DNA of 56,451 nt from Candidatus Binatia bacterium (GTDB lineage Bacteria; Desulfobacterota; Binatia; UBA9968). Below are positions 1 through 56,451 of the stretch, piece after piece (the first letter of the stretch is position 1; each line of letters opens with the position of its first letter). The notes below the pieces were generated by a model. It searched no databases, was not told the origin of the DNA, and saw only the letters and a program-made list of their open reading frames with translations. The position numbers and the translations under genes are program-made. Location: assembly GCA_041490745.1 (NCBI GenBank), contig JBGPTS010000001.1, positions 1 through 56,451 of the forward strand, read 5' to 3'.

Positions 1-278
1 TCCCAGCCGAGCACCGGCCCAAGGTTGAAGCCGATCCGGCTGCCGAGGCCCGTCACGTAGTGCAGCGCCCCCTGCACGCCGAAATTTCCCATCAACGGCA
101 AAACGCCCAACCCTTCCATCGTAAACCGGCCGCCCGAATGCGCCCCCGCCTCTTTCTCGCCGCCGGCGGAAAGTTCGACTTTGCCGAACTGATCCAGATA
201 CTGCGCGGTCTCGACCGGACGCGCTACGAGCAAGGATCCCAAGAGCAATACCCCAAGCAAACCGCCCGTGTATTTCAT
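1..278 (-). CDS. secreted hypothetical protein, N-terminal part (gene runs off the window edge)
   Basis: Minus-strand ATG at 278 is preceded by AGGGAGGG. The N-terminus MKYTGGLLGVLLLGSLLVARPVETAQ looks like a signal peptide, and a Gly-rich continuation stays open to position 1. Confidence 0.5.
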   Translation of the reverse strand, partial: MKYTGGLLGVLLLGSLLVARPVETAQYLDQFGKVELSAGGEKEAGAHSGGRFTMEGLGVLPLMGNFGVQGALHYVTGLGSRIGFNLGPVLGW

Positions 279-374
279 CGTCAGCCCTCCCTTTGGAAAT
301 GCTGTCGTCTTCTACCGCAGATATTTTCCTAAATCAACTAAAAAATAGGGCTTTTTTGGATCTTTGCCGGCCGG

Positions 375-1562
375 CTAGCGGTGCAGCCCCATGAAGGCGA
401 ATACCCTGGCCGCCTCGAAAACGCTTTCGACCTCGACCAGGTCGTGGTCGGTATGTTGAAACCGGACATTGCGCGCTCCGTAGTTGATCGCCTGAATCCC
501 TTTGGCGTTGAGAAACCCCGTGTCGTTCGCCGCCGTGGAATAGCTGTATTTGGCATCGCGGCCGAGCATCACCTGAATCGCCTGCGCGAGCGCCAAAACC
601 ACGTCCGCGTCTTTCGAAACCTCGCTGGGATACATGAAATCTTTCTGCCGCACCTCGACGTCAAAGGGCGGCGCCGTTCCCAGCGCCGCCTTGATTTGCT
701 CGACGGCCTTCGTGGGATCGTCGCCCGGGAGCAACCTACGGTCGAACACGATTCTGCATTCACTTTGAATCGTATGCGTCGCTTTGGGGAAACTTTCGAT
801 CGCCGTCGGCGTGAGGCTCACCCTGCCGAGCTCGGGATGCGTGCGCTCGGATGGATAGGGCATCAACGGTTTCAATCTCTCCAGCACCTTGACCGCGCCG
901 TCGATGGCGTTGACGCCGTCCCACGGCCGGCTGCTGTGCGCCTGCTTGCCGCGGACCACGATCTCGATATCGACCCGTCCCTTGTTGCCGAGCTGAATTT
1001 CCGGCGGCCCGTCGACGATCGCCCAATCCGCCTTTACGTTCCCTTCGGCCATGATGTGCGCGAGAGAATCGTGCCGTCCGGTTTCGCCCGCCGCGCTGAC
1101 GGCGAAAAAAAGATTGGCTGGAATCTCCGCCTTCGCTTCGCCGAGAAACTTGATCGCCGCCATCATCGCGGCGAGGCTGCCTTTTTGCTCGCACGCTCCC
1201 CTACCCCAAACACACTCGCCCGAAAGCCCGAAAGGTGTTCCATCGACCAGCGCGCCTGAGTAAGGATTTTTCATCGTGCTGGGCGCTGCGTTCATGGCAT
1301 ATCCCACGAGCAAGAGCCGGCGACCCTGCGCGCGCCCCTTAAAAGAGGCCACGAGATTGCCCTTGGCGTCGAACGAGGTCCTGACGGCGGACCGCTCCAA
1401 TTCGGGTTGGACGACGTCGCGGATCAGAGAAAGCACCTGCGGCTCCGCCTCCAAAAGATCGGTCTGCGGGCTCGGCGCCTGCGCGAGCTTGACGAGCAGC
1501 CGTCTGACTTCGTCGTAGCGAAGATTTTTCTCGATCAGTTTTTTGACCGTTCCCGCGTCCAT
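375..1562 (-). CDS. M20-family metallohydrolase (ArgE/DapE/N-acyl-amino-acid deacylase-like)
   Basis: M20-type motifs are present (GRGACEQKGSLAAMMAA, AAGETG, HSSRPWDGVNAI). The ORF opens with TTG at 1574; the first ATG is at 1562. Confidence 0.85.
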   Translation of the reverse strand: MDAGTVKKLIEKNLRYDEVRRLLVKLAQAPSPQTDLLEAEPQVLSLIRDVVQPELERSAVRTSFDAKGNLVASFKGRAQGRRLLLVGYAMNAAPSTMKNPYSGALVDGTPFGLSGECVWGRGACEQKGSLAAMMAAIKFLGEAKAEIPANLFFAVSAAGETGRHDSLAHIMAEGNVKADWAIVDGPPEIQLGNKGRVDIEIVVRGKQAHSSRPWDGVNAIDGAVKVLERLKPLMPYPSERTHPELGRVSLTPTAIESFPKATHTIQSECRIVFDRRLLPGDDPTKAVEQIKAALGTAPPFDVEVRQKDFMYPSEVSKDADVVLALAQAIQVMLGRDAKYSYSTAANDTGFLNAKGIQAINYGARNVRFQHTDHDLVEVESVFEAARVFAFMGLHR

Positions 1563-1613
1563 AATTTTAAACAATTTTTAATTCTGAATGTTGAGTTTTG
1601 AATTCAAAATTCA

Positions 1614-3353
1614 TCATTGGCTTTCGTGCCCCGCGTTGCCGAGCCGCCGCGCCACGACGATCAGGACGAGACAGACCGCGCTGACGATCACGCCGAGCGA
1701 GCACATCGGTCCGAGGTTGCCGTCGACATAGAAGTGATAGAGCAGCGGGCCGATCGGCTCCGCGCCGGGCGAATAGAGAAAGATCGAGGTGCTGAACTCG
1801 CGCAGATAAATCGTCGCCAGGATGATCCAGCCGGCGATGAAGCCGGGACGGTACAGCGGCAGAAGAATGCGGCGGAAGGTTGTCCAAAAACCCGCGCCGC
1901 ACGTCATGGAGGCGTCTTGCAGATCGTCGTGGACCTGGACGACCGTGCCGCTCATCGTTCGAAGACCATAGGGCAGAAAGCGCGTGATGTAGCCGATGAG
2001 CAGAATCCAGAGCGTGCCGTAAATCGGCAGCGGAATATACACATAAGTCCAAAGCAGCCCGATGGCGAGCGCGGTGCCGGGGAAAGCCCACGGGATAAAC
2101 GTCAGCGCCTCGATGAGCGACCTACCCGCCACTTTGGTCTTGGTCGTGAGATAGGCCGTGACCGACGCGAGCACCATGCAGAGCGTCGCGCCCCCGACCG
2201 CGAGCAAGAGACTGTTCTGCAGTGCGCGATACGTGCGCCCGTCGGTCAGGTTGACGCGATAGTGATCGAGCGTCAGCAGTTCCCACGTCTTCGATCCCGG
2301 CACGTGGAGGTACGTCACGAGGGAGACATAGACGAGCACGACGAATGGCAGCGCGACGATCAAGAATAAAATCAACGCCGCGATCGCCGAGGCCGCGTAG
2401 CGCCACCCGCCGAGGTCGATCGTCGTCGGCCGGTAGCCTCGGCCCGTCACCGTGACGTAGCGCTCGGACCTCGAGGTCAAGCGGCGATAGAGGTAAACGA
2501 AAACCATCGTTATGGCGAGCAGCGAGACCGCGTAAGTCGCCGCGACGTTCTGGTTGGGCGGGAAAGCGCCGATCGCCTCGCGGTAAATTTTCGTCGTGAA
2601 GACTTCGATCCGCGCCGGCAAGGCGATGATCGCGGGCGTCTCGAAGCTCTCGATCGCCCGCACGAAGTTGAGCGTCCAGGCCGCGAGCAGCGCCGGCCGC
2701 ACGATCGGAAACGTGATACGCCGGGCGATCTGGAAGTTACTCGAGCCGGCGACGCGCGCCGATTCCTCAAGCGAGGGGTCCATCGAATAAAGCGCGGCGG
2801 AGACGATCAAAAACGCGAGCGGCGCCGTGATCAATCCCTCGACGAAGATCATTCCCCACATCGAATAGACGTTGAAAGGAGCGCTTTCCAAACCGAAAAT
2901 CTGCATCAGGAGACGGTTGATCAGCCCGGTGCGCGGGCTCAGCAGCGCGCCCCACGCGACCGCCAGCATCAACGGAGGAAAAATATTGGGAACGATCGCG
3001 GTCAGCTGAAATATTTTTCTGAACGGCGCGTTCGTGCGCACGGTGATCCACGCCACCACCGCCGCCAGGCTCGTCGCCAACACGGAGGAACCGGCGGCAA
3101 AGACAAAAGAGTTGAGCAGGAGCCGGTAAGTCAGCGGGTCCGCGTACGCGCGGACATAGTGCCGCAACGTAAACTCGCCCGGCACGCCCAACGGCTTGCT
3201 GAGGAAGCTGCCGTAGAACAGCATGAGCGTCGGCGACAAGCTGAGATAAGCGATGATGACGCCGACGACGGCGATCGCCGCCACGCGCGGGTCCTGGCGC
3301 ACGGCGCGGACCGGCCGATCGAATACGCGGGTTAAAGCCGTCGCGCCGTTCAT
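1614..3353 (-). CDS. ABC transporter permease with two fused transmembrane halves (FbpB/ThiP-like)
   Basis: Polytopic hydrophobic protein of about 580-600 aa with two tandem BPD-type permease halves. It lies next to a family-1 SBP. The start is uncertain (ATG 3353 versus TTG 3422). Confidence 0.85.
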   Translation of the reverse strand: MNGATALTRVFDRPVRAVRQDPRVAAIAVVGVIIAYLSLSPTLMLFYGSFLSKPLGVPGEFTLRHYVRAYADPLTYRLLLNSFVFAAGSSVLATSLAAVVAWITVRTNAPFRKIFQLTAIVPNIFPPLMLAVAWGALLSPRTGLINRLLMQIFGLESAPFNVYSMWGMIFVEGLITAPLAFLIVSAALYSMDPSLEESARVAGSSNFQIARRITFPIVRPALLAAWTLNFVRAIESFETPAIIALPARIEVFTTKIYREAIGAFPPNQNVAATYAVSLLAITMVFVYLYRRLTSRSERYVTVTGRGYRPTTIDLGGWRYAASAIAALILFLIVALPFVVLVYVSLVTYLHVPGSKTWELLTLDHYRVNLTDGRTYRALQNSLLLAVGGATLCMVLASVTAYLTTKTKVAGRSLIEALTFIPWAFPGTALAIGLLWTYVYIPLPIYGTLWILLIGYITRFLPYGLRTMSGTVVQVHDDLQDASMTCGAGFWTTFRRILLPLYRPGFIAGWIILATIYLREFSTSIFLYSPGAEPIGPLLYHFYVDGNLGPMCSLGVIVSAVCLVLIVVARRLGNAGHESQ

Positions 3354-3423
3354 CGTGTGCCGGTTGGAGAGAGAAGAGAGATCCTTCACGGAGTTTATCC
3401 TGAGCTCAGTCGAAGGGTTCAAG

Positions 3424-3481
3424 ATGACATATCGCTCGTGTCATTCTGAGCGCAGCGAAGAATCTCTCCGTCGAAAGAGAG
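3424..3481. repeat. REP-like intergenic element (GTCATTCTGAGCGCAGCGAAGAATCTC type) with small flanking hairpins
   Basis: ATGACA(3424-3429)/TGTCAT(3439-3444) and CTCTC..GAGAG inverted repeats surround the ctgagcgcagcgaag core. The element sits between the SBP stop and the permease start. Confidence 0.5.
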
Positions 3482-3482
3482 C

Positions 3483-4502
3483 CTAGTTCCCGAAAAAGAT
3501 CTGCCGGAACGTTTCGCTCATCAGCTTGTTGAACTCCTGCTCCGACGGATTATCCATGAAAACCATGCCGGGCACGACCTTCTCGGAGTCCTTGATCGGA
3601 GGAAGTATCCCCGGAAGCATCGGGAACTCCCCCTCGTCCGCGGCGGCCTTCTGTCCTTCGGCCGAGCAAACGAAATCGATATACAACCTGGCCGCGTTCG
3701 GCCGCGTCGTCTTGGCGCTGAGGCTCATGTAGTTGGGGTCGGTCAAATATTTATCCATCAGCACGTAGCCGATCGGTCCTTTATATTGCTTCATGTACTT
3801 GATGTAGGTGATGCCGACCGGCGTCTCGCCTTTGATGATCGTCGTCGTAACGGGCGCGAGCGACTCCACCAGAATGGGTTTCTGTTTGGCCAAAGCCTTC
3901 ACGTAGTCGAGCCACTTGTCTCCCTTGAACTTGGAAAGATTCCACAGAAACTGCGCCGTCGTCGTGTGACGCGTAGGATCGGGCATGCTGATCTTTCCCG
4001 TCCATTTCGGGCTCAACAGATCGTCGAAGGTCTTCGGCGCTTCGTTGGGCTTGACCATATCCGTGTTGTAGAGAATGCTGATCGGCAGCGCGCGCCACGG
4101 CGTAATCATGCCGTCCTTCTCCCTGAACTGCGGCGGAAACTTCTCCGACGACGGCGCGATAAATTTCGCGAACAGCCCCTCGTCCCTCATGATGAGCTGA
4201 ACGCCGCGGTTGCCCTCGACCACGTCGTAGCCCGGCTTGCCGGCGCGAAATTCGCTCAGCGCGCGCTCCGCAACTTGCGTGGACGAGCCGCGCCAGTACT
4301 CCACTTTGATGCCATACTTATTCTCGAACGCCTTGTGCATCGGCTCCATCGCCTGCGGCACTTGCGCGCCGTAAACCACGACCTTGCCTTCTTTCTTCGC
4401 CGCATCGACGTTGACAGGCTGAGCGTAAACGGCGGAGCCGGAAGCCGCCGCAAGAGCCAGCGCGCCCAGAACAAGCAACATCGTCTTCTCGCGTGTCTTC
4501 AT
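3483..4502 (-). CDS. ABC transporter substrate-binding protein, family 1 (Fe3+/polyamine type)
   Basis: Signal peptide MKTREKTMLLVLGALALAAASGSAVYAQ. Size and composition fit an extracellular solute-binding protein, and the gene is in an operon with the fused permease. Confidence 0.85.
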   Translation of the reverse strand: MKTREKTMLLVLGALALAAASGSAVYAQPVNVDAAKKEGKVVVYGAQVPQAMEPMHKAFENKYGIKVEYWRGSSTQVAERALSEFRAGKPGYDVVEGNRGVQLIMRDEGLFAKFIAPSSEKFPPQFREKDGMITPWRALPISILYNTDMVKPNEAPKTFDDLLSPKWTGKISMPDPTRHTTTAQFLWNLSKFKGDKWLDYVKALAKQKPILVESLAPVTTTIIKGETPVGITYIKYMKQYKGPIGYVLMDKYLTDPNYMSLSAKTTRPNAARLYIDFVCSAEGQKAAADEGEFPMLPGILPPIKDSEKVVPGMVFMDNPSEQEFNKLMSETFRQIFFGN

Positions 4503-4548
4503 GGAATCCTCCAGTTAAAAATCAACGCTATTTTCGTTCGTGACTCTA

Positions 4549-5526
4549 TTATAGCAGTCGGGCCAGATCAACCGCTCTTCTTCTCGCCTCCTGGGTTCCC
4601 ATCGGAAGGAGTATGGGGAGGGTGACGCCGGCTTTGACGAATTCTTCAACTCGTTTGACGCACTCCTCAGGCGTGCCGGAGATCGAGTGCGCATGGACCA
4701 CCTCGTCGTCGATAAACCTCTTCGCGCCCTCCCAGTCACGGCTCGTGATCGCCGCGGCCAAGCCTTCTTGATCGACCTGTCCGCCGCCGGCGCGAATATT
4801 ATCGGCGTGGTGCTCGTTGCGAAAAATATAGGCGAGAAACGCCTTGCTCGCGTCGATCGCCTCGCGCGCGTTCGATGATACCGAGGTTGTGATGATACCC
4901 GCCACCTCTCTCTCCGCGAGCGATTTCCCGGCGCGTTCGGCGCCGCTCTTTATTTCAGCCGCGCATCGGACGATGTAGCCGGGCGCGCACCCGGCGGAGA
5001 GCAGGACGCCGTCGCCGATCTCTCCGCCCAGGCGCAGCATCGCCGGTTTTACCGCGGTCATGTAGATCGGAATCGTCGAAGCGGGAGTGAAGGCCATTTT
5101 CGCGCCGTTGACGCGGAGGACCTCGCCATGGAACTTCACCGTCTCGCCGCTCAAATATTTCCTCAGGACTTCCATGTATTCGCGCATGGTTCTCAGGGGC
5201 CGCGTGACCTTCATGCCCGCTTCTTCCAGCGCCGCCGGGTTTCCCGTGCCGGCGGTCGCGCGCACCCTGCCCGGGGCGAATTCGTCCATCGTCGAGAGCG
5301 CCATTGCGGAGATGATGGGGTTGCGTGAATACGGGCTGAGCGGCGCGGGGACGACGGCGATTCTTTTGGTCGTCGCGAGAAAAGCCATCGCGGACGTCAG
5401 CGAATCGCGAAAGCAGAGATGATCCGACATCCAGATCGACTCCATCCCGATCTCGTCGGCGCGCCGGGCCAGATCGATCATCTCGTTGATCGAATAAAAA
5501 CCGTCGAAGCAGAGGCCGACTCTCAT
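4549..5526 (-). CDS. LLM-class (luciferase-like) flavin/F420-dependent oxidoreductase
   Basis: N-terminus MRVGLCFDG...ADEIGMESIWMSDHL is typical of the LLM family. Its start shares one nucleotide with the upstream stop (TGATG). Confidence 0.85.
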   Translation of the reverse strand: MRVGLCFDGFYSINEMIDLARRADEIGMESIWMSDHLCFRDSLTSAMAFLATTKRIAVVPAPLSPYSRNPIISAMALSTMDEFAPGRVRATAGTGNPAALEEAGMKVTRPLRTMREYMEVLRKYLSGETVKFHGEVLRVNGAKMAFTPASTIPIYMTAVKPAMLRLGGEIGDGVLLSAGCAPGYIVRCAAEIKSGAERAGKSLAEREVAGIITTSVSSNAREAIDASKAFLAYIFRNEHHADNIRAGGGQVDQEGLAAAITSRDWEGAKRFIDDEVVHAHSISGTPEECVKRVEEFVKAGVTLPILLPMGTQEARRRAVDLARLL

Positions 5527-6623
5527 CAGAAACCCTCCTGGAGCAGCGTTTTCAAATTCTCCAATTTGATTTTCGCAAGCCCCAATTGTTCCAGCGCGAG
5601 TCCGTCGCGCCGGTAATCGACCCGATTCATTTTCGACGCCAGCTCGATGAGGGCGTCGATCACGGGCGTCGGGACGCCGGCCATGCGGCCGATTGCCGCG
5701 ATCGGCACGAGACCGTAGCCCACGTCTTCGTGGAGATAGCGGTGATCGAGGCTTGTCGGCGCTTTGATCGTCCGGTTGGGCGCGCTCTCGCGAATCGCTT
5801 CATGGACCGAGCCGTCCGCGCGCGCCCTCTCCGTCGTCAGGCCCGCTTGAAAAAAAATCTCGACAAAACTCAGTGCCGGCAGTCCCAGCTTCCCGATAAT
5901 TTGCAGCCGCTCACGATCGACGGCGTCGATCACGCCGGCGATCGCCGGCGTGATGCCGTCGCGATAGAAATAAAATTCATCGCCGATCCTGCCGGCGTTG
6001 CCGATCATCCCCGCCGGATGCATGATCGCGTTGATGTTTGAAAGACCGGTTTCGAGGACATTTTCCGCCGCCACAATATTCGGATAGATCGCGCCGAGAT
6101 CGCGCGCGATTTCCGCGATGAATTTTCCCGGGAACGCCGCCAAGCGAAGATTTTGCGTGCGGCGATAGATCTCGACGCTTGCCGGTCCGGTCGAGCGACA
6201 AATGTACGTCAACGTCGCCGTCTCGCAAATCTTCGCCCTGACGCCGCGCGCGCGCAAGAGCGAGGCGACGTGGAGCGAACCGCCGGTGTGCCCGGGGTTG
6301 AGAAAAATAATCTGTCCGTCGCGCAGGTGCGGCGCCACGCCGGTGACCAGCGTCTCGTGCGCCACGGCAGGCGCCGCGACCATAATGAGGTTCGCGTTCG
6401 CGACCGCATCTGCCATTTTATTCGTGACGAGAGCCGGCCGCGCCAGCTTTCTGTTTTCTCCCTCGATCAGCTCGATCCCGCCCCGCTCGCGGATCGGTTG
6501 CAGCGTTTGCTCCGAGCGCGAGTAAAGACGAACGTCATAGCCGCGAAGAGTCAAATCCGCGGCCGCCGCTAAGCCGCCGTTCCCCGCGCCCAGGATCGCA
6601 ATCGCGCGAATGGTCATAGTCAC
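5526..6623 (-). CDS. NAD(P)-dependent octopine/nopaline (opine) dehydrogenase family protein
   Basis: Rossmann motif ILGAGNGGLAAAADL at the N-terminus. Length and C-terminal domain match opine dehydrogenases. 4-nt ATGA overlap with the upstream gene. Confidence 0.8.
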   Translation of the reverse strand: MTMTIRAIAILGAGNGGLAAAADLTLRGYDVRLYSRSEQTLQPIRERGGIELIEGENRKLARPALVTNKMADAVANANLIMVAAPAVAHETLVTGVAPHLRDGQIIFLNPGHTGGSLHVASLLRARGVRAKICETATLTYICRSTGPASVEIYRRTQNLRLAAFPGKFIAEIARDLGAIYPNIVAAENVLETGLSNINAIMHPAGMIGNAGRIGDEFYFYRDGITPAIAGVIDAVDRERLQIIGKLGLPALSFVEIFFQAGLTTERARADGSVHEAIRESAPNRTIKAPTSLDHRYLHEDVGYGLVPIAAIGRMAGVPTPVIDALIELASKMNRVDYRRDGLALEQLGLAKIKLENLKTLLQEGF

Positions 6624-7774
6624 CGTATTCGATAGCGCTCGAGTTTCCCCTCATCCAACTCGATTCCGAGTCCCGGTTTGTCCGGCACGACAATTTCGCC
6701 GTCGGCGTACTCGAAAGGCTCCGTGATAAGGTCGTCGGTGTAGTAGACGCCCGCGATGCCCTTGCCGCGTTTTTCTTGCGGCGTCGAAACGGGAACCACG
6801 CAGGCGAGCGACGCGACGGCGGTCGAAGCCGCGAGATGCAAATTGGCCGCGTTTCCGACGCCGGTCTCGACCGAGCCGTTCACGTTACATTTCAGGCCGG
6901 CCGCCTCGGCGACCGCCGCGACCTTTTTTGCCTTGAACAATCCGCCCGGCTTGGTCGTATAGAGCGAGATGATGTCGGCGGCTTTTTTGCGGACGATCTC
7001 CAACGCGTCTTGCGGCGTCCACGCGCTCTCGTCCGCCATGATCGGCGTATCGACGCTCGCGGCGACGACGGCCATCTCATCGATACCTTCCACCGGCTGT
7101 TCCATGAAATGGATGCCGTATTCTTCCATCGCTTTGATCGTTTGCACGGCGATCTTCGGCGACGCATAGCCCTGATTGGCGTCGACGGTAATCAGCATCT
7201 CCGCGCCGAGCGCCTTCCTCATGCGCTTTACCAGCTCGACGTCGCGCGCGGGCTCGCGGCCGCCTTTGAGCTTGACGGTTTTGATTCCTTCCGCCTTGAC
7301 CTGAAGCGCCTCCTCGACCGCCTTGTCGATTTCCATGAGGCCGATGCTGTGCGCGACGGCGATGCGCCGGCGGAAGCAGCCGCCGAGAAGCTGATACGCC
7401 GGCGCGCGAAGCGCCTTGCCCGCGAGATCGTATAATGCCATGTCGATCGCCGCCTTGGCGTAGGGATAACCTTTGATCGCCCTGTCCATGACGTCGTGCA
7501 TCGAGCCGATCGCGCTCGGATCGTGGCCCACGAGCACCGGCGCGAGAATATCATTGATGACGTGCGCCGTGGTCTCCGGCGTCTCACCGTAATATTTCAT
7601 ATGATCGCCGCCCCAGTCTTTCAACACCGGCGCTTCGCCGAAGCCGATTAATCCGTCGTTAGTAAAAATCTTGACGATCACATAGACGCCGATCGGCGTC
7701 GTCAGGCTCGACCATTGGTGGACCCGCCGCGTGGGAAGCCTGATCGGTATCGTCTCGATTCGCGTTATCTTCAT
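6620..7774 (-). CDS. mandelate racemase/muconate lactonizing enzyme (enolase superfamily) protein
   Basis: KxK motif (TVKLKGG) and the metal-ligand series TVDANQ / MEQP / MADES, with an MKITRIETIPIRLP-type capping domain. Confidence 0.85.
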   Translation of the reverse strand: MKITRIETIPIRLPTRRVHQWSSLTTPIGVYVIVKIFTNDGLIGFGEAPVLKDWGGDHMKYYGETPETTAHVINDILAPVLVGHDPSAIGSMHDVMDRAIKGYPYAKAAIDMALYDLAGKALRAPAYQLLGGCFRRRIAVAHSIGLMEIDKAVEEALQVKAEGIKTVKLKGGREPARDVELVKRMRKALGAEMLITVDANQGYASPKIAVQTIKAMEEYGIHFMEQPVEGIDEMAVVAASVDTPIMADESAWTPQDALEIVRKKAADIISLYTTKPGGLFKAKKVAAVAEAAGLKCNVNGSVETGVGNAANLHLAASTAVASLACVVPVSTPQEKRGKGIAGVYYTDDLITEPFEYADGEIVVPDKPGLGIELDEGKLERYRIR

Positions 7775-7781
7775 CGCACGC

Positions 7782-8894
7782 TCAGCCGGCGCGCATGATC
7801 TCGTCGGTCGCCGTAGCGTCCGAGAGCAGCTCGCATCCGCTCTTCGTTACGAGCAGCATGTCTTTATTTTGCATCCCGAAGCGGCCGGGAATGTACACCA
7901 GAGGCTCGATGGCGATGACCATTCCCTCTTCGAGCGTCTCGCCGCCGTAGCGGCCGAGATAGGGTTCTTCGTGGAGAAACAGGCCGATGCCGTGACCGAC
8001 GAACCCGATCGGCTCGAATCCGAGCGCGCTGAAGTGCTTCAAGAAGCGTTGGTAAATTTCCCTGCACGCCGCGCCGGGTTTGATCATCTCCATAACGAGA
8101 TATTTACACTCGACCAAATTTTTCCAGATCTTTTCCTGCTCCGGCGTCGCGCGCTCGACGACCGCCGTGCGGCAGACCCCGGCATGATAGCCGCTCCTCA
8201 TGCCGAAGATCTCCATACGGATAAGATCGCCCGGCTTGAGCGCGCGCTCGCTCGGCCCGACGTTCGGGTATTGGCTGCGCTCGCCCGAGGCGACGATCAT
8301 CAGCTTGAAATTTTCCGCGCCGCCGGCAAAAATTCGACCGACCAGGCCGCCCGCAAGCTCCATCTCGGTCATGCCGACGCGGGCGCTTTTCAAAGTTTCG
8401 CCGATCGCCCGATCGGCGATTCTGCTGAGCGAGCGCAGCAGATCGATCTCAGCGCCGCTTTTTACCTGGCGGAGCTTGTGAAAAATCCCCTCGGCGGCGG
8501 AGAACCTCGCCTCAGGAAGATTTCGCTGAAGCGTCGCAAAATCTCCCGCCGGAAGAAAATCCAACTCGATTCCCACGCGCGCGCGCGAGAGCCCGCGCTC
8601 GGCCAACAGTTCGGCGAGTTTTTTCATCGGGTCATCGGTAAATTCGCGATAGACGCGAACGTCCTTGATTTCCGAACGGCTCCTCACCGTCGTTGCTTCC
8701 ATGTCGATCGCCAGCATCGACACGCGGCCGTCGGCGGTGACGACGGCTGCGGCGTGGCGCCAGCGCATCAGCGACTGCGACGGCACGACGATCCCCGTCG
8801 TGTAAGTCACATTCTCCGGTGAAACCGCGACCAGCGCATCCAGCCCGGCGCCGGCGATCGCTTGCTTCTGCCTGTCGATGATCTCCGGATTCAC
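7782..8894 (-). CDS. M24-family peptidase (Xaa-Pro dipeptidase/creatinase-like)
   Basis: Creatinase-type N-domain plus a pita-bread C-domain with HGIGLFLHEEP and IAIEP motifs. Confidence 0.85.
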   Translation of the reverse strand: MNPEIIDRQKQAIAGAGLDALVAVSPENVTYTTGIVVPSQSLMRWRHAAAVVTADGRVSMLAIDMEATTVRSRSEIKDVRVYREFTDDPMKKLAELLAERGLSRARVGIELDFLPAGDFATLQRNLPEARFSAAEGIFHKLRQVKSGAEIDLLRSLSRIADRAIGETLKSARVGMTEMELAGGLVGRIFAGGAENFKLMIVASGERSQYPNVGPSERALKPGDLIRMEIFGMRSGYHAGVCRTAVVERATPEQEKIWKNLVECKYLVMEMIKPGAACREIYQRFLKHFSALGFEPIGFVGHGIGLFLHEEPYLGRYGGETLEEGMVIAIEPLVYIPGRFGMQNKDMLLVTKSGCELLSDATATDEIMRAG

Positions 8895-9010
8895 GGCATT
8901 TATTTATCACGGACGGAGATCGGAATACCACGGCCCGTCTTGACAACCGGCGGTCGCAAGATTAAGAACGATCCAGCCGAAAGACTTCGATCGGCTTTTT
9001 ACGTTGCAAA

Positions 9011-9814
9011 ATGGACGGCGATAACACTTCCGCAACGGACGCGAAGCGGCGCGGCCCGACTGCAGCGCGGCGTGTTCGCACCCGGGCGCTGCTGTCGGTA
9101 ATCGGCGGCCTCGTTTTGTGGGAAATCCTCGCCCGGACCGTGCTGACGAACCGGCTCATCATCGTCCCGCTATCGGCGGTGCTCGACGCCATGTGGGCGT
9201 CGGCTCGCTCGGGCGAGTTGTGGAAGCACTCCTACGTCAGCCTGGTGGAGTTCATTCTCGGCTTCGGGCTCGCCGCCGTCGCGGGAATCTTCTTCGGCTT
9301 CGTCACCGGCACGAGCACGCGGATGCGCGAGTATCTCGAACCGCTCGTCTCGGCGCTCTACGCGACACCGCTCGTCGCCCTGATTCCGTTTTACATTCTC
9401 ATCTTCGGCATCCAGCTCGCTTCCAAAGTGGCGCTGGTTTTTACCATCGCGGTCTTTCCCGTGATGATCAACACCCAGGCGGGTATTCTCTCGGTCGAGC
9501 GGAACCTGCTGGAGGTCGCCTCTTCGTTCCGCGCCAGCCGGCTGCAAATTTTTTTCAAGGTCCAGATCCCGGCGGCGATTCCGTTCATTATCAGCGGGCT
9601 GCGCCTCGGCGTCGGCCGCGCTCTCACGGGCGTCGTCGTCGGTGAGCTTTTCTTCGCCACCGCCGGCCTCGGCTTTATGATTTCTATCGCCGCGCAGGGC
9701 TTCGATACCGCAAGAATTTTCTTGGGCGTGCTGATATTTTCGTTGGCGGGCGTCGTCGCCGTCGGTTTGTTGCAAAATATCGAGAAGCGCATGGCGCCGT
9801 GGCGCGTGTCGTAA
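9011..9814 (+). CDS. ABC transporter permease (NitT/TauT family)
   Basis: Six-TM permease with the EAA-like region SFRASRLQIFFKVQIPAAIPFIISGLRLG. Confidence 0.85.
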   Translation: MDGDNTSATDAKRRGPTAARRVRTRALLSVIGGLVLWEILARTVLTNRLIIVPLSAVLDAMWASARSGELWKHSYVSLVEFILGFGLAAVAGIFFGFVTGTSTRMREYLEPLVSALYATPLVALIPFYILIFGIQLASKVALVFTIAVFPVMINTQAGILSVERNLLEVASSFRASRLQIFFKVQIPAAIPFIISGLRLGVGRALTGVVVGELFFATAGLGFMISIAAQGFDTARIFLGVLIFSLAGVVAVGLLQNIEKRMAPWRVS

Positions 9815-9833
9815 AAATAAAAGGAGTTTACTT

Positions 9834-10817
9834 ATGAATGGAAGAAAGTTTTTCACCGTCTTGCTGCTGGCCGCGGCTATTTTAGGCGCCGCCCGGGGAA
9901 GCGCCCCGGCTCAGGAACTGAAAAAGATCAAGCACGGATATGTCGCCGAGCCGGGATATTACTGGGACGTCTTTCAGGCTCAAGCCAATGGTTTTTTCAA
10001 AGCCGAAGGGCTGGACGTTGACTCGACGCGCTTCGACGTGACGTCCCAGGCGGTTACGGCGCTTGTGACCGGAGCGATCAACATCGCCAGTCCCACGCCC
10101 GATGTCGCCATGCTGGCCACGATCAAAGGACAGGGAGACGTGATCATCGTCAGCAATGAGATCCGTTTGCCGACGTGGGATTTGCTGGTGCAACCGGAGA
10201 TCAAGACGTACGCGGAAATAAAGGGCAAGGTGCTGGGCGTGTCGCAGCTCCAATCGGCGAGCACGCTCAACCTGCGCCAGCTCTTGAGAAAGAACGGAGT
10301 CAAAGACAACGAGTACAATATCTTGCAAGTGGGCGGCTCCGGCAAGCGTTATGCGGCCATCCAATCCAAACAAATCGCGGGGGCGCTGCTCACCGAGCCG
10401 GTCAACTTCGAGGCGATGGATGCGGGCTTCCGAAAATTGGGCGGCGTGTACGAGGCGTCCGTCGTTCCCAGCGCCGTCATTACCGTGTCGCGCGCGTGGG
10501 CCAAAGCGAACGAGAAAATTCTCGTCGGCTTTCTGCGCGCCGTCTATCGCGCCCAAGACTGGATCAACAACCCCAAGAACAAGAAAGAGGCCGTGGATCT
10601 CATGGTCGAGCTGAGCAAGGCCCAGCGGACGTCGGTGGAGAGAACTTACGACAAGTACGTCTCCGACTTGAAAGTCTACAACCGCGGAGACATCAACGCG
10701 GAGGTGATCAAGAAAACGCTCGAGGACATGGTCGAGATCGAAGCCCTCTCGAAACCGATCCCCGACCCGAACAATTTCCTCGACTTGAGTTTCCGGCAGA
10801 AAGCGCTCTCCAAGTAA
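9834..10817 (+). CDS. ABC transporter substrate-binding protein (NMT1/THI5-like)
   Basis: Signal peptide MNGRKFFTVLLLAAAILGAARGSAPAQ. NMT1-like body, flanked by two NitT/TauT permeases. Confidence 0.85.
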   Translation: MNGRKFFTVLLLAAAILGAARGSAPAQELKKIKHGYVAEPGYYWDVFQAQANGFFKAEGLDVDSTRFDVTSQAVTALVTGAINIASPTPDVAMLATIKGQGDVIIVSNEIRLPTWDLLVQPEIKTYAEIKGKVLGVSQLQSASTLNLRQLLRKNGVKDNEYNILQVGGSGKRYAAIQSKQIAGALLTEPVNFEAMDAGFRKLGGVYEASVVPSAVITVSRAWAKANEKILVGFLRAVYRAQDWINNPKNKKEAVDLMVELSKAQRTSVERTYDKYVSDLKVYNRGDINAEVIKKTLEDMVEIEALSKPIPDPNNFLDLSFRQKALSK

Positions 10818-10877
10818 TCGCGCCGGCGGCGCGCCGGGAAGTTTCTTTCCGGCGCCCCGCGCCCGCCAGAGCCTCCC

Positions 10878-11705
10878 ATGGCCCGACCAGAGACCACCGC
10901 CGTTACCGCGGAGATTTTCGATTTCGATCGCGCCGGCCTTTTTGGCCGGCATCGCGCCCGGATTCGCGGCGCGGTCACTTTTCTGTGGCTCGCGCTTCTT
11001 TGGGAGGCGGCGGCCTGGTACGTCGTGCGGGATGAAAGAATTCTCGCCCCGTTCAGCAAGGTCGTCGTGGCGCTCTTCAATCTGTTTCGGACCGGGGAGA
11101 TCTGGAAGCACCTTTACGTCAGCGGTTACGAATTTGTCGTCGGATTTTTGTTGGCGTCGCTGATCGGTGTCACGCTCGGCTTTGTGATGGGAACGGTCCG
11201 CGCCGTTCGCGAATATGCGGACCCGTGGGTCGCCGGCCTCTATTCCGCTCCGCTGGTCGCGCTGGCTCCTCTTTACATCATGTTCTTCGGCGTCGGCATC
11301 GCCGCCAAGGTCGCGCTCGTCTTCAGCGTGGCGGTTTTTCCGATCGTCGTGAATACCTTCGCCGGAGTTTACTCCGTGGATCCGAACCTGGTGGAAGTCG
11401 CGCGCTCCTTCAACGCCTCGCGCGCGCAAGTGTTGTTCAAAGTCCTCGTTCCCTTCTCGCTCTCTTACGTCGTGACCGGGCTGCGCCTCGGCGTCGGGCG
11501 CGGCTTGACCGGAGTCGTCGTCGGAGAGTTCTTTTTCGCCAATGCCGGGCTCGGGTTTCTCGTCGCGCTGGCCGGCCAGACTTTCAACACGCCGCTTCTG
11601 TTCGCGGGGATTCTCGTCTTCGCCGTCGCCGGAGTGGCGATCACGGGCGGGCTCAAGCGCCTGGAGAAAAAATTGGCGCCGTGGCGGAATTTGGCAAACG
11701 AATAG
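10878..11705 (+). CDS. ABC transporter permease (NitT/TauT family), paralog of 9011-9814
   Basis: EAA-like region SFNASRAQVLFKVLVPFSLSYVVTGLRLG. Clear paralogy to the upstream permease. Confidence 0.85.
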   Translation: MARPETTAVTAEIFDFDRAGLFGRHRARIRGAVTFLWLALLWEAAAWYVVRDERILAPFSKVVVALFNLFRTGEIWKHLYVSGYEFVVGFLLASLIGVTLGFVMGTVRAVREYADPWVAGLYSAPLVALAPLYIMFFGVGIAAKVALVFSVAVFPIVVNTFAGVYSVDPNLVEVARSFNASRAQVLFKVLVPFSLSYVVTGLRLGVGRGLTGVVVGEFFFANAGLGFLVALAGQTFNTPLLFAGILVFAVAGVAITGGLKRLEKKLAPWRNLANE

Positions 11706-11721
11706 AATTTTCAGCGGCTGT

Positions 11722-12513
11722 CTAGTCGCCGTGGGCGACGGATTCGAGCACGTCGGCTTCGATTAATTTCCAGATCGCACTCACGTAAGCCAAAAACTCG
11801 GGCGTCCGCTTGACGGCGAGACTTCTCGGGCGCGGCAGGTCGACGCGGATGTCGGCTTTGATCGTCGCAGGCCGCGCCGAAAACACCACCACGCGGTCGG
11901 CGAGATACACCGCTTCGTCGATCTGGTGCGTGATAAAGATCACCGTCTTCTTTCGGCTCCACCAGACCTTGAGCAGCTCCAGTTGCATCACTTCCCGGGT
12001 TTGCGCGTCGAGAGAGGCGAACGGCTCGTCCATTAAAATAATCTCCGGATCGACCGCGAGCGCGCGCGCCAGATTGACGCGCTGTCTCATCCCGCCCGAC
12101 AGCTCGTGCGGATAATGCGATTCGAAACCGCCGAGCCCGACCAATTTGATCAGCTCGCGCGCCTTGGCATAGCGGTCGCCGCTTTCGGTTCCTTTGACTT
12201 CCAGCCCGAACCCCACGTTGTCGAGCACGGTGCGCCATGGATAGAGCGAATCCGCCTGGAAGACGAACGCGCGGTCGTAACCGGGACCGGCGATCTCGCC
12301 GCCGTTGATGTAGATCTGCCCGGAAGTCGCGGGAATCAGCCCGTCGATGATTTTGATAAACGTCGTCTTACCGCAACCGCTCGGCCCCACGACGCAGACG
12401 AACTCCTCGGCGCGAACGTCGAGGTCGATGTCTCTGAACACTGTGACGTCGCCGCGATTGCGGCCCTGATAGGCCTTGCAAAGTTTCCTCACCGATACTT
12501 TGGCGTGATTCAT
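11722..12513 (-). CDS. ABC transporter ATP-binding protein (NitT/TauT family)
   Basis: Walker A GPSGCGKTT, signature LSGGMRQR, Walker B ILMDEP. Confidence 0.9.
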   Translation of the reverse strand: MNHAKVSVRKLCKAYQGRNRGDVTVFRDIDLDVRAEEFVCVVGPSGCGKTTFIKIIDGLIPATSGQIYINGGEIAGPGYDRAFVFQADSLYPWRTVLDNVGFGLEVKGTESGDRYAKARELIKLVGLGGFESHYPHELSGGMRQRVNLARALAVDPEIILMDEPFASLDAQTREVMQLELLKVWWSRKKTVIFITHQIDEAVYLADRVVVFSARPATIKADIRVDLPRPRSLAVKRTPEFLAYVSAIWKLIEADVLESVAHGD

Positions 12514-12688
12514 GACCGGTCCGATTCGACGACGTTATGCGCCAATAACGTATAACGATCCCCTAGTCAACCGGCTCGTGCGCAAGGGCAACGTATCGAT
12601 AATTGTTTCCCGCAGAGTGGTCTGCTACCGTACACCGAGCGATTTAATTAACGCGGTAATGGACTCGAAGAGTCTGTCGTAATCGCGA

Positions 12689-14029
12689 ATGCCAATGGAT
12701 ATGACGACGCCGTCAACGGAGCGGCCGCCGAGCGGAGCGCCAGCCGCCTCCAACTTCCTTTTTATCTCCGAGCTCCTCGACCGTCCCGTTGAGGATGCTC
12801 TCGGCGAATCTATCGGACGGCTTGACGACCTGACCGTCGTCGTCACCGAGCCGTTCCCGCGCGTCCGCGACTGCATCATCCGGCAGCAATGGCCGAACGA
12901 TTTGAGGCTCGTCTGCCGCTGGAACGACATCGCCGACTTGCGGGGGGCGAAGATCCGCTTGGCGGTTCCGGTGACGCAGCTCATACCGGCGGCGCCGGGC
13001 GCCGCCGACGAGGTTCTCCTGCGGCGCGATGTTTTGGACAAGCAGGTCGTCGATACAAACGGGCTGAAAATAGTTCGCGTCAACGACATTCAATTCTTGG
13101 CAACGCCGTCCGAGACCAGGGCGGTCCATGTGGACGTCGGATTCCGCGGCCTCGCCCGCCGCCTGGGCGCCGAATCGTTTGTCGACGGAATCTTTCGTCG
13201 AGTTCGGCCGCGCGCGCACTATTTGAAATCCGAGAACCTGATCTCGTGGCGTTACATCGAGACGCTTTCGCCGGGAACTTCGCACCATCGCCTCCAGTTG
13301 AGCCTTTCGCAGGCCCAACTTCAGGCGCACCCGGCGGACGTCGCCGATCTCATCGCCGAGCTCGACCCGCCGCGGCGCTTGCGTTTGTTCCGCGCGCTCG
13401 ACCTGGATACCCGGGCGAAATCTTTGGCCAAGCTGCCGGTCGAAATCCGCGCGCGGCTGCTCGAAATGATTCCGGCGCATGAAGCGGCGGCCGTCATGGG
13501 AACGATGCCGCCGGATGAGGCGGCCGACATCCTGGCCGAGCTGCCTGCCGAAGCGCGCGTGCAGATCCTCGCGCTGATGACCCATGAGGAAGCGAGCGAA
13601 GTCAGAGACCTGCTCGCGTTTCCCGCCGGAACCGCCGGCGCGTTGATGAACACCGAGTTCATCACCCTCTCCGACAAGCTGACCGTGGGCGAAGCGTTGG
13701 AACAATTGCGCGCGTTGGCGCCTTCGGCCGAAACCATCTACTACATCTATGTCGTCAACGAGGCGCGGAGCTTGGTCGGTGTCTTGTCTTTGCGGCATTT
13801 GATCATCGAAGCGTCCACGACTCCGATTTCCCAGGTCATGCTGAAGCGACCGGTGCATGTCCAGCCGGACGATTCGGTCGCCGAATGCGCCTCTCTGGTC
13901 GCCAAGTATAAACTGCTCGCGCTGCCGGTCGTCAGACCCGATCACACGATGGCGGGCGTCATCACGGTCGATGACGTGTTCGGAGAAATCATCGATCAGG
14001 CCTGGATGAAAAAGTTTGCGCGTCGATGA
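12689..14029 (+). CDS. soluble PRC-barrel / MgtE N-terminal domain / CBS-pair protein (MgtE cytosolic module without the membrane domain)
   Basis: Two PRC-barrel-like segments (ISELLDRPVED..., VLDKQVVDTNGLKIVRVNDI) are followed by an MgtE_N-like helical region (DVADLIAELD...PPDEAADILAELPAE...). Then comes a CBS pair (ALMNTEFITL... VGVLSLRHLI... MAGVITVDDVF). No TM segments are present. Confidence 0.8.
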   Translation: MPMDMTTPSTERPPSGAPAASNFLFISELLDRPVEDALGESIGRLDDLTVVVTEPFPRVRDCIIRQQWPNDLRLVCRWNDIADLRGAKIRLAVPVTQLIPAAPGAADEVLLRRDVLDKQVVDTNGLKIVRVNDIQFLATPSETRAVHVDVGFRGLARRLGAESFVDGIFRRVRPRAHYLKSENLISWRYIETLSPGTSHHRLQLSLSQAQLQAHPADVADLIAELDPPRRLRLFRALDLDTRAKSLAKLPVEIRARLLEMIPAHEAAAVMGTMPPDEAADILAELPAEARVQILALMTHEEASEVRDLLAFPAGTAGALMNTEFITLSDKLTVGEALEQLRALAPSAETIYYIYVVNEARSLVGVLSLRHLIIEASTTPISQVMLKRPVHVQPDDSVAECASLVAKYKLLALPVVRPDHTMAGVITVDDVFGEIIDQAWMKKFARR

Positions 14030-15321
14030 TGTCGCAACCGCCCGGCCAAGAAATTCCCGCGCTCCCGCGCAAACGCGAACGCTCCGGAGCCCTGAGTACC
14101 TGGCGCCGAATCAAAATCTTCCTCATCATTCTCGGCCCGGGAATGATCACCGCCAACGTCGACAACGATGCCGGAGGCATCACCACCTATTCGCTCGCGG
14201 GCGCTCATTTCGGGCTCGATCTCTTGTGGACGATCATCCCGATGACCGTCGCCCTCATTGTCACGCAGGAGGTCTGCGCGCGCATGGGCGCGGTGACGGG
14301 CAAAGGCCTTTCCGATCTGGTGCGCGAAGAATACGGCGTCAAGGCGACTTTCTGGGTCATGCTCGCTCTCGTTTTGACCAACCTCGGCAACACCATCGCC
14401 GAGTTTTCCGGCATCGCCGCTGCGGCGGAAATCTTCGGCGTGAGCCGCTACTTCGCCGTGCCGTTGGCGGCCGCGGCGGTGTGGGTTCTCGTCGTTCGCG
14501 GCAACAATCGAATCGTCGAGCGGATTTTCCTGATCGGTTGTCTGGCTTACATCGCTTACCCGATCTCGGGCGTGCTGGCAGGCCCGGCTTGGCCGGAAGT
14601 GCTGCGCGCGACCGTCGTTCCGCCGGCGCGCTTCGACTACGATTACCTGCAAATGTTGATCGGCCTCGTCGGGACGACCATCGCTCCGTGGATGCAGTTC
14701 TATCAACAGTCGGCGGTGGTGGAAAAAGGAATCACCCCGGAAAACTACCGCTACGAGCGCTGGGACGTGATCGTGGGCTGCACGATCACCGACATCGTCG
14801 CCTTCTTCATCATCGTGGCTTGCGCGGCGACTCTCTACGCTCACGGAGTCCGCATCGAGGACGCGAGCGACGCCGCGCGCGCGCTCAAACCGCTCGCCGG
14901 TGTGTATGCCGCGAATCTGTTCGCGTTCGGTTTGTTGAACGCCTCGCTGTTCGCCGCATCGGTCCTGCCGCTGTCCACCGCGTTCTACGTTTGCGAAGCA
15001 TTCGGGTGGGAATCGGGCGTCTCAACCACTTTTCGCACCGCGCCGCAATTTTACGGACTTTACACCGGGCTGATCGTCGTCGGCGCGGGCGTCGTCATGA
15101 TCCCGCGCTTTCCCCTGGTCCCGGTGATGTTCCTGTCGCAGGTCGTGAACGGGATGGTGCTCCCGCTGGTGCTGTTTTTCGTCGTGCGTCTGGCTAATCG
15201 ACGCGACCTCATGGGCGCTTTCGTCAACTCGCGCGCCGGAAATATCGCCCTATGGTCGACCGTTGTCATCATGACGATCCTGACCGCCGTCGAATTGGCC
15301 GCCCTCGCCGGCATCTGGTGA
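14026..15321 (+). CDS. NRAMP/SLC11-family divalent cation transporter, non-canonical metal-site variant
   Basis: GPGMITANVDNDAGGITTYS aligns with the TM1 motif and VGTTIAPWMQFYQQSAVV with the TM6 motif. About 11 TM segments. The ATG overlaps the upstream TGA (ATGA at 14026-14029). Confidence 0.85.
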   Translation: MMSQPPGQEIPALPRKRERSGALSTWRRIKIFLIILGPGMITANVDNDAGGITTYSLAGAHFGLDLLWTIIPMTVALIVTQEVCARMGAVTGKGLSDLVREEYGVKATFWVMLALVLTNLGNTIAEFSGIAAAAEIFGVSRYFAVPLAAAAVWVLVVRGNNRIVERIFLIGCLAYIAYPISGVLAGPAWPEVLRATVVPPARFDYDYLQMLIGLVGTTIAPWMQFYQQSAVVEKGITPENYRYERWDVIVGCTITDIVAFFIIVACAATLYAHGVRIEDASDAARALKPLAGVYAANLFAFGLLNASLFAASVLPLSTAFYVCEAFGWESGVSTTFRTAPQFYGLYTGLIVVGAGVVMIPRFPLVPVMFLSQVVNGMVLPLVLFFVVRLANRRDLMGAFVNSRAGNIALWSTVVIMTILTAVELAALAGIW

Positions 15322-15446
15322 CCCTTCGAACGCCGCTCGCAATCGTCTCTCGGTCGTCTTCGATCCGCCGCCGCGCCGATCGCCGCTCCGATTGTGTCCG
15401 ATAGACCCATTTGCTACCGTAATACCGGAATGCCGGAACTGTTGAG

Positions 15447-16568
15447 ATGCTGACCACGCACGATAAACTAAAGAAGATCCGCGAAGAGCTGAAGCAGATG
15501 TTTCTCGAGCGCGGCGAGCTGATCGACGGCGCGCTGTGCGCGCTGCTCGCTTCGCAGCACGTGCTCATCATCGGGCCGCCGGGCACGGCGAAATCGATGC
15601 TCGCCGATGAAATTTGCCGCCGCATCGAGGGCGCGAATTATTTTCAGTGGCTGCTCACCCGTTTCTCCACTCCGGAAGAAATTTTCGGCGCGGTGAGCCT
15701 GCGCGCGCTGGAGCAGGACGATTACCGGCGCGTCACGTCGCACAAACTTCCCGAAGCGCACATCGCTTTTCTCGACGAGATCTTCAAATCCAACTCTTCC
15801 ATCCTGAACGCGATCCTCACGCTCATCAACGAGCGTCTGTTTCACAACGGCAAGGAGATTGTCCCCGTCCCGCTCCTGACGCTCTTCGGCGCAAGCAACG
15901 AGCTGCCCGAAGACGACGAGTTGCTGGCGCTCTACGACCGTTTTCTGCTGCGCTTTCTCGTCGGCTACATCACCGAGGATTTCCGCTTTCTCCGCATGCT
16001 CGAAGCCGGAGCGCCGGCCGAGCGGACGACCATCGATCTCCGGGAGCTCGGCGAGATGCAATCGCAAGTCCGCGCGCTCCCGATTCCGCCCTATATTTAC
16101 CGGACGATCGCCGACATCCGCCGGGAATTGAAGAAAAAAAACATCGAGGCCTCGGACCGCCGCTACCGCCAATCATTGACGCTGCTTCAGGCGCACGCCT
16201 ATCTCTCGGGCCGGACGGAAGTCAACGAAAACAATCTTTACTTCCTCGAACACGCGCTGTGGCGCGACCCGCAGGAGCAAAACGAAGTCCGGACGGTGAT
16301 CCGCGAGCTGCTGCTTGGATACGAAGAGGAAGTCAAAGAGCTGCTTTACGAATCACGCGAGGTACGCGACGCGGCGCTGAAACCGTGGAATACGAGCGAG
16401 GAACGCGCCCGCGCGCTGATCGAAGTCCATACCAAATTGAAAAATATTCTCGCCCGAGTGGAGCAGATCGTCGATAAGGCAAAAAAAATGGGCCGCCCTC
16501 TCGATCGCGTCGGCACGATCAAAGAGGAGATCGAAGGAATTCAGAAGCAGATGCTGGACCAATTCTGA
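15447..16568 (+). CDS. MoxR/RavA-like AAA+ ATPase
   Basis: Walker A GPPGTAKS (15573-15596), Walker B AFLDEIFKSNSSILNAILTLINER. The size fits a single AAA+ module plus a helical C-terminal domain. Confidence 0.9.
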   Translation: MLTTHDKLKKIREELKQMFLERGELIDGALCALLASQHVLIIGPPGTAKSMLADEICRRIEGANYFQWLLTRFSTPEEIFGAVSLRALEQDDYRRVTSHKLPEAHIAFLDEIFKSNSSILNAILTLINERLFHNGKEIVPVPLLTLFGASNELPEDDELLALYDRFLLRFLVGYITEDFRFLRMLEAGAPAERTTIDLRELGEMQSQVRALPIPPYIYRTIADIRRELKKKNIEASDRRYRQSLTLLQAHAYLSGRTEVNENNLYFLEHALWRDPQEQNEVRTVIRELLLGYEEEVKELLYESREVRDAALKPWNTSEERARALIEVHTKLKNILARVEQIVDKAKKMGRPLDRVGTIKEEIEGIQKQMLDQF

Positions 16569-16574
16569 GATCAT

Positions 16575-16650
16575 GAGGCGTGAAGCGTGAGGGGTAAGGC
16601 GTAAGAAGTGACGCGTCCTAATCGCCTAACGCCTAACCCCTTACCCCTAA
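16575..16650. repeat. imperfect palindromic intergenic element (GGGGTAAGG / CCTTACCCC arms around a GACGCGTC core)
   Basis: GTGAGGGGTAAGG in the left arm pairs with CCTTACCCCTAAC in the right arm, and AGGCGT pairs with ACGCCT. The element lies between the MoxR stop and the VWA start. Confidence 0.5.
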
Positions 16651-16660
16651 CGGCCGACCG

Positions 16661-18238
16661 ATGGCACCAACGAGAAAACAAAAACCGGCGAAGAAGCGAA
16701 CGGTCACGCCGCTACCGGCGGAAAGCTGCTGGATCGAGAGCGACGCCTACGACCGGAGAGTTTTCGGCAACCTCCGCGCCGAAGCGCCGTCGCTTCGCGC
16801 CATCGAGGAAGCCGGCGCCACGTTCCTGCCCCATTTCGCTTCTCTGCTCCAGGATATTTTCTGCGCGCTGTTCAAGGCCAACGTCCTTTACCGAAATGAG
16901 CAGGAACTATCGCCGAGCGCGCTCTTCAACCGAACGTTTTTGACCGCGCTCGGCTCCGGCAATCTCTACGCGATCTTGCGCGAGATGACGCTGCTGGACG
17001 AGGCGAAGTCGGGCCTTTGCACGCTGCTCCTGGGTGAGGGCCTGATCGCACTGTTAAAGTCGGAAAAGGCGCTCACGGGCCGTGAGATGCTCGATCTTTG
17101 GGACTTGAAGAAACAGGAAGAGATTTTGACCGAAAAGCAGGAAGAGTACGCCGAGGCGGACAAACTCGCCGAAGAACAGGCCGGCGACAAGGACCGTCAA
17201 AAGATCATCGAACGCGCGAAGGAGCAAATCGAAGGCGAGATGGACGGCGCCGAGGGACTATTACGACAAAAATCGCAAAGGTTAGCGGAGAATCTCAAGC
17301 AGAAGGAATCGCAAGTTAGCCAGCGCTTCCAAGCGGAGGCGATCAAGGCCGCGCAGCAATTGGAAAACGCCGCCGAGGAGGCCGAGCAGTGGGGTCAGAG
17401 CCTGGGCTCCGGCTACCGCTCGCCGCCGGGAGAGAAGCTCGAACTCGGAAAGAGGCTTGCCGGAAACGAAAAACTCAAGAAACTCAGCCGAATGATCGGC
17501 CGGATGAAATTTCACGCCGCCGCGTTACGGGAGAAAATCTTCGAGCGCGCAAGCGAAGAAATCCTCGAAGTCGAGCGCGGCGACGCGGTCAGCCGGTTGC
17601 TGCCGCCGGAATTGCTTACGCTGTCGCATCCCCTGCTCCGCAAGGATTTTCAGCGCCGCCTCCTCGACCAGGAGCTGCTCCAGTATTCGCTTCGCGGCGT
17701 CGAAGAAAAAGGCAAAGGGCCGATGGTCGTCTGCCTCGACGGCAGCTCTTCGATGGCCGGCGACAAGGAGATATGGTCCAAGGCGGTGACCTTGACGCTG
17801 TTGGAAATCGCCCGGCGGCACAGGCGCTTGTTCCGCTCGATCTGCTTCTCTTCGGACGACACGCCGCTGCAGGTGCTCGATATGAACCGGCGCGCGCGCT
17901 ACGAACCGGAAATGAAAAAAATCATGGACCTGGCCGAATATTTTCCCGGCGGAGGCACGGATTTTCAAAAACCGCTCGACGCGGCGCTTGAATGCCTCAA
18001 AACATCCCAATACAAAAAAGGCGACGTCGTCTTCATCACCGACGGCGAATGCCAGGTGACCTCCGAGTGGGCGGAAAACTTTCGGAAGGAAAAAGAAAAG
18101 TTGGGCTTCTCGCTCTACTCGATCTTGATCGACGTGGGGTCGAGCTCGCTTGGCACACTGAAAGAGTTCAGCGATCGGATCACGACCATCAAGCAGCTCA
18201 CCGGAGAAGAGGCCAAAGATATTTTTGTGAAATTTTAA
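16661..18238 (+). CDS. VWA domain protein (ViaA-like partner of the MoxR ATPase)
   Basis: C-terminal von Willebrand A domain with MIDAS DGSSS (17738-17752), in the context VVCLDGSSSMAGDKE. A central E/K-rich coiled-coil stretch is present. Confidence 0.85.
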   Translation: MAPTRKQKPAKKRTVTPLPAESCWIESDAYDRRVFGNLRAEAPSLRAIEEAGATFLPHFASLLQDIFCALFKANVLYRNEQELSPSALFNRTFLTALGSGNLYAILREMTLLDEAKSGLCTLLLGEGLIALLKSEKALTGREMLDLWDLKKQEEILTEKQEEYAEADKLAEEQAGDKDRQKIIERAKEQIEGEMDGAEGLLRQKSQRLAENLKQKESQVSQRFQAEAIKAAQQLENAAEEAEQWGQSLGSGYRSPPGEKLELGKRLAGNEKLKKLSRMIGRMKFHAAALREKIFERASEEILEVERGDAVSRLLPPELLTLSHPLLRKDFQRRLLDQELLQYSLRGVEEKGKGPMVVCLDGSSSMAGDKEIWSKAVTLTLLEIARRHRRLFRSICFSSDDTPLQVLDMNRRARYEPEMKKIMDLAEYFPGGGTDFQKPLDAALECLKTSQYKKGDVVFITDGECQVTSEWAENFRKEKEKLGFSLYSILIDVGSSSLGTLKEFSDRITTIKQLTGEEAKDIFVKF

Positions 18239-18243
18239 TCCGC

Positions 18244-19338
18244 CTACTTTGTTTTCAGCAACCTCTGGTCGAACAAAGCCGCGAGCTTTTTGTAGTTCCT
18301 GCCCTGCTCCAGCGGGTCCAACATAAAAAATCCCAGTCCCTGATCCAGCTCGCGATCCTCCGCCTGAATGTCTTTCCGCGCCGGCAGGCGTCCGCTCTTC
18401 GCCAGCAGGCCTTGTCCCTCTTTTGACAGCAAAAAATCCAGATAGAGCATGGCGGCATGCGGATGCGGCGCGTAGGCGGCGAGCAACAGCAAGCTGGGTC
18501 TCAGAAAGACCGGAGATATGCGAATCGGTTCGATCGGTGCGCCGGCTTTTTTGAGTTCGAGGATGAGATTGGCGTTGGACACCATCGTGATGGGGAATTC
18601 GCCGGCGGCTAGGAGTTGCAGTTGCAGCGAGCGGCCCCGGAGAAATTTAATGTCCTGCTTGGAGAGTCTATCGAAGTATCTGAAAGCTTTTTCTTCTCCC
18701 ATAAGATTGATCAAAAATCCCATCCACTCGAAGGCTTCCGTGTCGAGCGACAGCTTGCCTTTCCATTTCGGGTCCAAAAAATCTTCCCAGCTTTTCGGCG
18801 CCTCCTCCGATTTGACCAGCTTCTTGTTGTAGGCCGAGAACAATAGCGCCGCGTGCTGGCCCGTCCAATAGCCTTCTTTGTCGGCAAAGCCTTCCCGCAG
18901 GTATTCCCGCATGGGCGAGACGTACTTCGCCATGACCCCGCGATCGACCAGGCCCACGATGCCGAGCTCGCCGGTTCCGACCACATCGACGGCATGAAGT
19001 CCCGCCCTGGCCTCGGTCTCGACTCTCTGAATGACCTTGCTGCCGCTGATACGCGCCAGCTTCACGCCGACAAAAGGATATTTTTTCTCGAACACGCCGA
19101 CCAAGGGCTGGCCCATCTGCTGATTGGTCGTCGTGTAGTCGGCCACTTCGCCTTCTCTCCTGGCGCCGGCGACGAGAAATTCTTCCCGGGCGCGACCCGA
19201 CAAAGAATGCGCTTTCCCCAGGATCTCTTCGTTCCTGGCGGACGCGGAGCCGGCAATCGCCGCCGGCAACGCCAAGAGCAACCCCAAGAGCATCCCCAAG
19301 ATCAACCCCAAGACGGATAGGCAGATGGAAATTTTCAT
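18244..19338 (-). CDS. ABC substrate-binding protein, family 1 (Fe3+-type), paralog B
   Basis: Signal peptide MKISICLSVLGLILGMLLGLLLALPAAIAGSASA. Paralogous to 19335-20411. Confidence 0.8.
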   Translation of the reverse strand: MKISICLSVLGLILGMLLGLLLALPAAIAGSASARNEEILGKAHSLSGRAREEFLVAGARREGEVADYTTTNQQMGQPLVGVFEKKYPFVGVKLARISGSKVIQRVETEARAGLHAVDVVGTGELGIVGLVDRGVMAKYVSPMREYLREGFADKEGYWTGQHAALLFSAYNKKLVKSEEAPKSWEDFLDPKWKGKLSLDTEAFEWMGFLINLMGEEKAFRYFDRLSKQDIKFLRGRSLQLQLLAAGEFPITMVSNANLILELKKAGAPIEPIRISPVFLRPSLLLLAAYAPHPHAAMLYLDFLLSKEGQGLLAKSGRLPARKDIQAEDRELDQGLGFFMLDPLEQGRNYKKLAALFDQRLLKTK

Positions 19339-20411
19339 CTTCGAAGCACAATCTCTTTGAGCAGTTTGTCGGCGGTTGGACGGAAACGCTGGGCGTCTTC
19401 GGTGGAGAGAACCTGGATCGGCACCGTTCCGCTCGCCAGTTGATTGAGCGTCTCGAATTTCGGCTTGACGCCGCTTCGCGCCGGGATTCGTCCGGCATCT
19501 GCGGTCACCTCGGCGCCTTCGGCGCTCAAAAGAAAATCCAGCAGGAGCGCCGCGGCGTGCGGATGCGGCGCCGAAACGGGAACGGACCAGGATTGGGCGG
19601 AAGCCACGGTCGTGGGATTAGGAAAGACGATATTGAGCGGACAACCCGCGCGTTGCATCTGCGCCGCCGTGTAGAGGTAAAGCTCGACCCCCGCCTTATA
19701 TTCTCCCGCGCACAGGAGCTGCGTCTGGAGCGTATGGCCGCGCGTGACGGTGATGTCGTTGCGCGCAAGTCCTTGGAGATAGTTGCGCGTTCTTTCCTCG
19801 CCCCACGTCTTGAGCCAGCCCATCAACGCCCGCGACGGCTCCGTGTCGATCGAGAGATGCCCTTTCCATGAAGGGGTCAGAAGATCGGGATAATCTTTCG
19901 GCGCGTCGCGCGGCAGAACCAGTTTTGTATTGTATCCGATAACGGCATGGATCAAATTCGTCGGGGTAAAATATCCCTCGGCGTCTTTGAAGGCATCGGC
20001 GTAGAATTTTCTTTCCGGCGAAGCGTAGCGCGTGAGAAGGCCGGTGCTTTTAATTTCGTTGACGACGTCGAACGCCAGGCCGAGGAGATCCGCTTGCAGC
20101 TTTCCGGCGCGCGATTCGGTCATCACACGCGTACCGACCCGGTCGCCGCCCGCGCGCCAAAATTCCGCCTTGACAAACGGATAACGTTTGGCGAACGCAG
20201 CTTCGTACCTTTGCAGCAGCGTCACGTTCTCGCTCGAATAGACAACCACGCCGCCTTCTTTCTTCGCCCCCTCGATGAGCTTTTTTTCTCTTTCGGCCGG
20301 GCTCAGCCGGTTGAGGTCGTTGAGAAGGGTTTCCGAATTGGCCGCAGCCGCGCCCGGCAGAAGAAGGACGCAACCCATCGATAGCCATCGGAGCGTCGGT
20401 CGAAGCGCCAT
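19335..20411 (-). CDS. ABC substrate-binding protein, family 1 (Fe3+-type), paralog A
   Basis: Signal peptide MALRPTLRWLSMGCVLLLPGAAAANS. 4-nt overlap with the downstream paralog. Confidence 0.8.
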   Translation of the reverse strand: MALRPTLRWLSMGCVLLLPGAAAANSETLLNDLNRLSPAEREKKLIEGAKKEGGVVVYSSENVTLLQRYEAAFAKRYPFVKAEFWRAGGDRVGTRVMTESRAGKLQADLLGLAFDVVNEIKSTGLLTRYASPERKFYADAFKDAEGYFTPTNLIHAVIGYNTKLVLPRDAPKDYPDLLTPSWKGHLSIDTEPSRALMGWLKTWGEERTRNYLQGLARNDITVTRGHTLQTQLLCAGEYKAGVELYLYTAAQMQRAGCPLNIVFPNPTTVASAQSWSVPVSAPHPHAAALLLDFLLSAEGAEVTADAGRIPARSGVKPKFETLNQLASGTVPIQVLSTEDAQRFRPTADKLLKEIVLRR

Positions 20412-20460
20412 ATGCGACGGCTATCCCAGGTGATCGGAGATTGTCAAGCAGGCCGCCATT

Positions 20461-20491
20461 TTCAAAGTCTTTCACACGTGTGCTATAAATC
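20461..20491 (+). promoter_or_regulatory. candidate sigma70-like promoter with an embedded CACACGTGTG palindrome upstream of the hydantoinase array
   Basis: TTCAAA, a 17-nt spacer containing the perfect 10-bp palindrome CACACGTGTG, then TATAAA. The site ends about 10 nt before the ATG at 20501, which leaves very little 5' UTR. Confidence 0.25.
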
Positions 20492-20500
20492 TTTCTCTCC

Positions 20501-22603
20501 ATGGAGTACACGATCGGCGTCGATATCGGCGGCACATTCACGGACTGCGTCGTGCTCGACGAGCAAGGCCTGCTCGTCGTCGGCAAGGCGCTTTCGACGC
20601 CAAGGGATTTTTCCGTCGGCGCGATGGACGCGGTGCGCGACGCGGCGCAAAATCTCGGACTCAAGAGCGAAGACGAGCTGATCCGCGCCGCAAGATTTTT
20701 CTTTCACGCCTGCACCATCGGCGACAATACTCTCGTCACACGCGCGGGCGCGAAGACCGGCCTCATCGCGACGCGCGGCTTCGGCGATGCGATCCTCATG
20801 ATGCGCGGCCTTACGGCCGAGGGCCTCACCGAGGTCGAAGCGGCTCACGCGTCCTCTCTAACCAAACCCGAACCCATCGTTCCGAAAACTTTCATCGGGG
20901 AGGTGGCCGAGCGCGTCGATTACAAGGGAACTATTTTGATACCGTTGAAGGCCGACGAGATCGACCGCGCCGTCGAGCCGCTGCTGGAAAAGGGCGTGGA
21001 ATCCATTGCGATCTGTCTTCTCTGGTCGATCGCCAATCCGAAGCACGAGAAAGAGGCCGCCGAGCTGCTGCGAAAAAAATATCCGAATCTGTATCTGAGT
21101 CTGTCCAGCGAAGTCGCGCCCTTCCTCGGCGAATACGAGCGCACGGCTACGACCGTCTTCAACGCCTACATCGGCCCGCGCATCTCGGCTTATTTGAATA
21201 ACCTCCAGCGCGTGCTCAGGAAAAAAAAGCTGCGCGACGAGCCGCTCATCATGCAGGCCTACGGCGGCGTGCTGAACGTCGGCGCGACCGCGGCCAACGC
21301 GGTCGGCACGATCGAGTCGGGGCCCGCCGCCGGCGTCGTCGGTAGTCGATATCTCGGAAAGCTGATCGGCGAAGACAACGTCCTCGCGACCGACATGGGC
21401 GGAACGACGTTCAAGGTCAGCGTCATTCATGACGGCGTGATCGAGAAGGACTACAACCCCGTCATCCAGCGCCACAGGATTTTATCGACCAAGATTTGGG
21501 TCGAATCGATCGGCGCGGGCGGCGGCAGCATTGCCTGGATCGACCCGGAGACCGGCATTCTCAAAGTCGGTCCGCAGGGCGCAGGCGCGAGCCCGGGGCC
21601 GGCGTGCTATCGATCGGGCGGCACCGAGCCGACCGTCTCGGACGCCGATCTCGTACTCGGATATTTGAATGAAAATTATTTTCTCGGCGGCAAGATTCGC
21701 CTCGACAAAAAAGCCGCCGAGAGCGCCGTCGCCGAAAAGATCGCCGCGCCGCTCGGTATGAGCGCGATCGAGGCCGCGAGCGGCATTTACAGAATCGCCA
21801 ACGCGCACATGAGCGATCTCATCCGCAAGGCGACGGTCGAGCGCGGCCACGATCCAAGAGAGTTCGTGCTCTTCGCTTTCGGCGGCGCCGCGCCCGTGCA
21901 CGCGGGCCGCTATGCGGGCGATCTCGGCGTCAAACGGGTGGTGATCCCGCTCACCGCTTCGGTCCACGGCGCCACGGGCCTGATCAGCTCCGACGTGCTC
22001 TATGAGTACGGCCGCTCGGATCACCTGATCGCGCCGTTCGATCTCCAACGGCTCAACCAAAACTTTTCCCCGCTCATCGCGCAGGCGCGGCGCGATCTCG
22101 TCGCCCGCGGTTTTCAGGACGCGGAAATGGAAATCGTCCGCAGCCTGGACATGCGCTATCGCTACCAGGTGCACGAGCTCACGCTCTCCGTTGCAACCGG
22201 AACCGGGGACCTTGAGGGACACGATTTGGACAGACTCTACGAAAATTTCCACGCGCTGTACGAGAAATCCTACGGCCGCGGATCCGGCTATCGCGAGGCG
22301 GGCATGGAAGTGATGACATTCAGGTTGACGGCGCGCGGGCGGCTCAAGAAGCCCAACATCGCGCGGCTCGCTCTCGACGGCAAAGATTCGGCCCGCGCGA
22401 TGAAATCGCTCCGGCCGGTTTACTTCGAGGAATATCGCGAGCCGGTGGAGACGGCGATTTACGAATTCGACAAATTGAAGCCGGGCAACGAACTCGCCGG
22501 CCCCGCCGTCATCGAGACACCGGTGACGACGATCGTCGTCAACCCGAAAGATCGCGCGACCATGGACGAGTTTAGAAATATTAGAATCGACCTGGAAAAT
22601 TGA
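20501..22603 (+). CDS. hyuA: hydantoinase/oxoprolinase A-type subunit (acetone carboxylase beta-like, ATP-dependent)
   Basis: N-terminal IGVDIGGTFTDCV and internal ATDMGGTTFKVS sugar-kinase/actin-fold ATPase motifs. The 700-aa length is typical of HyuA/AcxA-type subunits. Confidence 0.9.
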   Translation: MEYTIGVDIGGTFTDCVVLDEQGLLVVGKALSTPRDFSVGAMDAVRDAAQNLGLKSEDELIRAARFFFHACTIGDNTLVTRAGAKTGLIATRGFGDAILMMRGLTAEGLTEVEAAHASSLTKPEPIVPKTFIGEVAERVDYKGTILIPLKADEIDRAVEPLLEKGVESIAICLLWSIANPKHEKEAAELLRKKYPNLYLSLSSEVAPFLGEYERTATTVFNAYIGPRISAYLNNLQRVLRKKKLRDEPLIMQAYGGVLNVGATAANAVGTIESGPAAGVVGSRYLGKLIGEDNVLATDMGGTTFKVSVIHDGVIEKDYNPVIQRHRILSTKIWVESIGAGGGSIAWIDPETGILKVGPQGAGASPGPACYRSGGTEPTVSDADLVLGYLNENYFLGGKIRLDKKAAESAVAEKIAAPLGMSAIEAASGIYRIANAHMSDLIRKATVERGHDPREFVLFAFGGAAPVHAGRYAGDLGVKRVVIPLTASVHGATGLISSDVLYEYGRSDHLIAPFDLQRLNQNFSPLIAQARRDLVARGFQDAEMEIVRSLDMRYRYQVHELTLSVATGTGDLEGHDLDRLYENFHALYEKSYGRGSGYREAGMEVMTFRLTARGRLKKPNIARLALDGKDSARAMKSLRPVYFEEYREPVETAIYEFDKLKPGNELAGPAVIETPVTTIVVNPKDRATMDEFRNIRIDLEN

Positions 22604-22613
22604 GGAGAACCGC

Positions 22614-24437
22614 TTGGCTTCATCCGCGCAAAACGTGGACCCGATAACGTTCGAGATTTTGTCTCATCGCCTGTATCAGATCGCCAAGGAGATGGGCGCG
22701 ACGCTCGAACGCGTCGGCGGCACGGTCAACACGACGCAGCAGAAAGACTACATGGCCGCGCTCTACCGCGCCGACGGCGAGATCCTGTCGGCCGGGGAAT
22801 CCATCGGCATGCATATGGCCTGCGGCGGCTTCGCGGTGAAAAAAATTCTCGAACGCTTCGGACCGAACGGCGTCGCGCCCGACGACGTCTTTTTGCTCAA
22901 CGACCCCTACGTCGCCGCCGTGCACCAGTCGGATCTGTTCATGATCTCGCCGATTCACTACGAGGGCCGGCTGGTCGCGTGGAGCGCGACCTTCGTCCAT
23001 GTCATGGACATCGGCGCGCTGTCGCCGGGAGGCAACTCGCCGGGGGCGACGGAAATTTACCACGAGGGCATCAGGATACCGGGCATCAAGCTGATCGACC
23101 GCGGCGCGCTGAGACAAGACCTTTTCGACACGATTATCGGCATGACGCGCCAGCCGACGATGGTCGGCCTCGATCTCAAGTGCGAGATCGCGGCCAACAA
23201 CGTGGCGAAAACGCGCATGCGGAAAATGTTCGCGCAGTACGGCGCCGAGCTGATCGACGCCGTCACCCTCGATATGATCCGGCACTCCGAAGCCGTGCTC
23301 AGAAAGCGCATCGCGGAAATTCCCGACGGCGTCTGGAACGAGACCGGCGTTATCGAGGCGGAAGAAATCTGGAAGGTCAAACTCGTGTTAACAAAAATCG
23401 GCGACCGGCTCGTCTTCGATTTTACCGGCACCGATCCGCAGGCAAGCAGGGGCATCAACCTTCCTTTCCATGCAACCTTCGGCGTCTGCTTCAGCGCCGT
23501 GCTTCAGACGTTGGCGTACGACCTGCCGAAAAATCACGGCATATTTCGCCCGATCGAAGTCATCGCGCCCAAAGGAACTATTGTAAATCCGCTGCCGCCG
23601 GCGCCGGTCTCCATGAATACGACCTCCGGCGCGAAGATCGTCCTCTACGCCGCGAGCTCGACGTTGATGCAGGCGCTCGCGACGCACGAGCGGTGGAAGA
23701 GCGAGGTGATGGCGATGACCGTCGGCCGGCGCAACGTCCGCCACGCCGGCATCAACCAGTACGGAACTTACTACGTCTCGAATCTGTCGCAGACGCCGGT
23801 GGACGGCGGCGGCGCGAGATCGTTTCAAGACGGAGTGGACTCGGGCGGCGGCGTCAAGAGCTGCCCCAACGTCGAATGGATCGAAAGGAATTTTCCCGTG
23901 CTCTATCTTTTTCGCCGCCACGCGCGCGACAGCGCCGGCGCCGGCAAGTACCGCGGCGGCGCCGGCGTCGAGACCGCCTTCGCGATCAACGACGCGCCGG
24001 AGCGCAAGATCAAGGGGGTGGCCTATGGCGTCGTTGGTCTTAAAAATTCCGGACAAGGCGTCTTCGGCGGTTTTCCCGGCGCGCCGAGCGTTGTCGAGTT
24101 GTCGAAGAGCACGAAGTTGCGCGAATTGATAACGCACGGCGGCGCTTTAGACAATCTTCAGGAATTGGGCGGTCAAACGACCTCGCTGCCCTACTGCGAC
24201 TTTGAAATCACCGAAGAAGATGTCCTCTATACCCGGCAATCGAGCGGCGGCGGTTACGGGGACCCGCTCGAACGGGACTCGGGGATGGTGCGGAAAGACG
24301 TGATCTTGGGATTGGTTTCCGTCGGCGCGGCGCGCGAAGTCTATGGAGTCGTCGTGAATGGCGACCAGATCGACGCCGAAGCGACCGAACGGCTGAGAAA
24401 CGCCATGAGAGCGGAGAGAGTGAGACGCGGCGCATGA
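22614..24437 (+). CDS. hyuB: hydantoinase B/oxoprolinase-type subunit
   Basis: DPITFEILSHRL N-terminus and overall HyuB-like sequence. TTG start lies 10 nt after the hyuA stop. Confidence 0.9.
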   Translation: MASSAQNVDPITFEILSHRLYQIAKEMGATLERVGGTVNTTQQKDYMAALYRADGEILSAGESIGMHMACGGFAVKKILERFGPNGVAPDDVFLLNDPYVAAVHQSDLFMISPIHYEGRLVAWSATFVHVMDIGALSPGGNSPGATEIYHEGIRIPGIKLIDRGALRQDLFDTIIGMTRQPTMVGLDLKCEIAANNVAKTRMRKMFAQYGAELIDAVTLDMIRHSEAVLRKRIAEIPDGVWNETGVIEAEEIWKVKLVLTKIGDRLVFDFTGTDPQASRGINLPFHATFGVCFSAVLQTLAYDLPKNHGIFRPIEVIAPKGTIVNPLPPAPVSMNTTSGAKIVLYAASSTLMQALATHERWKSEVMAMTVGRRNVRHAGINQYGTYYVSNLSQTPVDGGGARSFQDGVDSGGGVKSCPNVEWIERNFPVLYLFRRHARDSAGAGKYRGGAGVETAFAINDAPERKIKGVAYGVVGLKNSGQGVFGGFPGAPSVVELSKSTKLRELITHGGALDNLQELGGQTTSLPYCDFEITEEDVLYTRQSSGGGYGDPLERDSGMVRKDVILGLVSVGAAREVYGVVVNGDQIDAEATERLRNAMRAERVRRGA

Positions 24438-25252
24438 CTTATCCGCTGAGAGAAAATCTGGAGCTTTTCACCGGAGCGGAAGGCGCGTCGATCCGCTGCG
24501 TGAGGTGCCGCCATATTTTTTGCCGCGCCGGCGAAGACTGGAAGCCGGCTTCCCGCAGTCGAATATTACCTCCGACCGCGGCAGGCCCCTTGATGAAGGA
24601 GGCGCACGGGAAATATGTTTTGCGGCAGACGACCTGCCCTTCTTGCGGCGTTCTACTCGACACCGAATTGATCGAAGAAACAACCCCGGCCGTCGAACCC
24701 AAGGAGAAACCGTCGAAAACACCGGAACCGGGTCCGCTGGAAGCGCGCAGCCGCGCGACGGCGATCTTGGTTCTCGACATGAGCGCCCGCTGCGAAGATC
24801 CCGCTCTCACCTGTCACGCCTTGCTGCCGGGACTCGCCGCCTTTCTTGAGAAGGCGCGCGCCGCGTCACTGCCGATTATTTTTTCCGTTTCCGCGTCGCA
24901 GCGCGGAACGCCGATGGAAAATGTCGCACGGCCGCTGCGCCGTCGGGAGAACGAGCCGGTGATTTATCCCGACGGCTTCGACAAATTCACCGGCGGCGCA
25001 TTGCAGAACATCCTGGAGCCGACGGGTATCAATACCGTGATTGTCACGGGCTCCGCCACCAATGTCGCGGTTCTCTACACGGCGACGACGGCCGCGCGCA
25101 TCTATCGCTATGAGGTCATTGTCCCCGTCGACGGCGTTAACGCGCGGACTCAGTACGCGCACGACTATTCACTGTACCAGTTGAGCGTGTTGCCGGGCGG
25201 AGTGCGCAAACGCATTCGCTTTACGACACTTGGGGCGATAACCTTCAGCTGA
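24434..25252 (+). CDS. fusion of an acetone-carboxylase-gamma-like zinc ribbon and an isochorismatase-fold hydrolase domain
   Basis: The N-terminus IRCVRCRHIFCRAGEDWK...TTCPSCGVLLDTELIE follows the AcxC pattern CxCxH..C...CPxCG. The C-terminus has isochorismatase-family features: LVLDMS (Asp), DKFTGGAL (Lys) and VIVTGSATNVAVLYTA. ATGA overlap with the hyuB stop. Confidence 0.8.
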   Translation: MTYPLRENLELFTGAEGASIRCVRCRHIFCRAGEDWKPASRSRILPPTAAGPLMKEAHGKYVLRQTTCPSCGVLLDTELIEETTPAVEPKEKPSKTPEPGPLEARSRATAILVLDMSARCEDPALTCHALLPGLAAFLEKARAASLPIIFSVSASQRGTPMENVARPLRRRENEPVIYPDGFDKFTGGALQNILEPTGINTVIVTGSATNVAVLYTATTAARIYRYEVIVPVDGVNARTQYAHDYSLYQLSVLPGGVRKRIRFTTLGAITFS

Positions 25253-25278
25253 GCGGCGGAGAAACCGGAAGGCTCGGC

Positions 25279-27066
25279 GTGGAAAAAGCGGACGGCAGGC
25301 TGGTCGAAATTTTCGAGGAAGGCCTCGGCGCATGGGAAGCCGCCGCCGCGACGGCCGGCCTCGTCGAGCGCTCCTATTTCATTGCCGGCCATTCCGTTCG
25401 TCTGCTTTTCGCCGGCGGCGCGCTCGTCGAGCCGATCACGCGCGCGCTGGCGCATCATGGACCGTGCGTCGCGCCGCCCGAGCTTACGATTTATCTTGGC
25501 GACAGCTCTTCGACCGCCATCGACTTGCCGGCGCGGCTCGGCTTGCCGACGGAAGAAACCGGTCCGGCCGGATGGATGCACCGCGGCGCCCGCATGCGCG
25601 CCCGCTTTCAACCGGACTACGACTCGCTTCATATTTTGGATACCAGCCGCGACTTCGCCCTCTTCTGGACCGGCGACGCGCGCCGCATCCGCTTCTGGGA
25701 AAAGAGCGCGCCCCTGCTGCTGATCTTTCACTGGTGGATGGCGCTCCGGAGCCGCCATCTCGTCCATGGCGCGGCGATCGGCAAGCCGGACGGCGGCGTG
25801 CTGCTGGTCGGCAGAGGCGGCGCGGGAAAATCGACGACCGCTCTCGCCTGCCTTCGATCCGAGCTCAACTATGCCGGCGACGACTATCATCTGATCGCGC
25901 TCGATCCGGTTCCATTCGCGTTCAACCTGTATAACTCGGCCAAGATCGAGGCGGCCAGCCTCGGAGACTTTAAAACTCTGCGCGATTTCGTAGCCAATCC
26001 CGACGATCTGCCGGCGGAAAAAGCCCTCGTCTTCCTCCACGAATGCCTGCCGGAAAAACTTTCAGCGGGATTTCCGATCCGCGCCGTGCTCATGCCGCGT
26101 GTCGCCGGCTGGCGCGAGACCGCCATCGAACCGGCGTCGCCCGCCGCGGCGCTCGCCGCGCTCGCGCCGAGCACGCTCTTTCAACTGCGCGACCGCGACG
26201 AAGCCTCTTTCACGGCGATGGCGGCGCTGCTGCGGAAGGTGCCCTGCTACAGGCTGGATCTGGGGACGGATTTGACTCAAATCGCCCCCGCGATTTTGCA
26301 ACTGCTCTCGCGCGGCCCGGCCGCGCCGAAGCCGCGTCCGCTCGTCAGCGTCGTCGTTCCGGTTTACAACGGGGCGCGTTTTCTCGCCGCGGCGATCGAG
26401 AGCGCGCTTGCCCAGGATTACCGGCCGGTCGAAGTGATCGTCGTCGACGACGGCTCGGACGACGGCAGCGCGGCGATCGCGCGCTCTTTCGAGGGCGTCC
26501 GCTATGTCTATCAGAACAATCAAGGACCCGCCGCCGCGCGCAACGCCGGCATTCGCGAAGCGCGCGGCGAATTCATCGCCTTTCTCGACACCGATGATTT
26601 AATGCTGCCGAATAAAATCGGCGCCCAGGCGAATTATCTGTTGCAAAATTCTGGCGTCGGCTGCGCGCTTTCCGGCCGGGAAATTTTCTGCGAGCCCGGA
26701 GTCGAGCCGCCCGAGTGGTTGCGCGACGACGAGCGGCTGCGCGGAGAGTTTGCCGTAGGCGACGCCGGGTTGGAAGACTTGCGCGCGGGAGGGATGTCGT
26801 CGGTAATCGTTCGCCGCCAAGCGTTGGAGCGCGCCGGCGGTTTCGATGCGGAGCTGCGCCACGTGGAGGATATCGACTGGCTGCTGCGCGTTCGCGACGC
26901 CGGCGTCAAGATCGCCGTCCTGCCGCAAATTCTCTGGCGGCGGCGCATCCACGGCGGAAATTTGAGCTACCAAAGGGATCGCATCGAGCAGGCCTGGCTC
27001 ATGCTCATGCGGAAGCGGATCGACCGGCGCCGCGGAGCCGCCGATTTATCAGGGAGGCCATCGTGA
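25279..27066 (+). CDS. bifunctional HprK-related P-loop kinase-like domain (aa 1-345) fused to a family-2 glycosyltransferase (aa 354-595)
   Basis: LVHGAAIGKPDGGVLLVGRGGAGKSTTALACL (P-loop at 25810-25836) resembles the HPr kinase/HprK-related kinase catalytic core. From about 26338 the sequence is GT2-like: VSVVVPVYNGARFL...VVDDGSDDGS...FLDTDD. GTG start. Confidence 0.8.
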   Translation: MEKADGRLVEIFEEGLGAWEAAAATAGLVERSYFIAGHSVRLLFAGGALVEPITRALAHHGPCVAPPELTIYLGDSSSTAIDLPARLGLPTEETGPAGWMHRGARMRARFQPDYDSLHILDTSRDFALFWTGDARRIRFWEKSAPLLLIFHWWMALRSRHLVHGAAIGKPDGGVLLVGRGGAGKSTTALACLRSELNYAGDDYHLIALDPVPFAFNLYNSAKIEAASLGDFKTLRDFVANPDDLPAEKALVFLHECLPEKLSAGFPIRAVLMPRVAGWRETAIEPASPAAALAALAPSTLFQLRDRDEASFTAMAALLRKVPCYRLDLGTDLTQIAPAILQLLSRGPAAPKPRPLVSVVVPVYNGARFLAAAIESALAQDYRPVEVIVVDDGSDDGSAAIARSFEGVRYVYQNNQGPAAARNAGIREARGEFIAFLDTDDLMLPNKIGAQANYLLQNSGVGCALSGREIFCEPGVEPPEWLRDDERLRGEFAVGDAGLEDLRAGGMSSVIVRRQALERAGGFDAELRHVEDIDWLLRVRDAGVKIAVLPQILWRRRIHGGNLSYQRDRIEQAWLMLMRKRIDRRRGAADLSGRPS

Positions 27067-27773
27067 CCGAGCAGAGCGCTTTGGTAAGCGTGATCATCCC
27101 CGTCTATAACGGCGAGCGCTTCCTCGCGGCGGCAATCGAGAGCGCCGTCGCTCAGGATTACCGGCCGGTCGAAGTCATCGTGATCGACGACGGCTCGGAC
27201 GACGGCACGGCGGAGGTCGCACGGTCTTTCCCGCAAGCGCGCTATCTTTTTCAAACCAACCGTGGTTTGTCGGCCGCGCGCAACGCCGGCATCGAGGCTG
27301 CGCGCGGCGAGATTATCGCCTTCCTCGACGCCGACGACGTCATGCTGCCGAACAAGTTGACCGTCCAGGCCGAATATCTGCGCGACCGTCCGGACGTCGG
27401 GTGCGTCCTCTGTCGCCAGAAAATACTTTTGGAACCCGGCGCGGCCCTTCCGGCGTGGCTCCCGCCGGACCGGATTTTCGGCGATCCCGGCGGCAGCCCT
27501 CCGGGCTCGGCACTCGTTCGCCGCAGCGCAATCGAGCGAGCCGGCGGCTTCGATCCGGCCTATCGTCTGGCGGTCGGAATGGAGTGGCTCGGCCGCCTGC
27601 GTGACGCAGGCGTCAAGGTCGCCGTCGTTCCGGAAATCCTGATGCTGCGCCGCGTCCACGACTCCAACCTGTCGCACCAAAATCGAAAGCTGCGCGAAGA
27701 GCTGCTGCAAGGCCTCAAGGGCAAGATCGGGCGCGCGAGAGCGGCGCGCTCGACGCGCGGCGGAGGCTCTTGA
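27063..27773 (+). CDS. family-2 glycosyltransferase (paralog 2)
   Basis: VSVIIPVYNGERFLAAAIESAVAQDYRPVEVIVIDDGSDDGT...FLDADD. The GTG start overlaps the upstream TGA (GTGA). The listed ORF 26715-27773 is an over-extension. Confidence 0.8.
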   Translation: MTEQSALVSVIIPVYNGERFLAAAIESAVAQDYRPVEVIVIDDGSDDGTAEVARSFPQARYLFQTNRGLSAARNAGIEAARGEIIAFLDADDVMLPNKLTVQAEYLRDRPDVGCVLCRQKILLEPGAALPAWLPPDRIFGDPGGSPPGSALVRRSAIERAGGFDPAYRLAVGMEWLGRLRDAGVKVAVVPEILMLRRVHDSNLSHQNRKLREELLQGLKGKIGRARAARSTRGGGS

Positions 27774-28468
27774 TGTCGGCGCCGTCTCTCGTCAGCGTCA
27801 TCATCACGGTATACAACGGCGCACGCTACCTCGCCGCGGCGATCGAGAGCGTCTTTGCGCAAACGTATCAACCCGTTGAGCTTGTCGTCGTAGACGACGG
27901 GTCGGACGACGGCAGCGGGGAAATCGCGCGGAAATTCTTGCCTCGCCTGCATTACTTTTACTATCCGCGCGGAGGCATCGCCGCCGCACGCAATCGCGCC
28001 GTCGAGCTGGCGAGCGGCGAATTTTTTTCTTTTCTCGACGCCGACGATCTGTTTCCCGCCGACAGGCTGGAGCGTCAAATGACGGAGTTTGCGCACGGCC
28101 CGACGCTCGACGTCGTCTATGGCCACGTGAGAGAGTTTGTAAGTCCCGATCTCGACGAAGCCGCCGCAAGGCGTCTCCGGCGGCCGGCCGAACGGATTAT
28201 GGGACGGCTCCCCAGCGCCATGTTGGTCCGACGCGAAGCGTTCTTTTGCGTCGGCCTTTTCAATACCGGGCTCAAAGTCGGCATCGGCCTCGACTGGTCG
28301 GCACGCGCGAGCGAGCATAAGCTGAACAACGTGATCTTGCCGGAGATCGTCTTGCATCGTCGGTTGCACTCGGAAAACAACGGTCTGCGCGAAGTGGAGT
28401 CTCGCAATCACTACCTCCGGGTGCTCAAGTCCGCGCTCGACCGGCGCCGCGGTACGCGATCGACGTGA
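27770..28468 (+). CDS. family-2 glycosyltransferase (paralog 3)
   Basis: VSVIITVYNGARYLAAAIESVFAQTYQPVELVVVDDGSDDGS...FLDADD. ATGA overlap with the upstream stop. Confidence 0.85.
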   Translation: MMSAPSLVSVIITVYNGARYLAAAIESVFAQTYQPVELVVVDDGSDDGSGEIARKFLPRLHYFYYPRGGIAAARNRAVELASGEFFSFLDADDLFPADRLERQMTEFAHGPTLDVVYGHVREFVSPDLDEAAARRLRRPAERIMGRLPSAMLVRREAFFCVGLFNTGLKVGIGLDWSARASEHKLNNVILPEIVLHRRLHSENNGLREVESRNHYLRVLKSALDRRRGTRST

Positions 28469-28531
28469 AACAGAAAGCCGGCGGCGGGACGCGTCGTTGA
28501 CAGGCCCGACGGCAAAGCTTAAAAGAACAAA

Positions 28532-28999
28532 ATGGCCGCGCGCTTTCGCATCAACCAACCTCACGTCTTGCACGAGACTATCGACGGAGAGGTCGTCATC
28601 ATCAACCTCGACACGGGGAACTACTACAGCCTTCGCAACAGCGGCGCCTCCGTGTGGAGCGCCATCGAAGGCGGCGCCGGAATGCAAGAGATCGCCGCCG
28701 CGTTCAGGCGCAAATACCGAGCGGATACGGACGCATTGCAGGACTTGCTGGCGAAATTCATCGGCCAATTGCAGAGCGAAGGGCTGATCGAGCCGTGCGA
28801 CGACTCCGAGGCGTCGGCGAAGCTCTATCCTGCCGGCGATGAGAGCGCGCCCACGCAACCGGAGCCGTTCGATCCGCCGGTGCTGGAAAAATTCGACGAT
28901 ATGCAGGATTTGATCCTGCTCGATCCGGTGCACGAAGTTGACGATGAAAAAGGCTGGCCCCACCCCAAGCGTTCCGGCAAGCGCGAGATCAAATCCTAA
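28532..28999 (+). CDS. PqqD-family protein (RiPP-recognition-element fold) with a roughly 65-aa acidic C-terminal extension
   Basis: HVLHETIDGEVVIINLDTGNYYSLRNSGASVWSAIEGGAGMQEIAAAFRRKYRADTDALQDLLAKFIGQLQSEGLIE matches the PqqD pattern of a beta-hairpin followed by a three-helix bundle. No pqqA/B/C/E genes are nearby. Confidence 0.8.
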   Translation: MAARFRINQPHVLHETIDGEVVIINLDTGNYYSLRNSGASVWSAIEGGAGMQEIAAAFRRKYRADTDALQDLLAKFIGQLQSEGLIEPCDDSEASAKLYPAGDESAPTQPEPFDPPVLEKFDDMQDLILLDPVHEVDDEKGWPHPKRSGKREIKS

Positions 29000-29030
29000 T
29001 GCGCTTCGCGTCCCGGGGAAACAGTTTTCG

Positions 29031-29861
29031 ATGCGCGCCTACGCCCAGACGAATCTCCAACTTTACGATCAGCTTTGCCGCGACGGTTATTCCGACCGCG
29101 ATATTTCCCTCGTCCGCTGCGCTTATGATCTCGCTATGCGCCTGTTCACCTGCCTCATGCTTCCCTCGGGCAAACTCTTCATCGACCACCTCGTAGGCAC
29201 GGCCAGTGTTCTCGCTGCTCTGCGCGCGCCGATCGAGGTCGTAGCCGCCGGTCTGATTCACGCGGCCTATTTCAACGGGGACTTCGGCACGATAAGAACC
29301 GGCGTCACCGACGCGAAACGCAAAGAGATTAGAAACAAGCTCGGCGCAAACCTGGAGGTATATGTCGCCCGATACCACGCCATGAGCTGGGACTCGAAGA
29401 CCATCCCGGCGATTCGCGACGGTGTCGGTGACCTCGACCGCATCGGGCGTTACGTTCTTTTGATCCGACTGGCGAACGAGCTCGAGCACCGGCTGGACTT
29501 CGCCGACGTCTACGCCGACAATGCGGAGTGGTTTCGGGCTTACAAGGAGCGCTACCTTCCCATGATAATCGACATGGCTAACGGGTTGGGCTTCCCTGCT
29601 TTGGCCGCGGAACTTGCGGAAGCGTTCAACGAAGCCGCCTCAGGAGAGATTCCGCCCGAAGCGCGGAGCCGGAGCGGCGAGCCGCGTTCGTACCTCGTCG
29701 CGCCCGAGTCTTATTGCAAGCGGCGCGGCCTCGCGCTCGCTCACGAATGCGCCGGCGCGATCCGTCGGCTACGCGTGGCCGTCGGTTTGCGGACAAGGCT
29801 TCGACGTCTAGCCGGCCGGTTTGCAAGCGGCAGGCGCGCCCTTGGTCATAGCCCGAGGTAA
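29031..29861 (+). CDS. HD-fold-like protein, degenerate metal dyad (H77-A78), paralog 1
   Basis: FIDHLVGTASVLAALRAPIEVVAAGLIHAAYFNGDFG resembles the RelA/SpoT-type HD hydrolase core (H...HD), but HD is replaced by HA. The start was chosen at ATG 29031 by alignment with paralog 2. Confidence 0.6.
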   Translation: MRAYAQTNLQLYDQLCRDGYSDRDISLVRCAYDLAMRLFTCLMLPSGKLFIDHLVGTASVLAALRAPIEVVAAGLIHAAYFNGDFGTIRTGVTDAKRKEIRNKLGANLEVYVARYHAMSWDSKTIPAIRDGVGDLDRIGRYVLLIRLANELEHRLDFADVYADNAEWFRAYKERYLPMIIDMANGLGFPALAAELAEAFNEAASGEIPPEARSRSGEPRSYLVAPESYCKRRGLALAHECAGAIRRLRVAVGLRTRLRRLAGRFASGRRALGHSPR

Positions 29862-29865
29862 CAGC

Positions 29866-30627
29866 ATGGAACGGCATCCCCAGACCTATATGCAGCTCTT
29901 CAATCTGCTTCAGCGGGAAAGCTACGGGGTCGATGAGCTCGTCCGCGTACGCGCTGCCTATGAACTCGCAATGCGGTTGTTTACCGGGTTTTTTATCGGC
30001 TCCGGGAGGACACAAATCTCCCACATTGTGGGCACCGCCGGTATTCTGGGCTCGCTCCGCGTTCCGGCGGAAGTCGTTGCGGCCGCACTGATACACAACG
30101 TCTACGAGAACGGCGACTTCGGCGACGGGACACACGGCGCCACGGAGGCAAGGCGGAAAGAGGTCAAGCATGCCGTCGGGAGCAACGTTGAAGGGTACGT
30201 TTACAGATTTTCCGCACTGCGGTGGGATCTAGAAACCATTCCTGCGATCCCCGATCGCGTCGATAGCCTCGATGCGATCGATCGCGGTGCGCTTTTGATT
30301 CGGTTGGCGGACCAACTCGAGCACCACCGGGATCTTGGCGGCTTTTACTATCATGCGGGAGTCCAGAGGTGCCGCGAGTTTGTCGAGCGCAACGGCGATT
30401 CGATGGTAGATTCAGCCGAGAAACTCGGTTTTCCCGCTCTTGCCGCCGAGCTGCGACAGGTTTTTCGAGAAACCCTTGAGGCTGATGTTTCGCCTGAGAT
30501 GCCGGGCTGCCGGCATTCGGGTCTCGTGCCGCCCCAATCATACCGCACGCGCATACCCCTACGCCTCCGCCAAAAGCTCGCGCGCGAGCTTCGCATCTTG
30601 CGTTGGGCTCTACTCTCCCCCGAGTAA
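29866..30627 (+). CDS. HD-fold-like protein, degenerate metal dyad (H77-N78), paralog 2
   Basis: ISHIVGTAGILGSLRVPAEVVAAALIHNVYENGDFGDG. Collinear with paralog 1 along the whole length, and starts 4 nt after its stop. Confidence 0.6.
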   Translation: MERHPQTYMQLFNLLQRESYGVDELVRVRAAYELAMRLFTGFFIGSGRTQISHIVGTAGILGSLRVPAEVVAAALIHNVYENGDFGDGTHGATEARRKEVKHAVGSNVEGYVYRFSALRWDLETIPAIPDRVDSLDAIDRGALLIRLADQLEHHRDLGGFYYHAGVQRCREFVERNGDSMVDSAEKLGFPALAAELRQVFRETLEADVSPEMPGCRHSGLVPPQSYRTRIPLRLRQKLARELRILRWALLSPE

Positions 30628-30628
30628 T

Positions 30629-31378
30629 ATGCGTGTCGTCGTCACCGGCGCAGCGGGTCGTATCGGGACTCAAATCGTTGAGGAGCTTTCCGAATCGCAC
30701 GAATTACGTCTTATCGACCGCCTGCCCGTGCCCGGGCGCGAATCGGTCGTGGCCGATCTCGTACGCGTCCGCCCGGGTTTCTTTCGCCGCCTATGGCACG
30801 CTTCCAGCCGTGCCCTTTGGGAGAAAACCTTCGAAGCCGCGGAGGTGGTCGTTCATCTCGCCGGCGAAGCTGATCCCGACGCGCCGCGGCGTCGTCACCG
30901 TCGCGACAATATAGTGGCAACGCGAAATCTCCTCGAGGCGGCAGCGCGCCACCGGGTGCGCCGCGTCGTATTTGCCAGCTCGAACTGGGTGGTGCGCGGG
31001 CAGGAGCAGGAATTGGCCCCGGCGTGTTATTCGCCGGAGGGACCGAAGATCGGCTCGGATGCTCCACCGCGGCCCGTAAACGCGTACGGCCTCTCAAAAG
31101 CGCGCGGAGAATCGGCCGGCCGCGCATTCGTCGATAGCGGGAAACTCCACTCGTTTGTCGCCGTGCGAATCGGCTCGTTTCTTCCCGCGCCGCCGGCGGA
31201 CGAGAGAATCCACCGCTGGATCGGCACGGACGATCTCCGAAGCCTGCTCAGGCGGTGCATCGAAGCGGAATTCGACGGCTTTCATGTCGTTTACGGAGTT
31301 TCCGCTCAATTGGAAACACCCTTCGATCTGTCGCACACGCGCCGCCTGCTCGGCTGGAAGCCGCGGCAGTTGCCGTGA
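30629..31378 (+). CDS. NAD(P)-dependent epimerase/dehydratase (extended SDR) family protein
   Basis: MRVVVTGAAGRIGTQIV Rossmann motif and catalytic YGLSK (YxxxK). The ATG lies 1 nt after the upstream TAA. The listed ORF 30440-31378 is over-extended. Confidence 0.85.
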   Translation: MRVVVTGAAGRIGTQIVEELSESHELRLIDRLPVPGRESVVADLVRVRPGFFRRLWHASSRALWEKTFEAAEVVVHLAGEADPDAPRRRHRRDNIVATRNLLEAAARHRVRRVVFASSNWVVRGQEQELAPACYSPEGPKIGSDAPPRPVNAYGLSKARGESAGRAFVDSGKLHSFVAVRIGSFLPAPPADERIHRWIGTDDLRSLLRRCIEAEFDGFHVVYGVSAQLETPFDLSHTRRLLGWKPRQLP

Positions 31379-31390
31379 TCCGTGGTCGCT

Positions 31391-32479
31391 TCATTTCTGC
31401 CGCGGATCGCGCAGGGCCGCGTCCGGCACTTTAAGCTCCCCGCGGCGCAAGAGCTTGACGGCGTTGACGAGGCAGCGCGCCGCGTTGCGCACCTCTTCGT
31501 GCAAATCCGTGTCTTGGTCGAGATCTTCGTGGCTGGTCGCGTACGGTTCGTAGTACCCGATATAGCTGCCGACCATTGCGCTGTAACCCGCGGGGATGAG
31601 GCCGATGTCCTGGAGCCAGTCCGTTAATATGCGCCGCAGATTCTCGACGCCCGCGGCGTCGCCGTGCACGACGACGGAAAAAACCCTTCCGGCGAGATGG
31701 CGCGGATAGTCCCAGCCCTTCAACTCCAATTCCTTCGCGCGCTGCGGATTTTTTCCGCCGGTGGAAGTCGGGTCGGGGTTGCCTCCGTCGGCGCAGACGA
31801 GCCGATCGATCATGAGCTTGAGCGTGCTCGGCGCCTGATACCAGTTCACCGGGCAGACGATCATCACGCCGTGCGCCGCGGCCCAGCGCGGATAAATCTC
31901 CGCCATCCAGTCGCCCGTCTGTCCCATCGCGTGGTTCGGATAGCACGAGCACGGCCAATTGCAGAGCGGCATCGCGGTCGAGACGCACGCCTTGCACGGA
32001 TAGATGACGCGGCCGTACTCCGACGTGAGGCGGCTGAGATCGAGAATATCCACGTCGAAGCCCGCTTCTTTCGCAATCGCCTTTTGCGCCATCGTCACGA
32101 GACGGAACGTTTTCGACATTTCTCCCGGACAGCTCTGGTCGCTGCGCGACGAGCCGTTGACGATCAGGATACGCGCGCGCGATTTGGGATCTTTTTGCTT
32201 TTTCTCGGCTTCGTGAATCGCCTTGCGCGTCTCCAGCCATTCCACCGGAAGCTCGAAGTTCGGATCGGCGAAACCGCGTCCCGCTACACGCACGCGCGGG
32301 CTCTTGCGGTACTTGTCGTATCCCTCCCACGCGGTCTCCAGGATTTTTTGAATTTCGCCGTCAACACCTTTGAATGCCGGATCGTAGAAGCGCGCGCGGA
32401 AGCGTTCGACGAACTCGTCTTTAGTTACTTGAGCGCTCGGCATGCCTTTTCGGACTTTGATCTTGGCGGGCTTGGCCAT
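31391..32479 (-). CDS. flavodoxin-fold NAD(P)H-dependent FMN reductase / iron-sulfur flavoprotein-like protein
   Basis: RILIVNGSSRSDQSCPGEMSKT and a Cys-rich CKACVSTAMPLCNWPCSC segment. ATG at 32479 is preceded by GGAGG with a 6-nt spacer. Confidence 0.8.
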   Translation of the reverse strand: MAKPAKIKVRKGMPSAQVTKDEFVERFRARFYDPAFKGVDGEIQKILETAWEGYDKYRKSPRVRVAGRGFADPNFELPVEWLETRKAIHEAEKKQKDPKSRARILIVNGSSRSDQSCPGEMSKTFRLVTMAQKAIAKEAGFDVDILDLSRLTSEYGRVIYPCKACVSTAMPLCNWPCSCYPNHAMGQTGDWMAEIYPRWAAAHGVMIVCPVNWYQAPSTLKLMIDRLVCADGGNPDPTSTGGKNPQRAKELELKGWDYPRHLAGRVFSVVVHGDAAGVENLRRILTDWLQDIGLIPAGYSAMVGSYIGYYEPYATSHEDLDQDTDLHEEVRNAARCLVNAVKLLRRGELKVPDAALRDPRQK

Positions 32480-32498
32480 CGAGCACCTCCGGGAAAAT

Positions 32499-32596
32499 AA
32501 GGACGAAGGATAAAGGATGACGGATGAAAAAGACAACTCTTTGTTCGGGATGACGGAGGCTTTTTTTTCATCCTTCCGCCCTCATCCCTCATCCTT
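32499..32596. repeat. intergenic purine-rich GGATGA(N)GG repeats in inverted orientation around a T8 tract
   Basis: aaggatgacggatga / ggatgacggagg on the left, then tttttttt, then catccttccgccctcatccctcatcctt on the right. Confidence 0.45.
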
Positions 32597-32624
32597 GGCG
32601 GGCGTGTTTTTTTCGGAGCGGGGA

Positions 32625-33350
32625 CTACGGCATCTCTTCGAGAAGCCTGCCATAACCTTTGACCGGCTGCCTGACGTGTAGCAGCTTCTCGACAGCCCAG
32701 ACTCGCGCCGGCACCGGATGGACGACGGGGACCTGAAGATCTTCTTCGAGCAAATGGATAATATCCAGCGTGCGCCAGCCCGAGCCCAGCATGTAAATCG
32801 CCTCGGCGCCCGGATGTTTCAAAAAAGCCTTTTTCGTGTGGGCGTAAACTTCCTGAGACGCGAGCCGGCCCACCTCTTCGAACGCGACGGGAATTCCTTC
32901 CATTGCCATCACGTCGAAGCCGGCGTCTTTGAAGTAGGCGGAGAATGTGTCGTTGATCTTGCCGGTGAAGTAGGTCACGCCGACGAATCTTTTTATCTTG
33001 AGCGCCTGCAAGGCCTGGACCTGCGTCTGGCTCGCGGTCACGATCGGCAAGTTATATTTCTTTTCCCAGCCTCTGACGATCTCCGCCTCGCCCTTGAAGC
33101 CATGAACCATAAAAGGCGGCGCGCCCTCGGGGTGAATGAGATCGACGCCAAGCCCGGCAAGTTCGGCGACGCGCTCCTCGTAGGCGCGCAGAGCTTCGCG
33201 AAATTCATTCTCGTCGCCGCGCTGAAAGCCGACAAAGAGCGGAATCACACCGATGCCGTCGGGCAAAAGCTTGATGAACTCTTCCAGCGATCCCGGTCGA
33301 TGCGTGGGCTTAATTAAACCAACGACTCCTCTCCAGCTTGTGTAAGACAT
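32625..33350 (-). CDS. Asp/Glu/hydantoin racemase superfamily protein (maleate isomerase / arylmalonate decarboxylase-like)
   Basis: MSYTSWRGVVGLIKPTHRPG... is typical of the maleate isomerase/AMDase family. The listed 462-aa ORF is an Arg-rich over-extension; the ATG is at 33350. Confidence 0.8.
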   Translation of the reverse strand: MSYTSWRGVVGLIKPTHRPGSLEEFIKLLPDGIGVIPLFVGFQRGDENEFREALRAYEERVAELAGLGVDLIHPEGAPPFMVHGFKGEAEIVRGWEKKYNLPIVTASQTQVQALQALKIKRFVGVTYFTGKINDTFSAYFKDAGFDVMAMEGIPVAFEEVGRLASQEVYAHTKKAFLKHPGAEAIYMLGSGWRTLDIIHLLEEDLQVPVVHPVPARVWAVEKLLHVRQPVKGYGRLLEEMP

Positions 33351-33394
33351 AATTCGTGCTCGTGTTCGTCGCTCGTGCTCGCGTCGAAATGCAA

Positions 33395-34870
33395 TCAGAC
33401 CCCCGCAAGGATCTTCCCGAACTTCGCCTTCAGCTTCGCCCTTAGCTCCGGACTCACATCGACGACCGTGGGGAATTTTCCCTTGAGCTTGCGCTCGTAC
33501 GGGATGCAGGCGTCGATAAGAATACGGTTGTTGAAGTTTCCCGGCAGAAACATCGGGTCGCGCCCGGACGACCACGCCCGCTGGATCGTGTCGATGCCGG
33601 TCATCGGATCGAATCGCGTGCACATCGCCCACAGAACCTGATCGATGTCCGAGCAGTCGATGTCCTCGTCCACCACGACCGTCCATTTGCCGTTGTAGGC
33701 GCCGGCGGCGCACGACGACGCGACGTGGAGCACGTTGCGCGTGTGGCCGGGATAGCGCTGGTGGATTTGAATCGCCGTGAATCGCGTCGCCGGCCCGCCC
33801 TCGTGATTCCACACGCCGAGAATTTCCGGCAGGCCGCAGGCTTCGAGCGCGGCCCAAATCTCCGCCGCTCCGCCGATGCCCTTGAGCAATCCGGTTTCGT
33901 CCACCGGCTTGTGCTGCGGCGCGCAGGTAAGAATCGGATCGTCGCGGTAGAGCACTGTCTTCACGTCGATGTACGGCCGCGGCACCACGTCGTCGGAGTA
34001 ATAGCCCATCCATTCGCCGAACGGCCCTTCGGGTTTCACGTGGCCGGGAACCGCGTCGCCTTCAATCACAATCTCTGCATCGGCCGGAATCGGAAATCCG
34101 GTGTACGGGCCTTTGACGACTTCGACCGGCTCGCCGCGCAGCCCGCCCGCGAAATCGTATTCGGAGACGCCGCGCGGCAGCGGACTTGCCGACAACATAT
34201 ATAGCAGCGGGTCCTGGCCGCATACGACGGCGACCTTCATGCTCTGGCCGCGCTCGAAATATTTGTCGCGGTGAATCCGGCCGTGCTTGCCTTCGGTGAT
34301 CTGACAGCCGACCGTCTTGCCGTCATAAACCTGGCAGCGATAGGCGCCGAGATTGTACCAGTCGGTGTCGGGGTCTTTGGTAATGACGAGATCCGCCGTG
34401 CCGATGTAGCGCGCTTGATCGAGCTCGTGATGGATCGGCACGGGAAACTTGAGGACATCGACGTCGTCGCCTTCGAGAACGTGATCGAGAATCGGCCCGT
34501 GCTTCAAGAACTTCGGCTTCAAGAAGCTCATGTTCTGCATGCGCTCGTGGTAGGCCTTGACGATGTCCGACTTGCGCTCGTACTCGAGCGGCAGGCCGAG
34601 CGTCAGCGCGACGCGCTTGATCGAAGAAAACTGTCCATAGAGCGTGCGAAAGCCTTTCGGGTAGCCGGGAACCTCGTCGAAGAGAATCGCCGGCGCCTTT
34701 CCTTTGCTCGACTGCGTGAGAAGCTGCGTCGTCGCGCCCATCTCGCGGTCCCAGTGAGCGCCGTTGATTTTCAAAAGCTCGCCGAATTTATCGACCCGCT
34801 CGAGCCAATCGCGCAGGCCGCGATACGCCACTTGCGGCTCCGACATTCTCGCTTTTTCCGGCCGTGCCAT
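33395..34870 (-). CDS. UbiD-family (prenyl-FMN-dependent) decarboxylase, copy 1
   Basis: UbiD hallmarks are present (YRGLRDWLERV..., EGPFGEWMGYY). ATG at 34870 is preceded by AAGGAGAAGG. Confidence 0.9.
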   Translation of the reverse strand: MARPEKARMSEPQVAYRGLRDWLERVDKFGELLKINGAHWDREMGATTQLLTQSSKGKAPAILFDEVPGYPKGFRTLYGQFSSIKRVALTLGLPLEYERKSDIVKAYHERMQNMSFLKPKFLKHGPILDHVLEGDDVDVLKFPVPIHHELDQARYIGTADLVITKDPDTDWYNLGAYRCQVYDGKTVGCQITEGKHGRIHRDKYFERGQSMKVAVVCGQDPLLYMLSASPLPRGVSEYDFAGGLRGEPVEVVKGPYTGFPIPADAEIVIEGDAVPGHVKPEGPFGEWMGYYSDDVVPRPYIDVKTVLYRDDPILTCAPQHKPVDETGLLKGIGGAAEIWAALEACGLPEILGVWNHEGGPATRFTAIQIHQRYPGHTRNVLHVASSCAAGAYNGKWTVVVDEDIDCSDIDQVLWAMCTRFDPMTGIDTIQRAWSSGRDPMFLPGNFNNRILIDACIPYERKLKGKFPTVVDVSPELRAKLKAKFGKILAGV

Positions 34871-34880
34871 GACCTTCTCC

Positions 34881-35741
34881 TTAATAACCGGCGGCGGCGC
34901 GGCCCTTGGGCGCGGCCGTAACGGAAAATCCCTGTTTGAGCCACCACTCGGCGACTTCGCTCCCGGTCGCAAACCAGACGCCTTCGCGCTGCTCCATGTA
35001 GCGGATGATCTCCCTCAACGCCCCCGCCCTGCCCGGCCGGCTCGATATATAAGGATGGAACTGAAACGTGCAGAACGTAGGCGTCGTCTTCGATTCTTCG
35101 TAAAGATCGTCGAAGAAAGATTTCCAGACGACGAGCGTGTCATGCGGGTTTCCCGAATCTCTGTGGCCGTAGGTTCTGCCGTCGCCGAAGGGCTGGCGGG
35201 GCAGCTCGACGATCTCCCCTCCTCCGTTGCTCCATACAAACGGAAGATCGTGCGAGAACGAATTGCTGTTCCAGAGGTATCCCTGCTCGATGAGCAGCTC
35301 CAAGCTGTTGGGGCTCTGGGTGCAGGAACGCCACCCTGCCGGTCGCTTTCCGGTTCGGCTCTGGATCATGTCCGTTGCGCGCCGGATCACGTCCTTCTCT
35401 TCCTCGCGCGACAGATCGCGGGCAACTTCATGATGGTAGCCGTGGCCGGCGACCTCGTGGCCATGCTGGACGATTGCCCGGGTCGCTTCCGGATATCTCT
35501 CGGCGATCCCGCCGCAGGTCATAAACGTCGCTTTGACCTTCGTCTCGTCCAGGATTCTGAGAATCCGCCAGATTCCGGTTTTTGGACCATACTCTGCTTG
35601 CGTGTATTCCTCGTGATTGATTTTGCCGTTGGGTAGAGGCCTGACGTCCTCGCCGCCTTGAAAGTCGAACGTCAGCGCCACCGCAATCCGGCAATCATCG
35701 GGCCAGAAAATGTTTCCCTGCGCGTGATTCTCGGTCAGCAT
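34881..35741 (-). CDS. polysaccharide deacetylase (NodB-homology / PuuE-like) family hydrolase
   Basis: IAVALTFDFQGGED, HGHEVAGHGYHHE and WNSNSFSHDLP motifs. ATG at 35741 is preceded by AGGAGGG. Confidence 0.85.
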   Translation of the reverse strand: MLTENHAQGNIFWPDDCRIAVALTFDFQGGEDVRPLPNGKINHEEYTQAEYGPKTGIWRILRILDETKVKATFMTCGGIAERYPEATRAIVQHGHEVAGHGYHHEVARDLSREEEKDVIRRATDMIQSRTGKRPAGWRSCTQSPNSLELLIEQGYLWNSNSFSHDLPFVWSNGGGEIVELPRQPFGDGRTYGHRDSGNPHDTLVVWKSFFDDLYEESKTTPTFCTFQFHPYISSRPGRAGALREIIRYMEQREGVWFATGSEVAEWWLKQGFSVTAAPKGRAAAGY

Positions 35742-35879
35742 GGGTGTCGCCCTCCTGTAGACATTGTTTGCCGGTTCTTCGCCTGACATACAACGTTCAC
35801 TGAAGCAAGTCCACCGCGCGAGCGCGCCTTGATTTCGATTCGGTCCCGAACCTATACTCCGGGCGCTAGGAGGCCGCCC

Positions 35880-36386
35880 ATGTTCCCCCACCTGAAAAAC
35901 TTCAACTTGAAGCAGTGGATCGAAGAGAACCGCGGCGACTGGGGCCCGCGGCGGGTCATATGGAAAGATTCGGATTTCATCGCCTTCGTCACGCGCGGGC
36001 CGAACAGCCGGAAGGATTTTCATATCGACCCCGGCGATGAAATTTTTTTTCAACTCGAAGGCGAGCTGAACCTTCACTTCATGGCGCCGGGGAAAAAACA
36101 CGAGATCGCGGTCCTCAAGCAGGGCGACATGTTTCTCCTGCCGGCGACCGTGCCGCATTCGCCGCGAAGAGGCGAAGGCTCATGGACCTTCGTGGTCGAG
36201 CGCAAGCGCCGTCCCGAAGAACAGGACCTTTTCGTCTGGTTTTGCGAAAAATGCGGCAACAAGCTTTACGAAACTGCCGTTCGCTTCAACGACCCGACCG
36301 ACGCGGTCAAGACGGCCACCGACACAATCCGCTCCGACGTGAAGCTCCGCACCTGCCGCGAATGCGGCGATGTCCTGGCGGCGTAA
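35880..36386 (+). CDS. nbaC: 3-hydroxyanthranilate 3,4-dioxygenase
   Basis: Cupin core DFHIDPGDEIFFQLEGEL...GDMFLLPATVPHSPRR plus a C-terminal rubredoxin-like CEKCG...CRECG site, as in bacterial HAO. AGGAGG lies 7 nt upstream of the ATG at 35880. Confidence 0.9.
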   Translation: MFPHLKNFNLKQWIEENRGDWGPRRVIWKDSDFIAFVTRGPNSRKDFHIDPGDEIFFQLEGELNLHFMAPGKKHEIAVLKQGDMFLLPATVPHSPRRGEGSWTFVVERKRRPEEQDLFVWFCEKCGNKLYETAVRFNDPTDAVKTATDTIRSDVKLRTCRECGDVLAA

Positions 36387-36398
36387 ATCGGCGCCCAG

Positions 36399-37385
36399 TT
36401 ATTTAATCTGCTTCGAGCGATTGTACGGTCCCGGATCGAACGCGCTGTCCGGGGCGGGATTCTTCACGCCGCTTGTCGCCGGAACGATCTCATACATCCG
36501 CTTGAGCGAGGCGATGTCCTCGGGCTCGAAGCTCGCGATGTAGGCGCCGTCCCACTGCTCGGCGTAGGCCTTGGCGTCCGGCGCCGACATGTTCGCCGCT
36601 TTTTCCAGCATCGCGGCGACGGCCGGCTTGTTTTTCGAGCCGTACTGGAGCGCGGTGCGCGTTGCGGCGATGAACTTGGCTATGGCCTCGCCGTTCTTGG
36701 CGAGATAATTATTGTAGACGATCGTGACCGCGAGGATCGGCGGCGCGCTCGCCCCGGTGAGTTTTTTCCACTCGTCGACGATGCTCGCCAGCCGGCGCAG
36801 CCTGGTCTCCCCCATTTGCGCTATGGTGACCGAGCGGAGCACGCCCGCGTCGATCTCCTCCTGCGTCAAGAACTGCGCCAGCTGCGCCTCGTTGCCGGGC
36901 GCGACGCTGTATTCGTTGGGCTTGATGCCGAAGTTCCGCTCGAGGATCGCGGTGGTGATCGCGTGCGTCGCGCTGCCGGGCGGCGACATGCCGATCTTTT
37001 TCCCTTTGAGATCGCCGAGCGATTTGATCGGAGATCCTTCGAGCACGACCGCCTGCGCTTCCGCGATCTGCGTCGCGAGCACGATCTTGACCGGCACGCC
37101 GTCGGCGGCGATGCCGATCGAATTGGTCGATGGGGCGGCAAAGGCCAGGTCGATCGCGTTCGACACGATCGCGCGCGTCGGCCCGTTGACCTCGCCGAAC
37201 CTGACCCACTCGACTTGCAGCCCCTCCTTCTCGGCAAACTTCATCTGCTCCATCACCGTGCCGAATCCCAGGCTGAAGCCGCTGGTCCAGTAGCCGACCT
37301 TTATCTTTTGCGCGAAAACCGGCGTGGCGCCGAATCCAGCGGACATGAGCACGAGTACCGCAAGCATCCTTTTGATTGGCTTCAT
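36399..37385 (-). CDS. ABC substrate-binding protein (NMT1-like, NitT/TauT family)
   Basis: Signal peptide MKPIKRMLAVLVLMSAGFGATPVFAQ. GGAGG lies just upstream of ATG 37385; an alternative ATG is at 37400. Confidence 0.85.
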   Translation of the reverse strand: MKPIKRMLAVLVLMSAGFGATPVFAQKIKVGYWTSGFSLGFGTVMEQMKFAEKEGLQVEWVRFGEVNGPTRAIVSNAIDLAFAAPSTNSIGIAADGVPVKIVLATQIAEAQAVVLEGSPIKSLGDLKGKKIGMSPPGSATHAITTAILERNFGIKPNEYSVAPGNEAQLAQFLTQEEIDAGVLRSVTIAQMGETRLRRLASIVDEWKKLTGASAPPILAVTIVYNNYLAKNGEAIAKFIAATRTALQYGSKNKPAVAAMLEKAANMSAPDAKAYAEQWDGAYIASFEPEDIASLKRMYEIVPATSGVKNPAPDSAFDPGPYNRSKQIK

Positions 37386-37434
37386 CTTGCCTCCGTTCAT
37401 TTTTTACTTTTTATTTTTGCCCTTTTTACTTTCC

Positions 37435-38238
37435 TCAAATCAGCGCGCGCAGCCTCTGAACGTAGACCGCAACCTCCGGCTCGGTCGTATCGCGCGGGCG
37501 CGGCGGCGTGATCTCTACCACTTCGCGAATCGTTCCCGGCCGCGGCGACATCACCGCGACCCGGTCGGCGAGCACCACTGCTTCTTCCACGTCGTGCGTC
37601 ACGAAGACGACCGTCATGCGCATGAGCCCGTGAATGCGGAGCAGCTCCCGATGCATGAGGCCGCGCGTTTGCGCGTCGAGGCGCGAGAACGGCTCGTCCA
37701 TCAACAAGACGCGCGGCTCGGTGACCAGGCTGCGGGCGAGCGCGACGCGGCTGCGCATGCCGCCGGAGAGCTGGTAGGGAAACGCGTCCTCGAAGAGCTC
37801 CAGGCCGACGAGCCGGAGCGCCTCGCGAGCGCGCCGAACCCGCTCCGCCTTGGGCGTCGAGCCGGCTTCCAAGGCGAACTCGACGTTCCGGAGCGCGGTG
37901 CGCCACGGCAGCAGACGTTCATCTTGAAACATGTAGCTCGCGGCGCACCAATCGTTCAACTCTTCGCTCGGCGCGCCGCAGATGCACACGCGGCCGCGGT
38001 CGGGCTTCGCGATGCCGGCGATGATGTTGAGCAGCGTGCTCTTGCCCGCGCCCGACGCGCCGAGGAGCCCCACGATCGCGTGCTCGGCGACCGTGAGATC
38101 GACGTCCTTCAGCACCTCGAGCCGCTCCCCGTTCGATCCGGCGAAGCTCTTGCACACGCCCGAGAGACTGATCGCCGGCGCGCTCTCGTCCGCCCCGGCG
38201 CATGGCTGCCGATCGGCTTGAATGGTCGCGTCGCTCAT
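37435..38238 (-). CDS. ABC transporter ATP-binding protein (NitT/TauT family)
   Basis: Walker A GASGAGKST, signature LSGGMRSR, Walker B LLMDEP. ATG 38238 forms an ATGA overlap with the permease stop. Confidence 0.9.
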   Translation of the reverse strand: MSDATIQADRQPCAGADESAPAISLSGVCKSFAGSNGERLEVLKDVDLTVAEHAIVGLLGASGAGKSTLLNIIAGIAKPDRGRVCICGAPSEELNDWCAASYMFQDERLLPWRTALRNVEFALEAGSTPKAERVRRAREALRLVGLELFEDAFPYQLSGGMRSRVALARSLVTEPRVLLMDEPFSRLDAQTRGLMHRELLRIHGLMRMTVVFVTHDVEEAVVLADRVAVMSPRPGTIREVVEITPPRPRDTTEPEVAVYVQRLRALI

Positions 38239-39050
38239 TGCGCCTCGGTTTCCTTTTTCCAACGGAACAGACGCCGCTCCAGCGGCGACAGCACGCCCAT
38301 CTCGATCGCCGCCATCAGGACGACCAGCGTGAGCGTCCAGGCGAACACCTGGTCGGTCCGGATCAGGTCCGCGGCCTGACGCAGACGATAGCCGACTCCG
38401 CTCGACGATCCGATGGTCTCGGCGACGAGCGAGACGCGCCAGCCGAAGCCGAAGGCGAGCCGCGCGCCGGAAAAAAAATACGGCAGAATCGTCGGCAGAT
38501 AAATTTTGGTCATGATTTTACGGTCCGGCATGCGCAGGACTCTAGCCAACTCGATGAAATCGGCGTTCACCGTGCGCGTCCCCTGCCAGACGTTGGTGAT
38601 GATGAGCGGCATGGCGGTCATGAAGACGACGAAGATCGTCGTCGCGTTGGAGATGCCGAACCAGATGATGGCGAAGATCGCCCAGATCGCCGAGGAGACC
38701 GTGTTCAAAACCGGCAGCACCGGCTCGAAGAATTCGCCCGCGCGCCGGTTCGCCCCGAGCACGATCCCGAGCGGAAGGCCTATCAGGGCGGCGAAGACAA
38801 AGCCGGCGCCGACGCGCCAGAACGTGACTGCGAGGTTGGTCCAGAGATCGCCGTTGGCCGCGATCACGCTGAGCGCGCTCCAGACCCGCGCCGGTCCGGG
38901 AAGGACGTAATGCGGCGCGCCGAGCGAGAGCAGCCACCAGAGGGCGACCAGCGCGCCGGCGAGCAAGAGCCGCTCGGCAACGAGGCTGAGCCTCCACCCG
39001 CGGCCCACCGCTTGCGGCGGCAGCGCCTTTTGTTGGGTCATCTCCGCCAT
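38235..39050 (-). CDS. ABC transporter permease (NitT/TauT family)
   Basis: Six-TM permease with the EAA-like region LARVLRMPDRKIMTKIYLPTILPYFFSGARLAFG. Confidence 0.85.
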   Translation of the reverse strand: MAEMTQQKALPPQAVGRGWRLSLVAERLLLAGALVALWWLLSLGAPHYVLPGPARVWSALSVIAANGDLWTNLAVTFWRVGAGFVFAALIGLPLGIVLGANRRAGEFFEPVLPVLNTVSSAIWAIFAIIWFGISNATTIFVVFMTAMPLIITNVWQGTRTVNADFIELARVLRMPDRKIMTKIYLPTILPYFFSGARLAFGFGWRVSLVAETIGSSSGVGYRLRQAADLIRTDQVFAWTLTLVVLMAAIEMGVLSPLERRLFRWKKETEAQ

Positions 39051-39271
39051 CGTTTTATTCTATGCGACAAGTAGTTAGCATGAACTTAGTGCCGAGTGAA
39101 AGTGGATGTTATTTTTACTTTTACTTTGGTTTCCGATCCTTCTCCCGCCTGTTGCCTCTTGCCTCACGCCTTGTTATGCATTGCAACGGCAAACGCTCGC
39201 TTGGAAGAGGTGCGGAGGGAATTGCCCCATTAGCCCGCGTGTTTCGTCGTAGTCGAATGGAGGGAGGTCGT

Positions 39272-40285
39272 ATGAGCCAGCAAATATGGGGTCGCCATCG
39301 ACTTGCTTTTGCCGCAGCCATTTTCTTTTGCGTCATTCCGCCGCTCAACGCGGAAGCCGAGGAGAAGGTCAGAATCGCCTACACTTCCACGGACACGACC
39401 AACCAACCTTGGACCGTGGCTTACGAAGCCGGCTTTTTTAAAAAGTACGGCTTGGACGTCGAGCTGGTTTACATCGGCAGCACCACGGTGGCGGTGACCG
39501 TGATCATGGCGCAGGACATTCACGTGGGGAACGCCGCCGGCAGCGGCATCGCCAATGCGGCGGTGCGCGGCGCGGATATCGTCAGCGCCGGCTGCGTGAT
39601 CAACATTTTGGCCTACGAGCTGGTCGTTCTCGACAGCGTCAAGTCGGCCGAAGACTTGAAAGGGAAATCGATCGGCATCAGCCGGTTCGGCAGCGTCTCC
39701 GACGTGGCGGCGCGCGAGCTCTTGAAGGGACTCGGGCTCAGGCCGATGGAAGACGTGAAGATCCTGCAAGTGGGCGGCGCCTCGGAGCGCGCCGCGGGCT
39801 TCAGCCGCGGCGTCATCGCCGGATTTCCTTCGCCGCCCGGAAACGTCGAACTCATTCCCGGCGGGCTGCCGCACCGCATTCTCGCCAACATGGGCGATCT
39901 CTCGACGCCTTATCCATTGCCGTTTATCTGCGCGGCGACGACCAAGAGCTACATCGCCAAGAAGCGCGACACGGTGAAGAAAGTTCTCATGGGTTTGATC
40001 GAAGCGTCGCACTACTTCAAGACCAACAAGGAAGGAACGCAAAAAATCATCGCCAAATATTTGCGCGGCGCGAACAAGGCCTATCTCGACAGCTCGTACC
40101 AATCGACCGTGAAAATCTTGGAGCGCGTGCCCTACACGACGCGCGAAGGAATGAAGATACAGCTCGACGACGCCCTGAAGCTAAACCCCGCAAGCAAGGT
40201 GACAGTGGACAGCCTGATCGACGATACGATCGTGCGCGAGATCGAAAAGGAAGGCTTCATCGATCGGGTGTATGGAAAAAAATGA
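39272..40285 (+). CDS. ABC substrate-binding protein (NMT1-like)
   Basis: MSQQIWGRHRLAFAAAIFFCVIPPLNAEA signal-like N-terminus. GGAGGGAGG precedes the ATG at 39272. The listed ORF start at 39062 is an over-extension. Confidence 0.8.
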   Translation: MSQQIWGRHRLAFAAAIFFCVIPPLNAEAEEKVRIAYTSTDTTNQPWTVAYEAGFFKKYGLDVELVYIGSTTVAVTVIMAQDIHVGNAAGSGIANAAVRGADIVSAGCVINILAYELVVLDSVKSAEDLKGKSIGISRFGSVSDVAARELLKGLGLRPMEDVKILQVGGASERAAGFSRGVIAGFPSPPGNVELIPGGLPHRILANMGDLSTPYPLPFICAATTKSYIAKKRDTVKKVLMGLIEASHYFKTNKEGTQKIIAKYLRGANKAYLDSSYQSTVKILERVPYTTREGMKIQLDDALKLNPASKVTVDSLIDDTIVREIEKEGFIDRVYGKK

Positions 40286-40385
40286 AATCCCAGGGTCGGG
40301 CTTGATGAATCACTCTAAGGCTGATCAGCCTACGGCTGACATTGCGCCCGGGGTGTATGTAACCGCAGCCCTAGCTTGCTAGGTT

Positions 40386-40451
40386 GTCGAACGGCCTGTC
40401 CTGAGCAGTGTCGAAGGGCCTGCCCTGAGCGGCGTCGAAGGGCCTACCGCC
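40386..40451. repeat. 2.7 tandem copies of a 24-nt unit GTCGAAGGGCCTGCCCTGAGCGGC (LSLSKG/PFDKLRA-type REP family)
   Basis: Units at 40386-40409, 40410-40433 and a partial unit from 40434. The perfect palindromes GGCTGATCAGCC (about 40319-40330) and CCTAGCTTGCTAGG (about 40371-40384) lie just upstream. Confidence 0.7.
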
Positions 40452-40773
40452 TGTTTTCATCCTCTCCACCGCCGTCCGGTTTCTCGGGCGCGCTCTCCGG
40501 GGCAGGGCTGACGCGCGGTCTGGCGACGGCTTTCGGCGTCTCGGGAATTTTTGGCAAGGTTTCCGGCGGAGGAGGCTCGGCATTCGGTTCAGGCGCCGCG
40601 ACCCGAGGGCGCGCCGGAGGCGACGGCATCTCGCCGCCACGCTTGAACAACAGATACCAGACCAGAGCGATGACAAAGACGAAGATCACGAGCCAAGCCA
40701 ACCGACTCGGAAACTTTCGCCGCGGCGTCAAGAGATCATCGAACTCCGATCGTTTTCTAAATGGAAACTTCAT
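40444..40773 (-). CDS. hypothetical single-pass membrane protein with a Pro-rich C-terminal tail
   Basis: One hydrophobic helix (LAWLVIFVFVIALVWYLLF) followed by a P/A/E-rich tail. There is no clear SD, and the 3' end abuts the tandem repeat. Confidence 0.4.
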   Translation of the reverse strand: MKFPFRKRSEFDDLLTPRRKFPSRLAWLVIFVFVIALVWYLLFKRGGEMPSPPARPRVAAPEPNAEPPPPETLPKIPETPKAVARPRVSPAPESAPEKPDGGGEDENRR

Positions 40774-40853
40774 GATTCAGACGCCGACCGAATAGATTCG
40801 GGCTCGCGCCCTTGCCCATTTTGATCTTCGCGTTCCGTCCGTCTTCACCGGCC

Positions 40854-41873
40854 TTATTTCAAGTAACCTTTTTCCGTGTAGAAACGCTTGGCGCCCGGAT
40901 GCAGCGGCACGTCGTACGGCGCTTCTTCGTCATTGGCGCAAAGCTGCGCCATGTCGAGCGGCTTGAAGTTGTCGGTCGGCATGAGCGCCTTGCGCGCCTC
41001 GATCGCTTCGCAGAGAGCGTACGCGACCTCGTCGGGCATGTCGGCGCGCACCACCATCGGCCAGCCACTGAAGTCGATGGTCGGCACGTCGGCCGGCAGC
41101 GCGGGGAAACGCGACCTGGGCAAAAACGACCGCCGATAACCTATCGCCGTCAATTTTTTCAGAATGGCGCCTTCGACCGGGAGGTAGCGGAAGCCGGCGT
41201 CGATCGCGCTCTGTCCCCAGCTTTTGATCCCCTCGTCGAACACCGCGTTGATCGTCCCCCGCTCCAGCGCCGCGCGCCGGTCCGGATGGCTCGGCCGCGT
41301 CACCGAATGAATTTTGCCGCCCCACTGCTTCAAGTCCGCGAAGGTGAATCCCGCGGCCTTCATCACGGCTTTGACGGTAAACATCGTCGGGCTGTACTTG
41401 ACCCACGACTGCGAAATCGTTCCGGTCGAGAGCCGGAGCGCGATGCGCTCTTTGCGAATTTGGTCGAGCGAGGTGATACCGGTCGATTCGTGCACGGCGA
41501 AGGCCATGACGTCGTACGAGGGAAAAACGGCGATCGTGCGGATCGGCTGCCGCTTCGAGAACAACCCTTTGCCCTTGAAAGCCATGGTCGTTGCCACCGA
41601 AGGATTGATCCAGCCGACCGTGAGCTTGCCGCGGGCGACGGCTTGAAGCTCGCGAAATCCGTCCGCGCCGAAAGAAAAAGAAATTCCTGCTTCGCGCGTC
41701 GCCGTGAGCGCGAGCGTGAGCGAATATCCGACGCGCGATTCGGTTTGAATCGCCTGTTCGGCGGCGCGCGTCGTTTGGTAAGAGAGCGAAGTATCGTAGA
41801 GCCCCGCGGCCAACTCCAGAAATCCCCTTGCCCGTTGGATCTCCGCGCTATAGCGGTGCCTGACCTGGTTCAT
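40854..41873 (-). CDS. TAXI-family (TRAP-type) solute-binding-like protein without a signal peptide
   Basis: The C-terminus ...VPLHPGAKRFYTEKGYLK is typical of TAXI receptors. The N-terminus MNQVRHRYSAEIQRARGF... has no hydrophobic leader. Confidence 0.7.
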   Translation of the reverse strand: MNQVRHRYSAEIQRARGFLELAAGLYDTSLSYQTTRAAEQAIQTESRVGYSLTLALTATREAGISFSFGADGFRELQAVARGKLTVGWINPSVATTMAFKGKGLFSKRQPIRTIAVFPSYDVMAFAVHESTGITSLDQIRKERIALRLSTGTISQSWVKYSPTMFTVKAVMKAAGFTFADLKQWGGKIHSVTRPSHPDRRAALERGTINAVFDEGIKSWGQSAIDAGFRYLPVEGAILKKLTAIGYRRSFLPRSRFPALPADVPTIDFSGWPMVVRADMPDEVAYALCEAIEARKALMPTDNFKPLDMAQLCANDEEAPYDVPLHPGAKRFYTEKGYLK

Positions 41874-41934
41874 CTTGATCTCCTGCCTGAAGGCGGCTCG
41901 CGCCCTGGCCGTGCGCCGCGCATGAAGGGTAGGG

Positions 41935-44229
41935 TCATTTCTTTTTCTCCTCCAGCGCGCGCCAGACTCTTTCCGGCGTGATCGGCAGCTCGTAAAAACG
42001 TACGCCGACGGCGCGCGCGATCGCGTTGCCGATCGCCGAAGCGACGGGCAGCAACCCGCCTTCGCCCATACCCTTAGCGCCGAACGGCCCGGGGCCGTTC
42101 TGGTTTTCGATCAGCGACGAGTCGAACTTGTCCGGCAGGTCGCCGAAAGTCGGGACGCGGTAATCAACGAGGTTGGGATTGAGGAGCTGTCCGTCTTCGT
42201 AAACCATCTCCTCGAACAGCGTGTGGCCGAGGCCGAACATGACGCCGCCTTCGTCCTGCCCTTCGCACTGGATGGGATGGATCGCCCGTCCCACGTCGGC
42301 GATCGTAACGTATTTCTTGAGGTGAATCGCGCCGGTGTCGCGATCAACTTCGACCTCGGCGCCGCCCCAACCGACCTCCCAAAACGTCGTCGTCGCGCCC
42401 AGCGCCGCCTTCTTCGTTTTTAGATCGCGGTAAATTCCTCGGCCGACGATCTCTCCCGCTTTGCTGCCGAAGAATTCCGTGATGACCTTGCCGTAAGTGA
42501 GCGCCTTGCCTTTCCTGCCGTGAACTTTTCCGTCTTTTAATTTTAACTCGGAGATTTTGCAGCCCATCACTTGCGCCGCGGCTTCGAAAAGCTGCTTCTT
42601 CGCATCTACTGCGGCGCGTTGTACGGCGAGTCCCATCACGGTGGTCGAGCTGCTCGCGCTGGTCGAAACGTCGTAGGGCGTGACGTTGGTATCGAGCTCG
42701 GCAACGGAGATTTTGTCGAGGCCGAGCGACAGCTCCTCGGCCACGACCTGGCTCAGCGCCGTCTTCGATCCCTGGCCGACTTCCACCGTCCCGGTCAGGA
42801 GAACGACGCTGCCGTCGGAAGACATCTTGACCGTCGCGCCGGCGATCTTGAACGTGCCGCCGGCATCTTTCAAACAAACGCTCAAGCCCTTTCCCGTATT
42901 AGGCTTCGAGCGGCCTTTCCAGTCGAGCGCCTTGGCGACCTTGAGCAAACCTTCCTTCAAGTCGCAGTCCACCGGCGTATCGCCCGGCGTGTACTCCTCG
43001 CCCTTCTTGAGAATATTTTTCAGGCGAAAATCCACAGGGTCCATGCCGAGCCGCTCGGCGATCAAATCGGTGTGCGACTCGTACGCCCACGCAACCTGCA
43101 CCGAACCAAAGCCGCGAAACGCGCCCGCCGGAACCGTATTCGTATAAACGCAGTAGGCGTCGATCTTCGCGTCGGGGATGCGATACGGTCCGAGCGCGCG
43201 ATAGCCGGCCTTTTGCGTCACCCGCGGCCCGGCGTCGGCGTAAGCGCCGGTGTTCATGTAGATCTCGCATTCGCGCGCCAAAAGCCGGCCGTCTTTCGTC
43301 ACGCCGCTTTTGATCCGCACGCGCGCGGGATGGCGCGTCACCGTCTTGAAGCTGTCGCTCGCGCTCATGACGAGCTTCACCGGGCGGCGCGCTTTCCACG
43401 ACAGCGCCGCGGCGATCGGCTCCGCCTTGACGTAGAGCTTGCCGCCGTAGCCGCCGCCGACGTACGGCACGACGACGCGCACGCGGCTGAGCGGCAGACT
43501 GAAAATGGCGGCGAGATGATCGCGCAGGCCGAACGGGTCCTGGCACGCGCTCCAGATCGTCAGATGATCCCGCTCGAAATGCGCCACCATGACGTGCGGC
43601 TCCATCGAGTAGTGCTGCACTTTGGGAAATGTGAAGGTGTCTTCGAAGACGTGCGCGGCTTTTTGAAAGGCTTTGCTCACGTCGCCGCGCGCGTAGCCGA
43701 AGTGCGAGCAGATGTTCGTGCCCTTGAATTTGTCCGGCGCGCCGTAGCTCGAGCCGCGCAGCTCCGCTTTGCCGAACCATTGCTCGTGCACCAGCGGCGC
43801 GCCTTCGGCCAACGCCTCCTCGATCGTCGTCATGACGGGAAGGTCTTCGTACTCGACGTCGATCAGGCCGAGCGCCTCCTCGGCGGTCATCTCGTCCACC
43901 GCCAGGACCGCCGCGACCGGATCTCCGGCGTAGCGGACCTTGTCCGTCGCCACAATCGACTGGTCCTTGTGGATGGCGCCGTACTTGTAGTTGAGCGGCT
44001 TCAAATCGTCGCGCGTGAGCACGGCGTAAACACCCGGCAGTCGCTCCGCCTTGCCCGCGTCGATCTTCAGAATCTTCGCGTGCGCCGACGAGCTGCGCAA
44101 AACTTTCGCGAAACCCATTCCGGGCAGCCCCAGGTCTCCCGTGTAAACGGCGGCGCCCGTCACCTTCTCCACGCCGTCGAGGCGCTGAGGAGAGGTGCCG
44201 GCGATTTTGAGACGGTGCTTTGTTTTCAT
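41935..44229 (-). CDS. xanthine dehydrogenase/aldehyde oxidase-family molybdopterin-binding large subunit
   Basis: 764 aa. N-terminus RLDGVEKVTGAAVYTGDL, with GGGYGGK and GMGEGG motifs typical of Mo-hydroxylase large subunits. Confidence 0.9.
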   Translation of the reverse strand: MKTKHRLKIAGTSPQRLDGVEKVTGAAVYTGDLGLPGMGFAKVLRSSSAHAKILKIDAGKAERLPGVYAVLTRDDLKPLNYKYGAIHKDQSIVATDKVRYAGDPVAAVLAVDEMTAEEALGLIDVEYEDLPVMTTIEEALAEGAPLVHEQWFGKAELRGSSYGAPDKFKGTNICSHFGYARGDVSKAFQKAAHVFEDTFTFPKVQHYSMEPHVMVAHFERDHLTIWSACQDPFGLRDHLAAIFSLPLSRVRVVVPYVGGGYGGKLYVKAEPIAAALSWKARRPVKLVMSASDSFKTVTRHPARVRIKSGVTKDGRLLARECEIYMNTGAYADAGPRVTQKAGYRALGPYRIPDAKIDAYCVYTNTVPAGAFRGFGSVQVAWAYESHTDLIAERLGMDPVDFRLKNILKKGEEYTPGDTPVDCDLKEGLLKVAKALDWKGRSKPNTGKGLSVCLKDAGGTFKIAGATVKMSSDGSVVLLTGTVEVGQGSKTALSQVVAEELSLGLDKISVAELDTNVTPYDVSTSASSSTTVMGLAVQRAAVDAKKQLFEAAAQVMGCKISELKLKDGKVHGRKGKALTYGKVITEFFGSKAGEIVGRGIYRDLKTKKAALGATTTFWEVGWGGAEVEVDRDTGAIHLKKYVTIADVGRAIHPIQCEGQDEGGVMFGLGHTLFEEMVYEDGQLLNPNLVDYRVPTFGDLPDKFDSSLIENQNGPGPFGAKGMGEGGLLPVASAIGNAIARAVGVRFYELPITPERVWRALEEKKK

Positions 44230-44277
44230 TTGCCGCTGGGATTCGCGACGATCTCGTCTTCGCGATTAGATTGCAAG

Positions 44278-44365
44278 CCGTGATCGTGCTCGTGGATCGT
44301 GGCTCGTGTTCGCGTAAAATTAACTCAGGGTTTTCGACGAGCACGAGAAACGATCACGAGCACGG
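44278..44365. repeat. imperfect inverted repeat of about 30 bp built from CGTGCTCGTG motifs
   Basis: Left arm ccgtgatcgtgctcgtggatcgtggctcgtgttcgcg; right arm cgacgagcacgagaaacgatcacgagcacgg. A related single arm lies at 33351-33394. Confidence 0.6.
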
Positions 44366-44512
44366 TTATTTTCGAATTTTCGGACTATCCTTTTCCGGGA
44401 AATACGTGTCGCAGAACGGGCAATGAAAATTCATTCCCGATCCCAGCATGTGCGGATTGGCGACGAACATCTTATTGCATTTCGGACAGGTGACTTCGAT
44501 GGTTTGACCCAT
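44366..44512 (-). CDS. 48-aa zinc-ribbon protein (CPxC-x18-CPxC, MJ0042-like finger), not in the supplied ORF track
   Basis: My reverse-complement translation gives MGQTIEVTCPKCNKMFVANPHMLGSGMNFHCPFCDTYFPEKDSPKIRK. GGAG lies 7 nt upstream of the ATG at 44512, and the stop is TAA at 44368-44366. Confidence 0.55.
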   Translation of the reverse strand: MGQTIEVTCPKCNKMFVANPHMLGSGMNFHCPFCDTYFPEKDSPKIRK

Positions 44513-44522
44513 GATCTACTCC

Positions 44523-44620
44523 ATTTTGGATTTTAGATTTTGGATTTTGGATTCAAGTTGAAGATGCTCGAATTGCATTCCGGATCTCCAATCCAAAATC
44601 GGCAATCCAAAATCCAAAAT
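44523..44620. repeat. AT-rich long hairpin made of GGATTTT heptamers (left arm) and AATCCAA heptamers (right arm)
   Basis: ATTTTGGATTTTAGATTTTGGATTTTGGATT (44523-44553) versus AATCCAAAATCGGCAATCCAAAATCCAAAAT (44590-44620). It lies between the UbiD stop and the zinc-ribbon start. Confidence 0.7.
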
Positions 44621-44623
44621 TTT

Positions 44624-46072
44624 TCACGCCCAGTACGTGGTCCTGTCCGTCGGGATGTGCTGCAGCACCTCGCCGGGAATGTAATCTTCCAGCTTGACGC
44701 GCTCCATCGCGTCGTCGGGGCATTTGGAAACCGGCGAGAACGGCCGGTCCAGCGGCTTGGTGGCATCGACGATCATGCCGGAGGTCTTGATCTCGTCCAT
44801 CAGCGACGGGTCCAAAAAATTTCCCCGGAACAGCGGCTGAAGAATCGATATCTGCGCGTGCGGCTGCACGCGCGTCGCCAGCGCCCAGAGAATGTCGGTC
44901 GGATCGAACACGTCGATGTCGTCGTCGAAGACGAAGACGTTTTTCGCGTGGTCGAACGTCATCGCCGCCGCCGCGGCCCGGCCCGGATCTCCCTCCGACA
45001 TCTTCTTCATCGAGATGAAGATATTGTATTGCGCGTGCCGGCCGAATTTGCACACCGCGGTTACGCCCGGGACCGCCTCGCGGCAGCGGCGCAGGAAAGC
45101 GCCTTCCCGCGGCAGGTCCATCCACGGTTTGTCGCCTTCGGGCGTGATGACCGACTGGTACATCCCGCCTTTTCGAAAGTTGATCGCCCGCACCTGATAC
45201 TCGACGCAAGTCGTGTAGCGCTGTGGGCCGAGATAGCCCGGCGCTTCGCCGAAAGGACCTTCGACCACGCGCTTGCCGGGAACGAGCGCGCCTTCAATCA
45301 CAATTTCTGCGTCGGCCGGTATGAGAAAATCGTCGCCCCACGTTTCCGACGCCGTCAACCGCAGCGGCTCCCGCAAGTAGCCGCCGATGACTTCGTACTC
45401 GCTCACCTCGAACGGGCCGCTGTAGCAGGCGCCCATGTGATACGCCGGATGATGTCCCAGCACCGTCGCGACGGGACATTCCACCTTGTTTTGTTCGTGA
45501 TCGAGAAAGATTTTCCACAGGTGCCGCGGCGAAGCGTAAAGCGCCGTCGTGTTCTTCGTTTTCACTTCCATCCGGTGATACGAGCAGTTGTAGATGCCGC
45601 TCTTTCGGTCTTTGGTGATCGAGGACAAGGTGATGTAAGGCCCTCCGTCCATGTAATGATGGCGCATCACCGGCAGCTCGAACAGGTCCACGTCCTTGCC
45701 GGTGTTTACGACTTCTTTGACCGGCGCCTGCTTCCGGTCGACGATGGTCGGCCGCACCCGCTCCTCCTCGCGCTTGAGACAAACCTCCGCCATCTGCGCC
45801 CGGCTCGTTTCCTTGGGCACTCCGAGGGCGATCTGGATTTTCCGCTGCGAGATCTCGCAATTCATCACGAGCTTGAAGTCGCTCGACGGCTTGCCGTGCA
45901 AATTCAGCGGGCGGTCGAAGATGAGGATGGGAAATTTTTTCATCGCGCCGAGATGCTTGATGATCGCGGTCACGTCGTAATGCGCGGGATCGACTTCCTT
46001 GCCGATGTGCACGATCTCGTTCGGGATCTCGCGCCGGCAATCTTCTAAAAACGTCCGAAGACTTTTCGCCAT
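44624..46072 (-). CDS. UbiD-family (prenyl-FMN-dependent) decarboxylase, copy 2
   Basis: FLEDCRREIPNEIVHIGKEVDP... and EGPFGEAPGYLG are UbiD-type motifs. Confidence 0.9.
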   Translation of the reverse strand: MAKSLRTFLEDCRREIPNEIVHIGKEVDPAHYDVTAIIKHLGAMKKFPILIFDRPLNLHGKPSSDFKLVMNCEISQRKIQIALGVPKETSRAQMAEVCLKREEERVRPTIVDRKQAPVKEVVNTGKDVDLFELPVMRHHYMDGGPYITLSSITKDRKSGIYNCSYHRMEVKTKNTTALYASPRHLWKIFLDHEQNKVECPVATVLGHHPAYHMGACYSGPFEVSEYEVIGGYLREPLRLTASETWGDDFLIPADAEIVIEGALVPGKRVVEGPFGEAPGYLGPQRYTTCVEYQVRAINFRKGGMYQSVITPEGDKPWMDLPREGAFLRRCREAVPGVTAVCKFGRHAQYNIFISMKKMSEGDPGRAAAAAMTFDHAKNVFVFDDDIDVFDPTDILWALATRVQPHAQISILQPLFRGNFLDPSLMDEIKTSGMIVDATKPLDRPFSPVSKCPDDAMERVKLEDYIPGEVLQHIPTDRTTYWA

Positions 46073-46132
46073 GAAAATCCTCCGAGAACTTTATACCTTA
46101 CCTACATCGGCCGTCGCGACGTTGTCAATGAA

Positions 46133-46196
46133 GGGAGATTTCGTATCGGGACCCCCACTAAATCTCCCCCTTACTAAGGGAGAGACAAAGAGGGGG
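46133..46196. repeat. REP-like element (GGGAGATTT / AAATCTCCC arms, CCCCC...GGGGG)
   Basis: GGGAGATTT at 46133-46141 pairs with AAATCTCCC at 46160-46168. A CCCCCTTACTAAGGGAGAG...AGGGGG tail follows. Confidence 0.5.
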
Positions 46197-46219
46197 TGCG
46201 ATGAGCCTACGTGAGCGTT

Positions 46220-47329
46220 TCAGAGCGGGGCCGCGCCGTTCATCTTGAACAGCCGCATGATGTTCTTGCCGAGGATTTTTTCTTTTTCCTCTTCGGCGAG
46301 CCCGCCCATCGCCTTGATCGGCTTGATGGTGTTGGGCCAGGTGGAGATCGCATCGCCGTGGTCGAAGTCGCTGCCGATGATGATGTTGTGGTCCGGCCAG
46401 ACTTTGACGATCTCGGGCAGGTAGCTTTCCCACGACACGGCCGCGATATACAACTGACGAAAATATTCGCTCGGCGATTTTTTGATCTTCTGTTCACCCT
46501 GGAAGAATTGTTTGACCGCGGTCGAGACCGGCGCTTCCAAGGGCATGTGGTGATCGAGCGTCGCCATCAGCCACGGCACCCAACCGATCCCGCCTTCGAA
46601 GAAAGCGAAGCGGAGCGAAGGAAATCGGTCCAGCACGCCGCTGAAGATAAGCCGCGCGGCGCTCACCATATAAGTCAGCGGAAAACCGAGCGCCGTGGGA
46701 AAAAGCGGAAAGCCGGTGTAACGCTCGCTGCCGATGAGCCACGGATGGCTATGCTGGTCCTCATAAACACGCGCGCCGGGATGGACGAGAATCGGAATGT
46801 CGAGACGGCAAGCCTCTTCATAGAGCGGCCATAAAACTTCGGCGTCGAGATCGCTGTCGTTATAGCCCCCGCTCAGCTTCAACGCCTTGAGGCCGAGGTC
46901 TTCGACCGCGCGGCGCAACTCGCGCACCGCTTCTTTGATGTCCGGCAGGAACACCCAGGCGACGCCGATGAATTCACGCGCGCCCGCGATGTCCTCCGCG
47001 ACCGTGTCGTTGTAAGCGCGGGCCAGTTGCCTTCCTAACTCGGGGTCCAATTCATAAATCAACTGGCGGTTGTCGGGAATCAAAACTTGAACGTCGAAGC
47101 CGTCTTTTTTCATGTACTCGCGGCGGATGTCGAGGTTCCAGCGCCCCTCTTTGAACGAATGGACGACTTTGCCGTCGCGGTAGTACGTGGCGATCTTGCC
47201 GGCCACGCGCTCGCCGAAGCGCACGTACTTACCGTTGTCTTCTTTGATCTCCACGTGACCGCGTCCGGGATGCGAGACGCGGTCGATAAAGCGCACCGGC
47301 CAATAGTGAGTGTCTCCGTCGATATACAC
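46220..47329 (-). CDS. amidohydrolase_2 (ACMSD-like metal-dependent hydrolase/decarboxylase) family protein
   Basis: VRVYIDGDTHYW..., ILVHPG and GSDFDHGD motifs. GTG at 47329 is preceded by GAGGAGAG. The longer listed ORF start (47374) lies inside a REP arm. Confidence 0.85.
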   Translation of the reverse strand: MYIDGDTHYWPVRFIDRVSHPGRGHVEIKEDNGKYVRFGERVAGKIATYYRDGKVVHSFKEGRWNLDIRREYMKKDGFDVQVLIPDNRQLIYELDPELGRQLARAYNDTVAEDIAGAREFIGVAWVFLPDIKEAVRELRRAVEDLGLKALKLSGGYNDSDLDAEVLWPLYEEACRLDIPILVHPGARVYEDQHSHPWLIGSERYTGFPLFPTALGFPLTYMVSAARLIFSGVLDRFPSLRFAFFEGGIGWVPWLMATLDHHMPLEAPVSTAVKQFFQGEQKIKKSPSEYFRQLYIAAVSWESYLPEIVKVWPDHNIIIGSDFDHGDAISTWPNTIKPIKAMGGLAEEEKEKILGKNIMRLFKMNGAAPL

Positions 47330-47356
47330 GCGAACTCTCCTCGAAACTGGATCGTG

Positions 47357-47431
47357 CTTCGACAGGCTCAGCACGAACGGAAATATTTTCTACGCGTAAC
47401 CGATGATCCGTTCGCCCTGAGCTTGTCGAAG
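47357..47431. repeat. inverted pair of LSLSKG/PFDKLRA-type REP units (21/24 complementary)
   Basis: cttcgacaggctcagcacgaacgg (47357-47380) versus ccgttcgccctgagcttgtcgaag (47408-47431), separated by a 27-nt loop. Confidence 0.75.
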
Positions 47432-47457
47432 GGTGACGGGATCATCAACACTACGGA

Positions 47458-48477
47458 TCAGTTCTTTATGCCGTACGTTTCGAACAGCCGGTCGATGAAT
47501 CCGCTCTGCTCCAGCCGGCGGAGAATGCGCTCGTCGATCATCTCCTCGACCTTGATCTTCTCGGCGCCCGCCGTGCGGAGTTTCATGAGCCGCTGGATGT
47601 TGCGCAGCCCCTCCAGGTTCGGAAACGGCCTTTTCTCGGTATTCTTGATGACGTCCTGATAGCCTTCCTCCGCAGCCGCCGCGTCCGATAACTTGAGCCG
47701 CCGTGTAATCGTCTCGACGACTACGCCCTTGTTCTTAGGAGCGAGACTGAACGCGATTCCTTCTAGCAAACCTTTGAGCACGGCCTCGACCACATCGCGC
47801 TGCTCTTGAAGGAATCCCGTCTTGACCACCACCCCCTGACCGGAAAAGGGAATATTAGCCTGGCTCAGCTCCGCGAGAATCGTGAAGCCTTTTTGCTTGA
47901 GCCTGCGGCTGAAGACACCGTCCAGCACCGTCGCGTCGATTTGGCCGGCCTCGAGCGCCTGCGTCAAGACCGTTTGATCGCCGATTGCCAGCATATTTAT
48001 GTTGTCCCGCCGGGGATCCAGGCCGAGATGCTCCAGCCCGAGCATTCCGGCCATCCAGACGGTGCCCGCGAGGCTCTGTACTCCGAAGCGCTTGCCGCGC
48101 AGATCCTTCGCGCTCTTGATGCTCGGCGCGGCGACCAGGTCGTAATTGAGCCAATTCGTGAGGGTGGCAACCAGCTTGAGGTCCGCTCCGCCGATGGCCG
48201 CAGCCATCGCCGAAGTACCGCCGGTATAGCCCACCTGCACATCTCCGGCGGTGAGCGCCACGACGAGAATCGGCGCCTGCCGGATGAAGATCGTGCTCAC
48301 AGTGATGCCGTTCTTGGCGAAGAATCCGTGATCCTGCGCGATCCACAGGGGCGCCACTCTGGCGTTCATCGCCGCGTGGGCGATGATGATTTTGGCGGGA
48401 GCGGAAGCGGCGAGAGATTCAGGAACGCAAAGCCGCAACAAAAGACCGCAGAAAATAATCGAAAAAGCCTGGCGCAT
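47458..48477 (-). CDS. ABC substrate-binding protein (NMT1-like)
   Basis: Signal peptide MRQAFSIIFCGLLLRLCVPESLAASA, with an NMT1-like body. Confidence 0.85.
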   Translation of the reverse strand: MRQAFSIIFCGLLLRLCVPESLAASAPAKIIIAHAAMNARVAPLWIAQDHGFFAKNGITVSTIFIRQAPILVVALTAGDVQVGYTGGTSAMAAAIGGADLKLVATLTNWLNYDLVAAPSIKSAKDLRGKRFGVQSLAGTVWMAGMLGLEHLGLDPRRDNINMLAIGDQTVLTQALEAGQIDATVLDGVFSRRLKQKGFTILAELSQANIPFSGQGVVVKTGFLQEQRDVVEAVLKGLLEGIAFSLAPKNKGVVVETITRRLKLSDAAAAEEGYQDVIKNTEKRPFPNLEGLRNIQRLMKLRTAGAEKIKVEEMIDERILRRLEQSGFIDRLFETYGIKN

Positions 48478-48531
48478 GGGTTTCCTCCGGATGAGCTGAG
48501 AAACCTCAAGCAGCGGACCAACTTTGATTCG

Positions 48532-49626
48532 CTACAAATTCAATATTCGCGCGGCGTTCTCGCCGAGAATTTTGTCCTTCTGCTTCGCCGTGATGTCGTT
48601 GCGCGCCCGGATCGCCGACACGGTGTGCGGATATTCGGAATCGAAGTGCGGGTAGTCGGTCGCCATCAAAATATGGTCCTCGCCCACCTCCATGATCGGC
48701 CGCGCGAGATCTTTTTCGTCCGCCTCGCAAGTAAAATAACAATTGCGCCGGACGTACTCCGACGGCGGCATCTTGAGCCCGCCCGAGATGTGCGCGAAGT
48801 CCTGCGCCCATTCCCAGTCGTCGTCCATGCGATGCATCCAGTACAATGGAAATTCCGCGCTGCACTCGAAGAAGACGACCTTGAGCCTGGGGAATTTCTC
48901 GAACACCCCGCCGAGCACCAGCGCGATCAGCGCCGGCGTGCAGTTCATCGGCCGGCCGAGCACGTGCGTCTTGAAAAAATTGTCGAAGCGATCGACCAGA
49001 TCGCCGTTGCTGTTCGGATGGCAGAAAAGCGGCACGTCGAGTTCCTGCGCCGTCTCGTAGTAGTCGTAATAGTCCACGCTGTCGAGGTTGCGGCTGCCGC
49101 AATACGACACGAGATGTCCGGCCTTGAAGCCCAGCTCTTTCACCGCGCGGCGCAGCTCGCCGGCCATAGCTTCGGGATAGCCCCCCGACGCCATCGCGAC
49201 GGGCAGAAAGATGTCTTCATAACCTTTGACCAGCTTGGCGACCCAGTCGTTATAGCAGCGCGCCAGCTCGCGCCCGAGCGGGCCGAGGTTCTGCGTCGCG
49301 ATGCTGATCTGGGTCGGGAAAATAATTTCTTTATCGACGTTCTCTTTTTTGATCCCCTCGCGCCGCTTGGCCATGTCGTAGCCGGCTACTTGCCGCGCCG
49401 CGATCTCGCCGCCGCGCCAGCCGTAATCCGGGTCGTAGATATAAGGATGGCTGTGCGCCGCGCGCCCCTGCGGGCTGATCGGGTCGAGCGAGTGGATGAA
49501 CTTCGCCTTCTCGCCATTGCCGCCGCCGACGCGGACGGGCGTGAGCTTGGCGAACCGGCCTTCGAGCTTGTAGATCTCGTCCAAAAAATAGCTGTCGCGC
49601 AAATGCGAGTCCAAATCGATAATCAT
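48532..49626 (-). CDS. amidohydrolase_2 family protein, paralog
   Basis: MIIDLDSHLRD..., LFCHPN and ATDYPHFDSEYP motifs. Confidence 0.85.
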   Translation of the reverse strand: MIIDLDSHLRDSYFLDEIYKLEGRFAKLTPVRVGGGNGEKAKFIHSLDPISPQGRAAHSHPYIYDPDYGWRGGEIAARQVAGYDMAKRREGIKKENVDKEIIFPTQISIATQNLGPLGRELARCYNDWVAKLVKGYEDIFLPVAMASGGYPEAMAGELRRAVKELGFKAGHLVSYCGSRNLDSVDYYDYYETAQELDVPLFCHPNSNGDLVDRFDNFFKTHVLGRPMNCTPALIALVLGGVFEKFPRLKVVFFECSAEFPLYWMHRMDDDWEWAQDFAHISGGLKMPPSEYVRRNCYFTCEADEKDLARPIMEVGEDHILMATDYPHFDSEYPHTVSAIRARNDITAKQKDKILGENAARILNL

Positions 49627-49660
49627 GGCTTGGTCGCCCCCTTGATAAAAATATCGTCGT

Positions 49661-50608
49661 CTATTTTCCGCCCAACATCTGCATGAAGGATCTGTCGATC
49701 AGATCGTCCGCGGAAATTTTTCGCTTGATCATACCCGCCTCGAACTGGTCCTCGATGACGGCAGGAATCACTTTTTCCGCGATCTTGCCGTTGAGCGGGA
49801 AGGAATTGCGGTACTCTTCGTAACCCGCGGGGGCATATGCCGGGTCCATTTTGACGTATTTCCGGATCGCCCTGACCGCATCATCTTTATTCTCAACCGT
49901 GTGCTTGACGCCCCGTTGGTACGCGCGCAGGAATTTTACGGCCTGGTCCTTTTCCTTCGCCAGCCACGGCTCGCGCGCGGCGAAAGTCTCGTACGGCCAC
50001 TCGGGAAATATACCCTTGAGGTCGTAGAGTTTATTATAGCCTTGAGCCTTGGCGATCTCCGTGACGGGAAACCAGACGATGCTCGCATCGACCGCGCCCG
50101 CGCTCAGCGCGGCAAAACGCGCCGGAGTACTGCCGATCTGGAGGATGATAACTTCCTTGGGATTGACGCCGAAATGTTGCAGGGTCGCCCGCGTCAAGTA
50201 ATCGGTAAGCGAGCCGAAGCGGCTGATGGCGAATCTCTTGCCCTTGGCCTCTTTCATCGATTTGAAGTTGGGATGGGAGTAGAGCTCGAACGGCATAAGG
50301 TTGCTGATGCCCCAGAAATTTTTTATGTCGAAGCCTGCGGCCCGGCCGCCGATCGTCTCGACGAACGCGCTGCCCATGATCTGGACGTCGCCGCCCATAA
50401 TGGCCTGAAGATTGGTCGTTCCGGAGTTGAACATGACGAAGATCACATCCAGTCCTTCATCCTTGAAGAAACCTTTTTCCTGCGTGACATAGACCGGTAG
50501 GAAGGCGATATTCACCGACGACAGGCCGACGACGATCTTGGCGCGGGCCGGCGTCGGATGCGCGAGAAGCGCGAACAGAAAAAGAACCGGCACGATTGCG
50601 CGGCGCAT
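49661..50608 (-). CDS. ABC substrate-binding protein (NMT1-like)
   Basis: Signal peptide MRRAIVPVLFLFALLAHPTPARA, with an NMT1-like body. Confidence 0.85.
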   Translation of the reverse strand: MRRAIVPVLFLFALLAHPTPARAKIVVGLSSVNIAFLPVYVTQEKGFFKDEGLDVIFVMFNSGTTNLQAIMGGDVQIMGSAFVETIGGRAAGFDIKNFWGISNLMPFELYSHPNFKSMKEAKGKRFAISRFGSLTDYLTRATLQHFGVNPKEVIILQIGSTPARFAALSAGAVDASIVWFPVTEIAKAQGYNKLYDLKGIFPEWPYETFAAREPWLAKEKDQAVKFLRAYQRGVKHTVENKDDAVRAIRKYVKMDPAYAPAGYEEYRNSFPLNGKIAEKVIPAVIEDQFEAGMIKRKISADDLIDRSFMQMLGGK

Positions 50609-50626
50609 GGAACCTCCTCCGAGTTT

Positions 50627-51658
50627 CTAAATGACCGACTGTTCCGGCAGAATCGTCTTCAACACGCGGAGATAATTTCCTCCGAGGATCAGCGCGACGT
50701 CGCTTTCTTTGTAGCCGCGGCGGCCGAGGCCGTCGATGAGCTTCGGCAAGTCCTCGATCTCTTCGAAGTCTTTGACGTAGGTGCGCTGGTGCAGCGGATG
50801 GTGCTGGTCCTTGAGCGTGCGCGGGCCGTCGTACTTGATGAAATCCATGCCGAGCGCTATGTGCTCGATGCCCGCCAGTTCCACCATATAATCCACGTGC
50901 TTCAGCAGATCGTCGAGCGTCGCGTCTTTCTTCGAGACGCGCTCCGGCAGCGCGAGGATGCCGACGAGCCCGCCCTGGTCGGCAATCGCCTTGATTTGAT
51001 CGTCGGCCAAATTACGCACGTTGTCCAACATGCCGCAGGCGTTGGCGTGGCTCACGATCAGCGGCGCCGTGGCGACTTCCAGCGACTGAAAAAATCCCTC
51101 GCGGTTCATGTGGGCAAGATCGACGACCATGCCCAGGCGGTTCATCTCCTTGACGACCTCGACGCCGAAGCGCGTGAGGCCGCCTTTCGTTCGATTCTCC
51201 CACACGCCGTCGCCGAGTTCGTTGCGAAAATTCCAGGTGAGCTGCATCGAGCGGAGGCCGAGACGGTAAAAATTTCTGAGCTGGTGGATGCTGCCTTGCA
51301 GCGGCATGCCGCCTTCGAAATGGAGAATGAACGAAAGCTGGCCGGGCTGGACTTTTTCGGGCAGCTCGGAGCGGGTGCGAATGAGCGAGATCATGCCCTC
51401 GGAGCGCGGCGCCTCTTCGAGAAACATGTCGATGTTTTCCAACGCCGTCTCCAGATAACGCCCGGTATTCTGCGAGTGGGAATAGGAATCGCCGCTGATC
51501 GCATAAACACAGACGTTGATCCCGTCGCGGATGAGCCGCGGCGCGATCGCGTCGCGCACGGGCGACTCTTCGCCGACCGATTTACGGTAAAGCTGTTCGT
51601 AAACGTCGCGGTGACCTTCGACCACGACGTGCTTTTTTAGCAATTCCCGCGGCTCCAT
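50627..51658 (-). CDS. membrane dipeptidase (M19, renal dipeptidase family)
   Basis: VVEGHRDV, VVDLAHM, VSHANA and LGMDF motifs. ATG at 51658; the listed longer ORF is an over-extension. Confidence 0.85.
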   Translation of the reverse strand: MEPRELLKKHVVVEGHRDVYEQLYRKSVGEESPVRDAIAPRLIRDGINVCVYAISGDSYSHSQNTGRYLETALENIDMFLEEAPRSEGMISLIRTRSELPEKVQPGQLSFILHFEGGMPLQGSIHQLRNFYRLGLRSMQLTWNFRNELGDGVWENRTKGGLTRFGVEVVKEMNRLGMVVDLAHMNREGFFQSLEVATAPLIVSHANACGMLDNVRNLADDQIKAIADQGGLVGILALPERVSKKDATLDDLLKHVDYMVELAGIEHIALGMDFIKYDGPRTLKDQHHPLHQRTYVKDFEEIEDLPKLIDGLGRRGYKESDVALILGGNYLRVLKTILPEQSVI

Positions 51659-51740
51659 GATGATCCCTTTTTGCTTGAAGATGGCCTGCGCTTGGGGTAC
51701 TAATAGCGGCAAAATAACCCCGACGCAAGCGTTATTTCCC

Positions 51741-53348
51741 TTGACATCTCGACGCCGAAAACAATTTCTCTGGTTCGTTCTCCCGTGTCTTGCCGTTCTC
51801 GCTCTTTCATCGTGCAAAAGATCTTCGAGCCGAGACGACGGGGCGACTTTCCGCGTCAATCTTTCGACCGAGCCGCCGAGCCTGGACTGGTCGCTGGCGA
51901 CCGATCACGTGTCGTTTAACGTGATCGCCAACTTGATGGTGGGCCTCACGGAGTTCGACAGGCAGTTGAAGCCCGCGCCGGTTGTGGCGAAGTCGTGGGA
52001 TATCCTCGAGGGCGGAAGAAAACTCGTCTTTCACTTGAGGGACGACGTTCAGTGGAGCGACGGCCAGAAAGTCCGCGCCGAGGATTTCGAATATTCCTGG
52101 AGGCGGCTGCTCGATCCCAAGACCGCGTCGCAATATGCCTATATTCTTTTCGACGTTCTCAACGCCGAAGAGTTTCACGAAGGCAAGATCGCCGACGAGA
52201 AGCAAGTCGGCGTCAAGGCGCTCGACGAAGCGACGCTTGAAGTCACGCTGAAGCATCCGACGTCTTACTTTCTCTCGATCACCACCTTCGAGGTCACTTA
52301 CCCGCAGCGCCGCGACGTGGTCGAAAAATTCGCCGCCAAATGGACCGAGCCGGAGAACATCGTCACCAATGGACCGTTTTTACTCGCTTCATGGAAGCAC
52401 GAGAATGAAATTCGTCTCAAGGCCAACCCGAAATTTTTTCTCGGCAAGCCGGCCATCGAAAACGTCGAGATGTTCATGGTCAATGAAAAGACTACGGCCG
52501 TCGGCATGTACGAGCAGGGGCAGCTCGATTTTCTCGACAACGACAGCATACCACCGCTGGAAAAGGCCCGGCTTTCGAAAATTCCCGGTTTCAAGCCTGT
52601 GCCGCAATTGCGCGGCGAGTACTACGGCTTCGCCCTCGACCGCAAGCCGTTCGATGATCCGCGCGTGCGCAAGGCCTTCGCGATGGCGATCGACCGGAGC
52701 GTCTTCCCGAGGATCCTGCACGGCGGAGAGCTGCCGTCCAGTTCGTGGATTCCGCCGGGCATGCTCGCGCACAACTTGAAAATCGGCCTGCCGTATAATC
52801 CACCCGAGGCGAGAAGGCTGCTCCGCGAGGCGGGATACCCGGAGGGCAAGGGTTTCCCTCAAGTCACGCTCGCGTATAACACTCAAGAAGATCACAAGAT
52901 CGTGGCCGAGGCGGTGCAAGGAATGTGGAAGCGCAATCTCGGCGTGTTGGTGCGGCTGGACAACATCGAATGGAAAGTTTATCTCAAGAGATTACAGAAC
53001 GATCCTTATCCGGTTTTCCGCGACGGCTGGGGCGCGGACTATCCCGACCCGGATAATTTCATGAAACTTTTCACCTCCAACAGCGGCAACAACCATACGC
53101 GCTGGAAGAACAGCCGCTATGACCAGCTTTTGAATCAGGCGGCCGAGGAGATGAAAGACGACAAGCGTCGCAGACTTTACGACGAGGCGCAAAGACTTCT
53201 GTGCGAAACCGAAGTCGCCATCGTTCCGCTTTTCGTCCGGGTCGAGAGCACGATTTTGAATTCGCGCTACATCGGCCTGGAATATAACTCGATGCAGCGA
53301 CTGATACTTCGCAATGTGCGGCTAAATTCGACGAGCGGCGTGAAGTGA
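51741..53348 (+). CDS. ABC peptide/nickel-type substrate-binding lipoprotein (family 5, DppA/OppA-like)
   Basis: Lipobox-like LAVLALSSC followed by a family-5 SBP body. The start is uncertain: TTG 51741 was chosen because ATG 51657 would overlap the divergent dipeptidase start. Confidence 0.8.
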   Translation: MTSRRRKQFLWFVLPCLAVLALSSCKRSSSRDDGATFRVNLSTEPPSLDWSLATDHVSFNVIANLMVGLTEFDRQLKPAPVVAKSWDILEGGRKLVFHLRDDVQWSDGQKVRAEDFEYSWRRLLDPKTASQYAYILFDVLNAEEFHEGKIADEKQVGVKALDEATLEVTLKHPTSYFLSITTFEVTYPQRRDVVEKFAAKWTEPENIVTNGPFLLASWKHENEIRLKANPKFFLGKPAIENVEMFMVNEKTTAVGMYEQGQLDFLDNDSIPPLEKARLSKIPGFKPVPQLRGEYYGFALDRKPFDDPRVRKAFAMAIDRSVFPRILHGGELPSSSWIPPGMLAHNLKIGLPYNPPEARRLLREAGYPEGKGFPQVTLAYNTQEDHKIVAEAVQGMWKRNLGVLVRLDNIEWKVYLKRLQNDPYPVFRDGWGADYPDPDNFMKLFTSNSGNNHTRWKNSRYDQLLNQAAEEMKDDKRRRLYDEAQRLLCETEVAIVPLFVRVESTILNSRYIGLEYNSMQRLILRNVRLNSTSGVK

Positions 53349-53430
53349 GCCGTGGGCAATAGACACAAAGAGCCGGAAACCGAATCGACTCTCACTCCGC
53401 GCTTCCTGCTCCCCGCTATTCGCTAATTTC

Positions 53431-54348
53431 ATGCTGCGCTTTCTTTTCCGCCGCCTGCTCTATGGCCTCGTCGTCCTCTGGGTCGTGACGACGCTGACGT
53501 TCGCGATGCTGCGGGCGCTGCCCGGCGGGCCGTTCGACAGCCAGCGCCGGCTGCCGCCCGAAGTGATGGCCAACATCGAGGCCAAATACCACCTCAACGA
53601 GCCGCTGCTGAAGCAATACGGCAGATATCTCGCCGGCGTCGTTCAGGGCGATTTCGGCCCTTCGTATAAATATCTCGACCGCAACGTCGCCGATATCATC
53701 GCCGACACCTTCCCCACTTCGACTCTGCTTGGCCTGCTGGCCCTCGCGTTCGCGTTGATTTTTTCTTTCCCGCTCGGCGTGCTCGCCGCCAAGTATCGCG
53801 ACGGCTGGGCCGATCGCGCGTGCAGCTTCGTCGCGACGCTGGGAATTTCCGTGCCGCACTTCGTTCTCGGGGCACTGCTGATCTGGCTGTTTTCCTTAAA
53901 GCTCGGCTGGTTCCAGGCGGCGCGTTGGGGCCGGCCGACCAGCGCCGTGCTGCCGACGGCGACGCTCGGCGCCACGCCTCTCGCCTACCTGTCTTTTCTC
54001 ATCCGCTCGTCTCTGCTCGAAACGCTGCGTGAAGATTTCATCCGCACGGCGCGCGCCAAGGGCCTCAAGGAAATCGCGGTGCTGTGGAAGCACGCTCTAA
54101 GTAATTCCCTGATTCCGGTTTTAACCGTGCTCGGCCCGCTCTTCGCCGCGCTGATCACCGGCTCCTTCGTCGTCGAATATGTTTTCGCGATTCCCGGCAT
54201 GGGCAGGTTCTTCATCACCGCCGTCACGGACCGCGACTATCCTCTCATCATCGGCGTGACGCTCGTTTATACGGCGGTGCTCGTCGTCGCCAATCTGGTG
54301 GTGGATATTTTTTATTCGCTCGTCGATCCCAGGATAAAGACTCGCTGA
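53431..54348 (+). CDS. ABC peptide transporter permease (DppB/OppB-like)
   Basis: MLRFLFRRLLYGLVVLWVVTTLTF N-terminus, EAA region FIRTARAKGL, and a C-terminus ending ...FYSLVDPRIK. Confidence 0.9.
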   Translation: MLRFLFRRLLYGLVVLWVVTTLTFAMLRALPGGPFDSQRRLPPEVMANIEAKYHLNEPLLKQYGRYLAGVVQGDFGPSYKYLDRNVADIIADTFPTSTLLGLLALAFALIFSFPLGVLAAKYRDGWADRACSFVATLGISVPHFVLGALLIWLFSLKLGWFQAARWGRPTSAVLPTATLGATPLAYLSFLIRSSLLETLREDFIRTARAKGLKEIAVLWKHALSNSLIPVLTVLGPLFAALITGSFVVEYVFAIPGMGRFFITAVTDRDYPLIIGVTLVYTAVLVVANLVVDIFYSLVDPRIKTR

Positions 54349-54362
54349 GGCGTGAAACGGCG

Positions 54363-55205
54363 ATGACGAAGCAACTCTGGAACGAAATGCGACGGAGCCC
54401 GCTGATTCTCGCGAGCCTCGCGTTCGTCTGCCTCGTCACCGCCGCCGGAGCCGCGGCGCCGCTGATCGCCCCTTACGCGCCCGGCGGTTTCGAGGAAATG
54501 CGACTGCTCGAAGCGCCGAGCCGCGACCACTGGCTCGGCACCGACGAGCTGGGCAGAGACGTCCTGACGCGCATTTTATACGGCGCCCGCGTCTCGATCG
54601 CGGTCGGCATCGGCACGGCCGCGATCGCGTTGATGATCGGCGCGCTCTACGGCTTGATCTCGGGTTACGTCGGCGGGCAGGTGGACAATTTGTTGATGCG
54701 CATCGTGGATATTTTCTACGGCCTGCCCGACCTTCTCGTTTTCATTCTCCTGTCGCTTTTTTTTGGCCGCAATATCGCCGGCGTCCTGCTCACTCTCGCG
54801 CTCGTCACCTGGGTGCGCTTCGCGCGCATCACACGCGGCCAGGTGCTCCAGGCGAAGGAGCTGGTTTACGTCGAGGGCGCGCGCGCGATCGGTGCGTCGC
54901 ACGCGCGGATTCTTCTGCGCCACATCCTGCCGAATATTCTCGCGCCGGTGCTGGTGACGCTCACCTTCAGCATCCCCGCCGCGATCCTCGCCGAATCGAC
55001 GCTGAGTTTTATCGGCCTCGGCATCAACGATCCGTACAGCGCCTGGGGCACAAGCTGGGGCACGCTTGCGCAGGACGGCTGGCGCGCCATGCGCAGCTAC
55101 CCGCACATCATCTTTTTTCCCGCCCTGGCGATTTTTCTGACCATCCTGGCGTTCAATTTTTTAGGCAACGGGCTGAGAGATATTCTGGACCCGAAGGGAA
55201 GATAG
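54363..55205 (+). CDS. ABC peptide transporter permease (DppC/OppC-like)
   Basis: HWLGTDELGRDVLTRILYGARVS and the EAA region YVEGARAIGASHARILLRHILPN. Confidence 0.9.
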   Translation: MTKQLWNEMRRSPLILASLAFVCLVTAAGAAAPLIAPYAPGGFEEMRLLEAPSRDHWLGTDELGRDVLTRILYGARVSIAVGIGTAAIALMIGALYGLISGYVGGQVDNLLMRIVDIFYGLPDLLVFILLSLFFGRNIAGVLLTLALVTWVRFARITRGQVLQAKELVYVEGARAIGASHARILLRHILPNILAPVLVTLTFSIPAAILAESTLSFIGLGINDPYSAWGTSWGTLAQDGWRAMRSYPHIIFFPALAIFLTILAFNFLGNGLRDILDPKGR

Positions 55206-55284
55206 AGCGAAATGGGCCGAGTTGACGCCGCCCTTGTGATGCTCTACCCTTCCATCGCATTCTAAATATAAGGAGGATTCACCG

Positions 55285-55641
55285 ATGAACTACCGTCTCG
55301 AGCACATCGCGATCAATTGCAAGAACTTGCAGGACTCGATCAAATTTTACCAGAAGCTTTTCGGCGGCGAGCCGACACCGATCCGCAAAGGAGGCGCCGG
55401 TTACGGCTTCTGTTTTTTGAAGGTCAACGGCGAGGCGCCGCTCCAGCTCATGGAATCCGACGGCGGCATCGGCGTGCACCACTACGGCTTCGTCACCGAC
55501 GACGTGGAAGCCGTCGCGAAGGAATTCAAAGAAAAGGGCGTGAATATCCTGCGCGAGAACCGCGACGCCGCCGGCAAGCTCACGACCATTTTCTGCCAGG
55601 ACCCGAACGGTTTGCAGATCGAGGTGAGAATTCCGCGCTGA
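55285..55641 (+). CDS. VOC-family (glyoxalase/bleomycin-resistance/dioxygenase fold) protein
   Basis: LEHIAINCKNLQDSIKFY...HHYGFVTDDV...GLQIEV pattern. Strong SD AAGGAGG upstream. Confidence 0.8.
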   Translation: MNYRLEHIAINCKNLQDSIKFYQKLFGGEPTPIRKGGAGYGFCFLKVNGEAPLQLMESDGGIGVHHYGFVTDDVEAVAKEFKEKGVNILRENRDAAGKLTTIFCQDPNGLQIEVRIPR

Positions 55642-55692
55642 CCTTATTTTTTTCGAGAATGCTTTATTTTACGGGCTTTTGTGCCCGAAAAG

Positions 55693-55721
55693 TTGACTTT
55701 TCTAGTCGGGATGTGTAACTT
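55693..55721 (+). promoter_or_regulatory. candidate sigma70-like promoter for the rhodanese-ThiF gene
   Basis: TTGACT (55693-55698), 17-nt spacer, TAACTT (55716-55721). It lies about 30 nt upstream of the ATG at 55752. Confidence 0.25.
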
Positions 55722-55751
55722 AGACCCATAAGGTCGCTATTTGGAGGAGTC

Positions 55752-56451
55752 ATGGCGAAGACGTTCAAACAGTTGATGGACGAGGCGCGTACGGACGTCA
55801 AGGAGATTTCCGTTCAGGAGACTAAAAACCTCCTGGAAAAAAACGGCAACCACCTCCTTTTAGATGTCCGCGAAAAAGATGAGTACCGCGAAGGCCATCT
55901 CGAAGGCGCCGTCTCGCTGCCGCGCGGTTTCCTCGAGCTCAAGGTCGAGACCACTATTCCGGAGAAATCCACGCCGATCGTCGCCTATTGCGCCGGCGGC
56001 GTGCGCTCGCTCCTGGCGGCGAAAGCCCTCAAGGAGATGGGCTATCAGGACGTGATCTCGATGTCCGGCGGTTATTCGGCGTGGAAAACGGCCGGCTACA
56101 AATGGGTGCAGGATCATCAGTTCACGCAAGAGCAGACGACGCGCTACAGCCGCCACTTCCTATTGCCGGAAGTCGGCGAGGCTGGACAGGCAAAATTGCT
56201 GCAAGCAAAAGTCCTGATGGTGGGCGCCGGCGGCCTCGGCTCGCCTTCCGCTTATTATCTCGCGGCGGCGGGCGTGGGCACGCTCGGCATCATCGACAAC
56301 GACGTGGTCGATCTGTCCAATTTGCAGCGCCAGATCCTGCACACCAACGACCGCGTCGGCATGCCCAAGGTCGAGTCGGCGAAGCTGACGCTGCAAGGAC
56401 TCAATCCCGACGTGCGCGTCATTCCCTACCAGGACAAGCTCACGTCGAAAA
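55752..56451 (+). CDS. rhodanese domain fused N-terminally to a ThiF/MoeB-type E1-like adenylyltransferase (3' end outside the window)
   Basis: My own translation shows the rhodanese active-site loop CAGGVRS. It is followed by TRYSRHFLLPEVGEAGQAKLLQAKVLMVGAGGLGSP (ThiF/MoeB nucleotide-binding motif). GGAGGAG precedes the ATG, and the frame stays open to the window end. Confidence 0.85.
   Translation, partial: MAKTFKQLMDEARTDVKEISVQETKNLLEKNGNHLLLDVREKDEYREGHLEGAVSLPRGFLELKVETTIPEKSTPIVAYCAGGVRSLLAAKALKEMGYQDVISMSGGYSAWKTAGYKWVQDHQFTQEQTTRYSRHFLLPEVGEAGQAKLLQAKVLMVGAGGLGSPSAYYLAAAGVGTLGIIDNDVVDLSNLQRQILHTNDRVGMPKVESAKLTLQGLNPDVRVIPYQDKLTSK

Follow-up and report, generated by a model that had tools for sequence, protein, structure and literature searches.

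A seven-gene kinase, glycosyltransferase and recognition-element cassette in Candidatus Binatia, related to phosphorylated-peptide pathways

The closest known system to the cassette described here is that of the linear polyphosphorylated peptides (LPP) of Bacillota, encoded by LppA/K/B/S/D/N (Popov et al., Nat Commun 2026, PMC13381572), in which a RiPP recognition element (RRE) is combined with an HprK-like kinase, an NTP-transferase, an exporter and an SpI peptidase. The leader motif has been defined as [Y/W]xxPx[L/V/I/F/A], the LPP leader reading YxxPxVLxHQxI; in crystal structures LppB D70 or PbaB1 Q79 makes a hydrogen bond to the leader Tyr/Trp, and the leader is bound by strand addition in both complexes (PMC13381572). 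Precursors bound by an RRE are phosphorylated by HprK-like kinases in the paeninodin pathway (PMC8498205) as well as in LPP, where Ser is the sole residue accepted by LppK (PMC13381572), and in pseudomycoidin an NTP-transferase adds hexoses onto the phosphate (PMC8498205). SmaX, a DUF6817-related atypical HD-domain protein of a graspetide-type RiPP pathway, acts as a mono-iron oxygenase through a His/His/Asn site; the RiPP precursor is its substrate and its sole HHpred matches are DUF6817 and HD_4 (PMC12186529). The HPr-rel-A (TIGR04352 kinase and TIGR04353 PqqD) and SynChlorMet (ScmC/ScmD) systems are defined in databases and uncharacterised. The mycofactocin and PQQ pathways combine an RRE with a precursor having an invariant C-terminus, and MftF is a GT2 enzyme.

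We have analysed a stretch of 56,451 nucleotides from a Candidatus Binatia bacterium (the window), whose initial annotation knew of no described system with the gene set of its cassette. LPP having now been described as a close relative (PMC13381572), this set is better regarded as a variant than as one without precedent, and the kinship with HprK/PqqD systems of paeninodin/pseudomycoidin type, which had also been proposed, is supported (PMC8498205).

Gene content of the cassette

Seven ORFs, all on the plus strand and tightly packed, span positions 25279-31378, and the same seven genes are called by JGI on an identical metagenome contig, which agrees with the co-directional, closely spaced arrangement and the coordinates reported before. 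The features are as follows.

g1, 25279-27066, + strand: HprK-like kinase fused to GT2, 595 aa, GTG start
g1 N-terminal half, residues 1-345, 25279..26313, + strand: helix, beta domain and HprK/ScmC-like P-loop kinase domain
g1 C-terminal half, residues 346-595, 26314..27066, + strand: GT2 (GT-A), paralog type A, with DDGS and LDTDD motifs
g2, 27063-27773, + strand: GT2 paralog type B, 236 aa; start overlaps g1 stop
g3, 27773 (ATG) or 27770 (TTG) to 28468, + strand: GT2 paralog type C, 231-232 aa; overlaps g2 stop
g4, 28532-28999, + strand: PqqD/RRE protein with C-terminal tail
g4 residues 1-90, 28532..28801, + strand: lasso-B1-type RRE, PqqD fold
g4 residues 91-112, 28802..28867, + strand: low-complexity variable linker
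g4 residues 113-120 (F-D-P-P-V-L-E-K), 28868..28891, + strand: leader-like [F/Y/W]xxPxL motif, predicted RRE docking
g4 residues 121-144 (F-D-D-M-Q-D-L-I-L-L-D-P-V-H-E-V-D-D-E-K-G-W-P-H), 28892..28963, + strand: nearly invariant; candidate enzyme-recognition or acceptor region
g4 residues 145-155 and stop, 28964..28999, + strand: short variable C-terminal end, rich in Pro and charge; the window copy ends in Ser
g5, 29031-29861, + strand: DUF6817/HD_4 protein
g6, 29866-30627, + strand: DUF6817/HD_4 paralog of g5
g7, 30629-31378, + strand: compact SDR

The first two genes overlap in GTGA at 27063-27066, and the intergenic gaps (63, 31, 4 and 1 nt, hence at most 63 nt) are those given previously. 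Bases 27770-27773 read TTGA and not ATGA as annotated, but the coupling of g2 with g3 stands, because the g2 stop TGA lies at 27771-27773 and an ATG begins at 27773. When the whole window was examined no cyclase, leader protease, radical SAM enzyme or exporter was found anywhere in it, as had been stated, and the domain assignments of all seven genes were borne out by profile searches (PF00535, PF05402, PF20680/HD_4, PF01370, TIGR04352/TIGR04355).

Matches of the g1 kinase are weaker than those of the other domains (PF07475 0.004, TIGR04352 4.7e-7, TIGR04355 2.2e-5, plus a faint precomputed match to ScmC, PF27840), and Foldseek searches with g1, dominated by GT2 matches, did not independently confirm the kinase fold. 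Precomputed PF07475 matches are present in many g1 homologs, and a 14-sequence profile of the kinase family matches HprK/P structures at E = 3e-5 with the His, P-loop and Asp-Asp aligned. H163, G178-x-x-G-x-GKST and D201-D202 are invariant or almost so; with catalytic His, P-loop and Asp-Asp intact, the call of an HprK/ScmC-like kinase holds on the evidence of sequence. The GT2 domain of g1 (PF00535, E = 1.5e-33) was modelled by AF2 with a mean pLDDT of 91.7 and its top Foldseek matches are GT2 enzymes, the best of them polysaccharide and teichoic-acid glycosyltransferases; its best NCBIfam GT2 match is MftF (E = 2.3e-28), at 99 bits against a cut-off of 280. This domain is 54% identical to g2 (PF00535, E = 8.9e-37), and DDGS and DxD are kept in both as well as in g3 (PF00535, E = 2.3e-33).

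The two paralogs that had been described as degenerate HD proteins are indeed of HD type, but their family is DUF6817 (PF20680), which g5 and g6 match above the gathering score (E = 8.4e-10 and 3.2e-08, respectively), the HD_4 matches being weaker. In g5 the residues H53, H77 (followed by Ala, not Asp) and N149 are spaced as in the His/His/Asn site of SmaX; g6, which is 46% identical to g5, has H53, H77-N78 (HD changed to HN) and D149, and can be aligned to the Rel/SpoT hydrolase domain. The g7 protein (PF01370, E = 3.1e-19; NF041293, 6.1e-39) has GxxGxxG and YxxxK motifs, matches PDB 3RFT over its full length (E = 4.7e-23) and is named uronate dehydrogenase by JGI. By sequence it is an SDR of the uronate-dehydrogenase/Azf clade and not of the NDP-sugar epimerase/dehydratase type, so that the supply of a modified NDP-sugar, the role suggested for it in the initial annotation, is weakly founded.

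Recurrence across loci

All seven genes recur in identical order in two other loci, L098 (g1 70% identical) and L001 (g1 60% identical). The window and L098 have upstream synteny in common (hydantoinase B 86% identical), and part of their conservation is therefore relatedness; the L001 cassette has an upstream context unlike that of the window. The position of g2 is kept by its orthologs in L001, L006 and L007, and orthologs of g3 were also found. Of the 28 independent loci that carry the PqqD-tail gene with at least 6 kb of flank, 27 have a kinase, all have GT2, 23 have NTP_transf_5, 16 an SDR, 13 a Wzx-like gene and three an MsbA-like ABC exporter; sulfotransferase genes occur in related loci too. 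The window subfamily has g5/g6 and g7 in place of the NTP_transf_5 enzyme of most relatives. The gene immediately downstream of the PqqD-tail gene is the kinase in 37 of 48 loci, and the core of PqqD-tail, kinase and GT2 genes extends over Chlamydiae, Cyanobacteria, Actinobacteria, Gemmatimonadota and Proteobacteria. Failure of PqqD, kinase and GT2 to be conserved together had been named beforehand as part of what would refute the proposal; the three are co-conserved, and the proposal is not refuted on this ground.

The RRE protein, its tail and the origin of the substrate

The g4 protein (PF05402, E = 1.2e-13; NF033536, 5.7e-12) carries an RRE of lasso B1 type: it matches TbiB1 (E = 1.3e-8) and PbaB1 (2e-5) by sequence, and Foldseek retrieves 5V1V/5V1U (E = 1e-5, TM 0.9), the leader complexes of TbiB1 and TfuB1 being the top matches. 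Past the linker comes a tail that is far more conserved than the domain itself, since among 279 homologs the mean identity to g4 is 75% over residues 113-144 as against 44% over the RRE, 20% over the linker and 14% over the C-terminal end. In 120 homologs F113 is found in 120, P116 in 119 and L118 in 113, residues 119-144 are near-invariant, and most columns of 121-144 are conserved in at least 115. Such a near-invariant "core" is unusual among RiPPs, though found in PQQ and mycofactocin. Tail matches form about 1,700 clusters at 50% identity, nearly all of those listed being proteins of 135-180 aa with the match at their C-terminus; within the window the motif occurs only once. Besides the FxxPxL motif itself, the tail shares with the LPP leader the spacing of a His at P+5 and an Ile/Met at P+8.

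The AF2 model is confident for the RRE (pLDDT > 90) and for residues 111-120 (92), low for the linker (55-61) and for the distal tail, and places a strand at residues 118-121 between these two low-confidence segments, a predicted arrangement that matches leader strand addition in the LppB and PbaB1 complexes. The motif aromatic covaries with RRE position 72, the equivalent of LppB D70 and PbaB1 Q79: D/E/Q/N occurs there in 13 of 20 proteins with Tyr/Trp, all less than 60% identical to one another, versus nine of 256 with Phe (Fisher p = 4.7e-12, odds ratio 51). Model and covariation thus both support binding of the tail by the RRE, and each is equally compatible with binding in cis or in trans and with a substrate or an adaptor.

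These observations create a puzzle: Where is the precursor that an RRE should serve? Most likely it is the tail of g4 itself, because this bears the leader motif, is placed as a strand by AF2 and covaries with the RRE pocket; of the targets considered earlier, it is accordingly one of the cassette's own products that is now favoured. We give an even chance to the explanation that a single polypeptide serves as both RRE and substrate, in a RiPP-like post-translational modification system belonging to the lasso/LPP lineage. The FxxPxL motif would dock, by way of the flexible linker, in the peptide-binding cleft of its own RRE, thereby offering the partner enzymes the invariant stretch (D-M-Q-D-L-I-L-L-D-P-V-H-E-V...G-W-P-H) together with the variable end; the kinase and the fused GT-A domain of g1 might then phosphorylate and glycosylate the tail, g2 and g3 could extend the glycan, and g5/g6, as SmaX-like HD-fold metalloenzymes, could carry out redox tailoring together with the uronate-dehydrogenase-like g7. 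That the tail is a substrate and not a mere docking element we infer, as we do the order of steps and all of the chemistry, acceptor residue included. No released product is evident, since the window subfamily lacks a protease and an exporter.

Of the phospho-glycosylation first proposed, placement on Ser is not established, because the tail has no universally conserved Ser/Thr among the 120 homologs: position 122 is Thr in 95 and Asp/Glu in the subfamily of the window, and a Ser or Thr follows GWP in the C-terminal end in 77. The lack of a universal Ser/Thr, and the restriction of LppK to Ser, speak against the tail as a phosphate substrate.

The main reading of the initial annotation places the real substrate elsewhere in the genome, and the tail would then be a cis pseudo-leader in the RRE cleft, either an autoinhibitory plug or a constitutive leader-bound state that activates the kinase/GT. 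It draws on the fact that the evidence above concerns binding of the tail and not its modification, that a conserved hydroxyl acceptor is missing from it, and that in lasso and LPP systems it is the RRE-leader complex by which partner enzymes are activated or brought into position (PMC13381572); a segment binding several partners would, moreover, be expected to be as conserved as residues 113-144. We nevertheless hold this to be unlikely, if worth keeping in view: none of the compact cassettes examined contains or adjoins a candidate precursor gene, a leader in trans would face competition from a permanently occupied cleft, and the short stand-alone tail matches inspected resemble pieces of the fused gene (the last part of the RRE helix is still present in most of those listed, and P0389 runs open to the edge of its contig).

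Rather improbable, in our judgment, is that the cassette builds and exports a surface or secreted glycoconjugate, a glycan or glycolipid, with g4 as scaffold only and a sugar or lipid as substrate of the kinase. An RRE to which a leader motif binds typifies peptide modification, none of the loci examined showed a priming glycosyltransferase, Wzy or Wzz, and the cassettes of the window, L001 and L098 lie among metabolic genes without any transporter. A glycan-type product keeps some weight because 13 of the 28 related loci have a Wzx-like gene; the MsbA-like exporter of three loci might count likewise, but it belongs to the LPP core set as well (PMC13381572). Three GT2 proteins and an SDR, with NTP_transf_5, sulfotransferase and Wzx/ABC transporters in relatives, could make and export such a product, and in L003 a GlcNAc-2-epimerase-like gene accompanies Wzm/Wzt-type genes and a GT-C-like membrane protein. 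The Foldseek matches of the g1 GT2 domain to polysaccharide and teichoic-acid enzymes, and the resemblance of g7 to enzymes of free sugars or sugar phosphates, lean the same way, as do the capsule loci that house LPP and paeninodin clusters (PMC13381572). That the seven genes are neighbours fortuitously, or through the common descent of closely related genomes, and form no single functional system is scarcely credible and already disfavoured, the synteny of the window with L098 being offset by the different context of L001, the recurrence of the core across many phyla and the overlapping start and stop codons.

Comparison with known systems

With mycofactocin and PQQ the cassette, read as a system modifying the tail of g4, shares a PqqD-family RRE, a peptide segment of unusual invariance and the glycosylation by GT2 of a product derived from a peptide; it differs in lacking a radical SAM enzyme, peptidase and flavoenzyme and in having its precursor fused. 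HPr-rel-A and SynChlorMet similarly pair an HprK-related protein with a PqqD-family chaperone, and one homolog is labelled by JGI "PqqD family protein of HPr-rel-A system", but scores fall far under the curated cut-offs (g1 29 vs 200, g4 24 vs 35, ScmD 22 vs 100 bits) and ScmE/F-like radical SAM partners are absent. We propose, from family matches and residue spacing, that g5/g6 are SmaX-like putative metalloenzymes: both match DUF6817 and HD_4, and g5 has the His-24 residues-His arrangement, Asn at the last Asp of HD proteins and no canonical HD Asp, whereas g6 retains Asp149 and the Fe/2OG hydroxylase partner SmaO is missing (PMC12186529).

Paeninodin and pseudomycoidin clusters have a B1-type RRE reading YxxPxL with an HprK-homologous kinase, and provide the precedent for sugar on phosphate (PMC8498205); their tailoring kinase (K), nucleotidyltransferase (N) and sulfotransferase are paralleled by NTP_transf_5 and sulfotransferase genes in loci related to the cassette. 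The latter has no cyclase (C), B2 protease or lasso precursor, and its glycosyltransferases are GT2 proteins, not only a nucleotidyltransferase-fold enzyme. The resemblance to LPP goes further, encompassing a lasso-type RRE with an HprK-like kinase and no lasso cyclase, NTP_transf_5 and, less often, an MsbA-like exporter among relatives, the spacing [Y/F]xxPx[V/L]xxHxx[I/M], the logic of an RRE pocket in which the Tyr-Asp hydrogen-bond position covaries, and surroundings rich in glycosyltransferases. In contrast to LPP, the cassette has neither an SpI-like leader peptidase nor a separate precursor gene, its leader motif being fused to the RRE protein; where LppA has Ser3, g4 has the invariant Asp131, two DUF6817 proteins and an SDR appear in the window subfamily without NTP-transferase and exporter, a trio of small GT2 is conserved with one fused to the kinase, and the family occurs outside Bacillota. 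The comparison suggests a relative of the phosphorylated-peptide pathways that is widespread and uncharacterised.

Gene content and setting of the cassette

Seven co-directional genes, g1 to g7, lie at 25279-31378 on the plus strand, just as the initial annotation had placed them, and the JGI gene calls on an identical metagenome contig agree with this layout. The junctions stand too (a GTGA overlap at 27063-27066 and gaps of 63, 31, 4 and 1 nt), with the exception of that between g2 and g3, which is not ATGA but TTGATG: the stop TGA at 27771-27773 overlaps the start of g3, be it the ATG at 27773 or the TTG at 27770. The domains previously assigned by reading the sequence, namely three GT2, one PqqD, two HD-type proteins and one SDR, were upheld by profile searches, the match for the kinase being weaker. 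GT2 (PF00535) is found in g1, g2 and g3 with E values of 1e-33 to 1e-37 (116.5, 127 and 115.9 bits, against a gathering threshold of 23.3 bits), and their DxD motifs can be read directly as LDTDD, LDADD and LDADD. The PqqD match of g4 has E = 1e-13, with 'lasso peptide biosynthesis PqqD family chaperone' as the best NCBIfam model. The G+C content over g1-g3 (25000-28000) is 0.635-0.658, slightly above the window average of about 0.60; apart from this, no sign of recent transfer was seen.

Searched as a single sequence, the N-terminal half of g1 gave weak kinase matches (E values: PF07475, 0.004; TIGR04352, 4.7e-7; TIGR04355, 2.2e-5) and a faint one to ScmC (PF27840). In HprK/P the His ahead of the P-loop GxxGxGKS is catalytic, and the Asp-Asp after the P-loop has a role too. 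A profile of 14 g1-family sequences matches the sequences of HprK/P crystal structures (1JB1/1KO7) with E = 3e-5, aligning H163, the P-loop and D201-D202, which vary little or not at all across alignments of 14 and of 65 homologs. The AlphaFold2 model of g1 (pLDDT 91.7) consists of a helix at the N-terminus and of beta, P-loop and GT-A domains; all 50 Foldseek matches listed for the full-length model are GT2 enzymes with no HprK among them, which supports the GT-A part. Homologs of g1 number in the hundreds, either fused (~600 aa) or as stand-alone kinases of ~350 aa. The kinase, NTP_transf_5 and PqqD-tail proteins all stay below the cut-off of every NCBIfam model.

The paralogs g5 and g6 match DUF6817 and, more weakly, HD_4, with PF20680 scores of 39.1 and 34.0 bits against a gathering score of 25.2. 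They recall SmaX, a mono-iron oxygenase that is active, has a His/His/Asn site and modifies a RiPP precursor, and whose sole reported HHpred matches are DUF6817 and HD_4 (PMC12186529); the comparison is one of family membership and residue spacing. The residues H53, H77-A78 and N149 of g5 have the spacing of the SmaX site, while the HD Asp is missing; g6 has H53, H77-N78 and D149. A SmaO-like partner (Fe(II)/2-oxoglutarate hydroxylase) is absent from cassette and window. The last gene, g7, encodes an extended SDR, the closest solved relatives of which are uronate dehydrogenases (E = 5e-23 over the full length), with Azf glucose-6-phosphate dehydrogenase as the best NCBIfam model. With such relatives, oxidation of a sugar or sugar phosphate is a likelier role for g7 than the tailoring of an NDP-sugar, which makes the proposed supply of a modified NDP-sugar a weak case.

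By Pfam annotation of its main ORFs, the window carries transport and catabolic genes: hydantoinase A/B, isochorismatase-like and FMN reductase-like proteins, UbiD decarboxylases, amidohydrolases and NMT1-type binding proteins. The same annotation reveals no lasso cyclase, B2 protease, signal-peptidase-like protease, radical SAM enzyme or peptide exporter and, together with the ORF search, bears out the earlier remark that cyclase, leader protease, radical SAM enzyme, exporter and precursor ORF are all absent. The seven cassette proteins had zero matches to PADLOC anti-phage models at E <= 1e-3. Genes around the cassette are as follows.

20501-25252, plus strand: hydantoinase A, hydantoinase B and a Zn-ribbon plus isochorismatase-like gene, in the direction of the cassette
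31391-32536, minus strand: FMN_red-like gene (381 aa), convergent with g7 across a 12-nt gap
32625-50608: dense aromatic-acid-type catabolic genes, including an Amdase-like gene, two Amidohydro_2 genes and five NMT1-like binding proteins
33395-34972 and 44624-46072, minus strand: UbiD-family decarboxylases
41935-44229: molybdenum hydroxylase

The upstream hydantoinase B and isochorismatase-like genes overlap, and the last of this group ends 26 nt before g1. The same two genes stand ahead of g1 in L098, a related locus on another contig, where the last 4 nt of the isochorismatase-like gene are shared with the start of g1; the upstream context is different in L001, another related locus, and the upstream genes may reflect either synteny or an extension of the operon. 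The FMN_red gene was considered as a further member of the cassette and rejected: an 83% identical copy lies downstream in L001, and L098 has no real counterpart.

The conserved tail of the PqqD-type protein

Alignment of g4 with its homologs shows proteins of about 150 aa, rather than about 90, which consist of a RiPP recognition element (RRE), a variable linker rich in Ala, Pro and Glu, and a highly conserved C-terminal segment. This tail (residues 113-155) reads F113-x-x-P116-x-L118-E-K-[H/F/Y]-[T/D/E]-D-M-Q-D-L-I-L-L-D-P-V-H-E-V-x(2,3)-G-W-P-H, followed by a short variable end.

Mean identity to g4 by region, over 279 non-identical homologs
RRE domain: 44%
Linker: 20%
Residues 113-144: 75%
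Last 11 residues: 14%

Used as the sole query against 1.8 billion representative proteins, the tail gave about 1,700 clusters, and the matches listed are nearly all proteins of 135-180 aa with the match at their C-terminus. One of 2059 aa (P0245) is a false positive. Stand-alone tail peptides, as would arise from a split of RRE and precursor, were sought among the short matches, but those inspected look like fragments, most of them retaining the end of the RRE helix; P0389, for instance, is open to the contig edge. Assembly errors can mimic such peptides: at 13428-13896 of L002, a locus near-identical to L001, the PqqD-tail gene is split by a frameshift into ORFs of 135 and 51 aa. No separate precursor ORF was found in the intergenic stretches of L001 and L017, nor a second copy of the motif in the six frames of the window.

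By sequence, the RRE of g4 is of the lasso B1 type (TbiB1, E = 1.3e-8; PbaB1, 2e-5); its best Foldseek matches are the leader complexes of TbiB1 and TfuB1 (TM 0.9, 32% identity), and NF033536 also matches. Lasso-type RREs bind a leader motif [Y/W]xxPx[L/V/I/F/A] by 'knobs into holes' packing and strand addition (PMC13381572). The start of the tail has the exact spacing of this motif and shares His at P+5 and Ile/Met at P+8 with YxxPxVLxHQxI, the leader consensus of the linear polyphosphorylated peptides (LPP). In the AlphaFold2 model of g4, residues 111-120 have a pLDDT of 92 and form a strand at 118-121, flanked by the linker and distal tail, both of low confidence.

We then mapped the published pocket residues on g4 via a gap-free alignment with PbaB1, in which the 16 quoted residues fall at one constant offset. 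Position 72, a Leu in g4, is the equivalent of LppB D70 and PbaB1 Q79, which form the hydrogen bond to the leader Tyr/Trp (PMC13381572). Among the 279 homologs, D, E, Q or N occupies this position in 13 of 20 proteins whose motif begins with Tyr or Trp, versus only 9 of 256 beginning with Phe, for an odds ratio of 51 (Fisher p = 4.7e-12). No two of those 20 Tyr/Trp sequences reach 60% identity, and when each is paired with its nearest Phe-type neighbour, the neighbour carries Glu at position 72 in just 2 of the 20 pairs. Such covariation is the pattern expected if the tail aromatic sits in pocket 1 of the RRE, although relatedness may contribute to it; it also gives independent support to the rule for Tyr/Trp discrimination that had been drawn from crystal structures. 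From the spacing of the motif, the placement of the strand in the model and the covariation of position 72, we conclude that the tail of g4 is probably bound by the RRE of g4 itself, either within one chain or from one protomer to another.

Distribution and variants of the cassette

An identical seven-gene order is found in L098 and L001, with g1 proteins 70% and 60% identical to that of the window, respectively. The distribution of loci is taken from a metagenome scan with the PqqD-tail alignment. More distant loci belong to Chlamydiae, Cyanobacteria, Gaiellales, Gemmatimonadaceae, Gammaproteobacteria, Smaragdicoccus and Synechococcus; one carrier, Smaragdicoccus niigatensis DSM 44881 (locus L011), can be cultivated. 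In most of them the PqqD protein and the kinase persist along with one, two or three GT2 paralogs. Among loci with all three GT2, the lineages of g1C, g2 and g3 type are each conserved separately. A search of genome contigs with the kinase alignment gave at least 7 loci, a result driven by the generic P-loop pattern.

Gene types in 28 independent related loci, each with at least 6 kb of flank
GT2: 28/28
Kinase: 27/28
NTP_transf_5: 23/28
SDR: 16/28
Wzx-like: 13/28
ABC exporter: 3/28
DUF6817: 2/28

The window belongs to a subfamily that is a variant with two DUF6817 genes plus an SDR and without NTP_transf_5 or exporter; NTP_transf_5 and an MsbA-like exporter are absent from L001 and L098 as well. 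Further variants were seen. The soil loci of Gaiellales type (L015, L020, L025, L028 and L067) have two HprK-like paralogs each, together with a Wzx-like (Polysacc_synt) gene that adjoins the PqqD-tail gene, and all except L020, the flank of which is short, also have two NTP_transf_5 paralogs. The variant cassette at 8766-15559 of L097 (g1 64% identical) encodes NTP_transf_5, kinase-GT2 and two GT2, followed by a protein of 443 aa, which starts with a signal-peptide-like stretch and lacks any Pfam match, and by a sulfotransferase, after which the contig ends. Between the SDR and the FMN_red gene, L001 (16802-18394) and also L017 encode one more protein, of 530 aa and weakly matching radical SAM, which is absent from the window; the 520-nt gap before its gene holds no small ORF of note. 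In the distant cassette of L003 (6170-9833), the kinase-GT2 gene is directly preceded by genes for an ABC transporter of Wzm/Wzt type, which includes a Wzt_C domain, and for a membrane protein of 510 aa that weakly matches a GT-C arabinofuranosyltransferase.

A proposed substrate and the relation to known systems

Where, then, is the precursor that this RRE would recruit? The most economical reading is that g4 combines RRE, leader and substrate in one chain, the 'missing precursor' being its own tail. The tail motif would dock in the RRE cleft of the same protein and present the following segment to the partner enzymes, so that the kinase-GT2 fusion, g2, g3, the two DUF6817 proteins and the SDR could act upon it. 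There are precedents for such chemistry: HprK-like kinases phosphorylate RRE-recruited linear precursors in paeninodin (PMC8498205) and LPP (PMC13381572), and a nucleotidyltransferase puts hexoses onto the phosphate in pseudomycoidin (PMC8498205). The earlier proposal of a phosphorylating and glycosylating system guided by an RRE holds in part, as RRE, kinase and GT2 are conserved together; a Ser acceptor is not borne out, as the tail has no universally conserved Ser or Thr. Thr122 is present in 95 of 120 homologs and is Asp in the window copy, and a Ser or Thr follows GWP in 77 of the 120, the window copy ending in Ser155; a link between residue 122 (Thr versus Asp/Glu) and the presence of NTP_transf_5 was tested and showed no relation. 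When the YxxP motifs are aligned without gaps, the phospho-Ser3 of LPP falls on the invariant Asp131, a correspondence that we take only as a lead. A bolder reading, less likely than not, is a widespread and hitherto unrecognised class of ribosomal modification whose RRE proteins serve as their own precursors: the tail would bind the cleft of its own protein and then become a conserved protein with phospho- and/or glyco-modification, or a peptide-derived cofactor or signal. The chemistry would then differ from plain Ser phosphorylation, one possibility being that the enzymes act on Asp131, His134 or Trp142, all invariant.

The tail may instead be a pseudo-leader or adaptor, with the true substrate encoded elsewhere. 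Alternatively, the product of the cassette may be a glycan or glycolipid, the RRE protein serving as assembly scaffold, as would suit the Wzx-like genes in 13 of the 28 loci, the Wzm/Wzt and GT-C-like genes of L003 and the polysaccharide-type structural neighbours of the g1 GT2 domain; the main ORFs of the window include, by Pfam, no polysaccharide priming glycosyltransferase, Wzx/Wzy, Wza/Wzc or classical export gene. The idea of a dedicated cassette had been exposed to refutation by a lack of co-conservation of PqqD, kinase and GT2 genes, or by their constant residence in EPS loci, and it was not refuted because PqqD-tail loci have the kinase in 27 and GT2 in 28 of 28 cases. Chance clustering of the seven genes is very unlikely. 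If g4 does carry its own substrate, the natural fusion of RRE and leader would be a new RiPP-type architecture and could explain some 'orphan' RREs, given that a survey reports 21% of PF05402 proteins as longer than a discrete RRE but lacking any second domain (PMC12710340). The tail would then be a defined and easily testable candidate substrate for three GT2, an HprK-like kinase and two SmaX-like proteins. The cassette is of high interest for RiPP enzymology. The peptide-modification logic of HprK kinase and RRE, known from paeninodin and LPP, would also extend far beyond Bacillota, since the wider family, with its ~1,700 tail-matching clusters, is present in soil Actinobacteria, Cyanobacteria, Chlamydiae, Gemmatimonadota and Proteobacteria.

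The initial annotation knew of no described counterpart of the gene set. The searchable literature on HprK-related kinases, HPr-rel-A/ScmC and natural RRE-leader fusions yielded no account of this cassette or of an RRE-leader fusion; the closest described system is LPP (PMC13381572), so that the gene set is not without precedent. With lasso clusters the cassette shares a B1-type RRE for a YxxPxL leader, the motif lying here in the tail of g4 itself; it is not a lasso cluster, because it lacks both the Asn-synthetase-like macrolactam cyclase (C) and the transglutaminase-like B2 protease. In the related loci examined, too, the genes with a Pfam annotation included no cyclase C, B2 protease or S26-type peptidase. 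LPP systems, reported as restricted to Bacillota and with a separate precursor (PMC13381572), resemble the cassette in having an HprK-like kinase beside a discrete RRE, although here a tail extends the RRE and the kinase forms one protein with GT2. Their SpI-like (SipW-type) leader peptidase has no S26-type equivalent in the window; their precursor has an N-terminal YxxPxVLxHQxIxFETxxS leader and a Ser acceptor, in contrast with FxxPVLEK[H/F]... fused to the RRE; and their NTP-transferase (NTP_transf_5) and MsbA-like exporter are both missing from the window cassette. Hence the cassette departs from LPP in three defining features: peptidase, separate precursor and NTP-transferase/exporter. For HPr-rel-A (TIGR04352/TIGR04353), g1 scores 29.2 against a cut-off of 200 bits and g4 23.6 against 35 bits, a Gaiellaceae homolog (P0238) reaching 28.9 against 35; the scores for SynChlorMet are far below the model cut-offs. 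The cassette seems akin to LPP, lasso, HPr-rel-A and SynChlorMet systems in its logic of RRE-guided kinase and glycosyl chemistry, yet it is a member of none. It is a conserved and widespread relative of LPP and phospho-lasso tailoring systems, and what sets it apart, beyond the initial annotation, is an RRE protein that bears, and is predicted to bind, its own leader-like tail.

Follow-up and report, generated by a model that had tools for sequence, protein, structure and literature searches.

What does a single polypeptide that carries both a kinase and a glycosyltransferase act on, and is the gene that encodes it genuine? These questions are raised by a locus in the window, the whole stretch of 56,451 nucleotides of DNA that was analyzed, in which positions 25279..27066 of the forward strand form a single open reading frame (ORF) of 595 amino acids with no internal stops. 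The ORF begins with a GTG start codon, has a Shine-Dalgarno-like GGAAGG 8 nt upstream, and had been described in a first-pass annotation as the covalent fusion of an HprK-like kinase domain to a GT2 glycosyltransferase. The features of the locus that are used below are as follows.

25279..27066, + strand: fusion ORF (HprK-like kinase, linker, GT2); AF2 model with pLDDT 91.4 and pTM 0.79
25279..26313, + strand: kinase module, residues 1–345, with an N-terminal lobe (approximately residues 1–150) and a P-loop lobe
25756..25887, + strand: kinase catalytic core from alignments, with His163, P-loop G178–T186 (K184, S185), and Asp201-Asp202
26308..26340, + strand: Pro/Ala linker SRGPAAPKPRP, residues 344–354, which connects the kinase at its natural C-terminus with the GT2 at its natural N-terminus
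26338..27063, + strand: GT2 domain, residues 354–595, with DDGSDDGS, DxD (FLDTDD), and VEDIDW motifs
27063..27773, + strand: GT2 paralogue b, its start overlapping the stop of the fusion ORF; same clade as the fused GT2
27770..28468, + strand: GT2 paralogue c, from a separate GT2 clade
28532..28999, + strand: PqqD-type RRE protein, with the RRE at residues 20–86, then a linker that varies, then a conserved tail
28862..28984, + strand: the tail, F-x-x-P-x-L-E-K-x-x-D-M-Q-D-L-I-L-L-D-P-V-H-E-V...G-W-P, with an FxxPxL like that of lasso/LPP leaders
29031..29861, + strand: DUF6817/HD_4 protein 1, in the slot occupied by NTP_transf_5 in most cassettes
29866..30627, + strand: DUF6817/HD_4 protein 2
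30629..31378, + strand: SDR/NAD-dependent epimerase-dehydratase family protein, the final cassette gene

Identity of the two domains

A check of residue positions located the motifs of the ORF where the first-pass annotation had placed them, with HLVHGAAIGK (residues 160–169), GRGGAGKST (178–186), and YAGDDY (198–203) on the kinase side of the linker and DDGSDDGS (390–397), FLDTDD (435–440), and VEDIDW (529–534) on the GT2 side. The fusion that it described was borne out, both the HprK-like kinase domain (residues 1–345) and the GT2 (residues 354–595) being real. The GT2 matched the Pfam HMM Glycos_transf_2 (PF00535) over residues 357–479 (E 1.5e-33, 116.5 bits against a cut-off of 23.3), and it has every motif expected of a GT2: a DD for nucleotide binding, a DxD, and a C-terminal acidic base motif. 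When its predicted structure was searched with Foldseek, the best GT2 matches were glycan-extending enzymes, namely WrtF, K4CP, heparosan synthase, TarS/TarP, and SpsA, with E-values of ~1e-15 to 1e-12 for WrtF, 6p61, K4CP, and SpsA. The family profile also matched polyprenyl-phosphate GT2s, among them DPMS (5mlz, E 2.7e-11) and ArnC (E ~4e-10). Such enzymes (DPMS, GtrB, ArnC) share the GT2 GT-A fold with the fused domain, with profile matches at E 1e-5 to 3e-11, but they have membrane-associated helices and lipid acceptors, whereas the fused GT2 is short, soluble, and nearer to the glycan-extending GT2s. Polyprenyl-phosphate GT2s use an NDP-sugar to glycosylate a phosphate monoester and are thereby a chemical precedent for a GT2 whose acceptor is phosphoserine.

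The kinase module gave a weak match to the Pfam HMM Hpr_kinase_C (PF07475) over residues 157–203 (E 0.004, 17.2 bits against a cut-off of 33.3), and Hpr_kinase_N was absent, with no Pfam match across residues 1–150. The custom HMM KIN matched the module with E 2.8e-151, and stand-alone homologues of the kinase terminate precisely at its end in alignment A3. In the family-profile search, solved HprK chains were the sole non-GT2 matches with E < 0.001 (1jb1, 1.8e-6; 1ko7, 4e-6; 1knx, 5e-4). Each position of the core has its counterpart in the H...GDSGVGKSE...ADD segment of L. casei HprK (1jb1), the Walker A GxxGxGKS, the catalytic His, and the DD are present at HprK spacing, and His163, the P-loop, and Asp201-Asp202 are invariant or nearly invariant in alignments A1 and A3. 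The module was modeled separately (pLDDT 92.2, pTM 0.91), as the full-length model, when searched with Foldseek, had given solely GT2s among the matches listed. The best matches of the separate model were ATP-PEPCKs (E 4e-11, probability 1.00, TMq ~0.5, ~400 columns), with no HprK chain among the 50 matches listed, and the predicted fold is that of the HprK/PEPCK P-loop superfamily. The label HprK-like is thus right as to fold superfamily and catalytic residues and does not extend to HprK proper, as the module represents a large sister family whose two-lobed fold resembles that of PEPCK. It has in common with HprK/P (1jb1, 1ko7, 1knx) the His...GxxGxGKS...DD segment at identical spacing and the PEPCK-like P-loop superfamily, but it scores below the Pfam gathering threshold, is without Hpr_kinase_N, has a distinct N-lobe, and superposes on PEPCK with both lobes. 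Nothing suggests that HPr is its substrate or that it is linked to carbon catabolite control. Judged by their motifs, both domains of the fusion appear catalytically intact.

HprK-like kinases paired with PqqD-family proteins are also described by TIGR04352/TIGR04353 (HprK-related kinase A, HPr-rel-A system PqqD chaperone) and by the SynChlorMet proteins ScmC/ScmD (PF27840, TIGR04248). The window proteins gave weak but significant matches to these models, with scores far under the curated cut-offs: the kinase reached 31.3 bits with TIGR04352 (E 1.1e-7, residues 268–329 only) against 200 bits, and the PqqD protein 23.6 against 35. Because of these low scores, the two proteins were categorized as a sister family and not as members of the NCBIfam models.

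The cassette and the search for an acceptor

The survey of the genomic context of the kinase covered many phyla, with 80 species-level genomes. The usual cassette consists, in order, of a PqqD-type RRE protein with a tail, the HprK-like kinase, one to five GT2s, usually NTP_transf_5, and often an ABC exporter. Immediately upstream of the kinase, 60 of 76 loci have the gene for the PqqD protein with its tail, and in 53 of 75 the gene next after an unfused kinase is a GT2. If only loci with at least 6 kb of flanking sequence are counted (n = 41), a GT2 is present in all 41, PqqD in 40, and NTP_transf_5 in 39, and in some relatives there are also genes for a Wzx-type flippase and sulfotransferases, with GT2s numbering as many as five. 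The window cassette has neither NTP_transf_5 nor the ABC exporter, both common in relatives, and the source genome, which is 85% complete, contains no NTP_transf_5. Hydantoinase A/B and isochorismatase-like genes upstream of the fusion gene were considered as cassette members and rejected, because in L002/L003 a related cassette of 60% identity begins at the fusion gene and has unrelated genes upstream of it. In the literature searched on HprK-related kinases and on PF14907 with PqqD, no description of the cassette outside Bacillota was found. The cassette is widespread and unstudied, and its probable role is to attach phosphate and sugars to a peptide or protein.

The kinase family comprises ~2,900 clusters at 50% identity, of which the fused form is a minority. 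A check of domain architectures confirmed that fusions of HprK-like kinases with GT2s recur, with 58 KIN-GT2, 3 KIN-GT2-GT2, and 4 GT2-KIN among the best 120 homologue clusters. The kinase tree needs eight changes of fusion state, at least seven of them forced by well-supported branches, and on this tree kinase/GT2 fusions are best read as having arisen several times, in both orders. The kinase and GT2 are duplicated together as pairs (L007/L008), and PqqD-kinase fusions are present in L076 and L082. GT2s adjacent to the kinase cluster beyond chance (29 changes versus 48.8 when shuffled), but they do not form a single orthologous clade. The first-pass annotation had argued from the fusion that both domains act on the same substrate. 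Comparative genomics strongly backs this argument, since the adjacency of unfused genes, the paired duplication, and the repeated fusion in both orders all point to a common substrate, although that substrate itself is something we infer.

The PqqD-type protein of the window matched PF05402 (E 1.2e-13) and lasso_PqqD_Bac (E 5.7e-12, 45.6 bits, under the 80-bit cut-off), and its family comprises 769 clusters. Within the RRE domain, Ser33 and Thr28 show little or no variation, and no invariant Ser or Thr is found in the tail among 155 sequences. The tail residue before 'DM' is Thr in 113, Ser in 7, Asp in 18, and Glu in 14 of these sequences (77% Thr/Ser, 21% Asp/Glu). It was considered as a universal phospho-acceptor and rejected, because it is Asp in the window and Asp or Glu in the window clade while the catalytic residues of the kinase are intact; a helix N-cap explains the hydroxyl at this position equally well.

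A separately encoded precursor with a [Y/W]xxP leader motif was found neither in the 80 loci nor in the source genome. When 5,783 small ORFs from 87 cassettes and their surroundings were compared all against all with BLAST, only low-complexity or off-frame clusters emerged, the 700 nt preceding each of 82 PqqD genes contained no recurrent [YWF]xxPx[LIVFAM] peptides, and a tail HMM searched against six-frame ORFs of the source genome identified no second tail-like peptide, only the PqqD protein itself. The sole leader-like motif found was the FxxPxL in the RRE protein's own tail. The best candidate for an acceptor within the locus would be this leader-like tail, the alternative being a peptide encoded elsewhere.

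Relation to known systems and predicted function

HprK-like kinases were recently found to polyphosphorylate Ser in lasso peptides and LPPs. In both paeninodin-type lasso peptides and LPPs, Ser is the residue phosphorylated by kinases of this kind, which work with a discrete RRE (PMC13381572). The LPP clusters of Bacillota encode a precursor (LppA), an HprK-like kinase (LppK), and a discrete RRE (LppB) (Popov et al., Nat Commun 2026, PMC13381572), as well as an SpI peptidase (LppS), an exporter (LppD), and an NTP transferase (LppN) that is inactive without a further partner (PMC13381572). The present cassette resembles them in its discrete PqqD-type RRE and HprK-like kinase, in having no lasso cyclase, in its nearby glycosyltransferases, in its [Y/W/F]xxPx[L/V] motif of the RRE-binding type, and, in most relatives, in its NTP_transf_5-type transferase and MsbA-like ABC exporter. 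It differs in having neither an SpI peptidase nor a separate precursor, the leader-like motif being on the RRE tail, and in having one to five dedicated GT2s as core components that adjoin the kinase or are fused to it. LPP clusters belong to Bacillota, whereas the cassette family occurs in many phyla, with a window variant that is without NTP transferase and exporter.

Paeninodin and pseudomycoidin (PadeK/PsmK, PsmN) provide the second likeness, in that an HprK-family kinase acts on a Ser of a ribosomal peptide and hexoses are then added to the phosphate. The phosphate of pseudomycoidin receives one or two hexoses, for which the nucleotidyltransferase PsmN is needed, yet PsmN is not recognizable as a glycosyltransferase (PMC6993621). 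This chemistry matches that proposed here for the kinase-GT2 pair, and the window cassette has a discrete PqqD-type RRE as in the paeninodin and LPP systems. In contrast, the window cassette has neither the cyclase nor the B2 protease: no leader peptidase (lasso B2 or SpI) or macrolactam cyclase was found among the cassette genes, and no homologue of the B2 protease (PF13471) was found in the source genome. Unlike the pseudomycoidin cluster, in which no glycosyltransferase is recognizable, the window cassette has a classical GT2 on the kinase polypeptide itself. Because such GT2s are fused to the kinase repeatedly and in both orders, and are often adjacent to it, a classical GT2 becomes a candidate for the partner that adds sugar to phosphate.

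By analogy with these systems, the most likely function is RRE-guided phosphorylation of Ser and then the addition of sugar, which may be to the phosphate. The RRE protein would recruit or present a peptide segment, as do the homologous RREs of lasso peptides and LPPs. The kinase module would then use ATP to phosphorylate a Ser hydroxyl at the HprK-like His163/Lys184/Asp201-Asp202 site; these residues are observed in the fusion, and the chemistry would be that of PadeK, PsmK, and LppK. The fused GT2, predicted to be an inverting GT-A enzyme with DxD, metal ion, and NDP-sugar, would take the product of the kinase as its acceptor, with the first sugar most plausibly placed on the phosphate, as by polyprenyl-phosphate GT2s and in phospho-hexosylated pseudomycoidin. 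The stand-alone GT2 paralogues may lengthen the glycan and the SDR may tailor the nucleotide sugar, while the fusion would channel the phosphorylated intermediate between the two active sites. As a compact single-polypeptide enzyme, the fusion makes the hypothesis of a kinase followed by a glycosyltransferase directly addressable. The cassette family also takes this tailoring logic beyond Bacillota, in most phyla with no recognizable precursor gene, which raises the question of the substrate.

Some observations count against this mechanism, namely that no precursor gene was found, that the structural matches of the GT2 are glycan-extending and not phosphate-acceptor enzymes, and that the window cassette is without the NTP_transf_5 and ABC exporter of most relatives. 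A bolder version, which is conceivable if rather doubtful, is that the RRE protein itself is scaffold or acceptor and that the kinase-GT2 builds Ser-O-P-sugar on it as a self-contained system in many phyla. If true, this system would be the bacterial counterpart of eukaryotic protein phosphoglycosylation, and the missing glycosyltransferase partner of the paeninodin/LPP class would be identified.

Of the other explanations, the one that survives best, although we consider it unlikely, is that the cassette makes a phosphate-containing glycan or glycolipid, with the kinase acting on a sugar or a lipid-linked intermediate of the GT2s and the PqqD-tail protein serving as scaffold only. The failure to find a precursor gene in 80 loci and the superposition of the kinase on PEPCK, a small-molecule kinase, would fit such a product, but the characterized members of the HprK family all phosphorylate Ser of a protein or peptide (HPr, PadeA, PsmA, LppA). 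Relatives with a Wzx-type flippase, sulfotransferases, and as many as five GT2s resemble polysaccharide loci, and the LPP and paeninodin clusters of Bacilli sit inside capsule loci, whereas the GT2s considered here are short and soluble and have no membrane segments in the model. Moreover, PqqD/RRE is nearly constant in full cassettes and is at times fused to the kinase, and RREs are, to our knowledge, solely peptide binders. Quite improbable is a regulatory role, in which the kinase would switch the fused GT2 or the RRE protein and the glycosyl acceptor would not be its product; HprK/P is a regulatory Ser kinase/phosphorylase with the same His/P-loop/DD site and the RRE has its conserved Ser33 and Thr28, but the related RiPP kinases are biosynthetic, a cursory look at the GT2 domain showed no conserved Ser or Thr, and tight 1:1 adjacency with a GT2 together with repeated fusion in two orders is more typical of consecutive pathway steps.

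Origin and genuineness of the fusion

The fusion is genuine, and we regard as moderately probable the whole account in which it is a bifunctional enzyme, born by loss of a stop codon between adjacent cassette genes, that acts in the RRE-guided phosphorylation and glycosylation proposed above. The first-pass annotation had allowed for an assembly join or frameshift at about 26300–26340. This concern can be set aside, as an identical fusion ORF is present in an independent JGI assembly (L090), which over 7.8 kb shows 5 differences from the window and none of them in the fusion gene, as the junction has no homopolymer run, and as full-length fusion orthologues of 60–76% identity are found in other assemblies. 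Although the source genome is a metagenome-assembled draft (254 contigs, 85% complete) and a near relative (P0007) is a stand-alone kinase of 348 amino acids at 73–74% identity, an error that deleted a stop codon or merged two genes has a negligible chance of being the explanation and is close to refuted, given the independent assembly, the linker sequence, dozens of fused orthologues at 33–76% identity from unrelated samples (that of G015 at 61%), and an AF2 model that is confident across both domains. Public data already contain many proteins of this architecture, labeled, for example, 'GT2 family glycosyltransferase'. In the relative G015, the kinase and a triple-GT2 ORF lie in one frame and are parted by a single stop codon.

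A kinase-glycosyltransferase fusion opening a seven-gene cassette

The gene joining an HPr kinase (HprK)-like module to a family 2 glycosyltransferase (GT2) domain is the first of seven tightly packed genes:

25279-27066, + strand: kinase-GT2 fusion ORF, 595 aa in a single reading frame, GTG start with a GGAAGG site 8 nt upstream
27063-27773: GT2b, second gene, a stand-alone GT2
27770-28468: GT2c, third gene, a stand-alone GT2
28532-28999: fourth gene, PqqD-type peptide-binding domain (RRE) protein, 155 aa
29031-29861 and 29866-30627: fifth and sixth genes, two DUF6817/HD_4 paralogues in tandem
Seventh and closing gene: SDR

The fusion described in the first-pass annotation is real, as an identical 595-aa ORF with the same neighbors is present in an independent JGI assembly (L090), with five differences from the window over 7.8 kb, none of them inside the fusion gene. 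Full-length orthologues from unrelated samples are 76, 70, 64, 60, and 60% identical, dozens more are 32-37% identical, and G015, a relative in a different genus but the same family, encodes a fused orthologue at 61% identity. Stand-alone kinases terminate exactly at the start of the linker, the fused GT2 starts like stand-alone GT2s, and the linker DNA contains no homopolymer run; an artefactual join can be given next to no credence. All motifs quoted in the earlier annotation were located at the residue positions reported. The GT2 domain is strongly matched in Pfam (PF00535, residues 357-479, E 1.5e-33), contains the DD, DxD, and acidic-base motifs, and matches WrtF, 6p61, K4CP, heparosan synthase, TarS/TarP, and SpsA.

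All seven genes are also found in two other loci (L002 and L003), where the fusion protein is 60% identical and the upstream genes are unrelated. In the window, genes for hydantoinase A, hydantoinase B, and a Zn-ribbon plus isochorismatase-fold protein (20501-25252) precede the cassette by a 26-nt gap. These genes were ruled out as cassette members and their linkage was deemed lineage-specific because they are not found ahead of the orthologous cassette of L002 and L003. An FMN_red flavoprotein gene (31391-32536, - strand) is convergent with the cassette end; its homologue in L002/L003 also lies downstream in opposite orientation, separated by about 2.2 kb that contain other genes, and the gene either reflects conserved synteny or has an accessory role.

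Relationship of the kinase module to HprK and PEP carboxykinases

Hpr_kinase_C was matched below threshold in Pfam (residues 157-203), and the NCBIfam models for HprK-related kinases A (E 1e-7) and B (E 6e-6) gave weak matches far under their cut-offs. When a profile of 59 family members was run against the PDB, the only non-GT2 proteins at E <0.001 were the HprK chains 1jb1 (1.8e-6), 1ko7 (4e-6), and 1knx (5e-4). His163, the P-loop G178-T186 (K184, S185), and Asp201-Asp202 align with, and are spaced identically to, the H...GDSGVGKSE...ADD segment of L. casei HprK and are invariant or nearly so family-wide; His163, K184, and Asp201-Asp202 presumably correspond to HprK His140, Lys161, and Asp178/179. 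The kinase module modelled alone (pLDDT 92.2, pTM 0.91) was closest, among the matches listed, to ATP-dependent PEP carboxykinases (PEPCKs) over its whole length (E 4e-11, TMq ~0.5), with no HprK chain among the best 50 structural matches listed. PEPCK and the HprK catalytic domain belong to one P-loop fold superfamily, and the PEPCK matches of the model therefore bear out the proposed HprK-like fold of the N-terminal domain at the superfamily level. The fusion protein lies outside HprK/P proper, TIGR04352, and the linear polyphosphorylated peptide (LPP) and lasso classes, because it lacks defining features of each. It probably works most like the tailoring kinases of these classes.

In paeninodin-type lasso peptides and in the LPPs of Bacillota, one Ser is phosphorylated, often repeatedly, by an HprK-like kinase that is accompanied by a discrete RRE (PMC13381572). 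[quoted passage not shown] Pseudomycoidin carries one or two hexoses on phosphate and requires the NTP-transferase-like PsmN, whose identity as the glycosyltransferase itself was left undecided by the authors (PMC6993621). No description of the cassette outside Bacillota, or of a kinase-GT2 fusion, was found in the published literature.

Recurrent fusion and gene linkage across the family

When 1.84 billion representatives were searched with a profile, 2,945 clusters were returned at E <= 1e-30; the kinase family is large and uncharacterised, and public databases already contain many of its members under generic names. Among the 120 best-matching homologue clusters of the fusion, the architecture was kinase-GT2 (58), kinase alone (44), GT2-GT2 (10), GT2-kinase (4), kinase-GT2-GT2 (3), or GT2-GT2-GT2 (1). 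A minority of the kinase family has the fused architecture, and seven of the best 150 family clusters are long enough for fusions, in either order. A phylogeny of 187 kinase domains requires eight changes between fused and unfused states, at least seven of them forced by well-supported branches, numbers that are approximate because the tree was made with FastTree.

Eighty species-level genomic loci, annotated with HMMs made for this analysis, span Cyanobacteria, Acidobacteriota, Chloroflexota, Actinomycetota, Planctomycetota, Proteobacteria, Verrucomicrobiota, Chlamydiota, Patescibacteria, and others. The genes canonically run PqqD-with-tail, kinase, one to five GT2s, sometimes an ABC exporter, and NTP_transf_5; the kinase has an RRE gene as its immediate upstream neighbor in 60 of 76 loci and a GT2 as its immediate downstream neighbor in 53 of 75. 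Among the 41 loci with at least 6 kb of flanking sequence, the 8-kb neighborhood held a GT2 in 41, PqqD in 40, NTP_transf_5 in 39, and DUF6817 in none, a single copy occurring near L029 only. The clade of the window is an unusual variant, as its cassette has a rearranged gene order, lacks NTP_transf_5 and the exporter, and encodes two HD-like proteins instead. NTP_transf_5 was not found anywhere in the window's own 85%-complete genome. In the window, the DUF6817/HD_4 pair takes the position that NTP_transf_5 has in most cassettes; in neither paralogue does Asp follow the second His of the HD-type motif, its place being taken by Ala (LIHAAY) or by Asn (LIHNVY).

In a second locus of G015 (L095, G015:C64:24000-36000, reverse strand, ~5231-8479), a kinase ORF and a 733-aa GT2-GT2-GT2 ORF share a frame and are parted by one stop codon, preceded by a PqqD-plus-tail gene and followed by NTP_transf_5; this arrangement is one point mutation short of fusion. 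Two kinase-GT2 pairs are encoded in L007, a soil actinobacterial-type locus (5600-7403, - strand; 9001-14029, + strand), and L008 is laid out alike. In L076 (1482-3401) and L082 (8675-10774), a PqqD-plus-tail ORF continues without a stop through ~110 residues into the kinase domain. The same-frame pair, the duplicated pairs, the RRE-kinase read-through, and the fusions make a classic Rosetta-stone case that the RRE, kinase, and GT2 probably act as one unit, lending support to the earlier proposal that kinase and GT2 share a substrate. The L007 pairs are divergent around a Wzx-type flippase gene, with two NTP_transf_5 genes in the locus, and the ~110 residues in L076 look like a second PqqD-like segment.

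Candidate acceptor and proposed pathway

No recurrent small ORF was found in or around the cassettes, no leader-motif ORF upstream, and no second tail-like peptide in the window's own genome. The sole leader-like element found was the tail of the RRE protein (28862-28984), which follows a variable linker and has a pattern common to a 769-cluster family, F-x-x-P-x-L-E-K-x-x-D-M-Q-D-L-I-L-L-D-P-V-H-E-V...G-W-P (Phe in 147/155, Leu in 148/155; eleven positions invariant in a 33-sequence alignment). FxxPxL is spaced like the [Y/W]xxPx[L/V/I] motif to which lasso and LPP RREs bind, so the tail could be a cis-leader, in which case the RRE protein would serve itself as scaffold or substrate, or it could be a peptide on which the enzymes dock. 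No Ser or Thr is invariant in the tail. Immediately before DM, 77% of sequences have T/S and 21% have D/E; this position was rejected as a universal phosphosite since it is Asp in the window though the kinase is intact, and we read it as a helix N-cap.

The PEPCK-like kinase fold, the flippase and sulfotransferases of some loci, and the failure to find a precursor would suit a non-peptide product, a phosphoglycan or glycolipid, a reading we consider unlikely and one that leaves the near-universal RRE unexplained. That the kinase is regulatory seems highly improbable.

The identities of the domains, their catalytic residues, the linkage of the genes, and the fusions are observed here, and the peptide nature of the acceptor, the reaction order, and the type of bond formed are inferred. 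The RRE protein would present a peptide segment, the kinase module would phosphorylate a Ser on it, and the fused GT2 would take the phosphorylated product, most economically placing the first sugar on the phosphate monoester. GT2 enzymes transfer sugars to polyprenyl phosphates, and the family profile also matches DPMS and ArnC. The chain might then be extended by GT2b and GT2c, with the SDR tailoring the sugar donor. Sulfotransferase genes lie inside the cassettes of L009 (8028-8858), L014, L030, L069, and L078, a hint of sulfated products in some lineages.
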